Positions 1-64,000 of a DNA stretch of 64,000 bases are shown in pieces. The position numbers and the translations under genes were made by a program. Every line of letters starts with the position of its first letter. The stretch's first letter is position 1. The notes under the pieces are model-generated. The model had not been told where the DNA came from and did no database searches. It worked only from the letters and a program-made list of their open reading frames with translations. Source of the DNA: Narcine bancroftii (taxonomy: Eukaryota); NCBI RefSeq assembly GCF_036971445.1, contig NC_091479.1, positions 5,642,001 through 5,706,000 on the forward strand. Direction: 5' to 3'.

Positions 1-559
1 TCTCTCCTTTTTAGTAATAATTTGCTTCCTCAGTCCTCCTTCCTGAGTGGATATTGTCAGTAGTGTCAGGAGGGTTGGTGTCACCCAGTCTGATAACTCA
101 TGGTGTCACCACCCCCTCCCCCCATGGACCTCCCATATCAGACCATACAGAATCTTTTGTACTAAAGACCACCACATTGTAGCTAAAACACCAGAAAATT
201 TGACAAAAGCAGCGACTATAAAAACACCAGCAGCAATGAAAACAACAGCATGTGCCGGTAGCGCGGGCAGACGGAAGCGTTGTCATTGAGGAATAACAAA
301 AGCTCTGACCAGAGCCCATTTGAAGGTCAAAAAGTAAATTAGCCGAGAGTTTTAGCCATGTAGGTATATTGATCCATGTAAACTGGGCTTACGAAAAATG
401 TTCTTGTTGTTATAACTAAGTACAGGGATATTTTTATTAAAAAATAATAAATTTATGCTAAAATGCTGCTCAAAAATTTTATAGACAGTCAATTTGGTGT
501 TCCTGGGGGCCCTAGTTTCCTCCCACCATTCAAAACGTACAGGGGGTGTAGATTAATTA

Positions 560-917
560 CCGAGATAGAGGTGCACCAAAGAAGAGGTACAAGGACTGCT
601 TAAAGAAATCTCTTGGTGCCTGCCCCATTGACCACCGCCAGTGAGCTGATCTCGCCTCTAACCGCGCATCTTGGCGCCTCACAGTTCGGCGGGCAGCAAC
701 CTCCTTTGAAGAAGACCGCAGAGCCCACCTCACTGACAAAAGACAAAGGAGGAAAAACCCAACACCCAACCCCAACCCACCAATTTTCCCCTGCAACCGC
801 TGCAACCGTGTCTGCCTGTCCCGCCTCGGACTTGTCAGCCACCAACGAGCCTGCAGCTGACGTGGACATTACCTCTCCTTAAATCTTCGTCCGCGAAGCC
901 AAGCCAAAGAAAGAAAG
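560..917 (+). mobile_element. RTE LINE 3' fragment inserted in a tRNA-SINE
   Basis: Same family (..GTCCGCGAAGCCAAGCCAAAGAAAGAAAG tail). SINE sequence flanks it at about 495-559 and 918-990. Confidence 0.9.
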
Positions 918-1714
918 AATTAGGCGGCATGGACTCGTGGGATGAAAGGCCCTGTTACCGTGCTGTATGTCTAAATTTAAATCTAAATATTCTGCTAATT
1001 TGCACCAGCTTACACAATAAAAATGTATTCATGGAATATATATTTTATGAGCAAGCTCAAACCTAACTAAAAATTAAACACATTGGTGTCTCTGGAATCA
1101 CATTTAGACCAAGACTGTAAAGATGGCAGATGTGAACTACAAACTTCATGAACGATACAAACTTTTTATTCTCTTGATGTCGCGATTCTTTTCCAGTGAA
1201 GTCTCAGTGCAGAATGAGGCAAATCCTGCAGCAGGGTTTGCTTCTGTGATGCTGCACTGCCCTCTGCTGGGCGGTATTTTAATTTCCTCATTGCTGATCC
1301 TGAGGGGTTCATTGATGATTCCCAGTGGTGTGGAAACTAAATCTTCATTTTTATTACATTTAGCCATTCAGCAGGGTAACAGGCCCTTTTAGACCACAAG
1401 CCTGTGCCGTTCAATTACACCCAATTGCCCTACAACTCAGGGTAAATTTTTTGGGCCAGTGGGAGGAAACCAGAACCCCCGGGGAAACCCATGCAGACAC
1501 GAGAGAGTGTACAAACTCCTTACTGACGGCGCCGGATTCGAACCCCAGTCCCAGTCGCTGGTTCTGTAACAGTGTTGGACTTACAACTACGCCAACCATG
1601 CCGCCCAAGGACAGGATTTATGAACATTTGGAGAAGTCCAGCTTGGCGTCGGGAGGGGAAGGTCGTGCGTCACGAGCCTTCATTAAAGTTTTTGAGGAGG
1701 TAACAATAGAAATT

Positions 1715-1936
1715 GATGAGGGCAGGGCAGTAGACATGGTCTACATGATGAGGTAGGGCGGTAGACATGGTCTACATGATGAGGTAGGGCGGTAGATGAG
1801 GTCTACATGATGAGGGCAGGGCGGTAGATGAGGTCTACATGATGAGGGCAGGGTGGTAGATGAGGTCTACATGATGAGGGCAGGGCGGTAGATGAGGTCT
1901 ACATGATGAGGGTGGGACAGTAGATGTGGTCTACAT
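1715..1936 (+). repeat. 7 x 31-32-bp minisatellite derived from CR1 RT coding sequence
   Basis: GATGAGGGCAGGGCGGTAGATGAGGTCTACAT units lie between IKVFEEVT and MDFSKAFDKVP of a CR1 fragment (about 1607-1975). Confidence 0.9.
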
Positions 1937-1976
1937 GGATTTTAGTAAGGCATTTGACAAGGTCCCCCAATGAGAA

Positions 1977-2365
1977 ACCCGTTCCCCATCAACGTGATCT
2001 AGCAGGGTCGTTGTCTGAAGAGGGTGCACAAAATAATTGAGGACCCCTTCCATGCTGCACACAGCATCTTTCAGTGGCTCCCAACAGGGAAGAGATCCAG
2101 GAGGATCAGAGCCAGCACCACCAGGCTGAGGAACAGCTTTTTCCCACAGGCTGTGAAAATGGTGAACGACCAAAGGAACTGCTCACATGCACAGAACAAA
2201 ATTTATTTATTTATTTTTATAGATTACTACTTGTCCTGCATGTGTCCTGTTTATCTGTATGTGTGTTATGTCTGGTTGTGTGTCTGAGTGTTTTGAAATG
2301 AGGATCAGAGATCCCTGTTTTGTCGGGTTGTACTTGTACAATGGGATGGCAATAAATTTGACGAT
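1977..2365 (+). mobile_element. Rex/Babar-type LINE 3' fragment
   Basis: IIEDPFHAAHSIFQWLPTGKR..TTRLRNSFFPQAV. Confidence 0.8.
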
Positions 2366-2819
2366 TCTAAAAACCACTTTCTCCCAGACACCTGGCTTAC
2401 TGGATGCTGGGGTCCTTGGATGCATTTCTCTCTGAATACCTGTCCTGGATAATTAGCTTCCTGAAAGCCTGATATCCCAGACATTTGGCTCCCTGGACAC
2501 CTAGTTCAGTTAGCACTAAGCTTTCTTGGGAGCTGGCATCCTAGACACCTAGTTCCCCGGTAACCTGCCACCATGGTCATTGCCCCAGGATAACTGTTTC
2601 ACTATGCACGTACTTCTCTGGATAATTGGTTACTGGACACCATTTTTATGGAACAACATGGGTTCCCAGCCACCGGACTACTGAATATCTGCCTCCCAAA
2701 CATGAGTTCCCTGCTTCTTGGATGCTAAACTTCGTAGGTACCTAACTCCTTGCACATCAGCCTCTTTGTACAATGGCAAATAAGGCTAATGTAAACCTAA
2801 TGACCAGCTAATTATTGGC

Positions 2820-3418
2820 CTCAATGGATTGAGCATGGGAATTGGGATGTTTTGGTGAAGTTGAATAAGACATTGGTGAGGCCACATTTGGAATATTGTG
2901 TGCAGATTTGGTCACCTAACTACAGGAAAGATATTAATGAGATTGAAAGAGTGAAGAAAAGATTTAGGAGGATGTTGCCCAGATTTCAGGAACTGAGTGA
3001 TAGGGAAAGGTTCAACAGGTTAGGACTTGATTTCCTGGAGCGTAGAAGAATGAGGGGAGATTTGATCGAGATATTTAAAATTATGAGGGGGGTGGACGGA
3101 GGAACTGTAGATCAGCTTTTTCCACTGAGGGTGGGTGAGATACAAACCAGAGGACATGGGTTAAGGGTGAAAGGGGAAAAGTTTAGGGGGAACATGAGGG
3201 GGAACTTCTTCACACAGAGAGTGGTGGGAATGTGGAATGAGCTACCAGTTCTATTTTAACATTCAAGAAGAATTTGGATAGGTACATGGATGGGAAAGGT
3301 ATGGAGGGATATGGACTGGGTACAGGTCAGTGGGACTAGACAGAATAGTAGCTGGCACAGGCTAGGAAGGCTGAAGGGCCTGTTTTTGTTCTGTAATGTT
3401 TGATGGTTCTATGGTTCT
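2820..3418 (+). mobile_element. CR1 LINE 3' fragment
   Basis: [37 protein letters not shown], with a ..ATGGTTCTATGGTTCT tail. Confidence 0.93.
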
Positions 3419-3824
3419 TGCATTTCAAGACAATCATTATTTTGAACTGAGAGTACTGTAGTTAGAATAAAACAAAGCACTCACACAGAATGTCAATTCC
3501 CCTTTGCCAGGGCTTTTGCAGCATTGACTTTGAGTCTTGATATATATCAAAGATAGTCTTGGTTTACCTTGATCATGGTGGTCTCGTGCACCAAGTGACG
3601 GAGTGCAACCTGGACTCAACCTGTAGAAAAACAAAATGCATAGATTAGTTGCAGAGAGCGCTGCCTATGTACAGAAGAACTGGTTCTGTTTCAAGTTGGG
3701 AGGAGACGGCTATAATCAGTTGTTGCAAATATTGCCTTGTTCTCACATCTCCCGAGGATTAGTTCCGGAAGGTTCTGACACTCCCTTGGACATGCTGACG
3801 CAAGGGGCACGCTGAATTGCCTAT

Positions 3825-4365
3825 TAGAACCATAGAACATAACAGCATAGAAAACAGGCCCCTTCAGCCCTTCTAGTCTTTGTCAAACCATTTTTTTGTC
3901 TAGTCCCACTGACCTGCACCCAGTCCCTAGTCCTCCATAACCCTCCCATCCAAGGACCTGTCCAAATTCTGCTTAAATGTTAAAATTGAGCTCGCATCCA
4001 CCACCACAGCTGGCAGCTCGTTCCACACTCCCACCACTCTCTGTGTGAAGATGTTACCCCTCATGTTCCCCCTTTCACTCTTAACCCATGTCCTCTGGTT
4101 TGTATCTCACCAAGCCTCAGTGGAAAAAGCCAACCTACATTTATTCTGTCTAGACCCCTCATAATTTTAAATACGTCTATCAAATCTCCCTCATTCTTCT
4201 ACACTCCAGCGAATAAAGTCCTAACCTATTTAACCTTTCCCCATAACTTAGTGCCTGAAGTCTGGGCAACATTCTAGTAAATTTTTTCTGTACTCTTTCA
4301 ATTTCATTCACATCTTTCCTTCTGACCAAAATGGCACCCAATGCTCCAAATCTGGCCTCACCAAT
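3825..4365 (-). mobile_element. CR1 LINE 3' fragment
   Basis: [25 protein letters not shown] on the minus strand; AGAACCATAGAACAT tail. Confidence 0.9.
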
Positions 4366-6399
4366 GCCCAACACCAATGTTACCATGTAGCAATTGTAAC
4401 TGGAAAATGTTAAATGACACCTTATGATTACAAAGAATATTCTGCTTTTTAAAAAAATGATCTTGATTATAGAATGGAGAATTATTTTCTCCCCAATGCT
4501 GGTGTTTACTAACTGCACCTTGCACAGTAAATACGTTAGATGAAAATGTTGCATTTACTGAGAAACTTGTTTTTATCTTGAATTACAAAATCTTTTTGAA
4601 TATTTTATCACCAACTACCTCAGCAAGTGTGTTAGATGCGATCATTCAAACTACAGGACAAAAAATGATTTGATCCACAGAAAATAAAAGGGCAAAAGAT
4701 AAAAATCAAAGAGAATTTGCTGTTTAAACACTGACAAGCAATCGATTGCTACAGAAACACTGGACAAATAAAACGGGATTAAATCCAGTCTCTCATCTCA
4801 CCCCAGTTCACCAAAATCAAAATAACGTTTGCAATGATTATTGCTGCATCTCCTATGAGCGTTGTGGCTAGAGAACACTGCTACAACGCTGTGATTATTC
4901 ACTCACCACAGGGCCGTTCTGTGAGGCAGCACTGAGCTCCTGTTTGATGGAGTCACGCCCAGAGAAAGCTGCAACACACTCAAATATTTCTGATACTTCA
5001 TTTCTTCAAGATTTCAAATGTGGCTGCAGCAACGTCGTAGCCTATTCAACACAGCAGGACAAGGCAATCCTCTCAGCTCTGGGAAGCGGCCATTGTACGA
5101 GATGAATCTAGTCTCTGCAGAACCATATCGTGATATGAAATTGATGTGGAAATTCTCAGAGGAAATGTGAAGGTGAGGCAGGCAATGGGCAGTAATAAAC
5201 TGGTCGAGTATCAGCAGTTTGTCCCAGAGCAAACCTTGCCAGAAGCATTCATCAACGTCTCCTCACATGATTCAGACGGATATGATCATTCATAACTAAA
5301 AATATAAATAAAATCATAACACCTCGATGAAGGGCTCAAGCCCGAAACATTGGTTCTGTATCTTTATCTTTGCTACATAAAGGACACTGTTTGACCTGCT
5401 GAGTTTTTACTGAAATAAAATTAACCCGTGGATCTATGGTAATGTATTAAAACTCTGGAGTCCTGTGAATATTTAATGATATAGAAAAACAAATGGTTTC
5501 TTTTGTATTCAGCAAGTTATTAAGAAGTAAAGGCATGGACTCTGGCTACCCTCATGTGGCCTTTATCAATATAGCGTTGCGAGAGACCCACATAGAACGA
5601 TTTAACTGCATTATTAAACACAGGTAAATTGGAGTACTGTCAGCCAAACTTCATTAGCCTTTCCATTGGAGCCAGTTGCCTGTCATTCGCTCTGCATTTG
5701 ATTGAGCTGAGACTTGACTCATGACTATTCATGACATAGGATGCCATGGGTGCTCTGTGGTTAGCAAGGGATTACTTAAGGTGGTGTGTGAATGGAAAGA
5801 AAAAAGGTTGAGAACAACTGGTTTAAAGGGACATGGCATTACCACAGACTAGAATAGATCAAAGTGTCTGTCCATATAACTCTCTGTGTAAACAAGTCTT
5901 TGGATAGGCCTTGTTCATTCCCATCAGTCAGAGAAATGACGAAAAGGTCGTTGACCCAAGACATTAACTATATTTCTGCGTTTTTTCAGTATGTTTGTTT
6001 TTAACCAGTATCTGCTTTTATAGTTTATCCCTGACTGCTCAGACATCTCACACCCACACATGTTCATGCACTGAGCTGCCTGTCACTTCCCGTTCCTTCT
6101 CAGTTCTGGGGAACTTGAGGGAAGATTTGATTAGAATTGTCCAATTACATTCACCACAGTGTGTTCCTGGCAGCATTGACACTTGGTGGAAATCACGACT
6201 GGTCTTTCCTAAAATTAGTCGTAAATGATGGGTAACTGCAAGGAAGACCAGCAATGCTTCAAAGTGAACAGGTTGCACCCTAGATTATTGAATGGAAGTT
6301 ATTGGAGATAACAGAAGGTTTGGACTCTCTCCATACCAGGAGTGCATTAGAACGTTGCAAATGATCATCAAAGAGTAGAAGAACATGCCTGGAGGACCG

Positions 6400-6900
6400 T
6401 AGAACATTACGGCACAGTTGTGCCGACCCACATATTCCTACCCTACCTCATCACCCTCGATTTTCCAATCATCCACGTATCTGTCACAGAGTCTCTTAAA
6501 CACCCCCAATGTTCCAGCCTCCACCACCACCCCTGGCAAAGCATTCCAGTCCCCCAAAACTCTGTGTAAAAAAAAAACTTACCCCTGACGTCTCCCCGAA
6601 ACTTCCCTCCCTTCACGTTGTACTCATGTCCCCTGGTGTTTGCTATCTCCTGCCCTGGGAAACAGGCGCTGGCTGTCCACCCTATGCCTCTCAGAAGACC
6701 TCGATCAAGTCTCCTCTCATCTTTCGATGTTCCAAAGAGAAAAGTCCCAGCTCTGCTAACCTGACCTCATGAGACTTATTTCCCAATCCAGGCAACATCC
6801 TGGTAAATCTCCTCTGTACCATCTCCATAGCTTCCACATCCTTCCTATAATGAGGTGACCAGATCTGAACACAATACTCCAAATGTTGTCTCACCAGAGG
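6400..6900 (-). mobile_element. CR1 LINE 3' fragment
   Basis: HLEYCVQIWSPHYRKD..VQRRFTRMLPG..RKMRGDLIEVF. Confidence 0.9.
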
Positions 6901-7774
6901 TCATGCAGTATCCAGAGTTCCTCTGCAAACATTTCTTATTTCACCTCAATCAGTTTAATCTCAGTTTTAGGGAAGTATTATAAACAACAAGGAGAAAACA
7001 TTAATCGACACTTGTAATGTCTATGGGATCACATTATGTTGCTGCAAGAACAGGTAAATTGACAACAGCCGAGTTAAACAGAACGTCTGCTATTCAAAGT
7101 GGTAACTCTCAAATGAACAGCATTGTATACATGAACATATAAAAGTGGATGATGTTGTGTATTTTGGTAGAAGAGAGCTAGCACAGAATCAGCATTAATT
7201 TTCTGGTGAATTATCCTTGATCACCAGCATTTTGTTTTGGAAAAACTTGGTCTGTCACTCACTGCAGATGCTGGTTGGCCAGCTGAGAAATTCTAGCACT
7301 TCTATTTCATTTTGGGGTAATTCGAAGCAGATGACAATGGCAACTTTGCCGGTGATGTCTGTATCCTGAAAAATTTATCTAAAAATCAGGTCGGATTTTC
7401 ACAAAACAAAATAAATCAAAATGTAAATTCTGCGTTCTATGTTGCCAGCATAGAATTCAAAGTGGGAAAGTAACCTGACTTTCCAGGTAGACATCAAATG
7501 AAGGTGTTTTCTTAATTTTTATTGTTTAATATTAAAATATTTAAGATGTAATTAAGGACTTAATTTGTCATCGAGACCAGAATCCAGTGATGTATTGAGT
7601 TCTTTGGGCTTAATTAATTGTAAAATCGTATGGAGGACGTTGCAGCACTGATTCAACGTGGTGCCCACCTGTGTAAACCTACTCAACCACAATCCCCACT
7701 TCACACCCATGACCCTTTCTTTTCTTATAATAAAAGAATTAAATTGTATTTTATAGTCAGTGCAAAGAACATGG

Positions 7775-8317
7775 ATTGCAGATCTACACCTATTTCCTGC
7801 GAAGGCCAAGGAAAGTCCATTTCCCACCCTCCATCCTCACTACGTTCCACAGAGGATATATCGAGAGCATCCTGTGCAACTGCATCACTACCTGTTTTGG
7901 AAGCTGTAGCCCCTCGGAGCCCAAAGCCCTGCAGTGGATGGTGAAGTCAGCGGAAAAGATAATTGGGGGCCTCTATTCCTACCATGAAGGACATTTATAA
8001 CACTCGATGCAGGCAATTGTGAAGGACTCCACACACCCCTCATATAAACTGTTCTCCCTTCTGCCATCTGATAGGAGGTACCATGGCACTCGGGCCCGTA
8101 CGTTCAGATTGGGCAACTGTTTCTTCCCCCCAAGCCATCAGACTCCTGAACTCCCAGAACAGATGTGGATACGGTACCATGGACTGTTACTATAAATGCC
8201 TTAATATTTTACTGTGTTAAACTTATTTTCTGTGCTCCATGGTCCTGGAGAGATGCTATCTCGTCTTTACTGTGAGATGGTATGAACAATAAATAAAGGG
8301 AACTTGATTTAACTTGA
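7775..8317 (+). mobile_element. Rex/Babar-type LINE 3' fragment
   Basis: [28 protein letters not shown]..; tail AATAAAGGGAACTTGATTTAACTTGA. Confidence 0.8.
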
Positions 8318-9639
8318 GACTCTGCACAAATGAAAAGCCTGAATAATTCATCAACAGATTCACACTTAATTAAATGTGATGTAATGAGGTGGCCCTCATC
8401 AGGGCACTTCTGTTTTGTGTGATCACATCCTTCAACTCAGCTTCATCTTTTGGGGATAACATCAACAACATATTTGTTGCTTGAAACATTTTGCAGGCAA
8501 GATGAGAGAATAAATCCCCAGCCTTAGGGCATCTTTTCAGACTCAGTCACTTTTATCCCAATGCAGCTATGCAGCACGGTAACAGACCCTTCCGGCCCTT
8601 GAGTCCATGCTGCCCAATTAGACCCAATTGATCTACACCCCTGGTATGTTTTGGAGCCCCCCGGGGAAAAGTCACGCAGACATGGGGAGAACATACCATC
8701 TCCTTACAGACAACACAGGATTCGAACCCCGGTTGGTGTGCTGTAAATGTGATACCACCTCCAGACAGATCTCCCCTTCCTCACCCCTTCAGTATTTTGA
8801 ATGCATCATTCTCTCCACGACCCTGTCACTCACAAACGTCGGTTTGCATCTTTATCTCCTGCCTCTGGCCGAGTTTCTCAGCATTTGTTTCCTCTTTTCT
8901 GTCTCCCTCCTTTATAGAGAAAAAAAGGACATTTACTATTTTTCAATACAATTGATTTACAAACAGGAATGTAATGTTACATGACTTTAGGCGGACAGAG
9001 GTTCACCATGAGCATTGCCCGGCACCCCTTACAGGAAGAGAAGGCACGATTCCCCCCGCCAGTGAGTGTCCACGGATTCGCCTCCAGCCTCCAGGCTCCT
9101 GTTCAAACCATCAGCCGCCCGAGCCCCGCATCCAAACCGCCGACACGAGGAGGAGACCATCAGGGCCCAGGGCCCTTTGGACGCCGTTCCTCCCCTCAGC
9201 ACGCTCCTGTATCCCGGTTCCGATACCTAGTTCCCACGAGCCCGTCTCCAGCAGCCCGCCACCTGGTCTGAGGGCCTTGGACCTCAGGTGTTCAGGAGTC
9301 TGCGGCCTGTATGGGTCCCTTCACCCTCTGGGCCATTCGCTGCTCCGCGGTCGAGGTCACTGTCACCCACCCACCCCAGCGGAACATTCCAGCATCAACC
9401 AGCCCCTGAACAGGATCCCACCTCCCCCCGAAACCCTCGTCCTCGCCCCTTAAACCTGCGCCTGCCCCAACCTGCTGCTTCTACCTGGGGAAGAACATCC
9501 TGACCAATCTCCTCCCGTTATAAACGGGTCCATTTTATAGATTCCACCACCTGACACGTCTACTTCCTCCCCACAGGGACCCGCCACCCCCGTGACTCCC
9601 TCGTCCAATCACCGCCTGAGGCCGCACAGGTTGCCACCA

Positions 9640-9968
9640 GCGGGCCGCCTCCTGCAGTTTGCCCGAGCCGACAGCAGATGGCGGCGTTACCCCCACCATG
9701 TCGACTCGTGCAGTTTACCCGATCGGACAGCAGATGGCGGCGTTACCCCCACCATATCGACCCGTGCAGTTTACCCGATCGGACAGCAGATGGCGGCGTT
9801 ACCCCCACCATATCGACCCGTGCAGTTTACCCGATCGGACAGCAGATGGCGGCGTTACCCCCACCATATCGACCCGTGCAGTTTACCCGATCGGACAGCA
9901 GATGGCGGCGTTACCCCCAGCGGACCGCCTCCTGCAGTTTGCGCGACCCGACAGCAGATGGCGGCGCT
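9640..9968 (+). promoter_or_regulatory. TARS3 CpG-island promoter/5'UTR with a 6 x 56-bp tandem array carrying CTCF/YY1-like motifs
   Basis: ACAGCAGATGGCGGCG occurs at 9671, 9727, 9783, 9839, 9895 and 9951, a 56-bp period. It resembles the CTCF core CCASYAGRKGGCR and the YY1 core AGATGGCG. Confidence 0.7.
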
Positions 9969-10003
9969 CCCTTCACTGCGGCTGCGCGGAGCCCGGAGTT
10001 GCC

Positions 10004-13000
10004 ATGATGGCGGCCGCCGCGCTGGCTCAGCTCCTGGACAGACAGGAGGCCGAGGTCCGCCAGCTGAGCCTGGCGATGGAGCAGCTGCAGAGCGGCCACG
10101 AGGAGCCGGCGGCCGGGCCGGACTTGCGGAGCCTCCAAGAGGAAAACGAGAGGTTGAGGTACCGGCGGTTGCACCTGCAGCGGAGCCTGCGGGAGGAGCG
10201 AGCGAGAGGCCCGGCCCCAGGGAGCAGCGGCCCTGGGCTCCAGGTTGGGCCCCGGACACCCCCCCCCCCGAAACCCGGACCCCCACCCCCACCCCCCGAA
10301 ACCCGGACCCCCACCCCCACCCCCCGAAACCCGGACCCCCACCCCCACCCCCCCAAACCCGGACCCCCACCCCCACCCCCCCAAACCCGGACCCCCACCC
10401 CCACCCCCCGAAACCCGGACCCCCACCCCCACCCCCCCAAACCCGGACCCCCACCCCCACCCCCCGAAACCCGGACCCCCACCCCCACCCCCCCGAAACC
10501 CGGACCCCCACCCCCCTACCCCCCGAAACCCGGACCCCCACCCCCACCCCCCGAAACCCGGACACCCACCCCCTACCCCCGAAACGCGGACCCCCACCCC
10601 CTACCCCCCGAAACCCGGACCCCCACCCCCACCCCCCGAAACCCGGACCCCCACCCCCACCCCCCGAAACCCGGACCCCCACCCCCACCCCCCCGAAACC
10701 CGGACCCCCACCCCCTACCCCCCGAAACCCGGACCCCCACCCCCACCCCCCCAAACCCGGACACCCACCCACCCCACTCCCCAAAACCCGGACCCCTACA
10801 CCCACCCCCCGAAACCCGGACCCCCACCCCCACCCCCCGAAACCCGGACACCCACCCACCCCACTCCCCGAAACCCGGACCCCCACCCCCCGAAACCCGG
10901 ACCCCCACCCCCACCCCCCGAAACCCGGACCCCCACCCCCTACCCCCCAAAACCCGGACCCCCACCCCCACCCCCCCAAACCCGGACACCCACCCACCCC
11001 ACTCCCCAAAACCCGGACCCCTACACCCACCCCCCGAAACCCGGACCCCCACCCCCACCCCCCCAAACCCGGACACCCACCCACCCCACTCCCCAAAACC
11101 CGGACCCCTACACCCACCCCCCGAAACCCGGACCCCCACCCCCACCCCCCCAAACCCGGACACCCACCCACCCCACTCCCCAAAACCCGGACCCCCACCC
11201 CCTACCCCCCGAAACCCGGACCCCCACCCCCCGAAACCCGGACCCCCACCCCCACCCCCCCAAACCCGGACCCCCACCCCCCGAAACCCGGACCCCCACC
11301 CCCACCCCCCGAAACCCGGACACCCACCCACCCCACCCCCCAAAACCCGGACCCCCACCCCGAAACCCGGACCCCCACCCCGAAACCCGGACACCCACCC
11401 CCCAAAACCTGGACACCCACCCCCTACCCCCGAAACCCGGACACCCACCCCCAAAACCTGGACACCCACCCCCTACCCCCGAAACCCGGACACCCACCCC
11501 CGAAACCCAGACACCCACCCCCCAAAACCCGGACACCCACCCCCAAAACCCGGACACCCACCCCCGAAACCCGGACACCCACCCCCCCACCCCCCAAAAC
11601 CCAGACACCCACCCCCCAAAACCCGGACACCCACCCCCCAAAACCCGGACACCCACCCCCCAAAACCCGGACACCCACCCCCCAAAACCCGGACACCCAC
11701 CCCCCAAAACCCGGACACCCACCCCCCAAAACCCGGACACCCACCCCCCAAAACCCGGACACCCACCCCCCAAAACCCGGACACCCACCCCCCAAAACCC
11801 GGACACCCACCCCCCAAAACCCGGACACCCACCCCCCAAAACCCGGACACCCACCCCCCAAAACCCGGACACCCACCCCCCAAAACCCGGACACCCACCC
11901 CCCAAAACCCGGACACCCACCCCCCAAAACCCGGACACCCACCCCCCAAAACCCGGACACCCACCCCCCAAAACCCGGACACCCACCCCCCAAACCCGGA
12001 CACCCACCCCCCCACCCCCCAAAACCCAGACACCCACCCACTACCCTCGCTCCCCTGGGCACCGGGCCCTCACTGACTTTTTATTATCGCTAGTGGTTTG
12101 CCTCAGGGATAGGTGTGTTGTCTGTATCAAAGATAATAATGTGGCAGATTGGATCAGCAAGCTTGCAGGTGACTCAAAGATTGGAGGCGTTGTGGACAGA
12201 GTGGAAGGCTTTCAAATGGGCTGTTAATATGTACAAATACATATTGCTTGTAAATATGAGAGGACACTGGTAGCCTTGCCTGCCTGGTTCATTCTTCTCG
12301 CAAGTGCAGTCGCTGATATGCCTGCCTGACAAATGAGGGGATGTTGTTTGTCCACGGTAGGTTACTAGCCAAGTGTACTTTAAGGAACTTGGTGCTCTCC
12401 ACTCTCTCGACTACAGAATTGTTGATGTCCTCCGATATTGAGACCAACAGTCCCACTGTCATGAAGACCATAGAGCTATTGCATTATTTTAAAAACCATG
12501 TCCTTCACTCGAAATAATCTGTTATCTGCTCTGGTCTAAATGACTCTCTTAATCCATTGAATCTTAAATGGTTTGAGTAAGTCACCAGTATCATAGCTGT
12601 GAGATTAAAACAGAAGGATAAAACCAGATGACCACCTGGCACCAACCAAAACACTGAATTTGAACTTGGCAAAATAACTATTGACCCAATTAACTTTGGA
12701 AAGTGCTCCATAAAAATCTGGGATGGTTATTAAAATTTGAACAACAGCCTGAAATAACTTCCACTCTCAGAATCGCGCCTTAGAAGCAGACTCATCTCAG
12801 ACTATCATCTCAGACTTTGTCCAATCACATTGGCAGGAAGCGTCAGAGTTTGCAGAGCAAATGGGAAAGAATAATTCTCAGCAATTCTTAGATAGTCTTA
12901 GCATCGGGTCACATTTGTGCAAGAGAATACATATTCTTTCCTTGCTTAGTCAATCAATAAGTTGACCAATATGTGATGAGTATATGGAATGTTGTCTGTG

Positions 13001-16000
13001 CTGAAGACTTGCCCTCAAGTGATTGCATTGCACTCACCCTGACATCTGTGGCTGTTCTGAAGGATGTAACAACCAGTCTAGGATTGTGGCAGGTAATGAA
13101 GCACCACAAAGACCTCATGACGTAGTCTTTGCTAATTTATCTGTTGCAGATGATATCTCGTGACGCTTGTACACTTCTGGTGAAGATGCTGTTTTTGTTT
13201 CATATTGGGGATAGCCTCTGTGTTTAGTGCAACAGTTTGGTGAAGGAATTAACTCGACAGATCTGCTCGCCCCATGTTGCAGCTGTGTGACTGCTGGATG
13301 TTTAACAACAACCAAAAGGAGCCACACCACAATAGGATCTGACCAAATCATCATTCTGCTGTGACTGTCATCTCCGTCCTGAAGAGAAATGAAGATGGAC
13401 GAACTGATAGTTGTACGAGATAAACCTGTCAAAATTACATTGCAATGCCTACAAGCCTATAATAGAAAGAATGAAGCAATCCTCCAAGCAACAGATCAAA
13501 GATCTGCCATTCTACTGCTTGTAATTCTGAATTCTGCTGGAAAATAGAACTGCTGATGGGAGTTGGAGGCTTGTAATCATCTGTCGTCTACAAGGTCCGA
13601 TGTGTATGGGTGTTGAAAACCATGGTAAAGCAGTCACAAAACAGTTTCACTGAAGTGCAAACGGATGATCCATCTTGACTTCCTTCTGAGTTCCCTGCAA
13701 TGCTGAATCCACCTTAATTCACTTCATATCACGAAACAGCTGAGAACACAAGATAGAGCAAATAAAATCTTTCAAGTTGGAACACTAAAACCTAAAGCTC
13801 CAGTTGGCCTGCAGCCAGTCTGCTCCAGTACAGTTAAAGCACTGGCATCTCCCTGACAATGTGGAAAATTACCCAGCAATGTCCTGTTCCTAGAAACAGG
13901 ATGCATCCAGTCCATTTAATTGTCAGTTCCTCTTCTATTGTTGCCAAAGTGAGGGAAGGCTGTGAACATTGCTTACCAAAGGGCACTTAAACCTCTACAT
14001 TTCTGATTTTGTTTTTACCAGGACCTCTTTGTTCCAGACCACATCATCACAGCAGTCCAAACATGGACGAAGGAACTCAGTTTATAGATAAGGTGAGGGC
14101 GACTAGTTTGATGAAGAGGCAGTATTTGTCATCGTGCTATTGAGGATTTTTGGTCACACTGAGGCCAGTGGGTATGAGGGGAGAAACACTCAAATGATGG
14201 GAGTTGTGCCTTGTATAAAAGAAAATGGTTGTGACGCTATTGATCACCTTTCTCCACTGTTTCATAACTGCTCCTTCATAGAAATTGAGAAAGTAGCTCA
14301 AGGCCATTCAGCTCTTGGAACCTGCTCCACCATTCAAAAGATCACGGTTAATTATGTAATTTCAGGACCCTATTCCTGCCTTCTTTCTTATGCTCCTTGA
14401 TCCTTTAAAGCCAATAGGGTCACATTCCTTTAACATTTCTTGTGAACTGGTCTCAACAACTTTCTGTGGGAGGGAGTTCAACAAGTTCTCAACTCTAAAT
14501 GAACAAATGTCCTCATCACGGTGGTAAGTGTTTGCCCTGATCCTTAGCTATGATCCCTTGTTCTGGACTTCCCCAACATTGGGAACATTCTTCCTTCATC
14601 TAACCTGTCACAATATAGCACGTCTCCATGCAATACCTTCTCATTGTTGTAAGTTCAAATGAGGGCAACCCGAGACTATCCAGACTTCACGTGGCAGTCT
14701 TTCCATCCCACTTGCTGCACCGCTTCAGTAACAAGAGTGTCCTTTCTCAGAGTTTTTTAAAATTAGACATACAGCACAGTAACAGGTCAATTCGGCCCAC
14801 AAGTCATTGCTGCCGAATTTACACCCCATTAACCTACAGCCCCCGGTATGTTTTGAACAGTGGAAGGAAACCAGGGAAAACCTACACAGACATGGGGAGA
14901 ACGTACAAACTCCTTATAAACAGCATGGGATTCAAACTCCAGTCCCAATTGCTGGCGCCGTAAAGGCGTTGAACTAACTACTGCACCAACCGTGCGCTCC
15001 CCATTAGGAGATCAAAACTACATACAACATAAGGTGTGGCCACATCAAGGTTCGATTCAAATACAATAAGCTCTCAATGCTTCCATATTCACATGCTGTT
15101 GGCTGTATTTACTATTAATGATGCTGCACTGTGGCATCAACACACTGCAATTTTAAAGCACGGTTTCATTGGTGCAGCTTTGAAGAACGACGACATTGAA
15201 AGTTTAAGCACTGCCTTGAGACCAATCATGAATGAGGTGGATGTAGGGCTACTGTAAGGAACTAATTCTAGACTGCATTTTGTTCAGTGGACCAAGGAAG
15301 AATAAACATGGATTGTGAGGCCATATGAAGGAGCAGAGGGTTGGAGGATGTATCCATGGTGATTCAAAAAACATTAAAATGACCTGAAGAACAAACTGAT
15401 GTGTGCTCCACACATTCACTGATCTTCTTTGGAATATTCCATGCATTGTCCTATTAGAATCGAGTAATCCTTGTGTCGTTTGCACTTGACTTTTCTGTAC
15501 TCTATTCTTACTTATCACATTTCTAACTTTTCTCTCTGCCTTAGTCTTTCTGCAATGGATTCCCATCCCCTGTCATATTGGTTGCCTGGTGTAGAGCAAG
15601 CCTTAGCTCGCTAGTTGAAGAGGAATCACCTATCAGCAAGGAGTGTACAGTTGTTGAATGCACAAAAGCGTGACTGAAGGTTAAGATTCCAAGTGGAGGG
15701 AGGTGTGGGTATTGGTTTAGGGTGGGCTGGAAGTGTCAGAGATCTGATGAGAGGGGGTGCAAGCAGTGATAATGAATGTGCCCATAATGGCTTTGTGGTT
15801 GAAGAGTATGCAAGTTCATTGAGAAAGGCTGTTTGATCCACTGAAGTATCCCAATGTGAGCAAGGAGAAATGAAAAAAGGGTGGATTAAGGGACACACCA
15901 GATTCCTGGAATTAAAAGAGGATATTAATTTCTCCTTGTGCTTTGATTTGAACAAACCATCCCTTCCACTGGAGTAGTTCCCTGCCCTCAAGCACACTCT

Positions 16001-19000
16001 CTGGGAGTGGCAGACAGGTGGGCTAACACAGAAACTGGTTATGCTTTCAGTGGACGGAGTGGCCATCTTGTATTGAGGAGCGATTACAGCTGTTTGGGAA
16101 TCTCAAACATGATCGCGACTCCATCGTGAGAATGCAAACTGCCCAGCAGAGGAAAGCTATCACTGTCACACTGCTGGATGGCTTCAAGATAACTGGGGAA
16201 TCCTGGAGGACAACGCCATACCACATTGCTTGTCAAATCAGGTAACTGTCCAGCTTCTTCTTCAGTACCAGAGTCCTCCCCATTCCCTGCACACACAATT
16301 CAGTTATTGTCATATGAAAACAGGCTGTTCGGCCCAACTTGTCAATACCATCCAAACTAGTCCCACACGCCCATGTTTGGACAATATCTGTCTAAATCTC
16401 TTTGAATGTAACAATTGACTACTCTTTCCTCTGCCAGCTCAATCCATAAGCCACCGCCCTCTGAGTAACGAAAGCTGCACCTTTGGTCCCTTTTCAATCT
16501 CCTATCATCTTAAATCCATGCCCTCCAGTTTTATATTCTCCGACCCTGGGAAAACAAGTTGTGACTGTTTACCTTATTTATGTCTCATGATTTTATAAAT
16601 ACAAATCCTCCTGGTTAGCCACCTGTGCTAGAGGGCAGTCGTTCTCAACTTTTTTCTTTCCACTCACATGCCACCTTAAGTAATCCTTTACTAACCATAG
16701 AGTACCTATTCATCCTATGCCATAGTTGCTCTGTGGTTGGTAATGGATTGCTTAATCCATGTGAATGGGGGGAAAAAAAAATTGAGAACCACTGCCCTCA
16801 GGAGAAAAATACCAGCCTATTTCAGCCTCTCCTTGCAATTCAAGTCTACCAATCCCAGTAGTATTCTTGTGAATCTTTCCAGCTTAATGATATCCTTCCT
16901 CTAGCCAGGTGACCAAAACTGTACTCAGTACTCTACAAGTGCAGTCTCATCATCATCTTGTTCAGTTGTAAGATAATGTCCTGCTTGTGTTCTCATTTCC
17001 CTGAATGGTGAAATGCTGCCTCCATCGTGTTGTCTACCTGCATTGCCACTTTCTTGGAACTTTTTACCTCTACTAACGTCTCTTTGTTCAATAATACTCT
17101 CCAAGGCCCTGCCATTTACCAAGCAAGTTGAGCCCTGATTTAACCTATCAAAGTGCAACATCTGACATTTGTCTGATTTTTAAATTCTTTTTCTCTTTCC
17201 CTGCTTATCTTGGATCCCACTGAGCTCTTAAATAATCTTCACTATCCTCTGCACTCCAATTTTGGAGTCAACTGCAAACTTAACAACCACTCTAACTACT
17301 TTGTTTGTCATCTATATTAATAACTTGAATGACAATCGTGCACTCAGTGGCACACCACTGGCTACAGGCCTCAAATCCAAATAACAACTCTCCACTGTCA
17401 TCGTTAATTCTGTACCCAATTTGCCAGCTTACCATTGATGCCATGTGATCTGTCCTTCCAAATGAGCCTACCATGCAGGATCTTGTCAAAGGTGTTTCTT
17501 AAATTCATGTAGACCATATCACCTCTTCAAAAACTCACTCAAGTTCATGAGACACTATTTCCCACATACAAAGCCAGGCTGGCTGTACTAAAAGGACTTT
17601 GCCTTTCCAAATGCAAATAGATCCTGTCTCTCAGAACCCCATCCAGAAACTTGCCCACGAGTGACATTGAGCTCAGCGACCCGTAGTTCTCTGGCTTGTA
17701 TTTGCGACCTTTTTAAAAACAAAGGCACAACATTCACAACCCTCTAGTCTATTGACACTTCTCCCATGATTCAAGCATGCCAAATACTTCACCATTCTGC
17801 CTACATCCATCACCTACTAACAACTAGTAACCTTTTGTTGCTCTTGCACTACTGCTTTCTCCTCCATGAGCTGCTTACTTCAGGAGATCTGTGATGCAAG
17901 AGTAACTAACTGTAGCCAAGTTTGCGGATGACACCAAATTGAATGGAAGAGCAAATTGTAATGAGGATGTGGAGAGTCTGCAGAGGGATAGAGTTAAGCT
18001 GGATGAGTGGGCAAAGGTCTGGCAGATGGAGTACTATGTTAGTAAGTGTGAGGTGATCCACTTTGGCAAGAAAAATAAAAGAGCTGAATATTACTTAAAG
18101 GGTGAAAACCTACAGCATGCTGTTGTGCAGAGGGACTTGGGAGGGCTTGTGCATGAATCGCAAAAAGTTGGGTTGCAGGTGCAGCAGGTTATTAAGAAGG
18201 CAAATGGAATGTTGGCCTTCATCGCTAGAGGAATTGAATTCAGGAGTAGGGAGGTAATGTTGCAACTGTACAAGGTACTGGTGAGACCGCACCTGGAGTA
18301 CTGTGTCCAGTTCTGGTCTCCATATTTGAGGAAGGTTTTGGAGACGGTCCAGAGGAGGTTTACTAGGTTGATCCCTGGGATGAAGGGGTTGACTTATGAT
18401 GAAAGATTAAATCGTCTAGGATTGTATTCACTCGAATTCAGAAGAATGAGAGGAGATCTGAAAGAAACATATCGGATTATGAAGGGTATGGATAGGATAG
18501 ATGTAGGAAGGTTTTTTGAGCTGGCCGGGGAAACTAAAACGAGAGGACACAGTCTTAAGATTCGGGGGAGTAGATTTAGGACAGAGATGAGGAAAAATAG
18601 TTTTTCCCAGAGAGTAGTGAATGTTTGGAATTCTCTAACCAGGAAAGTGGTTGAGGCTGCCTCATTAAACATATTTAAAATTCAGTTTGATAAATTTTTA
18701 CATGATCGAGGAATTAGGGGATATGGGGAGAAGGCAGGTAGGTGGAGTTAGGTCATAAATTAGATCAGCCATGATCGTATTGAATGGCGGAGCAGGCTCG
18801 ATGGGCCATTTTTGGCCTAGTCCTGTTCCTACTTCCTATGTTTTTAATAAGTGATCAAAGCTTTTAATATCACGTGGTCACAATAATGTCTTTTCCTGTT
18901 GCATTTATTTAGATGTACAGTATGATAACAGGCATTTTGGCCCACAAGCCTGTGCAATCTAATTGACCTATAACTCCAGAACGTATTGAACGTGGGGAGA

Positions 19001-22000
19001 AAGTACCAACTCCTTACAGACAGCGCCAGATTCTAATCCGGATCAGAGGTGCTGTAACACCATTGCACTAACCATGCCACCCCACTTTTCATCACCTTTA
19101 CAAAAATGCCATTGATTCTGTAGATTGCGCCTACGAATCATACTCTGCCAAATAATATTGTGATTTCTTTAAAGGTTTTATTTGCACATTCTCTGTGTAT
19201 GTGGTGAAACTGTCATCTTATAGATAACTGATATGATTCAGAAATACTCCCAACTGTGTTAACTCAGTATCACTCCACACTCCAGGATCATCCACTCCAG
19301 TTTAAGCCTGGTATTGCCTTCATTCTGCCTGGTCCCCTTTTGTGTTTGCGACTTGAAAGCTGCTGTATTTGATATGATTTTGTGTTGATCAGAAACAAGC
19401 CCTCTGCACTTGACATATGAGTTGTTCTGTTGGTTGACTTTGATTGTAGCTGGGAATTAGAGGAGAATTCGCTTGTAGCCAAGGTTAATGGCAAGCTGTG
19501 GGATCTGGATCGGCCCCTCGAAGATGACACCAGACTTGAACTCTTGACATTTGAAGATCCCGAGGGCCGTGCTGTAAGTTACCTGCCAGTGTCGGGCAGT
19601 TTCATTTCATCTCTTGATATGAGGTGTCAGGGATAGATTGTTTGAATCTCTCAATTTGAAATGAATGTACAGTTTAGGATGTGGTATCCCAAGTCCCGCA
19701 TCGGACTTGTCAGCCACAAACGAGCCTGCAGCTGACGTGGACTTTTTACCCCCTCCATAAATCTTCGTCCGCGAAGCCAAGCCAAAGAAGAAAGAAGATC
19801 CCATGGTGATAAGGACCACATGATTAAGTGGATCATTCTGTCAAAAGCAGGTTTTTAAGTCTTCAAGGCCAAAGTCTAATTACTGGTTTGGCATATAATA
19901 ATTTGGGAACTAATTCTGCTGACTAGAGAAATTGTGAAGGATTCAGTGTTTCTAATTCTAAAGTTGAGGACTATCTAGCCATATAGTTGAATGTAACTGT
20001 TGAAGGTGTCTAACTAATTCACACTGATTTCTGTTTGTAACACAGGTATACTGGCACTCTAGTGCCCACATCTTGGGAGAAGCCATGGAGCGATATTATG
20101 GTGGCTCTCTGTGTCATGGTCCATCTTTACAGAATGGATTCTGTTATGACTTGTTCCCAGGAGACAGGTATTATGTCCAATAGTCTTCTTCTGAACATCA
20201 GACTCCCATTCGGGTTTTCAAGTAAATCCAGGACTACATGAAAGACTTTCATGTCTTTACATAGAACTCCTCTGTGCCCTCCCCCTTCCATCTCCCTCCA
20301 AGTTAAATAACAATCTGCTAAATATTGCTGACTTGCTGGCTGTTACAGCCCCTCCTTTTGCTTGTACCCTATATTCAAGGAGAGGGTCTCTCTTGTGGGA
20401 TGTTGTACCTTTTGGGTCTTTCTTTTCTTTGATCACGTCCTTGCTAGCATGGATTGTATAGACTTACTCGGATCACCGCAATAAAAATTCTCATTGCCCC
20501 TCACCTGTGTGGGTGCACTCTTCAGTGGAAAGGAAATAGATACAGTAAAACCCCCTGTATCTGGAACCTACGGGGATTGTGGATGCCAAGTATGCACATT
20601 TTCCGGTTGCTTGAGACTCACTCTGACAATACCTAACTAAATACACCAGCATTAAGAATAATTTTTAAAAATCAGTATTATAGTCCTTAATTATGTAAAG
20701 TTTGCTTTAATCAGACAATTCCCGTAACTTTTTAAATTTAAATTCGACCCTGGTCACTGGCGCTGTGAGACAGCATTGACACAGCATTGCACTAACTACT
20801 ACACTAACCGTTCCACCATCAGAATTAACAGTTTACAGATAAAACCTTACCCATATACTTGATGCTAATAAAGACTCTGACAAGGGAGAGATAGGGAGTC
20901 ATTTTAGGAAAGTTGCCCCAGCGGTGAGCGGCGTCGGCCAGTTCTTTGTCCTGGGCGCTGCCATTTCATTCAAACACAACTTTATTCAAACAGCTGCTGT
21001 GGACAGGGCACAACTGGGGCGCTCCGCTGGTTAAAAATTTGCTCTCATCCTCACCAAGGGGTTGTGTGTTGCTTCAGAGAGCATTTACTTTCACAATTTT
21101 AAACTTTTATTTTAATTTTTATTTGTTCTTATTCATTCCAACCATCTATTTGTTTCCTCATCAATTTTGCCAATTGCTTGAATTCCAGATAACAGGGATT
21201 TTACTGTATGTGCAAAAGAGTTTTGACACTTATTTTACTCCACATTCTCCAGCCATCTCTGTCATCATTAATGCCCCCTCAGGGGTTCTACTTCCTCACC
21301 TGGTCTTTTCCTTTCTTAGAGATGTATCTAGCAATGACTTTCCACACTTGGAGAATATATGTAAATCGATCATAATGGATTGTCAGGCATTTGAGAGGCT
21401 CGAAGTGAGCAAGGAAAATTTGCTTGAGATGTTCAAGGTAATAATCATGATTAATTTACCATCCTTGAGTGTTTTTTGAATGCTGTATGAGGGGCTGAAT
21501 GATCGATGGCTGGTCTCTTCGGTCTTCATTCTTACTGAGCCATGGGGAAAAGAATATATGGCGCAAAGCTTCATTCCAACCTGATGTGCTCGCTATATCC
21601 ATGTGGCCAAGCTGTACCCTGGAACTATGGTCATTCCTGAGGGAAGTGGCTGGGGTTGCAGAGGAGAGAGGCAGCCTTGATTGACTCCTAACATCTGAAG
21701 GTTTTATAGACTGAAGGTGGATGTGGAATGGTTTCAGGACTGAACTGGGAAACTTCAAGCCAGTTTCCCTGAGAAAGCCCAAGTACAAAATGCCAGGAAA
21801 CCCTTTACCAGTTGGAAGAGTGGTAGCTGTTTGCAGCATGTAGTTTTCTGAGTGAGATTCATGGCTTCTTTCTTGGGTTTAAATTTTTACGTTGATGTTA
21901 CCTGCAATAAGTTGTTAATGAAACTTTCTCTTCTTTCCCAGTACAACCAGTTTAAGGTGAATATATTAAATGAAATGATTGACAAGCCAACCACTGTTTA

Positions 22001-25000
22001 CAGGTCAGTAGGAGATTGATTTATCTTGTCTACTATTAACATGTAGTGGTGGCATAGATGGGGAGGCAGGAAGATGTAGTGGTGGGTCATATTTATGCAA
22101 CCAGATGCCCAGATATTGATCTGCTCACTCAGTGATATCTGAATCTAGTGAGCCTGTTACAACAAGAAAATCACAGGAGCTGCTGGAATCTTGAGCAAAC
22201 GACGAGAAGCTGGAGAGGCTCAATGGGTCAGGCAGCGTCCGTGGAGAAAAACGGCAGTCATCATTTCTGGTCAGGACCTTTTTCAAGGGTAGCACCATGT
22301 GGCATGCTGAGGTTTTGTGACTCAGCTCTGGTGTAAATTTGCACAATATGTGCCAGGTAAGCTGGCCACAATGGAACCAGGTGAATTCTGCAGGAACCAG
22401 TGGTCTAGGACTGATAGATCCCTTCAATCCAGGCAAGGTCCCAGAGATATTGAAGCTCTTCTGTGCCCAGGTTAAGATCACAGTCCTGACACTGGTTCTG
22501 GACCTAATCTCCAGTAATTCTGGTGTTTTGTTGCAGGTGTGGCTCATTGATTGACGTGTGCCAGGGACCCCATGTCAGACACACTGGGAGAATTAAAACA
22601 TTCCGAATTTACAAGGTAAGGGAGCAGATTCTCTCCAGTGTTGGATCAAGGAGACTATTTCACTGAAATGATAGAATAATATTTTTTAAATTGGTGATTT
22701 TTTATTACATTATGCAAATTTAAAGAACTCCTCGATTTGTTGGAAAGGCAAGTCCACTGTGGAGACATTACAAAGAATCTATGGAATCTCATTTCCTGAT
22801 AGCAATCTGCTGAAAGAATGGGAGAGAGTTCAAGAAGAAGCCAACAGCTGGGATCATATAAAAATTGGACAGGTATGGGAAAAATTCTGTGATCATTTGA
22901 CTTTGTGTGGGGGCTTGTGTCGGGCCGTTGGGAGAGCGGGGCAGCGGTGTCAGTGTGGGGAAGTCCCATGCGGGAGGTCCCTGCGCTGATAGCCTGTGCC
23001 GGCTGTCCCAGCTGACAGCCAGCCATCCCAAACCTGACAGCCCGAAGGGACAGGAGCCGGAGTGCGCTCAGAGGCACATCCGGTGCAGCTATCCCTTCAG
23101 GAAGCCAGTGCTGTGCTTTTAGTGCTGCCGCCTGAATGGCAATTCAAAGGCCACTTCTGCAGGCGCATTCTTGGCGGAGAGTGCACCTGAAGAAGCCTAG
23201 TGAAGAAAATGATACCTGGGTAGAGAATGCTGAGGCAATGGAAAAGCTACAAAGTGGATGGTTGTCGTGTCCATTTCAAATTAACAGGGTCCAGATACGA
23301 CATTGGACATTATGTTGGATGACCATCTAGATCCATGTTTGTCTCTTGATTAAATAAAATTTGATTAAAACAACAGCAAGTCAGGCAGTGCCTGTTGAGT
23401 GAGAAGCAGTTAATGGGCTAAGCAGGAAAAGTTCGAGATGAAATATGTTCTTTTAAAAAAAGATAAGTGGTGGAGAGAACAAAAGAGGGTCTAAAAGGGT
23501 GAATCCAATAAAAAATTATATGCAGGATCAAAGAAGGACAAGTGAATAATTCTGCCATTAACCACAAACTCCACTTTCAAGTTCGACCTTCCAAAGTGTT
23601 TCACTTCATACTTATCTGGATTGGACTCCATCGGCTACTTCTCTGTCATAGGTTACAACAGGATATAGACAGGATGCAGAGTTGGGCAATGTTCTGCGCT
23701 ATCCACACCTCCAACCTACATATCATCTGCAAATTTACCCACCAATCCATTTCTTCTTCCAAGTCATTTCTAAAAATCATAAAGAACAGGGGTCCCAGAG
23801 CAGAATGTCACTAGTCACTTATCTCCAGGAAAAACACATTCATCTACTCCCACCCTCTGCCTTCTGCAGGCAAGCCAATTCTGAATTCAAACAACCAAGT
23901 TTCCATGGATCCTATCCCTTATAACTTGTTGCCCTCTTCTGTTTATCTTCTTCAGCAACAATCAGAAATAGATGATGTCCATCTCTATCTCTTTGTTTGA
24001 CAACTAAAATAGGATGAGCAGGAAATTCCAGCAACCAGGTTTCTCTCAATGTTTGACCCCTGCTGTAAGCTTCTGACTGTAGATTCAGACCATTGCCGAG
24101 GCTCTGTGTTTCAGAATCTAGTATGCCACTTGTACCTGCGCTAATTTAGCTTCTCTGCAGAAATCTCATCCATGGCTCTGAACTTGACTCTTCCAATGCA
24201 TTCTGGCTATTTTTCTCAGTATTCTACACAAGCTTGTGATCATCTAAACTGCATCAACTGCTCTTCCTCACACCCAAGTCCTGTCTGCACACCTCCTCTC
24301 TGCCTAGTTACCTCCATCAGCTGGTTGAGTAAAGTTTCAATGTTAAAACCACTGGACCATAGACAGGAGTGACTGGGGAAGAAAGTGCCCATGTAAGATT
24401 GTTTGAGTTTCCATGTATTTTTCTCTATTCTGCAGGTGTTGATTAGACTGTAATTGCGTGATGTAACAGGCACTTTCTCATCAACTTAATTTCCATTTGT
24501 TTCCCAGGAACAGGAGTTGTTTTTCTTCCATGAGCTCAGTCCTGGGAGCTGTTTCTTTCTCCCCAGAGGGGCTTTTATTTATAACACGCTGATGGCATTT
24601 ATCCAGGTAGGGGTTTCATTCCTCAATTTATTTACTGAAATCACTCCAGCAGTGGTCTTGTAAAAAATGTGCAGGCAGTTGGAAGGGCACTTCATAATCT
24701 TTCAGATCCCTCCTTGGTCCGATCCAAAACAAGGACGTCAACCATTACACCATTGTCGTTGACGGAAGAAAGGAGAAAAGTCGGATTCTCAGCATTCCCA
24801 AGAAGTTTGTGTGAGATCAAGCTGGACCGACCAGTGCTGTGGACTTGAAATGCCAGGCCTCAAGTGAAGAGCAGTGATGTGCTTGTTTTTACAGTGCAAG
24901 GTTGACGAGCTGCTCTTCTGAGGGTTTCAGGGAAATAATGACCGACCTCTTGGGTGTTGGAGTTGTGATGGAAGCTAGTAGTTACATGGAAACCATTTTC

Positions 25001-28000
25001 ACTGCCTCCAAAGGATGTGGATTTGAGTTCCACTTGAGGGAGCTGAGCATAAAATCTTGGTTTATGTTTCACTGATCAAATAGGGGGTGGTATGAAGAAT
25101 TGCTGTTCGGCTGACGGACTGAGATGCAATGAGACAAGGATTCCTTGGACTGTTTTTAAGAAGACTTGGGGAGTTGTGCCTGATCCTTTGCCAGTGTCAT
25201 CGAAGCAGGCAGACTACCAGGTCGTTCTGCTGTTTGGGAGCTCGCTTCAAGTGAACTGCAGGCGTTGGTTTCTGTTTTGCAGCAGATGTTGCTGTTCAGA
25301 AATAAAACCAGTAAGGATAGGTATACCCTGCTTTACGAATACTCAAATTATGAAAATTCACTTTGCAAAGAAAACAGCGTTCACTTTTACGAAAGGATTT
25401 GAATGGTTTTTGCTTTGTGAAAATAGTCTCCAATAGTCATGAATATGGGTCTTTGCTTTACGCTATTTCAGCTTACAAAAGGTCTCTTAGAAATACTCTA
25501 GTTCGTAAAGCAGGGTATACCTGTACTCAAAACACTCAGCAGGTCAGGCAGTTTGTGTGGAAAGATGAACACAGTTAATGTTTTGTGTTGAAGACCCTTC
25601 ATGTAACAAAGAATCTTCAACTTGAAACATGAACTCATTCTTTTTCCACAGATGCTGTCTGTCCTGTTCAATTCCAGCATTTTCTGTACATGATTCAGAG
25701 GGTGTTCTATCATTTGTAAAGGACTGAATACAGTCTTACATTTTGACTGTATTTGTACCTGTTACAGATGGAGTATCGAAAACATGGATTCACTGAAGTC
25801 GTCTCTCCAAATATCTACAGCAGTCGTCTGTGGGAGGTGTCTGCCCATTGGCAATACTACAGCGATAAGATGTTCACCTTTGATGTGGAGAAGGAGACAT
25901 TTTCACTGAAACCCATGAACTGTCCTAGTCACTGGTACACATGAAATCCAATGATTGTTGGAAAATTTATATTCACATGATTTATCAGAAGTCAGCATGT
26001 ACTCAGCATCTGATTTGTATTGTGGGTGAGCTAGTTTTGGGACCCATCTGGATCTTGTAAACACAGAGTATGGACCTACTTTCAGCTTATGGCAGGAATC
26101 CAAGGGCCTTTTCCCTCAGAATCCACAGATCTTATGCAATAGTACGGCTGAAGTCCCTTGAGTGTTGGTGTTGGCTGAAGCTATTACAAGGAGTTGCACC
26201 TTGGGAAGTCAAAAGCAAGGGGAAAGTGCATAGTTAATTGCAGTTAAAAGCATTATTGTGTAGTGGGATCTGGGAATTAAGATTCATAGCTCCTTGAAGT
26301 GGAAATGCAGTAAATGGCTGGTAAACAAGGTATATGGTATGCATGTGCCTTCGTTGGGCAGGACATTGAGTAGAAGAATAGGAGGTCATGATGTGGCTAC
26401 ATAAAACTTGGTTAGACTGCTCTTGGAACACTATAATTCTGGTCACCCTATTACAGGAAGGCTGTGGAGATACAAGGAGATTTACCAGGTTATTTCAGGT
26501 TAGAGAGTTTAAACTATGGTGGGGGAGAAGACGGATGAAGGAATTTGAGTTGTTTTCTCTGGCGTGTTGGAGGCTGAGGGGTGACCAGGTAGAAGTTTAT
26601 AAAATCATAACACATTCAGAGTCTTTTTCTCAAGGTAAAAACTTGACATATTCAAGAACATGCTTTTAAGGGAGGGGGTGGAGTTTAAAGGATGTGTGGG
26701 ACACTAAGAGTGGTAGATACCTGGAATGTGCTGGCAGGGTAGTGATGGAAGCAGATTTTTAAGATGCTTCTAGTAGTCATGTGAATGTGAAGGGATGTAG
26801 GAATCTCTACTGGGTGCAAGCAGCAGAGTTTTAGTTGGTTTTGAACATGTTCGGTGCAGAAACAAGGCCCGAAGAACTGGAAATAGGTCAGACTACATCT
26901 GTGGGAAGAGAAATTTTTCATTGAAATGGATTACTGAAGGCATGGGAAGATGGCGATGGGGGGGGGGGGGGGTGTTGGGTGTGGGGGCTTGCCCAGCAAC
27001 TTCAGAATAGGAGAAGATGTGGGAAAATCTAGATACAACATTGGCTGTGGGAAACTCGGAGAGAATTCATGGAGGAGAGAAAGAAAGCAGCAAATTAATG
27101 TTGGAAAAGTAATAAGCAAACTAAATAAGTAGAGCAAACACAGGCAAAAAGAACATAGCATTGAAATGTGCAGCTACCGTATGCTAAAATGGCAAAATGA
27201 TATTTTTTCTAAAATCTTGAAGCATTTTCAACAATAGCAAGAACAGAAGCAACGGGTATAAAATGTTACAGCAGGGTGACCACAGGTGGGATTTAGCCTC
27301 AAGCCCTGAAGAAAGTCTGCAAGCTTGACAAGGTCATCTGTAATTCTCCAGAACTCTGGAGAATGCAAGCCGAGTCTGTTTTATCTCTCCTCCTTTTACA
27401 AGCCTGTAGTGACAGGAATGAGTCTGGTGAATGGTTGTTGCTTTCGATCTGTGGTAAGCATATCTGTTTCTAAAGACCATTTACAGGTGCAGTCTCAACA
27501 GAGTTAGACATTTTCTGCTTGCAGTCAAATCATCTCATAACAAAGGTCAACTTGCCGTCCTAATTGTCTGCATTTGCATAGTAGCTTTCAGTGACTGAAG
27601 CTGAGGTCACAGTTCTGCTTTTCTATGATGGAAAGCATGGAGTTACTGAGGGAGGGAGCCTTTGGCTCAAAAAGGAAACTCCGCTACACGTCACACCACA
27701 TTTCAGCAATATAAGTAGTTGCTCATTGTTGTTGAAGGATAATCAGCTACGGGCCTTAATTCTGTGAAATAAAGGGTGTGGAGGAGGTAGCAAGGGCAGG
27801 TATGGAATGTATTTTTTTCATAGCTTTGTTTTATTTTTTTCTGGGTGGGTAAGACATGCTGTAAAAGCTGTTGTGAACCGACCTTAGACTGAGTTGTTTA
27901 TGAAGTCTTTTCAGAGACCCATGTAGAGTCGCTGTTCTCGATCTGAAGTCACAGATCGGCCATGTTAGGTAAGGACACCTGATTCCCTTTCTTGAACACA

Positions 28001-31000
28001 AAAAAAAACAGGTGGATTTTTCCACCACTTGGTAGTTCTTTGCTCTTTAATTCTAGAATTTTCTGCCATGAATTTGTATTTGTTGTGTACTCAATAACGA
28101 GCTATGGATAATAGTTGCCTGTAACTTATTTTCAGTTTGATATTTGGCCATCGCCCTCGATCTTGGCGAGAATTACCTCTTCGCTTTGCTGACTTTGGTA
28201 TCCTTCACCATAATGAGTTGTCAGGAGCATTGACTGGATTGACTAGAATGCGGCGATTTGAGCAGGATGGAAGCCACATCTTCTGCATGATGGAGCAGGT
28301 GGGTAACGAGGTCTCCCTGGGCTCGCAGCTCAGCTGGTTCTCCTGTTGCTGGTAGCTCCTTAAAAGGTGAATAAAAATTACACGTTCCTTGCACTAGTTG
28401 TAATTTATCCCTAAAGGTTCCAACTCTCTCTGGGGTAAATTCCCTGTCGATATAGACTCTCCCCAGGATACAGTCCTTCTTGGGCATAGCTCCCGAAGGT
28501 GCTGATACTAGGATTCGATGATACTGCATAGGATTGATGGGCTCATTGTTTGGGCGCAGTTTCATGGCCCCGAGAAATGCTTGCTAAGCTAATGGGCCTT
28601 AATTCTGGAAAAGAATTTGTGCATCGTTGCATCCATCCTGATTCTGTGCCTTTTGCTGGATGATGATCAGATGCGAGACTTCTGGGCTTACTTAGCTAAG
28701 GGTGCCATCACAATTTAGCTCACTTAACTAAGCAGAATTTTGTCTAAAAGATGAACTTCTTTCTCAATGTATCTTTGTTGTTTAGGACAGAATCATCAGT
28801 TTTAGACACAAAATTTGTACCCGTTAATGCTCGCGCATCTGAAGCATTTGCTCTTCTGCCAGATTCAGGAGGAAATAAAGAGTTGCCTTGACTTCCTGCG
28901 CTCGGTGTACATGGTCCTTGGCTTCACTTTCCAACTGAAACTCTCTGTGCGGCCAGAGATATTTCTAGGAGACGAGAACACATGGAATCAAGCAGAAGAG
29001 GCAAGTGATTACTGGACAGGTCAATTTGGCAGCAATCTGACTTAGCATTGACTGAGTGGGTGCACGCACTTGTTCTTTCTTGTCATGAAGAGAGCAGCAT
29101 GGTTAAAGCTTGTTGGAAAACTCCCAAATCTCATGGTGGAAAGGAAGATCTCTGATTGTATTAAATTTTACAACATCTTGGATTTTTTTGAATTTAGACA
29201 TGCAGCACGGTTTCAGGCCCTTCTAGTCCATGAACCCGTTCAGCTCATATACTCCAATTAATCCTCACCTCCTGTACATTTTGAAAGTGAGGATGAAACC
29301 AGAGCAAACCCACAAAGACCAGGGGAGAACGTAGAATCTCATTACAGGCAGTACCGGATTCAAACCCGGCTCAATGCCACTGTGCTAACCGTGCCGCCCA
29401 TTTCTAGTGATGGCGCAGAGGAATTTTATTCTCTGGGCTTGTTGGATGGGTCTGTGCAAAGGGAGCTTTATATTGTCTCTACCCTGCACTGTACCTGCCC
29501 TGGGAGCATTTGACCTACCCAACATAATAGAGAGATTTCTCCAGAATCAAGCAACACTCTGGCACTGTGGGTGAGTTTGATTCCCATACAGTTTGCAGCA
29601 GGCAGCCATGGGGACTTGAGTGATCATGAAAATGTTCAATCCAGTTTCAAGATGTAAAAACGAAGCAATCAACAGCAGATGGAGCTGAGTTTCCTTGTTG
29701 TGTTGTGTTTTAGAAATTGAAGTGCAGTTTGAATGCGTTTGGTGAGCCTTGGAGACTGAGTTCAGGAGAAGGAGCTTTCTACGGGCCGAAGGTTAGTGTG
29801 GGGACCATCTCTGTTTGAGAGCCTACAGTGAGTCTAAGCATCCTAGAAGCTTTCATGTTCTCTAATTGACTGCAGATTGATGTTGATGTAAAAGATGTTC
29901 TGGGCAGATGTCATCAGTGTGCTGCCATCCAGTTGGACTTCCAGCTTCCAATTCGGTTTAATTTGACCTATGTTGGGTGAGTTCAGTGACTTCTTGGAAT
30001 TTTGTGGAAATATTACATCTGGGAAATAATTTTTGCTTCTCCCCCTTTCTGTGTTTGTGGGTGATGGACAGAAATGTGCAAAGGTGAGTCGATGAGAAAA
30101 TACATCACTAGGCAGATTGAGGACTGTGTGGATGGTCTTTGTATTTTTTGTGATTGACCTCAAGGATGTGGATGAGGGAGGAAGGGTGTCCTGCAGGACA
30201 CAGCATGCATTGGGATTAACTTGGTTTGACAGTATGCCATGATTAAATGACACCTGGGGATTGAAAGACCCACTCACAAGTAAATCCAGGAATGGAGTGG
30301 GATGGTGAATGCTTGGTTTTGTGTGTTACTGATTCATCTTTCTTCTTGCAGCAAGGATGGAACAGACGAGAACCACCCAGTTATCATCCATTTCACTGTG
30401 TTGGGGTCCCTGGAGCACATGTTGGCTATCCTTGCTGAGAACTGTGCTGGGAAATGGTAATGTTTCACTGCAAACGCTGCAAAGAAAGTATCTCCAGACA
30501 ATGCCTTGGGCCATCCTGACTTTGCATTACCAGCTTAGTTTGAACTTTTGGGAATTCTGTCCCAAATACTGTGTGTGGCATTGCAGTGTCTGAAGCCTTG
30601 TTGTCCTCGAAAAATTCCGCTTTGTATTTGGCCTGTTACCTGCTCCAGTTTGGCACACCAGATCCAAACATGGCAATACAAATATGAAAAGACCATGTGC
30701 TGCGTATTTGTGAAAAGTCTATTTTAATTGAACTTTAATCATTATTCAGACATACAGCACAGTAACAGGCCCTTCTAGTCCACAAGCCAATGCCACCCAA
30801 ATACCCCAATTAACCTACGACTCCAGTATGTTTTGAAGGGTGGGAGGAAACCAGAACACCCAGAGGAAACCCATTGCAGACATGGGGAGAATTTACAAAC
30901 TCTTCACAGACAGAGCTGGATTCAGTGCCAGGTTGCTGGTACTGGTATAGTGTTACACTAATTTGACATTTAAAAAAAAAAATCTGAACATGGCAATGCT

Positions 31001-32304
31001 GTTGGGAGAAAGAAGAGAGTATATATCGATAACAGGTCAGAGCAGTTATTAGAAGATATCAAATTGCAATATCTGGGCAGTCAGGATTAGACCAAAGTTT
31101 ATCCTGTGTCTGCCTCTCTGTGATCGTCCTACTAAACCCAGCTGACCCTTGTCTGAATTGTCTTTCCACGTCTCACCCTCCCTCCTAACCAAGGGCCGAA
31201 TGGTAGTTGTACAACAGCAACTGAATGATTGATAGATGTTGATTTCAGAAGCAGGCTGAAGAAAATGACCTGTATGGTCTGTGACTATACTCCTTTGGTT
31301 GAGGTGTATCATCAGTTTACAAAAGCTCTCCCTGTTGTGCCCTGCTTCTCCTCACCGACTGAAGTTCTGGTAGAGTGAGGGAAGGAGACAGCTGCTATCT
31401 CGATGTGTATATGCTAACTTAAGGTTTTAGATATTACCATGTACATGCGGGAAATAAAGGGATAGGGGTGGAGCACAAGCAACATACAGGGCTTTAAATT
31501 AATCTGAGGATTGTGTTCAGTGCAGGTATTGTGGGCTTGTTCCTGTACTCTACTGTTCTACATACACATGACAACAGGTTCCTAAAACTTGTCAAAAATT
31601 ACAGGAGGTACCTGTAGGAGCACGTGTATGAAATGGAAAGTCGGCGTTGTGATTGAAATTATGGTTTTAACTGTTTGTGCTTTTTTAACTCTAGGCCATT
31701 CTGGCTCTCTCCACGGCAGATTATGCTGGTCCCCACTGGGCCAGGCAGTGAAGAGTACAGCCAGAGGGTGAGCAGAGGCTGTCACTTCCCCTAGTGTCTA
31801 CCCCTGCACGAGCAACCATCTTCTGACATCTGTTTCTTAATAGGTTTGTCGAGAACTGGTTGAGGCTGGTTTCGCGGCTGATGTGGACCTGGATGGTTAC
31901 TCTTTGCTCAATCAGAAGATTTGGAAAGCTCAAGTTGCTCAGTATAATTTTATCCTTGGTAAATCAAATCACACTCTGGCACTCTGCTCTGTGACTTTCA
32001 TTTTGACTTTTTCTCTCTATTCTCGCTCTGGCAGGTGACCCTTTGTTTTGCAAATGTTGGTATTTATGCACAGTTTTAGGTTTGCTGAAGTTTTTGTTCC
32101 ACTGCCAGCAAGTTGTCCTGGGGATGTAATTTTTTTTTCTTTGTACTTTTTCCTGCAGTGGTAGGAGACGAGGAGAAAGAGAGACACACAGTGAAGGTCC
32201 ATACAAGAAATAACAAAGTTCTTGGCGAGTATTCCTTGGCTGCGGTGCTCGAGAAACTGAGGAGACTTCAGCAGCAGAGAGCTCCGAGTGCTGAGAAGTT
32301 CTAG
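10004..32304 (+). CDS. TARS3: Threonyl-tRNA synthetase 3 (TARS3/TARSL2), 18 coding exons, about 755 aa, key catalytic residues substituted
   Basis: Exons read manually with consistent phases: 10004-10243 ([36 protein letters not shown], the TARS3-type leucine zipper), 16051-16241, 19450-19573 ([18 protein letters not shown] domain), 20046-20167 ([15 protein letters not shown]), 21320-21437, 21942-22003, 22537-22615 ([13 protein letters not shown]), 22726-22872, 24508-24606, 25768-25934 (LKPMNCPSH), 28136-28298, 28863-29000 (GC donor), 29714-29791 (GAFYGPK), 29876-29976, 30352-30456, 31695-31767, 31844-31958, 32159-32304 (TAG). The total is 2268 nt with no internal stop. The gene lies upstream of TM2D3 on the same strand, as human TARS3 does. 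A small phase-0 exon 2 may have been missed. Confidence 0.95.
10255..12040 (+). repeat. C-rich minisatellite in TARS3 intron 1 (28-bp unit grading into a 22-bp unit)
   Basis: Units AAACCCGGACCCCCACCCCCACCCCCCG, then ACCCCCCAAAACCCGGACACCC. The array starts about 11 nt after the exon 1 donor. Confidence 0.95.
14755..14995 (-). mobile_element. tRNA-derived SINE; further copies near 1375-1606, 8570-8748, 18910-19083, 29190-29399, 30745-30961, 39570-39798 and 61395-61640
   Basis: Minus-strand head GCACGGTTGGTGCAGTAGTTAGTT..GAGTTTGAATCCC (A and B boxes), shared body CATGGGGAGAACGTACAAACTCCTTA and tail TTACTGTGCTGTATGTCTAA. Confidence 0.85.
16300..17770 (-). mobile_element. Degenerate CR1 LINE
   Basis: Fragmented RT remnants (..CATGAATTTAAGAAACACCTTTGACAAG.., GAGTACTGAGTACAGTTTTGGTCACC). 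Confidence 0.75.
17910..18845 (+). mobile_element. CR1 LINE 3' part, well preserved
   Basis: [54 protein letters not shown], then the 3'UTR ending CCTGTTCCTACTTCCTATGTT. Confidence 0.95.
19693..19797 (+). mobile_element. Very short RTE 3' end
   Basis: GTCCCGCATCGGACTTGTCAGCC..CCAAAGAAGAAAGAAG, matching the other copies. Confidence 0.88.
20543..21206. mobile_element. Tc1/mariner-pogo (Tigger-like) non-autonomous element
   Basis: Terminal inverted repeats CAGTAAAACCCCCTGTATCTGGAA and TTCCAGATAACAGGGATTTTACTG, flanked by TA. Related pieces at about 40832-41055 and 43660-44060. Confidence 0.8.
25318..25523. mobile_element. Tigger-like MITE
   Basis: Terminal inverted repeats AGGTATACCCTGCTTTACGAA and TTCGTAAAGCAGGGTATACCT. 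Confidence 0.8.
26300..26850 (+). mobile_element. Degenerate CR1 3' fragment
   Basis: [14 protein letters not shown] remnants. Confidence 0.7.
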
Positions 32305-32779
32305 ATTCCAACCTTGATGGATCCAAAAAAGTACTCGTGATAGCTCCAGGGGACAGTTTGGAAATGTTAAAATACATAGCAAATTGGATTTGGTTTTTAT
32401 ATATATATGGAAAAATACAAAAGCTGCAGATCCTGGAATCTTTATTGACAGAATTACTAAAGGAATGTGGACTGACATTTCTATCCATCTGCTGAGTTCC
32501 TTTAGCAATTGTCAATCTTCATAATCTTCATACTGAAATTGAAGCTTATGGGGAACTGATACAGAAGAGGAACCAAGTAGCCTTTTACTATTTTCTTCTG
32601 TGAAGCTTGTACAAATTAGTCTGTTCAGTGAGGAGTTAAAAGTTAGTGGGAGGTTTACAAGGAGGAAGTAACACTTTTATCTTAAAAAAAAAAGTGAGAA
32701 TCTTTGGTTTATTGTAGCTGATTCTGTGCATTCTGCTTGTAACTGACTGGTGTAACATCTCTGCCAATTCATCCTAATG

Positions 32780-33610
32780 TGATTAATCCCATCTGGATAC
32801 ACACGGTTCATGCTCTACCATCCTTTGTTCATGTATCTGTCTAAATTCCTCTCAAATGTTGCTATTGTATCTGCTTCTAAACATCTCCCTGATGCGTGTT
32901 CCAAATACCTACTGCTATTTTTTTTAAAAAAAACAATTTGGCTCTCCAATCTCCTTTTAGCTTTCCCTTCTTTCTTTCAACCAATATCCTTTTGGATTTG
33001 TTAATCCCACTCCGAGGGGAAAAAAGATCATCCACTCTATCAATACCTCTTGGAATTATATCAGGTTGACCCTGAACCTGCCATGCTCCAGAGAAGACGA
33101 TCCACATTTGCCCATCCCTTTCTTGTAGCTAGTACTTTCCAATCCAGGCAATGTTCTGGCAAACCTCTTCTGCATTCTCTCAAAGCTTCCATATCCTCTT
33201 TGTAGCAGGGTAACCACAACTGCACATATTGCTCCCAATGCGGCTGAACTGAAGGTTTCTATAATTGCAACATACCTTTGGCTTTCGTACCCTATGTTCC
33301 AACCAAAGAAGGCATTTGCTGTGAGACTTCGATACCATCCTATGTTGCTGCTCTTTGGGAACAAAGGATTTGTATCACAAGATCCCTCTGTACATCAATG
33401 CTTCTCTTCACAGTGTTATTTTCACTTGTAATTGATCTCCTAGAAATGCATTGGTTCACATGATGACTTGTTCAGATTAAATGCTGTCTGTCATTTCTCT
33501 GCCCAAATCTGCAGTTGATTTTCACAACCATTCTCAATATCCAGATATTCACTCATTTTCATGTTGTCCGCACACTTGGTAATTAGACCAACTTCATTTT
33601 TATCTAAATA
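32780..33610 (-). mobile_element. Degenerate CR1 LINE
   Basis: ERMQKRFARTLPGLE remnants. Confidence 0.75.
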
Positions 33611-33617
33611 ATTTATA

Positions 33618-33950
33618 AAGTACAACTCCGGTTATCCGAAATGGTCAGGACCAGGCCTATGTTGTAAAAACACTTTTTTTTTGAGAACTGGTCATTTTTT
33701 TTAAAAAACAGCTCAGAAAACAACACCAACAATGGAAGGCTTAAGCATAAAAATGTTTAATTCTCACCAAAAAAAAAGGTTGGCCGCCGCCAAACACCGA
33801 CACCTCCCCACCGAAGCCCCGCTCCTGCAGGGAGCCTGAGGTCCCCACTGCTGCCAGCAGCCAGAGGTCTGCAGTCAGTTCGGCTCCGAAAGAATTTTTG
33901 ATAAATGAGGATTTCAGAGAATCCAATTTCAGATGATTGGAGTTGTACTG
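33618..33950. mobile_element. Tigger-like MITE
   Basis: Terminal inverted repeats AGTACAACTCC and GGAGTTGTACT with TA flanks. Confidence 0.7.
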
Positions 33951-34061
33951 TATTATAAAGAGAACAACACATCCTCATTTTAGAGTTTTAATCTTAACTG
34001 CATAGAGACATTAAATCCAAACTGCTTGAAAAATTCAGTCGATCTGAAAATTTCTCAGACA

Positions 34062-34289
34062 TTAAAAGGTTAAAGGTTCCATTATTGTCACGTAATACTA
34101 ATTAGAATGTAACATACATGAAATTCTTTAACTTTTGTCTACTTTAAAACAGATAGTCTGTCCAGTACCCCTCACAGAAACCCACAGCACCCAGTGTTCC
34201 TGGGCGGTCTCCCCTCCAAGTACTGAACAGGCCTGAACCTGCTCAGCTTCCGAAATCAGACAATCTCAGGTGTCTTCAGGCTATTAGAC
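34062..34289 (-). mobile_element. 5S rRNA-derived SINE (SINE3-like): diverged 5S head plus a LINE-like 3' tail
   Basis: 34177-34289 is the reverse complement of a diverged 5S rRNA (CACAGCACCCAGTGTTCCTGGGCGGTCTCCCCTCCAAGTACT..CCTGCTCAGCTTCCGAAATCAGAC). On the minus strand it is followed by a tail ending GTGACAATAATGGAACCTTTAACCTTT. Confidence 0.8.
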
Positions 34290-35973
34290 TGAATTAGTGT
34301 GATAAAAGTTGCTGGAAACTCTCAGTTGGTCAGGTAATATCTGTGGAAAGATTTCAGATCTGATTCTGTTGCATCAAACAATTTGCTGGAGGAACTCAGC
34401 GAGTCGCGCAACACCAGTGGGAGAAAAGGAATGGTTAAGAGAGTGCAGAGGGGAGATAGCCAGTTGAAAAGGCTAGTGAGGATTGGAAAACGAGAGAGGT
34501 GAAGGATGATAGAAGCGCGTTGCCAGCCAATGCTCCTGCCTCTCTCTGTGCCAGGCTGAATTCTTGAAAAACACAAAACTTGCAGAAGTTGGAATCTTAA
34601 ACTGTGAGGTGCTCAAGGAACCTCCATGGTCTGGACCTTTATGGAGATTAAAATGAAAAGAGGGTGATGTTACAGATGCGAGTGGGGAAAGGCTGAAGTG
34701 AGAGGATACGCACAGAAGATGTGAACAGTGGGGAAACTGAAGACCACTAGGAAGGTGGGAGGGGGAACAACATTTGCCCTCAATGTTATGCTGACCTCTA
34801 GCAACCTACTCCATAATCAAAGCCTTCCCTATCTCACACACCTAACCCTCTATTTGATGTAGTGACCACTACCTTTTGGGTGGCTTTGCACTCCGAGGTA
34901 TTGTGTTCCCACATCAGGCTGTAACGCAGCTGATAGAGCACTTTCCACCACACATCTGTGGAAGGTTTCCAAGGTCATACTGAACCTCTGCAAACTCCCG
35001 AGGAAGTGGAGGCGCTAATGTGCTTTCTTCACAGTGACATTAATATGATGGTTCCAGGTCAAGTCCTCCGAGATAGTGACCCTTTGCAGGAATTTAAAGT
35101 TGCTCACCCTCCCCACCTCGGATCCCCCAATGATCACTGGGTTGAGAACAGGTGTAGAAGCTGATCCCAGCACTTCCACCCTGGTGGTCACCAGAATAAT
35201 CTTCTGGTTCAGACAGAGATCCAAAATGAAGTACCCAACATGGCCTTAATTTTGATGACCACCTTTGTATGTGGCTGCATCAGGCTGTATGTGGAACCAC
35301 AGGGCAGGGGCACCAAGTGCCACGACACGCTTTGGTTCTACCTGTCCCAGTTGGTGTGAATGATAGGCCTGGCCCTGTTGCTGTGCAATGTTAGTCAGCT
35401 GGAGTTTACCACCTGACCTATCCTTTGTGGAAAGGTATTTCCAAACAATCACATTTGACCAAGTCAACTGGGCAGGGGTGAGTGCACCATGTCTTACAGT
35501 CACTGAGAGTTGGATACTGATGATTCCCTGAGTTGACTATTGTTTGTCAATAAGCACCAGGACTTGGCCTGATTGATGGTAAGAGGAGCCCTCCCAGTCA
35601 GATCCTTTCTGTACAACCAGCACTTCACCTACACTTCTCTCCGTGATGACTGCAGTGGAGAGGAGTCAAACGGGCTGTTCCCAGAGTCGCATGCAGAAAC
35701 ACAGACAGAACTTTCCAGCGCACGGAGATGTCGGTGTGGGAATGTCACTGACTTGTAGATTCCAGGCTGCAAGAGTATGTGCTGAGGGATGCACTGAGGC
35801 TTGGTGTAGCCAATGGGAGGATGGTGTGGGGAAGGAATAGAGCCTTCCGTGACTGGAACATTGAGGGGCTGAGACCAAGAGGAAGTCCCTCAAAAATCAG
35901 GGAATAATTACAAGGTGCCACAATGGAGAACAAATGTAACCATGCACATTGATAGAAATGTATGGATGTGAAA

Positions 35974-36966
35974 GGGTGGGGCGGGCGACCCCAGGGTGGG
36001 GGGTGTGAGGGCGGGCGACCCCGGGGTGGGGGGTGTGAGGGCGGGCGACCCCGGGGTGGGGGGTGTGAGGGCGGGCGACCCCGGGGTGGGGGGTGTGAGG
36101 GCGGGCGACCCCAGGGTGGGGGGTGAGGGCGGGCGACCCCAGGGTGGGGGGTGAGGGCGGGCGACCCCAGGGTGGGTGGGGGGGGTGAGGGGGCGACCCC
36201 TGGGTGGGGGGTGACCCCTGGGTGGGGGGTGAGGGTGTGGGTGGGCGACCCCTGGGTGGGCGGGCGACCCCTGGGTGGGCGGGCGACCCCTGGGTGGGCG
36301 GGCGACCCCTGGGTGGGCGGGCGACCCCTGGGTGGGCGGGCGACCCCTGGGTGGGCGGGCGACCCCTGGGTGGGCGGGCGACCCCTGGGTGGGCGGGCGA
36401 CCCCTGGGTGGGCGGGCGACCCCTGGGTGGGCGGGCGACCCCTGGGTGGGCGGGCGACCCCTGGGTGGGCGGGCGACCCCTGGGTGGGCGGGGCGACCCC
36501 TGGGTGGGCGGGCGACCCCTGGGTGGGCGGGCGACCCCTGGGTGGGCGGGGAGGAGACCCTGGGCGGGCGGGCGACCCCTGGGTGGGTGGGGAGGAGACC
36601 CTGGGATGGGGGGCGACCCCTGGGTGGGTGGGTGGGTGGTGGGACCCTGGGGTGGGGGGGGGGTGAGGGGTGTGGGTGGGCGACCCCTGGGTAGGCGGGT
36701 GACCCCAGGGTGGTTGGGGAGGAGACCCTGGGGTGGGGGGCGACCCCAGGATGGGTGGGTGGGTGGGCGACCCCTGGGTAGGCGGGTGACACCAGGGTGG
36801 GTGGGTGGGTGGGCGACCCCTGGGTAGGCGGGCGACCCCAGGGTGGGCGACCCCTGGGTGGGTGGGGAGGAGACCCTGGGGTGGGGGGCGACCCCAGGAT
36901 GGGTGGGTGGGCGGGCGGGGGGACCCCGGGGTGGGGGGGGGGGTGAGGGTGTGGGCGGGCGACCCC
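35974..36966 (+). repeat. G-rich 19-bp minisatellite (GGGTGGGCGGGCGACCCCT) upstream of TM2D3
   Basis: Directly visible tandem units, each containing GGGCGG (GC box). Confidence 0.95.
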
Positions 36967-37029
36967 GTGAACGTCCAGGCCGGCTCCAGACGTGGAACTT
37001 GGAGCGCGAATCTCCTCACAGAGCAGCTG

Positions 37030-37156
37030 TTGCACGCGACGCCCAGCGCCGCGCCCCGATTGGCTTCATCCACGCGGAGCTGTGATTGGTCGTTTGCCTT
37101 GCGCGCTTGTTGATTGGTCAGTGGCTGTCGGCTCTCATTGGCTGAGGGTGGGAGCG
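37030..37156 (+). promoter_or_regulatory. TM2D3 CpG-island promoter with four reverse CCAAT boxes
   Basis: ATTGG at 37059, 37085, 37113 and 37137 in CpG-rich sequence just before the ATG at 37157. Confidence 0.7.
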
Positions 37157-40100
37157 ATGGCGCCGCGGTCGGTTCGGCGGCCGCTGCTGTGGCTGTTGTT
37201 GGGGTTGGCGGCGGCCGGTGAGTCCGGCGGACAGGGCCTCGTGGGGTCCGCCCGCCCGCCCGCCCCCGTCCCCGCTGGGCCCATCCAACCGACCCCCTCT
37301 CTGTCACCCGCCCCGGGGCCCCGTCGGCTCCAGCCGCCCCGACGCCATGATCGGCCCTGACGCTTCTGCTTGTCGTCCACAGACTCTCCGAGCACGGGCG
37401 CTCCCGACGGCCTGGCCCGCTCCGGCGGCACCGGCCTCCCGCTCACCAGCGGCCCGGGCAGCAGCAGCAGCGGCGGCCGCCCGCCTGAACTCCCTGAATC
37501 GGGTAAGCGGGCGCTGGGGGCGGCCCGGCTTCTCGGCGGGGACTCGCCTTGTCGTCTCACTCGCCTTGTTTGTGTTTGCAGCGGCCAGCTCCCCGCCTCC
37601 TCACCTGGCCCAATGCCCGAGCGCCGGCCACTGCAGCCGGCTGCCTCCCGTCTGTCTGGACTGCCTCATGCACCACAACTGTGTGTACGGAAAGGAAGCA
37701 TCGTTCAACTGCAGCGTCAAACCCGACGTGCAGTGTGTAGTAAGTGCCTCCTCTGTCGAATTCCTCACAGAACGTTCCAGCAATACAGGCCGTTCGGCCC
37801 GCGATCTTGTACTATTCATATCCAGAACAACGAAACCCCTTTTTTTCCCCTCTCTCCTCATATCCCTTTTTCCTCTTTCATCCACCTACCTAAGAGGCTT
37901 TTAAATGGACTATTATCTCAGCCTCCACCACCATCCCTGACATTCCAGGCACCTACAATTTGATGTAAAAAAGTTATCTCCGTCTCCCCTAAGTTTCCTT
38001 CCCTTCACTTTGTACACATGTCCTCTGCTGTTTGCTACTCCTGCTCTCGGTAAAAGATACTGTCTGTCCACCCTATCTACGCTTCTCAGAATCTTACTGA
38101 CCTCTATTAAGTCACCTCTCATCCTTTGGCCCCAGAGAAATGTCCCAGCTCTGCTCATCAGACTAGGCATTACATGGAATGGTGCACCACATGAACAGTT
38201 CCTTCCGCCCATTATCTCTGTGCTCACCATGGTGTCAGTCTCACTAATCCCATCTGCTGCGACGCTGGGTCTCCCTCCATTCCTTGCCTGGCATCACTCC
38301 AAATGGTGTCATTTTTTATCCTCGACACAGGGAATAAATTTGTCTAAAGTACCAAAACCTCTGAATGATAAATCTGAAATAAATCAAAGATATATTTTTC
38401 ACCACAAAGGTCCATCAAGTTAATTTAATTTCTCAGCTCAGGATATTCATAGTTTGGAAGATATTCCAGTCTAATTCTGCCATAGCCTGATGCCACTAAA
38501 ATACATTATTTGGTTCACCATGCCAGTACTCATCTACTCTAATCTTTTTTTCCAGCACTTGGCATTTAGTTTTCTATACTTTGGTGAATCAAATGATTCA
38601 CTGGCCACTTTTTTTTAACGTTTCTACCTTCATAACCCCTATCAAAATAATTGTATGTCATATTCCAATCACCTTGTGATTCATGTTCCTTCTAAACTCC
38701 ATCCGACCTCTGGTTTTAGATACCTCTGCTGGAGGGAAAAGTTCTTCCTTATCTAATGCCTTTGTAATTGTAACACTATTGTTAGGAGTTTTTGAGTAAA
38801 TGCTACACCATTATAACCACATGAGCTCACTGTATAAGTAAACAGTTGTAAGTTGTGTGTACAAAGGATGTTTATCTGTCTGATATTAAGATCTTAACAT
38901 TTTGGGATTGTGTGAAGTTCTACTTTGTTTGATCAGTACTCTAGCTTTTGATGTCTTAATTTAGAACATTTCTGACTTTTTTCCAATCAACAATGTTCAT
39001 CTTTGGTTGAATGTGAGGGATCAATTAGTCAGAGGGGTATTTCTCTAGTGCTGAGGTCTTTGGTGAAAGTAGAGACTAGTTATCTCTCCACCTTCCTGGG
39101 ATAAAGCATCGTGGAGTATTACCATTCCACAACCATCCCTAACTTGTACTTTAGGTGATAGATTGTTAAAAGCCATTGGCAACCCTAGAGGGCAAAAGAG
39201 TTGAGATTGTACAGGCTGATGAGATGGAACCCTGGTCTGCAAGGGGTGCGATAAGAAATCTTTAATAGTTGGCCTTAGCTGACTGCATCACAAGAATGAA
39301 TTCTGCAACTTAACAGTAAATTTGTTATGATCAAACATCAAGTTCCCCTGTGTTTTTTGTTGCTGTTTGTCTGTTCAGGATGAGAATAAGATCGAACAGA
39401 AAACATTGCAGATTACATTCATCTGTCAGTTCTGCTGGCAGTTGCCAACCACTCAATATCACTGCAAGGAAACAACAAAATGCAAGACTGTACGTTGTCC
39501 ACGTGAATACTTTATTTCCAACTGCACAGCTCTGGAACATGTGCATTGTCTTGGTAAGTTGTCTGTTTTAAAAATTTTAATTTAGACCTGCAGCATGGCA
39601 CAGGTAATTTCAGTCTGAGCTATCCAATTAACTTAAACCACCCACCACCCCCCCCCCCCCCCCCCCCCCGGTTCATTTTGAACGATGGGAAGAAACCGGA
39701 GTGCCAGGGAAAATACATGCAGACACAGGGTGAATGTACAGACAGGAGTTTGAACCCCGGTCCCGATCGCTGGTGTTGTAACAAGCATTGTGCTAACCTT
39801 GAGAAAACAAAAGTTGGTATTGTATGTGATTGCATCAGAATCTTCAAATTTAAAAATATTTCCCACAACGCAGAATTTTCATAAACTGTTTTCAGGATGT
39901 GACCATTTGGGCTATTAATTCCATGTGTGCTGTTGGAAGTAATAGATGAAGTCATGTGGTGAGGCCCCGAGTATATTAACTAAATGTCTGCAGTGATGCA
40001 TGAAAGTCTGCAGGTGCTGTGATTGTAGTAAAAACACACGAATGCTGGAGGAACTCAGCCAGTCTCACAGCGTCCATGAGTGGTAAAGATACATTACTGA

Positions 40101-43100
40101 CGTTTCAGGCCTGAGTCCTTCAAAGTATCAGGATAAAGGAGGAAGCTGTAATTGAGAGATGCTGTGAGACCGGCTGAGTTCCTCCAGTATTTCTGTATGT
40201 TTTTACTTTAATTATATGCCTTGGACAAAATATAGAGCATTACACTGCAGTACAGGTGCCTCAGCCCTCAATGTTGTGCCAGCCCATACATACACTTACC
40301 AAAATAAAATAAACTAAACCCTCCCTACCTCATTCTACCTTTGAGTCATTCATTTTTGAAAAACATTCCTTCTGCAGCACCCTGACCAAATAATGAAAAG
40401 ATGTGCTGAAATTACGTTTTAACTATACAAAAGGCGAGTCAAAGTCCTTTTGAATGTTTCCAAGTAATATATCCAGGAAGGATATCATGACATCGAAGGA
40501 ATGCAGTGCTGGTTATTGAAAGGGTTAATTTTCCCCTCGATGTGAAGTTTAAATGACTGCATCAAAAATTACAAGTTGGGAAGTACTGTTGGGATGAATA
40601 GCATCTGGTGTTCGGAAAGCCCTAACAAAAAAAAAGGTATACAGGTGAAGAATTAAAACCACAGTGCCTTGCAAGATTAAACATGAGCACTATATAATAA
40701 GGATTGTGGAAGTTTGAATATTTTTTTTACAAAAGTTTTTTTTGTGTGTGCCATTCATTACAAACTGCACAGGTAGTTGAGAGGTGTGCAAATTCTGTTG
40801 CTGTAGCTTTAAGATCATATAATGGTAAATACAGAAAACCCCCTGGTATCTGGCATCTATGGAGATTTGTAGATGCCAGATAAGTGAACTTCCTGGTTGC
40901 TTGAGATTGCATTGATCTGCGATTGGTAAACTAATGACCAGGCATGCCAATTTTAAACTTCTGTATTTTTAAAAAACCTATTTATTTTCTGCGTTTTTTT
41001 TTGCCAGTAGCTTCAGGTTGCTGGTTGCTTGCATTCTGGATAATATATTTTACTATATTAATATATTTTACTATGTTGTGAATCAAAAATTGTCAGAACT
41101 TTACTGATTGTGGATGTGATGCAATACATTACACCAGGGGTGGCCAAACCGGGGCACATGAGCCACATGCAGCTTTTTGGCACTGTTCGTGGAGGTATTT
41201 TGGCCGTGTAATGTGGCTGGGCATGGGTTACGATCACGTGATTGTCACACATGCGGCTTTGTTGCAGACAGTGGAATCAGTGGAGTGTAAGTGTGATCTA
41301 GGCCACCCTCTCAACCGAGCTACCAACACCCCAGCTGCCCACCCATCCAAGCTACTGATGCCCTGGCTGCCATCTTTCTCTAAGGCCCCAGCACTTACCC
41401 ATCCTTCGAGCTCCCGACAACTTGAATGCAGACTTACCTACTGGTTGTGCCGGCCCATCTGAGCTGATGCAGGTGCTGACTGCAGTCAAAAGTACGTGTG
41501 TAATAGTCAACCTCCTAAATTTTACCCTGAAAGTTTTATGATTACACAAGTATATATGGTTTGTGTACTTTTTTGATTATTGAAACTAATACAAATTAGC
41601 AGTTTAAAAACTACATGCATGAATAAATATTATTACATACATATATTTCTTAATATTTATATAGCGTGTAACAAAATGTGCATGTAAGAGTAAAAATGTG
41701 TGTGTAATATTTTTTCATGTCTTGCAGGACTCAGGCATCTTAAGTTTAAAGAATGTGGCTTTTACATTAAGCAAGTTTTCCTCCCAGCATCACACCTTGC
41801 TCTTGGGGTGTTGTTTCTGTAATAGGTTCTGCCAGGGATGTGCTGTTTATGTTTGTATCCTGGGTTCTTATTTCACAGTTGTAATTGTTTTTCTCAACCA
41901 TGGACGTGGGAAACATGCATAAAAGAACATTTAATATCTTGAAGTCTGAGGTTTTTTACATTTTATTTGTCAGGTAATCGCACATTTCAGAAGAAGGTGT
42001 ATTGCAATTGGACAGGGGGTTACAAGTGGTCAACTGCATTGGCTCTGAGGTGAGGAGATGTTTTGAATGAGGACTCTTTTCTTTTTAATCCTGTCTCTAC
42101 TCCAAAGTTGATTGATCTGTCAGTGGTAGGGCTGCTTAGGATTATACAGGCTGGTCCGTGTTTTGTCTCTTGCAATGCTCCCTTTTTGCCGCTCCAGAGG
42201 CATTTGTTCATTCTCAAGACTATCTGCTTCCAGCTGTCACTCAGTACCCATCTATCACCTTGTTAGTAATTGCTGCAAAAGACTGGCATATTTCTTTTTA
42301 TAATGGGTGTTGTTTGTGGAACACTGGCTCATGTTGGAGAAGTGATGGCTATTGGTCTTCACTCCTTCAAGGACATCTTTAGGAGGCAGTGTCTCAAGAA
42401 AGCAGTGTTTGTCCTCAAGATCCCTCACCACCCAGGCCATGCCCTCTTCTCACTGCTACCATCAGGAAGGAGGTACAGAAGCCGAATACCCAATGTTACA
42501 AAAACAGCTTCTTCCCCACCACCGTCGGATTTCTAAATGGACAATGAACCTACGCTTTTTTACCCTCCGGCTCACTTTTTAAAATCTTTTGCACTAATTA
42601 TATTTAAATATATTTAAGGAACCAATATTTGTAACAATTCTGCAGCACAATAACGCTGCCGCAAAACTACGAATTCCACGAGACATGGTCATGACAATAA
42701 ACCTGGTTCTATTCCTGTAATAATGACCCCATAATATCAGGTGTCAAAACATTAATCGTGACTTGCTGGATCATTTCAGAATGATCAGGATGTTCAGCAG
42801 TAAAGAGAAAGATGTCTTGAGTTTCAGCCACATTTATCTGGAGTGCTTTGATCAGATGAAGATGGCAGACTTCCTTCCCTGTTGGACATTTCTGTCTTTT
42901 TACAATAATTTTGACAGTTCTATAATCATAATTATTGACGACTGGTATTTTATTTCAGTAATTTATTGGAATGGAATACCCAATATATGAGCAGCAGATG
43001 TTGGGAGTATTTCCGTTAATTGGAAGAAGGGGGTCTGGCAGTAGAGTCTAGTGTGGTATTGACCCAGGGTTTCAGGTCAGCAATGACGGGCAGAGATGAT

Positions 43101-44356
43101 ACAAGTTTGAAAGCATTTGGCATAATTCAATGGTCAGAAATTTGGGTCCAAGAGAATGCTTGTCTGATTAGTTGGTGAGAGAAGAGAATAAAACATGAAA
43201 GTCTGCAGACACCCCTAGTTGAAGTAAAGTACATTGCTGGAGAAACTCAGCAGGTCCAACGGTGTGTTTTATGGAGCAAAGATGCATAACCAACATTTTG
43301 GGCTTGAGCCCTTCAGCAAGCTATGTGGTGAGAGAACAGGTGTTGGGAGTTTCTTTTCCTAGTGGGTACACCAAACATTTGAAAAGCATTTAATTTGGAG
43401 TTGTATGATCATTATGGTCGGTCGTATTCTGAGTTATCAATAACAAGCCACCTTGATCTGTGCAGTAACTCCTCTGTGGTCATGTGATTTAATTGTTTTC
43501 CCCATGTGGAACATCCATGAAAATGCACAGGTTATTTTGCCTTATACCTGTTGAATCTGGTCTCCCAACGTGTGGTCTCCCTCAAGTCGTTCACTACGTA
43601 GAAACATAGCAGTTTATTTTTTGAAAAACATTCCTTTGCAGCAGCCCGCCCAAGAACAGAAAATACCCTGGTTTCCAGAATTCAAGCAAGTGGCAAAAAA
43701 AAGTGAGGAAATTTAGTTAAATAAATAAAGAGCATTTAGATAATAGGTAAAAATATGCAAGTTTAAATTTGTAAATGTTCTCTGAAGTAACACGTAAGCC
43801 TTTGGTGACAATGGGAGCAAGTATTCAGCCAGCGGAGAGCCTTGGTCGTGCTTTGCTCATAGCAGCTGTTTGCCATTTCAAACTTCTCTATTGGTGTCAC
43901 CCAGGATGACAAGCTCACCATTGGGGTGACTCTCTTAAAGTGTCTCCTTATCCCTGATTAGTAAGATTCGCCCTTGGGTGGGGGTAACAATGTCATTGTT
44001 CGTCTTTCGGGCAGCTCCATGGAGGGGGAGGAACCTGCAGATGCAGGACGGTTAAATGTTTTAAAAGAATGTGACTGAAGATACTATGGCTAGGCTAAAC
44101 TATTACTAAAGGCCTTGTGTTGAACCACAGATTTGCTATCATGTGGATGTGTTCACATTTTTGCTAACTGAAGTTTTAATTTGCTTTCAGCATCACATTG
44201 GGAGGGTTTGGAGCTGACCGTTTCTATTTGGGCCAATGGAAGGAGGGGCTCGGTAAACTCTTTAGCTTTGGAGGCCTTGGAATATGGACTTTGATAGATG
44301 TTCTGCTAATTGGGATTGGCTATGTTGGACCTGCTGATGGCTCATTGTACATCTGA
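37157..44356 (+). CDS. TM2D3: TM2 domain-containing protein 3, 6 coding exons, 251 aa
   Basis: Exons 37157-37217 (signal peptide MAPRSVRRPLLWLLLGLAAA), 37383-37502, 37582-37739 (CPSAGHCSRLPPVCLDC..CVYGK), 39379-39553 (CQFCWQLP..CPREYFISNCT..HVHCL), 41974-42049 (GNRTFQKKVYCNWTGGYKWSTALAL) and 44191-44356 (SITLGGFGADRFYLGQWKEGLGKLFSFGGLGIWTLIDVLLIGIGYVGPADGSLYI*). All introns are GT-AG, 756 nt in frame. Confidence 0.97.
37765..38160 (-). mobile_element. CR1 3' fragment
   Basis: QRMRGDLIEVSKILRSVDRVD..SRGH. Confidence 0.8.
40000..40208. repeat. Penelope-related inverted-repeat element; similar copies near 5320-5410, 25530-25690, 43195-43325, 47080-47210 and 55730-55930
   Basis: Arms ATGCTGGAGGAACTCAGCCAGTCTCACAGCGTC and GATGCTGTGAGACCGGCTGAGTTCCTCCAGTAT are reverse complements. 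Confidence 0.6.
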
Positions 44357-45437
44357 GCTGCACAAGAACCTTTTCCTGTGACAACAGTGTGGGGCTTTAT
44401 GGGACACCAGTGGCTGATATCTGGAAGTATGTGGTATTTGTACAGGATTTGCTTTTTTAAAAAATCTTGCCTTTATCCACCTGAAGACTTGTATGACGTT
44501 GAATTGCCTTGTACAATCGGTTCTGTTGCTTTTAGAATTGTTGGTCAGTGGCATTTTGCTTTTTCCTGTGATTCTGGTTCTTGATCACATCTCTTCACGG
44601 GGAAATTTGCAAATAAAGTCTCCATACAAATCTGACCATTCTAATGGAGTGAGCTGTGGAACTGAAGTAGAGCTGAAAAAGATTTTAAAGATCTGTCCTC
44701 CTGCAGGCATTCATTGTTTGATTAACCTCACTTTCTTGGAGAAATGAGAGAAGATGGAAGAGGCAAGGGAATGGTTTTAGGTTCCGGGCAGCAGGATTTG
44801 TTTATCGCTTCTTGGCCTGAAATTTACTGGTGATATTTTCAGTCACACATTCAAAGTACAACTTGGTATTAAAAATGGATGTTAGGACTTGGAATTGACA
44901 GTTCATTGTTCAGATGCTAGTTTGTTGGGCCAATGTTGCACTGCTTAATCAACCAGGACCAACTTTTTGGTTCTGGCATGGTCAAAATATTCTGGTCCTC
45001 TAATGTTAGCCAGCTCCTATGTAATATTACTGATTACCAGGGATGTGGACAACCTCTTAGCTGCAGAATGTGGTTTGGGAGAGCTGGAAAGAGAGTGTCC
45101 TCCCATGTCTATCTCTCCATACTTCTATCAGTTTGATCTGCAGGGCTGCAGTGACAGATGTCATGCTACAGCGATGTGCTGTGTTTGTATTTGAGGGAAG
45201 GATCACAGTAATGCACCATGAGGTGCCTGGTGGAAGTATCTGCAAGAAATTCCAACTATCTTGAGGCAAAACTCAGTACAGATGAAGGTGAATTCTGATA
45301 ACTGCTTTCTTTGAATAATGCCTGTTTTCCACCATGATTACATGTGTGGTTTGTGAGTATTTGACCAGCAGGTTGGATTCAGTACTTTGGACAAGTGTCA
45401 AAATTTACTCAACTGTATATTGTTACAAAAATGTGAG

Positions 45438-45443
45438 AATAAA
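45438..45443 (+). terminator. Candidate TM2D3 polyadenylation signal (alternatives at 44612 and 45483)
   Basis: AATAAA downstream of the stop codon, followed by T/GT-rich sequence. Confidence 0.4.
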
Positions 45444-45849
45444 CATTTTAAACAATGATTTGAATCTCCTCTCTTGATTTGTAATAAACTTGACTGAGAA
45501 GAGTGGCATTCTGGTCACTTTTGATGTTCTGTATTGTATGTTCCTGATCTTAAATGCATGGAAATATTTCCACTACAATTAAAACAAAATGGTGGAAAAT
45601 CTAACAAATCATGGTGGCATCAGTGGGACTATTTCGGTTTGCTTTAATACCAGAATAATGGAATCTACTAAATGTTAAACTGCAATGAGATAGCAAGAGA
45701 AGTGTTTCTACATCATTGAGAAGGTGACCTCACGGAAAAATTTTGAGGTTGGTTTCAGATTTTTGTGATTCTTGCAAGTTATATGTTGAATCCTTTCTGA
45801 ATATGCCCATTGAAATAGGTACCTGAATTTTGTTGAAGATTGCGTAATA

Positions 45850-46836
45850 CCAGAAACCTGATCACAACGAAAACAAAGATCTGACTTACTAAAACCAAAT
45901 TTTTTAAATTTTTCTGGTGTTAAATATAATTGATGTCTAAAACTATAATTAATCATCGCCAATCTAGCATTAATCAATTTTCGAACACTACTACGGCAGA
46001 TTTCAGACCAATCTTCTTCAGTTATTGTTAAACTTAAATCTTTTTCCCATTTCATTTACATGCTGTTTGGTTGTGTGATCAGTTACAACAATTTTGGAAA
46101 GGTATTCAATCTGTATTTAATAATCTATATAATCTTCATATTGTATTAGACCCTGATATATTTTTATTAGGGAATATGCAACCGGATCTCTTTTATTTAC
46201 TTAGCGCTGGCAGTGGCCAATAAATGTATAGCGATTACTTGCAAGAATAGAAATGTATTGAATAGGTGGTATTCAGAGATGAAGTTTTGTTTGGTTATGG
46301 AAAGAATATCTTTTTCTATACAAGATAAGATGTCTTTTTATGAGGTAAAGGGGATCCCATTTATTGATTATATACAATTTAAATAAGTTTGAATTAATCA
46401 TCTTTTTCTTTAAAAAAAACTTTTTTTATTATATATTTTTTCTATATATATATGTTTTCTTTGTTTTTCTCTTTTTTCTTTTTTTTTAGTTTATTATTAG
46501 TTGTTTTTTTTCATTTAAGTTCTTTTTTTGTTTTTTCATATTATATAATAAAATTTTTGGATTAATAATTAATTTTGTTATTAAGATATATTTTTTTTAA
46601 TTATACTAATAGTATTAATTCATCACTCTTTATCGTGGGGGTGGGGAGGGGGGGTTTAGGGGTTAAAAATAGTTTTTTTTTTAGTCTTAGTTTTTGGTTG
46701 TTAGGGGGAGATGCCAAGATTGGTATTGTATTAACTATGTTACTTTGTACTTGTATTACTTTATTTTGTATTTTTTCTGTACGTGAATTACTTACTTTCT
46801 TCATATGTTAAAATCAATAAAGTTTCGAGGAAATAA
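45850..46836 (+). mobile_element. L1-clade LINE, 5'-inverted, with a 14-bp TSD
   Basis: The minus segment 46055-45850 encodes KWEKDL..HQLYLTP..CFRCDQVSG. The plus segment from about 46056 continues LHAVWLCDQLQQFW, so the two halves form the ORF2 C-terminal zinc knuckle. T-rich 3'UTR, AATAAA at about 46816. TSD AAGATTGCGTAATA at 45836-45849 and 46837-46850. Confidence 0.88.
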
Positions 46837-47290
46837 AAGATTGCGTAATAAACAGTGCGAGAACAAACTTGTAGCAAAGTCTATTCACCAATCAATCTGC
46901 TTAATCTTTTTGCATAACTGCAATTTTTTATTCTCATCGGTTTAACGTCTGCCTGAAAATATGACCATTTTGGTAGGGTGGATTGCAGAAATGGTGGAAT
47001 CCTGGCCCTCTTGAGAGCTCTTTTATTGAGGCAGTGGATTCCAGATCACAACAATCCTCTGGCTCTTCTTGGAATCTAATACGTTGAAGGGCTCCGGCCC
47101 AAAATGTTGGCAATATATCTTTGTCTCCTATAGATGCTGAAAAGACCAGCTGAGATCCTCCACCATTTCAGTGGGTTTTTGCTACAATCACAGCATCTGC
47201 AGACTCCTGTTTCATTCAATTATACCTCATTCATTTGGCCTGATCCATTGCACTTTCCATGTCACTAAATGTTCTGTGCCTCCTCTAATT

Positions 47291-47777
47291 CAGTCGCTGT
47301 CAACCTTTTTCCCCCCACTCACATACCACCTTCAATAATCCCTTACTAACCATAGCACCTATGGCAGGGGTGGGCAACCTTTTTTAAAAGCTCACATTCT
47401 ACCTTAAGTAATCCCTATGCCATAAGTGGTCAGTGATTGGTTAGAGATTGTTTATGGTGATATGTGAGTGGGAAGGTTGAGAACCACTGCTCTACACTTA
47501 ATTGTGACCAAAGTATTTTGCTTGAGAAAAATTGTAATTGGCCCATTTCCTTTGGAAATATGAAACCCTGCACAGAATGAGTTAATTAAAATAGTGGTTT
47601 TCAAACGTCATCTTTCCATTCATACCACCTTAAGCAATCACATGGCACTTATGGCATAAGGATTAAGGTGGAATGTGAGTTTTTTTAAAAAGTTTGCCAC
47701 CCCTGTATGGCATAGGATCCCATAGATGCTCCATGGTTGGTTAAGGTGGTGGTGGGGGGGGAGGTTGAGAGCCACTG
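47291..47777. mobile_element. Nested hAT-like palindromic MITEs; a single copy lies at about 16633-16797
   Basis: CAGTGGTTCTCAACC-type termini. The inner element CAGGGGTGGGCAACC...TTTGCCACCCCTG spans about 47366-47705. Confidence 0.65.
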
Positions 47778-50700
47778 TCCTATCCCTTTTGTGTCTAGGT
47801 GGGAAGTAAATGACCATAAGGACACAGCTTAAATTCTGGCACCTCTTCCATGTTTCCATCATGATATGATTTCCAGCTTCCATTTTTAATTGAAATTTTT
47901 GCATTGTTGGCAAAACCATCATTTAATAATGTCGATTCCTAATTGCCCTTGAGTGTGGAGATAAGCCAGACTTCAACAGTAGTAACCTTCCTCGTGAAAA
48001 TGCTACCATAATGCAATCTACAAATTTGCCAATAACTTCACAGCCATCGGCAGAATCACAGACAACAATAAGCAAATGTACAGGAGGGAAATAGATCAGA
48101 TAGTTGAGTGGTGTTTCCACAACAACCTTGCACTCAATGTTAGCAAAACTAAGGAACTGATTGTGGACTTCAGGAGAACACAAACCAGTCCTTGGTTGAG
48201 GTGGTGGGGGTCAGCAGTGGAAAGGGTTAAGAACTTCAAAGATCTGTCTAACTGATTGCATCACTATCTGGTATGGAGGTACAAAGGCACAGTACAGGAA
48301 AAGACTACAGAGAGTGGTGAACTCAGCCAGTGCCATCGTAGACCTGTTTTTACTCCATTGAGGACATTGACAAGAGGTGGTTTCTTAAGAAAACAGGCTC
48401 TATCCTCAAGGACTCCTGTGAAAGAATAGGTATGAAATCTGCTTAACAAAGGGTTAATGAGTTGGGTGAGAATATAGTTGTGTTGACATGTTGGGAATGT
48501 GACTGCCTTCTAACATGACCTTCCCTGAGCAGTAGTGAGATAGGGTTAGGGTGGTAAGCAAAGAAAGTAGTAAAAGTAAATAAACCAAGAGTAAGGACAC
48601 CTGACATTTCCCAGTTGTCTGCAGACCCGACAAGGGAACATGTTCTTGTAAAAACAAGAATCGCCAAAACTTGTAGGGTTTCGTGCAGAACCCTGCCCAA
48701 AGGTGTCTAAAAGTGGGGTGAAAACTCTGTATGCTTTGAGTTGGGGCTCAATGTAGAGAATGAGTTACTGAACTCTTTCTTTGTGCCCCTCACTCCCGCT
48801 AGTGTTATCAAGGTTGAATAAAGAAACTTGTCGGCTTAATTGGATCTGCTGGGTTTTTTTGCTGTTTGTTTTATTACAGCGTGGGCTGACTTTCACACCC
48901 CCACCATCCAGGCCATGCCCTCTTCACTCTGCTACCATCAGGAAGTACAGGTGTCTGAAGATGAGCACTCAGTGGTTTTAAAAAGAAACTGCTTCTTCCC
49001 CTCTGCTGAACAGAGAATGAATCACAGACTCGACCTCCCTTTCTTTTGTATCAATTTACTTTAAATGTAATTTACAGCAATATTTGCACCTATAACAACA
49101 AATTTTGTGACAATAAATTCTGATTAGGGATGAGGTTCCAAAATTTAGGACCAGCCACATTAAAACCTGGATGTCGAGGTGCTCATGTCGTACCTAACAT
49201 TTTAAAAGTAGGTTTGAGAATTAGTATTAATTTAAGCAAGTAATTGCAGGACATTGTACGGAGAGAGTACATACTGCAGCCACTTTGTGGAAGAAATTGG
49301 TGTTCAGGGAGGTGCATTGGAACAAATATTCACCAAGGCAAATGGGAAGTGTACGTCACTCTTGGCTGTCAAGTGGTAAGTTCCTGTAGCCTCCCTGTTG
49401 GTCGCTGGCCCTGTTGAATCTCTGGTCAACAATGCCCCTCTGGAGTGTTGATTGTTAGGTGAACTGATGTTGCTGAGACCATTGAATGTCAGCTATTTTA
49501 GACACTTGTTGGAGATGCTCATTACCTTAATTCTTGCCCCATGTTCATGTATGAATGTTGTCAAGGACCAGAACTAAAAAATATTCTGCTTGTTTAATAC
49601 GAGTTCTTGTGTGACCTCTATGCTAGTCAATTTTCCAATAATCACAAATAATATCGCCTGCCTTGTACTTACTGGGACTCGAGGGCTTGCAGCACTTGGT
49701 CAGTTTAATTCCTGTATTCTTGATGTTATACTTGACTAACCAAGTCATATTTTATCGGTTGATGCTCTGATTTGTAAGGAAACTACAAATCCTTTTCTCA
49801 TCCCTCATTGGTTGTATGAAGGCCAGTATTCAAGTGTTTTATTTTCAAACATGCTTTCCATCTCAGAAATCCCATTTCATATCTATTTATTGCCAATCCC
49901 CAGTTTTTTTTTGTTGGTTCTTAACTTAGTCAAAAATTATTAGTTTAAAGATAAGTATTTGGTGTATATTTTACTCAGCCTTTCCATCAAATCACACCAA
50001 ATGTCCCTTACCACATCTTAACCAAAGCACTTGCAATATAAATCTTGCAAACTTAGAAAAGTTGAACACATTACAGAGCTTAGAATTGTGTACAAGATTT
50101 AGTACTTATAACAAATATGCTAACACCCACATTTCTTAATTAACACACTATGGCATTTTTCATTTGTTGCAGGCTGCTAAACTTGTATCAGCGCTTTTAT
50201 TGAACAAATCTATTGTGCAATCTGATTACTAAGGTTCAGGCTGTCAGGTCAACAGTTTATTCCTTTGTCCCTTTAGTTTTCCTGCCATGTCTCCCTCTTT
50301 TTGTTCCAATCTTGGTGTCTTTACAAGACAATTATATACTGTTTATCATATCTAGATCCTTATTCATCCCCATTTCAGCTCAAAGGGACAATCTTTATTT
50401 CTGTAACAATCCCCTAAAATTAGACTTTGTTATTATTCCACAGCTTTCCATTATACTATTGTCAGTTTTTATTACACCACCCTCTCCCATCCAATCCTCA
50501 ATTCTAGCCTTGGTCACCATACAGGCCCACTTTTGTGTTAGAACATGGTGGCACAAGCAAAATTGGTTTGATTTGTTTTGTTTATCATATAGTTTTGAAT
50601 TTTGTTTTCATTTTGTCCTTGAACCCATTTCTCCAATTAGCAGTTAGTGTAGGGAATCCAAACAAAATGGGATTGATGTTGCATTTCCTCAAAGATGGCA

Positions 50701-51981
50701 CTAGATTTACCATTGGTACATTCCTCCTGCAGGAGCCTTCTTGCCCAGCCTGAGGTGATAACTGCAAGTTTTGGATAAGCAGCTCGCTCTTGGTAGGCAG
50801 TGATGAACAAGTACTGCATCTCAGCCATTATCTCATTGAATGGTGGAGCAGATTGACGAGACAGTTGGCCTGCTCCTATTGATCTTATTACATTCAATTC
50901 GTTTCTTGCTTAAATGGTGCACATTTAAAGCATCATTCAAAATATTGTACCGTCCATTGGGGTACAATATCCCACTCGTAACTCACTGCAATTTGAGTCA
51001 AATCTTGCTGCAGTACAATTAACATCTTGTTTATATAATGCATGAACTCTCAGAGATTTGGACACGAGCTTAAAATGACTTGTGCAAAGATGATTTTTTT
51101 AAAAATTGTTACTTTATAGTGTTAGTCGCACAGGGAAAGAATGATTAACGCAAGCAGAATCAGTAAATATACTCTAACCTTTGGCAACATGGTTAAAGTT
51201 TGCAGAACCTTAGAAGAGTATTCCACAGACCCAATGCAGCATTTATAGTTCATCCCTCTTGGCTTTCAGGCTAAGGAGAGTGAGGATGAATGTGGTCCCA
51301 AAAATCAGGGTGAAAGATCTCGGAGGAAAGAGTAATGAATTTGTGTAATCCTCTGGCCAACGAAGCAGTCGAGGTCATCTCATATGTTTGAGACAGATTG
51401 ATTTTTGCATTGTAAGGAAATTAAGGGGGACGGAGAAAAAGAAGGTAGCTGGAGCTGAGTCCACAGCCAGATCAACTGACATCTTATTGAATGGCGAAGC
51501 ATGTTCGACAGGCGAGATGACCCTATCCTTGCTATTTCTGAGGTGGGAATCATAGTTCAAAAGTATAATCAACACAAAACCGCCCAAGAATACTTGACCT
51601 GCATTTATTCATATCACAGCAACAGACACCACCTTCTAGTCCAGCTCACCACTCTGGACAACGGCCCGCTTCTAATAACTCTGTGACCTTGCCCGATCCC
51701 CTGCACCACCTTCATATTATCAGGTTAGCAAAAGTGACAACCTTTGGTTAGAATACTGACCATATGTAAACAATAGCTCTAAAATAAAAAGCATAGGATA
51801 TTTCACCCAAAAAACAAATTAAAAAAGGCAGAATAATCCTGCAGTTGCATGAAATACCAACAAACACATCGTAAAATGGATACAATTCAATCTTATATGG
51901 TTGAACTGAAATAATTTCAATTTACCAAATACAAAATTTAGCCTCATCTCAGAAGGATTGCAAAAGCAAGACAAAAACATC

Positions 51982-54900
51982 TCAGGTTCCAACAGGGTTG
52001 CTTCTTTCCAGAAGCGTTTGGAATCCTTTCGTACCATCCGGACCTCTGGGCAGCCGTACTACTCCTGCGGGAAGCCCACTGGCATTGTGCAATTTTTTGG
52101 AAAGCATCGGGCTGGCAACTGGAGCGTTCTCACGTGACATCCCCTGTGCTTGCTTCCGTCTCTGTACCCAGGGGCTGCCCGACGGCGTAGTGCTGCTGTC
52201 AGACCAATAGTCAGTCCACTTACTTCCAATCTCAGCATTTGCAGCGGCACCAAGCGTCATGTCTGCAGTGAGTGGAGATTTCTGCAGAGCAGAGTCTTTG
52301 CGCTGCATTGATGGGCTGGACCGCGGGCTATTCCACGGACTAACTCGGGGAGAAGCATTTGGACTGAGGTGGTTATTTTTGTAGGTAGTGGGGCTCAGCT
52401 GATTGTGTTTTAGCTTGCGGCTGAGCATAGGAGAGGCAGGATTGCTGTCTGGTTCTGAGGAGCTACATGCTGAGGAATCTTCACATGTGTACTGCAACTC
52501 TTCCACTCGCTTGTTGGCAGACTTGCTTCTCACCTCATTCTTGCTGACATCTTCGGCCTCTCTGTTCTTGTCTCTGACCACTTTCTTCTTCGGTGATTTC
52601 ATCCCAATTAGCACCACCTTCATTCCCTTTTCATCCGTGTTTCCAAGTGATTCATGTGCTTTGATTGCAGACTCTACATCTTCAAACTCTAAAATAACAC
52701 AATCTTTCGTTCCCAACTGCGAATAGCGATAGCTCAATCTCTTCACATCTGCAGGAAGCTCCTTCCCTGACTTCAGAACACGGACGGAAATGATTGGACC
52801 AAACACACTAAATACCTTCAGCACATGCTCCATTATCCTCTCTTGTGAGCCAACATTTTCACATTCAAGATTAGGATTTAAAACTTGGAGTTCTGGACAC
52901 AGGTGCATGTCATACAGCAGTATCATCCGACTTGGAAGGTGTTCACTGGCAAAAATTGGAACTGTGGTCTTCCTCCTCACTTTCTTTCCTTCTTCATTCA
53001 GCTCCAAAAGCTCCGAGTTCTTCAGAGCAAAGGCGGTTGTTTGCCAGTCACGAGTGAGGTGTTTCACCTGGAACAAAAAAAAAATCAGTTTGATCCTCAC
53101 CTCTTATTAGAGCCAGCACCTCCAGGTTGGGGAACAGCTTCTTCCCATGGGCAGTGAAAATGTTGAACGACCAAACGAACCATACGAGACTCTCACATGG
53201 ACAAAAACAATATTTATTTAATTGTATATTTATTTAATATCCTATCCTTTTTATTTTATTTAATTGTCCTGCATATGTATAGTTTGTCTGTATGTGTGTT
53301 AAGTCTGGTTGTGAGTCTGCGCCTTTTATGTAGAGGACCGGAGAATGGTGTTTAGTTGGGGTATACTTGTACATTCAGGTGACAATAAACTTGAACTTGA
53401 TTTGAAAGCAGTAGACCCCAACTTACATCAAAAACTTCTTTTATAAATAACATATCACATAAATATCATGTTACATATGCTAGCCCTGTGTACTCCCGGA
53501 GTTCAGAAGCCTCATGGCTTGAGGGAGAAAGTTATTTCGTGATCTGGTCATGAGGGCCCGAGCGCTACAGTACCTCTTCCCAGATGGCAGGAGGGAGAAC
53601 AGATCATGGGAGGGGTGTGTGGAGTCCTTCACAATGTTTATAGCTTTCCCCAAACAATGGCCATTATAAATATCCATCATGGCAGGGAGAGAGACCCCAA
53701 TAATCCCCTCAGCAGTCTTTATTATCTGCTTCAGGGACATGTTCTGGGATGGTACAGTTCCTGATGTAGTTACATAGGATGCTCTCAATGCATCCTCTGT
53801 AGAATGTGGTGAGGGTGGAAGCTGGACTTTACTCAACCTCCACAGGAAGTAAGGGTTTTGACTTTCCCCAACCACTTCAGGAAGTTAAGGCATTGTTGGG
53901 CCTTCTCGGCAATGGATCTGGTGTTGGGGGACCAGGAGAGATTCTCCGCCAGGTGCACACCAAGGAATTTGGTGCTCTTGACGGTGGAGCCGTCGATGGT
54001 CAACAGAGAGTGATCCCTCTGGGTTCTCCTGAAGTCAACCACCATCTCCTATACCAATCTATATTTTTCTTTGGCTTGGCTTCGCGGAGGGGGTAAAAAG
54101 TCCACGTCAGCTGCAGACTCGTTTGTGGCTGACAAGTCCGATGCGGGACAGGCAGACACGATTGCAGCGGTTGCAGGGGAAAATTGGTTGGTTGGGGATG
54201 GGTGTTGGGTTTTTCCTCCTTTGCCTTTTGTCAGTGAGGTAGGCTCTGCGGTCTTCTTCAAAGGAGGTTGCTGCCCGCCAAACTGTGAGGCGCCAAGATG
54301 CACGGTTTGAGGCGATATCAGCCCACTGGCGGTGGTCAATGTGGCAGGCACCAAGAGATTTCTTTAGGCAGTCCTTGTACCTTTTCTTTGGTGCACCTCT
54401 GTCACGGTGGCCAGTGGAGAGCTCACCATATAACACGATCTTGGGAAGGCGATGGTCCTCCATTCTGGAGACGTGACCCATCCAGCGCAGACCAAGACCA
54501 ATCTATATACTTCATAAACAACAGAGGAGCCAGTCATCCCTGTCAAACAGGTCACAAGCCTCTGGTCAGAAGAGTACTCCTCTAACATTACCCATGTTCT
54601 GTAGCTAAGCTAATCTTGAATCCAATCTCCCAACAGTTTATGGATCATATGTGCTCTGATCTTCTGAATCTGTCTAACATGAGGCACCCTGTCAAGTGCC
54701 ATATCCAACATCCACGTCCTCGTCACAATCATCTTAATCTCTGCCTCAAAAAGGTTAATCATTCACAAGACATGACCTGATACATCCAGGAATTAATAAC
54801 TATACAATTCACTTGCTCAATTACCACAAATCTCCAAAGGTAAAAGCAGCTTGACTGCAAGAGGTGTTTCAGACAATTTCTGCTGATGGTAAATCTGTCT

Positions 54901-57900
54901 GCCTTACTGCAGACGAAAGCAACTTCTGTGTAATACTGCCCTGTCTTTATTACGTAGTATAGAATACCTGTAATATAGAGTGATCAATTTTTCTAAATGT
55001 TCAAGTGCTCTGATGCATTGTGAGGGAATGTGTGGAAAACCGTAAACACGGTTTCTTTATCAGGGCTAACCTCAGCCTGTTAGTAAATCCTCTATAGCTT
55101 TGAATTCTCCAGGTTCTGTGACTTACAAAAACAAAACTCAACAAGATGAAATGTACAAGCCAAATATTTGGAGCAGTGGTTCTTCACCTTTTTTTCCCCA
55201 CTCACATATTACGCAGGGATTACCTGGTACCATGAGACTGAATAATGTCTCCAGCTGTTGATGAGGAGTCCAAGGACTCCTCTCTTCCAGATTTCTACCA
55301 TTCCTTCATCTTGATAGTGAAGCAGGGCACACACACAGGGATTGTTATGGCTGTGTCAGGAACACTGTCCTGGGGCAAGGCTCTGGGACATGACTAAGTC
55401 AGCCTTTGATCACCTACTTTAAGCAAGAGTTGACTTAGTTGTGAACACAATGCAAGGGAAGCGATGAAAGATGAACTGGACTGAGAGTGATTTTAAGGTG
55501 TGTGAACCAAGCCCTTGGGTCAGGGTCACTGTTGGACTGGACAGTTGTTTAATTTTGTTTGATGAAGTGGTAATGACAAGGTTAAGTGGTTTACTAATCC
55601 ACTGGAAGAGGGCATTTGAAAGTCAACCATTGAGTTTAAGGCAAGGGGAGTAGAATTTCCCTCTTGAACAATTTCAGAGACTTCCACGTGGTTGTGAATA
55701 TGAAGGGATATCTGTCAAATGAAACAGGGAGGTCTGCAGACTCTGTGATTGAAGTAAAAACACAGATGCTGGAGGAACTCAGCTGGTCTCGCAGCGTCCA
55801 TAGGAGAAAAAAGATAGATTACCGATGTTTTGGGCCAGAGCTCTTTTTCGAGATTTGAGCAAAAAGCAAGCAGATGTCTGAGACCTCCTGTGGACTCTGA
55901 GACCTGCTGAGTTCCTCCAGTATTTCTGTGAATCTCTATCAAATACAAGCATCGCAGCTTTAGTTTTCTTTGGACTTCATGTTTGGCACATTCACAGGGA
56001 ACAAAGGGTCTGTTTCTGTGCTGTTACAAGTTCGAGTCTTCATTGTTGGGGTCTATCATGGCTTGGTTCAGCATCATGCTGAAGAAGATTGAAAAGAGGG
56101 TTGGTGCGAGAACACAGCCTTGCTTCACGCCATTGTTAATGGAGAAGGGTTAAGAGAGCTCATTGCTGTATCTGACCCAACAATGAAGACGCTGTTTACA
56201 TCCGGTACCGCACGGATGGCAGTCTCTTCAACCTGAGGCGCCTGCAAGCTCACACCAAGACACAAGAGAAACCTGTCCGTGAACTACTCTTTGCAGATGA
56301 TGCCGCTTTAGTTGCCCATTCAGAGCCAGCTCTTCAGCGCTTGACGTCCTACTTTGCGGAAACTGCCAAAATGTTTGGCCTGGAAGTCAGCCTGAAGAAA
56401 ACTGAGGTCCTCCATCAGCCAGCTCCCCACCATGACTACCAGCCCCCCCACATCTCCATCGGGCACACAAAACTCAAAACGGTCAACCAGTTTACCTATC
56501 TCGGCTGCACCATTTCATCAGATGCAAGGATCGACAATAAGATAGACAACAGACTCGCCAAGGCAAATAGCGCCTTTGGAAGACTACACAAAAGAGTCTG
56601 GAAAAACAACCAACTGAAAAACCTCACAAAGATAAGCGTATACAGAGCCGTTGTCATACCCACACTCCTGTTCGGCTCCGAATCATGGGTCCTCTACCGG
56701 CACCACCTACGGCTCCTAGAACGTTTCCACCAGCGTTGTCTCCGCTCCATCCTCAACATCCATTGGAGCGCTTACACCCCTAACGTCGAAGTACTCGAGA
56801 TGGCAGAGGTCGACAGCATCGAGTCCACGCTGCTGAAGATCCAGCTGCGCTGGATGGGTCACGTCTCCAGAATGGAGGACCATCACCTTCCCAAGATCGT
56901 GTTATATGGCGAGCTCTCCACTGGCCACCGTGACAGAGGTGCACCAAAGAAAAGGTACAAGGACTGCCTAAAGAAATCTCTTGGTGCCTGCCACATTGAC
57001 CACCGCCAGTGGGCTGATAACGCCTCAAACCGTGCATCTTGGCGCCTCACAGTTTGGCGGGCAGCAACCTCCTTTGAAGAAGACCGCAGAGCCCACCTCA
57101 CTGACAAAAGGCACAGGAGGAAAAACCCAACACCCAACCCCAACCAACCAATTTTCCCTTGCAACCGCTGCAATCGTGTCTGCCTGTCCCGCATCGGACT
57201 TGTCAGCCACAAACGAGCCTGCAGCTGACGTGGACTTTTTACCCCCTCCATAAATCTTCGTCCGCGAAGCCAAGCCAAAGAAGAAGACAAGTTCGAGTGA
57301 ATTGCCACACCACACCTCCCTGTTATTGTTTATCCAGGCCATTCATGCGTGATAGGCAAGGACAGTATTACATTGTTCTTTACTAATTTAGGTACACTTC
57401 ATCGCCTGGGCTTTAAAGAACCCCTCAGGCAATCAAGTTATGGATCCAAATTCATCTTTAGTGCATGCATGCTAAAGCCCCAAAATGAAATTCAATCCTA
57501 CCTTTTTGAAAGAGGTCAGAAGTTTCACACTGACATAACCCATCTTATTTCTTCTCACATGCTTCAGCAGAAATGAATCATTTTCAAGATAATCATCAGA
57601 GAGGTAATATTCAATCTGAGAGACCAGTTTCTGTGACAGATCAGGGTCTGGTGGTGTCCACGACTTCCCCAGCTCAGGGTCGCCATCACTACAATAGATA
57701 AAGAGCTGATGAGGCAGAGCCCGGGCAACTCCATGTTTATACCCCTATCTCTGTCCACCTCCACCCCCCCCTCAGTTTTTTCTCTCCATCCTCCCCATCT
57801 CCCTTTCCCACCACCCTCCCCCCCAGTTTTTTCCCTCCACCTCTCTCTCCCCATTTCCCTCCCCCTCCCTCCCCCCTCCCTCCCCCCTCCCTCCCCCCTC

Positions 57901-59902
57901 CCCCCTCCCAGCTCCCCGCTCCCCTCCCCGCTCCCCTCCCCTCTCCCCGCTCCCCTCCCCGCTCCCCTCCCCGCTCCCCTCCCCGCTCCCCTCCCCGCTC
58001 CCCTCCCCGCTCCCCTCCCCGCTCCCCGCTCCCCGCTCCCCTCCCAGCTCCCCGCTCCCCTCCCCGCTCCCCGCTCCCCTCCCCGCTCCCCGCTCCCCTC
58101 CCCGCTCCCCTCCCCGCTCCCCTCCCCGCTCCCCTCCCCGCTCCCCTCCCCGCTCCCCTCCCCCCGCTCCCCTCCCCGCTCCCCTCCCCGCTCCCCTCCC
58201 CGCTCCCCTCCCCGCTCCCCTCCCCCTCCCCGCTCCCCTCCCCGCTCCCCTCCCCGCTCCCCTCCCCGCTCCCCGCTCCCCTCCCCGCTCCCCGCCCCCC
58301 TCCCAGCTCCCCGCCCCCCTCCCAGCTCCCCGCCCCCCTCCCAGCTCCCCGCCCCCCACCCAGCTCCCCGCTCCCCTCCCAGCTCCCCGCTCCCCTCCCA
58401 GCTCCCCTCTCCCCTCCCAGCTCCCCGCTCCCCTCCCAGCTCCCGCTCCCCTCCCAGCTCCCCGCTCCCCTCCCAGCTCCCCGCTCCCCTCCCAGCTCCC
58501 CGCTCCCCTCCCAGCTCCCCGCTCCCCTCCCAGCTCCCCGCTCCCCTCCCAGCTCCCCGCTCCCCTCCCAGCTCCCCGCTCCCCTCCCAGCTCCCCGCTC
58601 CCCTCCCAGCTCCCCGCTCCCCTCCCAGCTCCCCGCTCCCCTCCCAGCTCCCCGCTCCCCTCCCAGCTCCCCGCTCCCCTCCCAGCTCCCCGCTCCCCTC
58701 CCAGCTCCCCGCTCCCCTCCCAGCTCCCCGCTCCCCTCCCAGCTCCCCTCCCAGCTCCCCGCTCCCCTCCCAGCTCCCCGCTCCCCTCCCAGCTCCCCGC
58801 TCCCGTCCCAGCTCCCCTCCCCGCTCCCGCTCCCCGCTCCCCGCTCCCCGCTCCCCGCTCAGCTCCCCGCCCAGCTCCCAGCTCCCAGCTCCCAGCTCCC
58901 CTCCCAGCTCCCCTCCCAGCTCCCCTCCCAGCTCCCCTCCCAGCTCCCCTCCCAGCTCCCCTCCCAGCTCCCCTCCCCTCCCCAGCCCCCCTCCTCTCCC
59001 TTCCCCCTCCCCAGCCCCCCTCCTCTCCCTTCCCCCTCCCCAGCCCCCCTCCTCTCCCTTCCCCCTCCCCAGCCCCCCTCCTCTCCCTTCCCCCTCCCCA
59101 GCTCCCCTCCTCTCCCTTCCCCCTCCCCAGCTCCCCTCCTCTCCCTTCCCCCTCCCCAGCTCCCCTCCTCTCCCTTCCCCCTCCCCAGCTCCCCTCCTCT
59201 CCCTTCCCCCTCCCCAGCTCCCCTCCTCTCCCTTCCCCCTCCCCAGCTCCCCTCCTCTCCCTTCCCCCTCCCCAGCTCCCCTCCTCTCCCTTCCCCCTCC
59301 CCAGCTCCCCTCCTCTCCCTTCCCCCTCCCCAGCTCCCCTCCTCTCCCTTCCCCCTCCCCAGCTCCCCTCCTCTCCCTTCCCCCTCCCCAGCTCCCCTCC
59401 TCTCCCTTCCCCCTCCCCAGCTCCCCTCCTCTCCCTTCCCCCTCCCCAGCTCCCCTCCTCTCCCTTCCCCCTCCCCAGCTCCCCCCTCATCGTCTCGGTA
59501 CCTGGGTTTATCGGAACCCGGACTGGTCTCGTCATCGGTGCCGCTGCCTGTCTGCGGCTGGGAGGCTGATCCATCCTCGGCCGCCGCCACTCGGATGCTG
59601 ACGATAGGGGAAGGTGTCACTTCGTCCCCGGCCGTCGGCGGCGACTCCCCGGCGGTCGGCGGCTCGCTCTCCTCCATCGGACCTACCGCCCACTGCCACC
59701 TCGCCGCCGTTGGGCCGGTGCTGCGAGCCGGAGCCTGGGCCGGGGGAGGAGCGCGGGGAGGGGCCGGTTCCTGGCCCGGGGGGCCGGCACTGGGAGCCGG
59801 CGAGAAGAACCGGTGTCCTGGGGCCGGCGCCAGCCACTCCCGCAGCACAGGCGGCGCCAGGAACGCAGCCCAGCGCAGCAGGGCGGTCTGCAGGCTGGAC
59901 AT
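51982..59902 (-). CDS. LARP6: La-related protein 6 (acheron), 3 coding exons; 557 aa from ATG 59902 or 482 aa from ATG 59677
   Basis: Exon 1 59902(or 59677)-59502 (..[11 protein letters not shown]..), exon 2 57688-57502 ([48 protein letters not shown], La motif), exon 3 53067-51982 ([16 protein letters not shown].., RRM, ..[30 protein letters not shown] motif). Introns are GT-AG and phases are consistent. Confidence 0.96.
53100..54050. mobile_element. Two tail-to-tail Rex/Babar-type LINE fragments (+ about 53100-53405, - about 53440-54050)
   Basis: Minus strand encodes MVVDFRR..KFLGVHL..LSW and [28 protein letters not shown]. The plus copy ends GACAATAAACTTGAACTTGA. Confidence 0.8.
54065..54490 (-). 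mobile_element. RTE LINE 3' fragment with a 12-bp TSD
   Basis: Nearly identical to the 3' end of the 56 kb copy. TSD ACCAATCTATAT at 54053-54064 and 54497-54508. Confidence 0.92.
56038..57286 (+). mobile_element. RTE-clade LINE, 5'-truncated and 5'-inverted, with a 12-bp TSD (LARP6 intron 2)
   Basis: The forward part encodes [43 protein letters not shown]. Segment 56038-56175 encodes the upstream [13 protein letters not shown] on the minus strand. TSD ACAAGTTCGAGT at 56026-56037 and 57287-57298. Confidence 0.93.
57855..59487 (+). repeat. Pyrimidine-rich compound minisatellite filling LARP6 intron 1
   Basis: Units CCCCGCTCCCCT, CTCCCAGCTCCCCG and the 29-bp CCCCAGCTCCCCTCCTCTCCCTTCCCCCT. Confidence 0.95.
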
Positions 59903-60051
59903 GGGGGCAGTGGCGTCTCCGGACCCTGGACTGGCCCTTATCACAGCCCCCGTCCGTCTCCCAACGAGATCGGGCCCGCTGTCCCGGGGAGGGGGGAGAC
60001 GGGGATTGGGGGAGACAGGGGTGGGGAAAGTTGGGGAGAGACTGGAGTCGG

Positions 60052-60560
60052 GGAGGGGGGAGGGATGGGGTTGGTGGGTGGGGGGGGGAGGGATGGGGTT
60101 GGTGGGTGGGGGGGGGAGGGATGGGGTTGGTGGGTGGGGGGGGGAGGGATGGGGTTGGTGGGTGGGGGGGAGGGATGGGGTTGGTGGGTGGGGGGGGAGG
60201 GATGGGGTTGGTGGGTGGGGGGGGAGGGATGGGGTTGGTGGGTGGGGGGGGGAGGGATGGGGTTGGTGGGTGGGGGGGGGAGGGATGGGGTTGGTGGGTG
60301 GGGGGGGAGGGATGGGGTTGGTGGGTGGGGGGGGGAGGGATGGGGTTGGTGGGTGGGGGGGGGAGGGATGGGGTTGGTGGGTGGGGGGGGAGGGATGGGG
60401 TTGGTGGGTGGGGGGGGGGAGGGATGGGGTTGGTGGGTGGGGGGGGAGGGATGGGGTTGGTGGGTGGGGGGGGGAGGGATGGGGTTGGTGGGTGGGGGGG
60501 GGAGGGATGGGGTTGGTGGGTGGGGGGGGGAGGGATGGGGTTGGTGGGTGGGGGGGGGGT
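60052..60560 (+). repeat. G-rich minisatellite of about 28 bp upstream of LARP6
   Basis: About 18 copies of GAGGGATGGGGTTGGTGGGTG(G)n. Confidence 0.95.
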
Positions 60561-60619
60561 GGAGACAGCCAGGTCATTTCCCATCCACCGTGTATCTGGT
60601 TCCAGTGGCACAAGAACAG

Positions 60620-62005
60620 CTTAGGTAGATCATGACAGCACAATATGGCCCTTGATGTTATGCCAACATATATTCCTATTTTTAAAAAAACTAAACCTTC
60701 CCTCCCTCTTAACTGTCCATTTTTCTTCCATCCATGTGCCTGTCTAAGAGTCTCTTAAATGACCCCAATATTTCAGCCTCCACCGGCATTCCAGGCACCC
60801 TCAACTCTGTGTAAAAAAAAAACTTACCCCTGATGTCTCCCCTTAACTTGGTACTTATGTACCCTGGTGTTTGCCAATCCTGCCCTGGGAAACAGGTGCT
60901 GGCTGCCCACCCTACTTATGCCTCAGAATCTTGTAGACTAAGCTTCTTCTAAATTCAGGTTTATTGTCAAAGTTCATGGATAACATCACATATAACCCTG
61001 AAATTCTTTTTCCTGTGGGCTTGGCAGAATTACTACTTGTATCTTCTTGTACTCAAGATACACAAGTAAACAAATAAGGAAATGTAAATAAACTGACTGC
61101 AATACAGAGAGAAAAAAAGTCGATCAAGTGCTAGACTCTTTAAATGAGTCCCTGATTGAGTTTGTTGTTGAGGAGTCTGATGGTGGAAGGGAAGGAGCTG
61201 TTCCTGAACCTGGTGGTATGAGTCTTGTGGCATTGATACCTCTTTCCTGATGGCAGCAGTGAGAACAGACTGTGTGCTGGGTGGTGTGGGTCCTTGATTG
61301 ATTTCAGATTTATTGTCAAGTACATACATGACATCACATACAATCCTGAGATTTTTTATTTACAGGTGAGAAAGAATTACCACTTACTTTTTAAATTTTT
61401 TAGATTATACAGCACGGTAACAGGCCCTTCAGCCCTCAAGCCCATGCCACCCATTTACACTCAATCGACAACCCACGTTACATTTTGAAGTGTGGGAGGA
61501 AACTGAGGCCCCGAGGAAAACCCAAGCAGACACAGGGAGAACGTACAAACTCCTTACAGACAGCTTGGGGTTTGAACCCCAGTCTCGTTCACTGGCGATA
61601 GAAAGGTGATGCGTTAACCGCTCTTCTAACCATGCCTCCCATATGGGGTCCAAAAAAGAAACTACACAGTATAAACATGTAAACCAATGAAATGTAAACA
61701 GACTGTGCAATACAGAGAGGAAAACAATCAATAGAGTGTTCAAGTAAGAGTCCTAAAATGAGTGCCTCATTGAGTTTGTTGTTGAGGAGTCTGATGGTGG
61801 CGGGGTAGCAGCTGTTCCTGAACCTGGTGGTGTGAGTCTTGTGGCACCTCGACCACTCCTGATGGTAGCAGCAAGAACAGAGTGTGAGCTGGGTGGGGTG
61901 GATCTTTCGACAGTGTTCCCTGCAGATGTTCTTGATAGTGGGGAGGGTTTTACCCGTGGTGTCCTGGGCTGTGTCCACTACCTTTTGTAGGGCTCAGGGG
62001 TATTG
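60620..62005 (-). mobile_element. Cluster of CR1, Rex/Babar and nested tRNA-SINE fragments between the LARP6 and LRRC49 promoters
   Basis: CR1 tail about 60620-60940, two [23 protein letters not shown] Rex-type pieces, SINE about 61395-61640. Confidence 0.8.
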
Positions 62006-62229
62006 ATATCCCCATATAAGAGTGTGGACTCTGCATTGGAGGGCAGAAGCGGGGAGCGCAGCTGCCTACCCTGCGGGGCAGAAGTGGGGGCGCGGTCGCC
62101 TTCCCTGGGTGGAAGAAGAGAGGAGCAGGGGTGGGGTGGGGAGGGAGGGAATAAGTGAGGAGCACGGACGTCTGTAGTACAGGATGGAAGGAGGAGCACA
62201 AGTGGGGTTGCGGCCGCTGGTACAGCGGG

Positions 62230-62327
62230 GCGGAAGTGGGGGCGCCGAGGCCGGCGTACCGGAAGTGGGGCGCTGAGGCCGGCGTACCGGAAGTGGGGCG
62301 CTGAGGCCGGCGTACCGGAAGTGGGGG
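62230..62327 (+). promoter_or_regulatory. LRRC49 promoter with tandemly repeated ETS/GABP sites
   Basis: 28-bp unit CCGGAAGTGGGGCGCTGAGGCCGGCGTA, about 3.5 copies, giving four CGGAAGTG sites that end about 25 nt before the ATG. Confidence 0.7.
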
Positions 62328-62351
62328 TTGTCAGGGAGACAGAGGGCGGAC

Positions 62352-62393
62352 ATGGTGCCCGGCAAGTCCCGGGCTCGGCTGCAGGCGAACCCG
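62352..62393 (+). CDS. LRRC49: First coding exon of leucine-rich repeat-containing protein 49; the gene continues beyond the window
   Basis: ATG in a CpG island encodes MVPGKSRARLQANP and is followed by the donor GTAGGT. This resembles the remembered human N-terminus MIPGKYRS... The exon is divergent from LARP6, as LRRC49 is in human. Confidence 0.75.
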
Positions 62394-62770
62394 GTAGGTG
62401 CCGCGGGTTATCCCCACACACCGGGGCTCATCTCCCCCCGGCCTCGGTCCCGGAACCATGGTGTGTGTCTGTGGCTGGGTGTGGGGCGTCTCCCACTTCC
62501 CCGCTCCCCCAGGGGGGGCCCCCTTCACCTGAGGAGCCTGGGCCATGCAGTGTCCTAATGTTCCGAACAGTCCAGTTCTCTGCACACAACATTGGATTCA
62601 ACAGCCACAACTCTCGATTCTATTTTATTTGTTTTCACGCCTCTGACAGATCTACCAACCGAATTCATTGCCCTTAAAGAAATCTGGAAAGTTTGTGTGA
62701 AGGCGAGTCCAGGTGTGACAAGCCCTCATTGTTTTGTTGTTTCGTTTTCTGGTGATTAACCTATCAGGTG

Positions 62771-63059
62771 GCCACATTGACCACCGCCAGTGGGCTGATC
62801 TCGCCTCAAACCGTGCATCTTGGCGCCTCACAGTTTGGCGGGCAGCAACCTCCTTTGAAGAAGACCGCAGAGCCCACCTCACTGACAAAAGGCAAAGGAG
62901 GAAAAACCCAACACCCAACCCCAACCCACCAATTTTCCCCTGCAACCGTGTCTGCCTGTCCCGCATCGGTCTTGTCAGCCACAAACGAGCCTGCAGCTGA
63001 CCTGGACATTTACCCCCTCCATAAATCTTCGTCCGCGAAGCCAAGCCAAAGAAAAGAAG
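62771..63059 (+). mobile_element. RTE LINE 3' fragment (LRRC49 intron 1)
   Basis: Encodes [24 protein letters not shown] and carries the same 3' tail. Confidence 0.9.
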
Positions 63060-64000
63060 GGTTGAAACGCAGTTGCCTGAATGTTAGACAATCCTCAGAC
63101 CTTCACGTGTTCTGAACACTGGCCCTCAGTGTTCATACTGACAAAAGAAGAAATATAATTTGCGACAATAAAATTAAACAACTGCAATGGGAAATGGTGA
63201 AAGATGCAAAGATAAGAACCAGACTGGCTCTTGAGTGTGGCAGCACAGTGATAATGCTCCTGCAGTAGAAAAGCTGATGGCACTGAGACTATGGATTTTG
63301 TGCAAAGACCACTATGTCATCTTTGCTCGCCTACTACTTGCAGATTCAAAAGAAAACTATTAATTATGAATTGCTGCAAGATGTATTTTGCACAAAGGTC
63401 CGGAGAACATTGTGTCGTGGGGTTGTACTTGTGCCATGGAATGATACGTGAACTTGAACGAATTAATTAGATCTTGGTGTTGCCAATTATTGCCACATCA
63501 CGTGATTGCATGAGCCCCTTAAAAATGAACATTCTTTGTTAACAACTTGGCAAAGTGATGGAACAAGCTTCCGGCTAAACTGGTGAATGTGGTTCAGTTT
63601 TAACATTTAAGAAGAATTGGGTCAGCTCCACAGATGGGGGAGCTCTGGGGGCCTCTGGACTGGGTGCAGGTCAATGGGACTAGGCAAAAAACAAAGGTTC
63701 GGCACAGACTAGAAGGGCCAGAGCCATGTTTCTGTGTTGTAATGTTCTATGGAGTACATGTCTGACATCACATGTACAACCCTGAGATTTTTTTTCCTGC
63801 AGGTCAGGCAGTTTCTACTTAACAATAAAATACAAAAAAATTGACTCAACAAAAGGGAGAAATGGAAAAGAGAAAGGAGTTCAAACAAACTGCAGTACAG
63901 TAAATAAATATTCAATTATAAATAAAATGCAAAGTCAGAGTCCTTAAATGAGTCCCTGATTGAGTTTGTTGTTGAGGGGTCTGATGGTGGAGGGGGAGCA

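What the first reader, a model, noticed from the sequence alone, without database searches (positions are those of the whole stretch)
25768..30456. TARS3 looks like an intact but aminoacylation-dead pseudo-synthetase: motif 2 Arg, motif 3 Arg and Thr-binding residues are replaced
Seen in sequence: all 18 exons splice in frame with no stop. Motif 2 LHRNE reads LHHNE (CAT 28209-28211). FxQDDAH reads FEQDGSH (GGA 28269-28271). QCxTIQ reads QCAAIQ (29924-29926). HRAILGSxER reads [10 protein letters not shown] (TTC 30392-30394, CAC 30416-30418). Upstream of this interval, RDHRK reads WDHIK (22849-22860). Established knowledge, using E. coli ThrRS numbering from memory: these correspond to R363 and R520 (the class II ATP-binding arginines), D383 (Thr hydroxyl) and T482. 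The Zn ligands C334 (25921), H385 (28275) and H511 (30389) are retained. Mammalian TARS3 is catalytically active in vitro but reported dispensable for translation. Inference: in this lineage TARS3 has lost Thr activation but keeps its fold, giving a pseudoenzyme or scaffold form of a vertebrate aminoacyl-tRNA synthetase, or a gene in the early stage of decay.
Basis: partly seen in the sequence, partly recalled or inferred. Interest (0 to 1): 0.88.

Follow-up and report, generated by a model that had tools for sequence, protein, structure and literature searches.

The report
Sharks and rays disarming a synthetase
This electric-ray gene is an intact, spliced copy of the spare threonine-charging enzyme TARS3 whose ATP-, threonine- and tRNA-gripping residues are replaced, as they also are in many sharks and rays, so it is likely a dead enzyme kept as a docking protein.

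Summary
Observation confirmed. The 18 exons splice to 755 aa, identical to RefSeq XP_069758472.1 (Narcine bancroftii). R363, D383, T482 and R520 (E. coli numbering) are replaced. Spliced contigs from three RNA samples carry the same bases. The genome's TARS1 is intact. Loss of motif-2 Arg abolishes human TARS1 charging and lowers mouse TARS3 charging, so this protein is very likely aminoacylation-dead (not assayed).

The pattern is not lineage-private. 10 of 13 shark and ray TARS3 have changes at 25 listed contact sites, against 0 of 16 chondrichthyan TARS1 and 0 of 120 bony-vertebrate TARS3. White shark has independent R363H, R520H and R609H. A bamboo-shark model keeps the N-terminal leucine zipper in frame but lacks nine exons, including motif 2.

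A neutral-decay model expects about 10 stop or splice breaks; there are none. The body is only weakly constrained. Best reading: a non-catalytic, zipper-tethered protein of the multi-synthetase complex. Binding, protein level and dN/dS are untested. Slow decay remains the main rival.

The parts
10004..10243 (+). Exon 1: ATG and two-helix leucine-zipper N-extension typical of TARS3 (aa 1-80)
   Evidence: 9 of 10 mapped zipper positions hydrophobic
14022..14092 (+). 71-nt alternative cassette exon used by RefSeq models X1/X3; out of frame with the zipper, gives a zipper-less form from ATG 14063
   Evidence: P0122, P0121; usage level not measured
16051..16241 (+). Exon 2 (start of TGS domain)
19450..19573 (+). 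Exon 3 (TGS)
20046..20167 (+). Exon 4 (editing domain; H73 and H77 equivalents kept)
21320..21437 (+). Exon 5
21942..22003 (+). Exon 6 (one codon shorter than in relatives)
22537..22615 (+). Exon 7 (editing D180, C182, H186 equivalents kept; numbering recalled)
22726..22872 (+). Exon 8 (RDHRK reads WDHIK at 22849-22863)
24508..24606 (+). Exon 9 (start of motif 1 / dimer helix)
25768..25934 (+). Exon 10 (motif 1; Zn ligand C334 at 25921 kept)
28136..28298 (+). Exon 11, motif 2: R363>H 28209-11, V376>M 28248-50, D383>G 28269-71, A384>S; H385 kept
28863..29000 (+). Exon 12 (GC donor at 29001)
29714..29791 (+). Exon 13 (Y462 kept)
29876..29976 (+). Exon 14: T482>A 29924-26
30352..30456 (+). Exon 15, motif 3: H511 kept, R512>F, A513>T, R520>H 30416-18
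31695..31767 (+). Exon 16
31844..31958 (+). Exon 17, anticodon domain: R583 (human R663)>W 31922-24
32159..32304 (+). Exon 18: E600 kept, R609>H 32200-02, stop TAG

Best explanation
The gene is the electric-ray TARS3, expressed with an open frame but with its ATP-, threonine- and anticodon-binding residues replaced, so it likely no longer charges tRNA and is likely kept as a non-catalytic protein that docks on the multi-synthetase complex through its N-terminal leucine zipper. Shown: sequence changes, open frame, splicing, an intact TARS1 in the same genome, repeated parallel losses in other sharks and rays. Inferred: (1) no aminoacylation, from mutants of the same arginine in human TARS1 and mouse TARS3; (2) TARS1 does all cytosolic tRNA-Thr charging, which freed TARS3 catalysis from selection, so mutable Arg codons fell first (R>H/W/Q, one transition each from CGN; the original codons are not known); (3) anticodon recognition went first in the ray ancestor (R609H in 5 of 5 rays), ATP and Thr binding later on the Narcine branch; (4) selection keeps the frame open because the zipper-bearing product is useful and an early stop would likely send the whole mRNA to nonsense-mediated decay, so the body rides along as a weakly constrained passenger or dimer surface.
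For: 8 of 25 listed contact residues replaced. R442A human TARS1 'completely eliminated' aminoacylation (PMC4536658 passages); mouse R509A reduced it (PMC5909460 passages). Same bases in spliced contigs of 3 samples. Same-genome TARS1 has all 39 tabulated sites canonical. 10 of 13 elasmobranch TARS3 hit at the 25 sites vs 0 of 16 TARS1 and 0 of 120 bony TARS3. Narcine branch 0.207 aa substitutions/site in TARS3 vs 0.036 in TARS1. Zero breaks where 5.9 stops or 9.8 stop+splice hits are expected, P 3e-3 / 6e-5. Private changes: contact sites 6 of 22, other invariant sites 27 of 266 (p=0.028), variable sites 25 of 135 (invariant < variable p=0.015); 14 of 27 invariant-site changes are conservative vs about 33% expected (p=0.033). 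Zipper: L11, L21, L44, N48, L51, L58 invariant in 13 of 13 elasmobranchs; helix b identity rays-vs-sharks 0.82, above catalytic 0.79 and anticodon 0.66, the reverse of tetrapod pairs (0.71, 0.88, 0.81). Chiloscyllium model XP_072408837.1 joins zipper exon 1 in frame to exons 9 and 12-18 only. In human cells both zippers are needed, and the N-extension is sufficient, for entry into the complex (PMC6794377). Knockout leaves tRNA-Thr charging unchanged yet stunts mice (PMC10200997).
Against: No enzyme assay, no protein-level evidence. On the Narcine branch the zipper region changed as often as the catalytic domain (4 of 35 vs 27 of 237 columns). Helix a is less conserved among elasmobranchs than among tetrapods (0.46 vs 0.60), and one zipper position (human L68) is Arg in 13 of 13 elasmobranchs. 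The contact-site excess rests on arginines (4 of 5 vs 6 of 22, p=0.047); non-Arg sites show none (4 of 20 vs 45 of 291, p=0.39), and the site list was drawn up after seeing the changes. Over all 67 private changes, conservative ones are not significantly enriched (26 of 67, p=0.19). Two of three RefSeq models use a cassette exon that uncouples the zipper from the body. Only 2 of the 4 basic residues of the mammalian C-terminal NLS are basic here. Zebrafish knockouts show no growth phenotype. No TARS3 of skates, sawfish or chimaera turned up, though their TARS1 did, which would fit outright loss in some lineages; these searches were length-limited and weak.
Confidence: 0.55

Rival explanations
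1. Slow decay: TARS3 is dispensable in elasmobranchs and is drifting to loss. The frame survives through weak selection (for example against truncated or misfolded products that would poison TARS1 dimers) or because full release was recent; the protein has no positive job.
For: Invariant sites change at about half the rate of variable ones, so constraint is weak. Zipper and body change equally on the Narcine branch. Different lineages lose different residues, mostly by one-step transitions. Frame-uncoupling cassette exon. Low-depth contigs cover introns 14 and 15 in X5/X6. TARS3 not found for several chondrichthyans. Mild zebrafish knockout.
Against: No stop or splice break where about 10 are expected. 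The same holds for 10 eroded annotated proteins, though only annotated ones can be seen. Erosion is old (R609H in all 5 rays). In-frame domain loss with a kept zipper in the bamboo-shark model. Clean splicing of 7 of 7 introns tested in 3 samples.
Confidence: 0.23
2. Editing-only or partner subunit: the protein has lost synthesis but still removes wrong amino acids from tRNA-Thr with its editing domain, or works as the dead half of a TARS1/TARS3 heterodimer, in the manner of SLIMP.
For: H73, H77, D180, C182, H186 equivalents are all kept in Narcine and the other 4 rays. Mouse TARS3 edits through these histidines. TARS3 and TARS1 heterodimerise through the catalytic domain. Motif-1 region is conserved. 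SLIMP precedent (PMC10570016 abstract).
Against: Anticodon arginines needed to hold tRNA-Thr are lost. Editing residues are hit in Cetorhinus (H77Y) and Mustelus (C182S), and the editing domain is missing from the bamboo-shark model. The editing domain has 14 of 98 invariant sites changed in Narcine. TARS1 has its own editing site intact. SLIMP keeps tRNA binding, which this protein likely does not.
Confidence: 0.13
3. Residual or altered catalysis: His at 363 and 520 with the kept zinc site still supports weak or changed chemistry, or amino-acid/zinc sensing.
For: C334, H385, H511, Q381, Q484, Y462, F379, E365, R375 are kept. White shark arrived at His in the same three places.
Against: The convergence is explained by one-step transitions from Arg codons; other lineages have Ser, Gln or Trp there. 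Five ligand contacts in the active site plus two anticodon contacts are gone together. The single motif-2 Arg mutant is already inactive in human TARS1.
Confidence: 0.07
4. Artefact: assembly errors or RNA editing restore Arg/Asp in the transcript.
For: None found. Contigs drop rare variants, so minor editing cannot be excluded.
Against: Spliced contigs of 3 samples match the genome at all key codons; parallel changes in 9 other species' RefSeq proteins.
Confidence: 0.02

Closest known systems
Mammalian TARS3 / TARSL2 (ThrRS-L)
   Same: Orthologue by tree, same domain order, two-helix zipper N-extension, TM2-family gene next door (the human TM2D3 neighbourhood is recalled).
   Different: Mouse TARS3 charges and edits tRNA-Thr in vitro (PMC5909460), and the 25 contact sites are unchanged in 120 of 120 bony-vertebrate rows kept. 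This copy has lost 8 of them.
[quoted passage not shown]
   Same: Duplicated class II synthetase with active-site ablation, kept for a non-catalytic role (PMC10570016 abstract and outline; PMC9437257 passages).
   Different: SLIMP is mitochondrial, invertebrate, keeps tRNA binding and is an essential heterodimer subunit. This protein is a cytosolic-type vertebrate paralogue, has lost anticodon arginines, is weakly constrained, and its partner TARS1 is complete.
Catalytic-null splice variants of human synthetases; engineered R442A TARS1
   Same: Synthetase body without catalysis that keeps a side function (PMC4536658 passages; PMC4756856 search listing only).
   Different: Those arise by splicing of an active gene or by engineering; here the null state is fixed in the gene and reached separately in several lineages.
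AIMP1/2/3 scaffold factors and the RARS1 zipper of the multi-synthetase complex
   Same: Non-enzymatic membership through leucine zippers; the TARS3 zipper is homologous to that of RARS1 (PMC6794377).
   Different: TARS3 is peripheral and not needed for complex integrity in mammals (PMC10200997, PMC6794377); binding was not shown for this protein.
Free-standing editing factors (archaeal ThrRS-ed, AlaXp; recalled)
   Same: Editing histidines kept while synthesis is lost.
   Different: Full-length body, anticodon contacts lost, editing residues not kept across sharks.

Membership tests
TARS3/TARSL2 orthologue | Groups with vertebrate TARS3, apart from TARS1 | tested here: met
   with myliobatiform TARS3 (support 1.0) inside a 170-row TARS3 clade (0.71); TARS1 clade of 34 rows (0.96) holds the genome's other copy
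TARS3/TARSL2 orthologue | N-extension with two leucine zippers | tested here: met
   9 of 10 mapped positions hydrophobic; two helices predicted at 2-29 and 39-67
TARS3/TARSL2 orthologue | TGS, editing (SAD), class II core, anticodon domains in order | tested here: met
   all four Pfam families over cut-off
TARS3/TARSL2 orthologue | C-terminal basic NLS (4 basic residues in mouse and human) | tested here: inconclusive
   2 of the 4 aligned positions basic
Active threonyl-tRNA synthetase | Motif 2 Arg (R363) and motif 3 Arg (R520) | tested here: not met
   Both His
Active threonyl-tRNA synthetase | Thr-hydroxyl Asp383 and Thr482 | tested here: not met
   Gly and Ala (role of Asp383 from PMC9880928)
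Active threonyl-tRNA synthetase | Zinc ligands C334, H385, H511 | tested here: met
Active threonyl-tRNA synthetase | Anticodon contacts R583, E600, R609 | tested here: not met
   Trp, Glu, His
Active threonyl-tRNA synthetase | Threonylation activity | not testable with these tools
   Needs an enzyme assay
Pseudoenzyme under purifying selection | Expressed, correctly spliced mRNA with the changed codons | tested here: met
Pseudoenzyme under purifying selection | Frame kept beyond neutral expectation | tested here: met
   0 breaks vs 5.9 stops or 9.8 stop+splice expected; model-based, protein-level
Pseudoenzyme under purifying selection | dN/dS below 1 outside the active site | not testable with these tools
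   No orthologous coding DNA could be obtained; protein proxy shows weak constraint
Pseudoenzyme under purifying selection | Stable native fold | tested here: inconclusive
   AlphaFold2 model mean pLDDT 67, motif-2 region under 50, no TARS1 control; matches ThrRS structures, TM 0.84 to 4p3n by target length, as expected from the alignment
Multi-synthetase complex member | Zipper binds AIMP1/RARS1 | not testable with these tools
   Shown for human TARS3 (PMC6794377); needs co-purification here
Pseudogene | Stop, frameshift, lost splice site or silence | tested here: not met
Trans-editing factor | Editing residues kept and tRNA binding kept | tested here: inconclusive
   Editing residues kept in rays; anticodon Arg lost; not kept in two sharks

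The most novel reading that the evidence does not exclude
Sharks and rays have repeatedly converted the only duplicated vertebrate tRNA synthetase into a non-enzymatic adaptor of the multi-synthetase complex, in visible stages: active (horn shark, sevengill, sawshark), anticodon-blind (stingrays, devil rays), fully dead (electric ray, white shark) and domain-stripped with the zipper kept (bamboo shark). The conserved job of TARS3 is then the zipper, and catalysis is a separable add-on that only bony vertebrates still need.
Probability: 0.4. Interest if true: 0.82.

Novelty: new variant of a known kind. Interest (0 to 1): 0.66.

Why it matters
What TARS3 does is an open question: it is active in vitro, dispensable for tRNA-Thr charging, yet needed for mouse growth (PMC10200997). 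Natural catalytic nulls, reached several times in one vertebrate class while the gene stays intact and expressed, separate the enzyme from the non-enzyme role. They predict that a zipper-bearing, catalytically dead TARS3 should rescue part of the mouse knockout. They also raise the reverse question: why bony vertebrates keep every contact residue. All these proteins are annotated as ordinary 'threonine--tRNA ligase', so the loss is invisible in databases.

Tried and rejected
Changes were assigned to the Narcine branch by column comparison with living species, not by ancestral reconstruction.

Complex prediction of the zipper (aa 1-70) with two single AIMP1-like exon peptides from this genome: no verdict (0.35, 0.33, 0.33; mark 0.34; controls 0.01, 0.02, 0.23). 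It is used neither for nor against.

First AlphaFold2 run with 18 rows was unusable (pLDDT 49.5). The second (87 rows, pLDDT 67) cannot tell a dead from a live enzyme and had no control.

Run search listed no holder on record as RNA; X5-X8 were guessed RNA and were shown to be spliced only. Run X9 (organism B) did not cover exons 11, 14 or 15 and told nothing about relatives. Exon 1 and the cassette exon were outside the laid stretch. The 249 nt by which X8 record 13 extends past exon 2 fit either isoform.

The exon-1 homologue search found only 2 proteins and missed known shark TARS3, so it is too weak to show absence in skates, sawfish or chimaera. The cassette exon shows no protein similarity to the extra linker segment of sharks.

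Positive selection for His was rejected as unnecessary: one-step transitions suffice and other lineages have other residues. Earlier findings of the scan: nothing in 3 look-ups. Paper search was badly aimed (0 of 25 listed papers mention the gene).


Full report
What is there. The window is G000:C23:5642001-5706000 of a 3.3-Gb genome. Eighteen coding exons from 10004 to 32304 on the + strand splice, with 16 GT-AG introns and one GC-AG intron, to a 2268-nt frame identical to P0002, RefSeq XP_069758472.1 of the electric ray Narcine bancroftii. Pfam finds TGS, editing (SAD), class II core and anticodon domains. A tree of 222 vertebrate-dominated rows places it with stingray and devil-ray TARS3 (support 1.0) in the TARS3 clade (170 rows, 0.71), apart from TARS1 (34 rows, 0.96). 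A TM2-family domain lies downstream at window 44180-44302; that TM2D3 neighbours human TARS3 is recalled. The genome has two other ThrRS loci with a canonical motif-2 exon. The C8 gene, spliced for exons 2-18, is TARS1 with all 39 tabulated sites canonical. The C11 gene is probably the mitochondrial TARS2 (inferred, not built).

The observation. All cited codons are as stated, and E. coli numbering follows from equal-length HMMER ranges on 1qf6. I listed 25 contact residues from passages of PMC4964454 (16 active-site residues), PMC9880928 (D383, Q484, Y462, Y313), PMC4536658 (human M411, A592) and PMC6430810 (R583, E600, R609). The list was made after seeing the changes, so it is not blind. 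Eight of 25 are replaced: R363H, V376M, D383G, T482A, A513T, R520H, R583W, R609H. The zinc ligands and the editing residues are kept. Contigs of runs X5, X6 and X8 (three samples of one study; labelled RNA by guess) join all 7 introns between exons 11 and 18, and the listed exon pieces have 0 other letters, covering all the key codons; the DNA run X9 shows no joints. Contigs hide rare variants and give no expression level, and I do not know whether these samples are from the assembled animal.

Is it dead? Not assayed. Human TARS1 R442A, the same arginine (mapped), lost aminoacylation completely yet kept its angiogenic activity (PMC4536658 passages). Mouse TARS3 R509A was clearly reduced, the rest ascribed to co-purified partners (PMC5909460 passages). 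Arg520 stacks on the adenine and Asp383 binds the threonine hydroxyl. With these lost together, inactivity is very likely (about 0.9, my estimate).

It is clade-wide. Among 13 elasmobranch TARS3 (one model per species), 10 have changes at the 25 sites; horn shark, sevengill and sawshark have none. Counts are 0 of 16 for chondrichthyan TARS1 and 0 of 120 for bony-vertebrate TARS3. The 120 are cluster representatives and isoforms, taken as top hits and so biased to conserved proteins. They remain from 145 rows after dropping 7 Astyanax alternative models that misalign in exon 14, 3 truncated models and 15 redundant isoforms; in the full 145, R363 was Arg in all. White shark has R363H, R520H, R609H, Y462C, Y313N; basking shark R520H and editing H77Y; smoothhound R520S, R583Q, C182S; two catsharks Y313D, Y462P, H309Y; all 5 rays R609H, and 3 of 5 R583W. 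On the accepted species tree (recalled) this needs separate events in rays and galeomorph sharks. A bamboo-shark model (XP_072408837.1, isoform X2, 363 aa) carries the zipper exon in frame with exons 9 and 12-18 and lacks exons 2-8, 10 and 11, thus TGS, editing, C334 and motif 2; it has Gln at both anticodon arginines. I did not see its X1 model or its genomic DNA, so deletion and skipping are not told apart. A whale-shark gene prediction keeps the zipper exon (P0280).

Decay or retention? The Narcine branch is 0.207 substitutions per site in TARS3 and 0.036 in TARS1. At columns where all 4 other rays and at least 5 of 8 sharks agree, Narcine differs at 6 of 22 contact sites, 27 of 266 other invariant sites, 9 of 77 nearly invariant and 25 of 135 variable sites (contact > invariant p=0.028; invariant < variable p=0.015). 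If changes at invariant sites came from a phase of full neutrality, about 92 missense changes should have come with 5.9 stops or 9.8 stop-or-splice hits, using mutation opportunities counted on this CDS; none is present (P 3e-3 and 6e-5; 0.016 and 4e-4 with lower ratios; frameshifts left out). So the frame has been under selection. But the body is weakly held. Invariant sites change at over half the rate of variable ones, the contact excess rests on arginines (p=0.047; non-Arg p=0.39), and all private changes together are not significantly conservative (26 of 67, p=0.19). The new codons CAT, CAC, TGG, CAT are each one transition from a CGN codon, which explains the convergence on His without positive selection (inference). 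Very recent total release cannot be excluded.

What is kept for? In human cells the two zippers are required, and the N-extension is sufficient, for entry into the multi-synthetase complex through AIMP1 and RARS1; the catalytic domain mediates dimers with TARS1 (PMC6794377 abstract, sections 19 and 24). Knockouts leave charging unchanged; mice are stunted, zebrafish are not (PMC10200997 abstract, sections 4 and 11). Here 9 of 10 mapped zipper positions are hydrophobic. Helix b is the best-conserved region between rays and sharks (0.82) while it is among the least in a tetrapod comparison (0.71). Against: helix a is not better conserved, one position is Arg in all elasmobranchs, the zipper region changed at the same rate as the catalytic domain on the Narcine branch (4 of 35 vs 27 of 237), and RefSeq models X1 and X3 use a 71-nt cassette that stops the zipper frame after 101 aa and starts a zipper-less protein. 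I could not measure isoform use. I therefore put the zipper-docking pseudoenzyme at 0.55, slow decay at 0.23, editing or heterodimer partner at 0.13, residual catalysis at 0.07 and artefact at 0.02.

Comparison and novelty. It is a TARS3 by descent and fails the residue tests of an active ThrRS. It works most like SLIMP in being a dead class II paralogue (PMC10570016 abstract and outline; PMC9437257 passages), but differs in losing anticodon contacts and in its weak constraint. I found no paper on catalytic loss in shark or ray TARS3: searches (33 papers, 25 listed; 1, unrelated; 6; badly aimed; 2; 75, 15 listed). The library lacks most subscription papers, and I read no supplements; alignments in the supplements of PMC5909460 and PMC6794377 could include such sequences. 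Verdict: real, expressed, very likely dead as an enzyme, part of an apparently unreported clade-wide pattern; a new variant of a known kind. Interest 0.66.

Noticed in passing
P0021, P0150, P0157 (lamprey ThrRS cluster): Lamprey isoforms in one cluster carry either a TARS3-type zipper N-terminus or a short TARS1-type one. The zipper may predate the TARS1/TARS3 split as an alternative first exon of a single gene.
   Followed up: partly
window 14022-14092: 71-nt cassette exon that ends the zipper frame after 101 aa and offers a downstream ATG (14063); a possible switch between zipper-bearing and zipper-less forms, or splicing noise.
   Followed up: partly
P0282 (Chiloscyllium punctatum XP_072408837.1): 363-aa TARS3 model with zipper joined to exons 9 and 12-18 only; lacks TGS, editing domain and motif 2.
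   Followed up: partly
window 29001-29002: Intron 12 has a GC donor; it is spliced in all three RNA samples.
   Followed up: yes
window 29977-30351 and 30457-31694: Introns 14 and 15 are covered by low-depth contigs in X5 and X6 (about a tenth of exon depth) while introns 11 and 17 have empty bins; contigs also break at the start of exon 11 in these runs. Possible intron retention or alternative splicing.
   Followed up: no
window 9640-9970 and 10250-12050: Short tandem copies just upstream of the ATG and a long C-rich tandem repeat at the start of intron 1; similar C-rich or G-rich repeats near 36000-37000 and 57600-60600.
   Followed up: no
window 37146-44302: Neighbouring + strand gene with a TM2 domain at 44180-44302, likely TM2D3 (name recalled).
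   Followed up: partly
window 56176-57225: 350-aa open stretch of a LINE-type reverse transcriptase fragment (Pfam RVT_1, E 5e-6, under the cut-off).
   Followed up: no
G000:C17:156906527-156906721 and C29:12188687-12188815 (L009, L012): Two near-identical tRNA-binding (PF01588) pieces besides the AIMP1-like gene on C8; one may be a duplicate or remnant.
   Followed up: no
TARS1 of skate, sawfish, zebra shark and chimaera appears in the results but no full-length TARS3 of these; loss or truncation is possible but the searches were too limited to say.
   Followed up: partly
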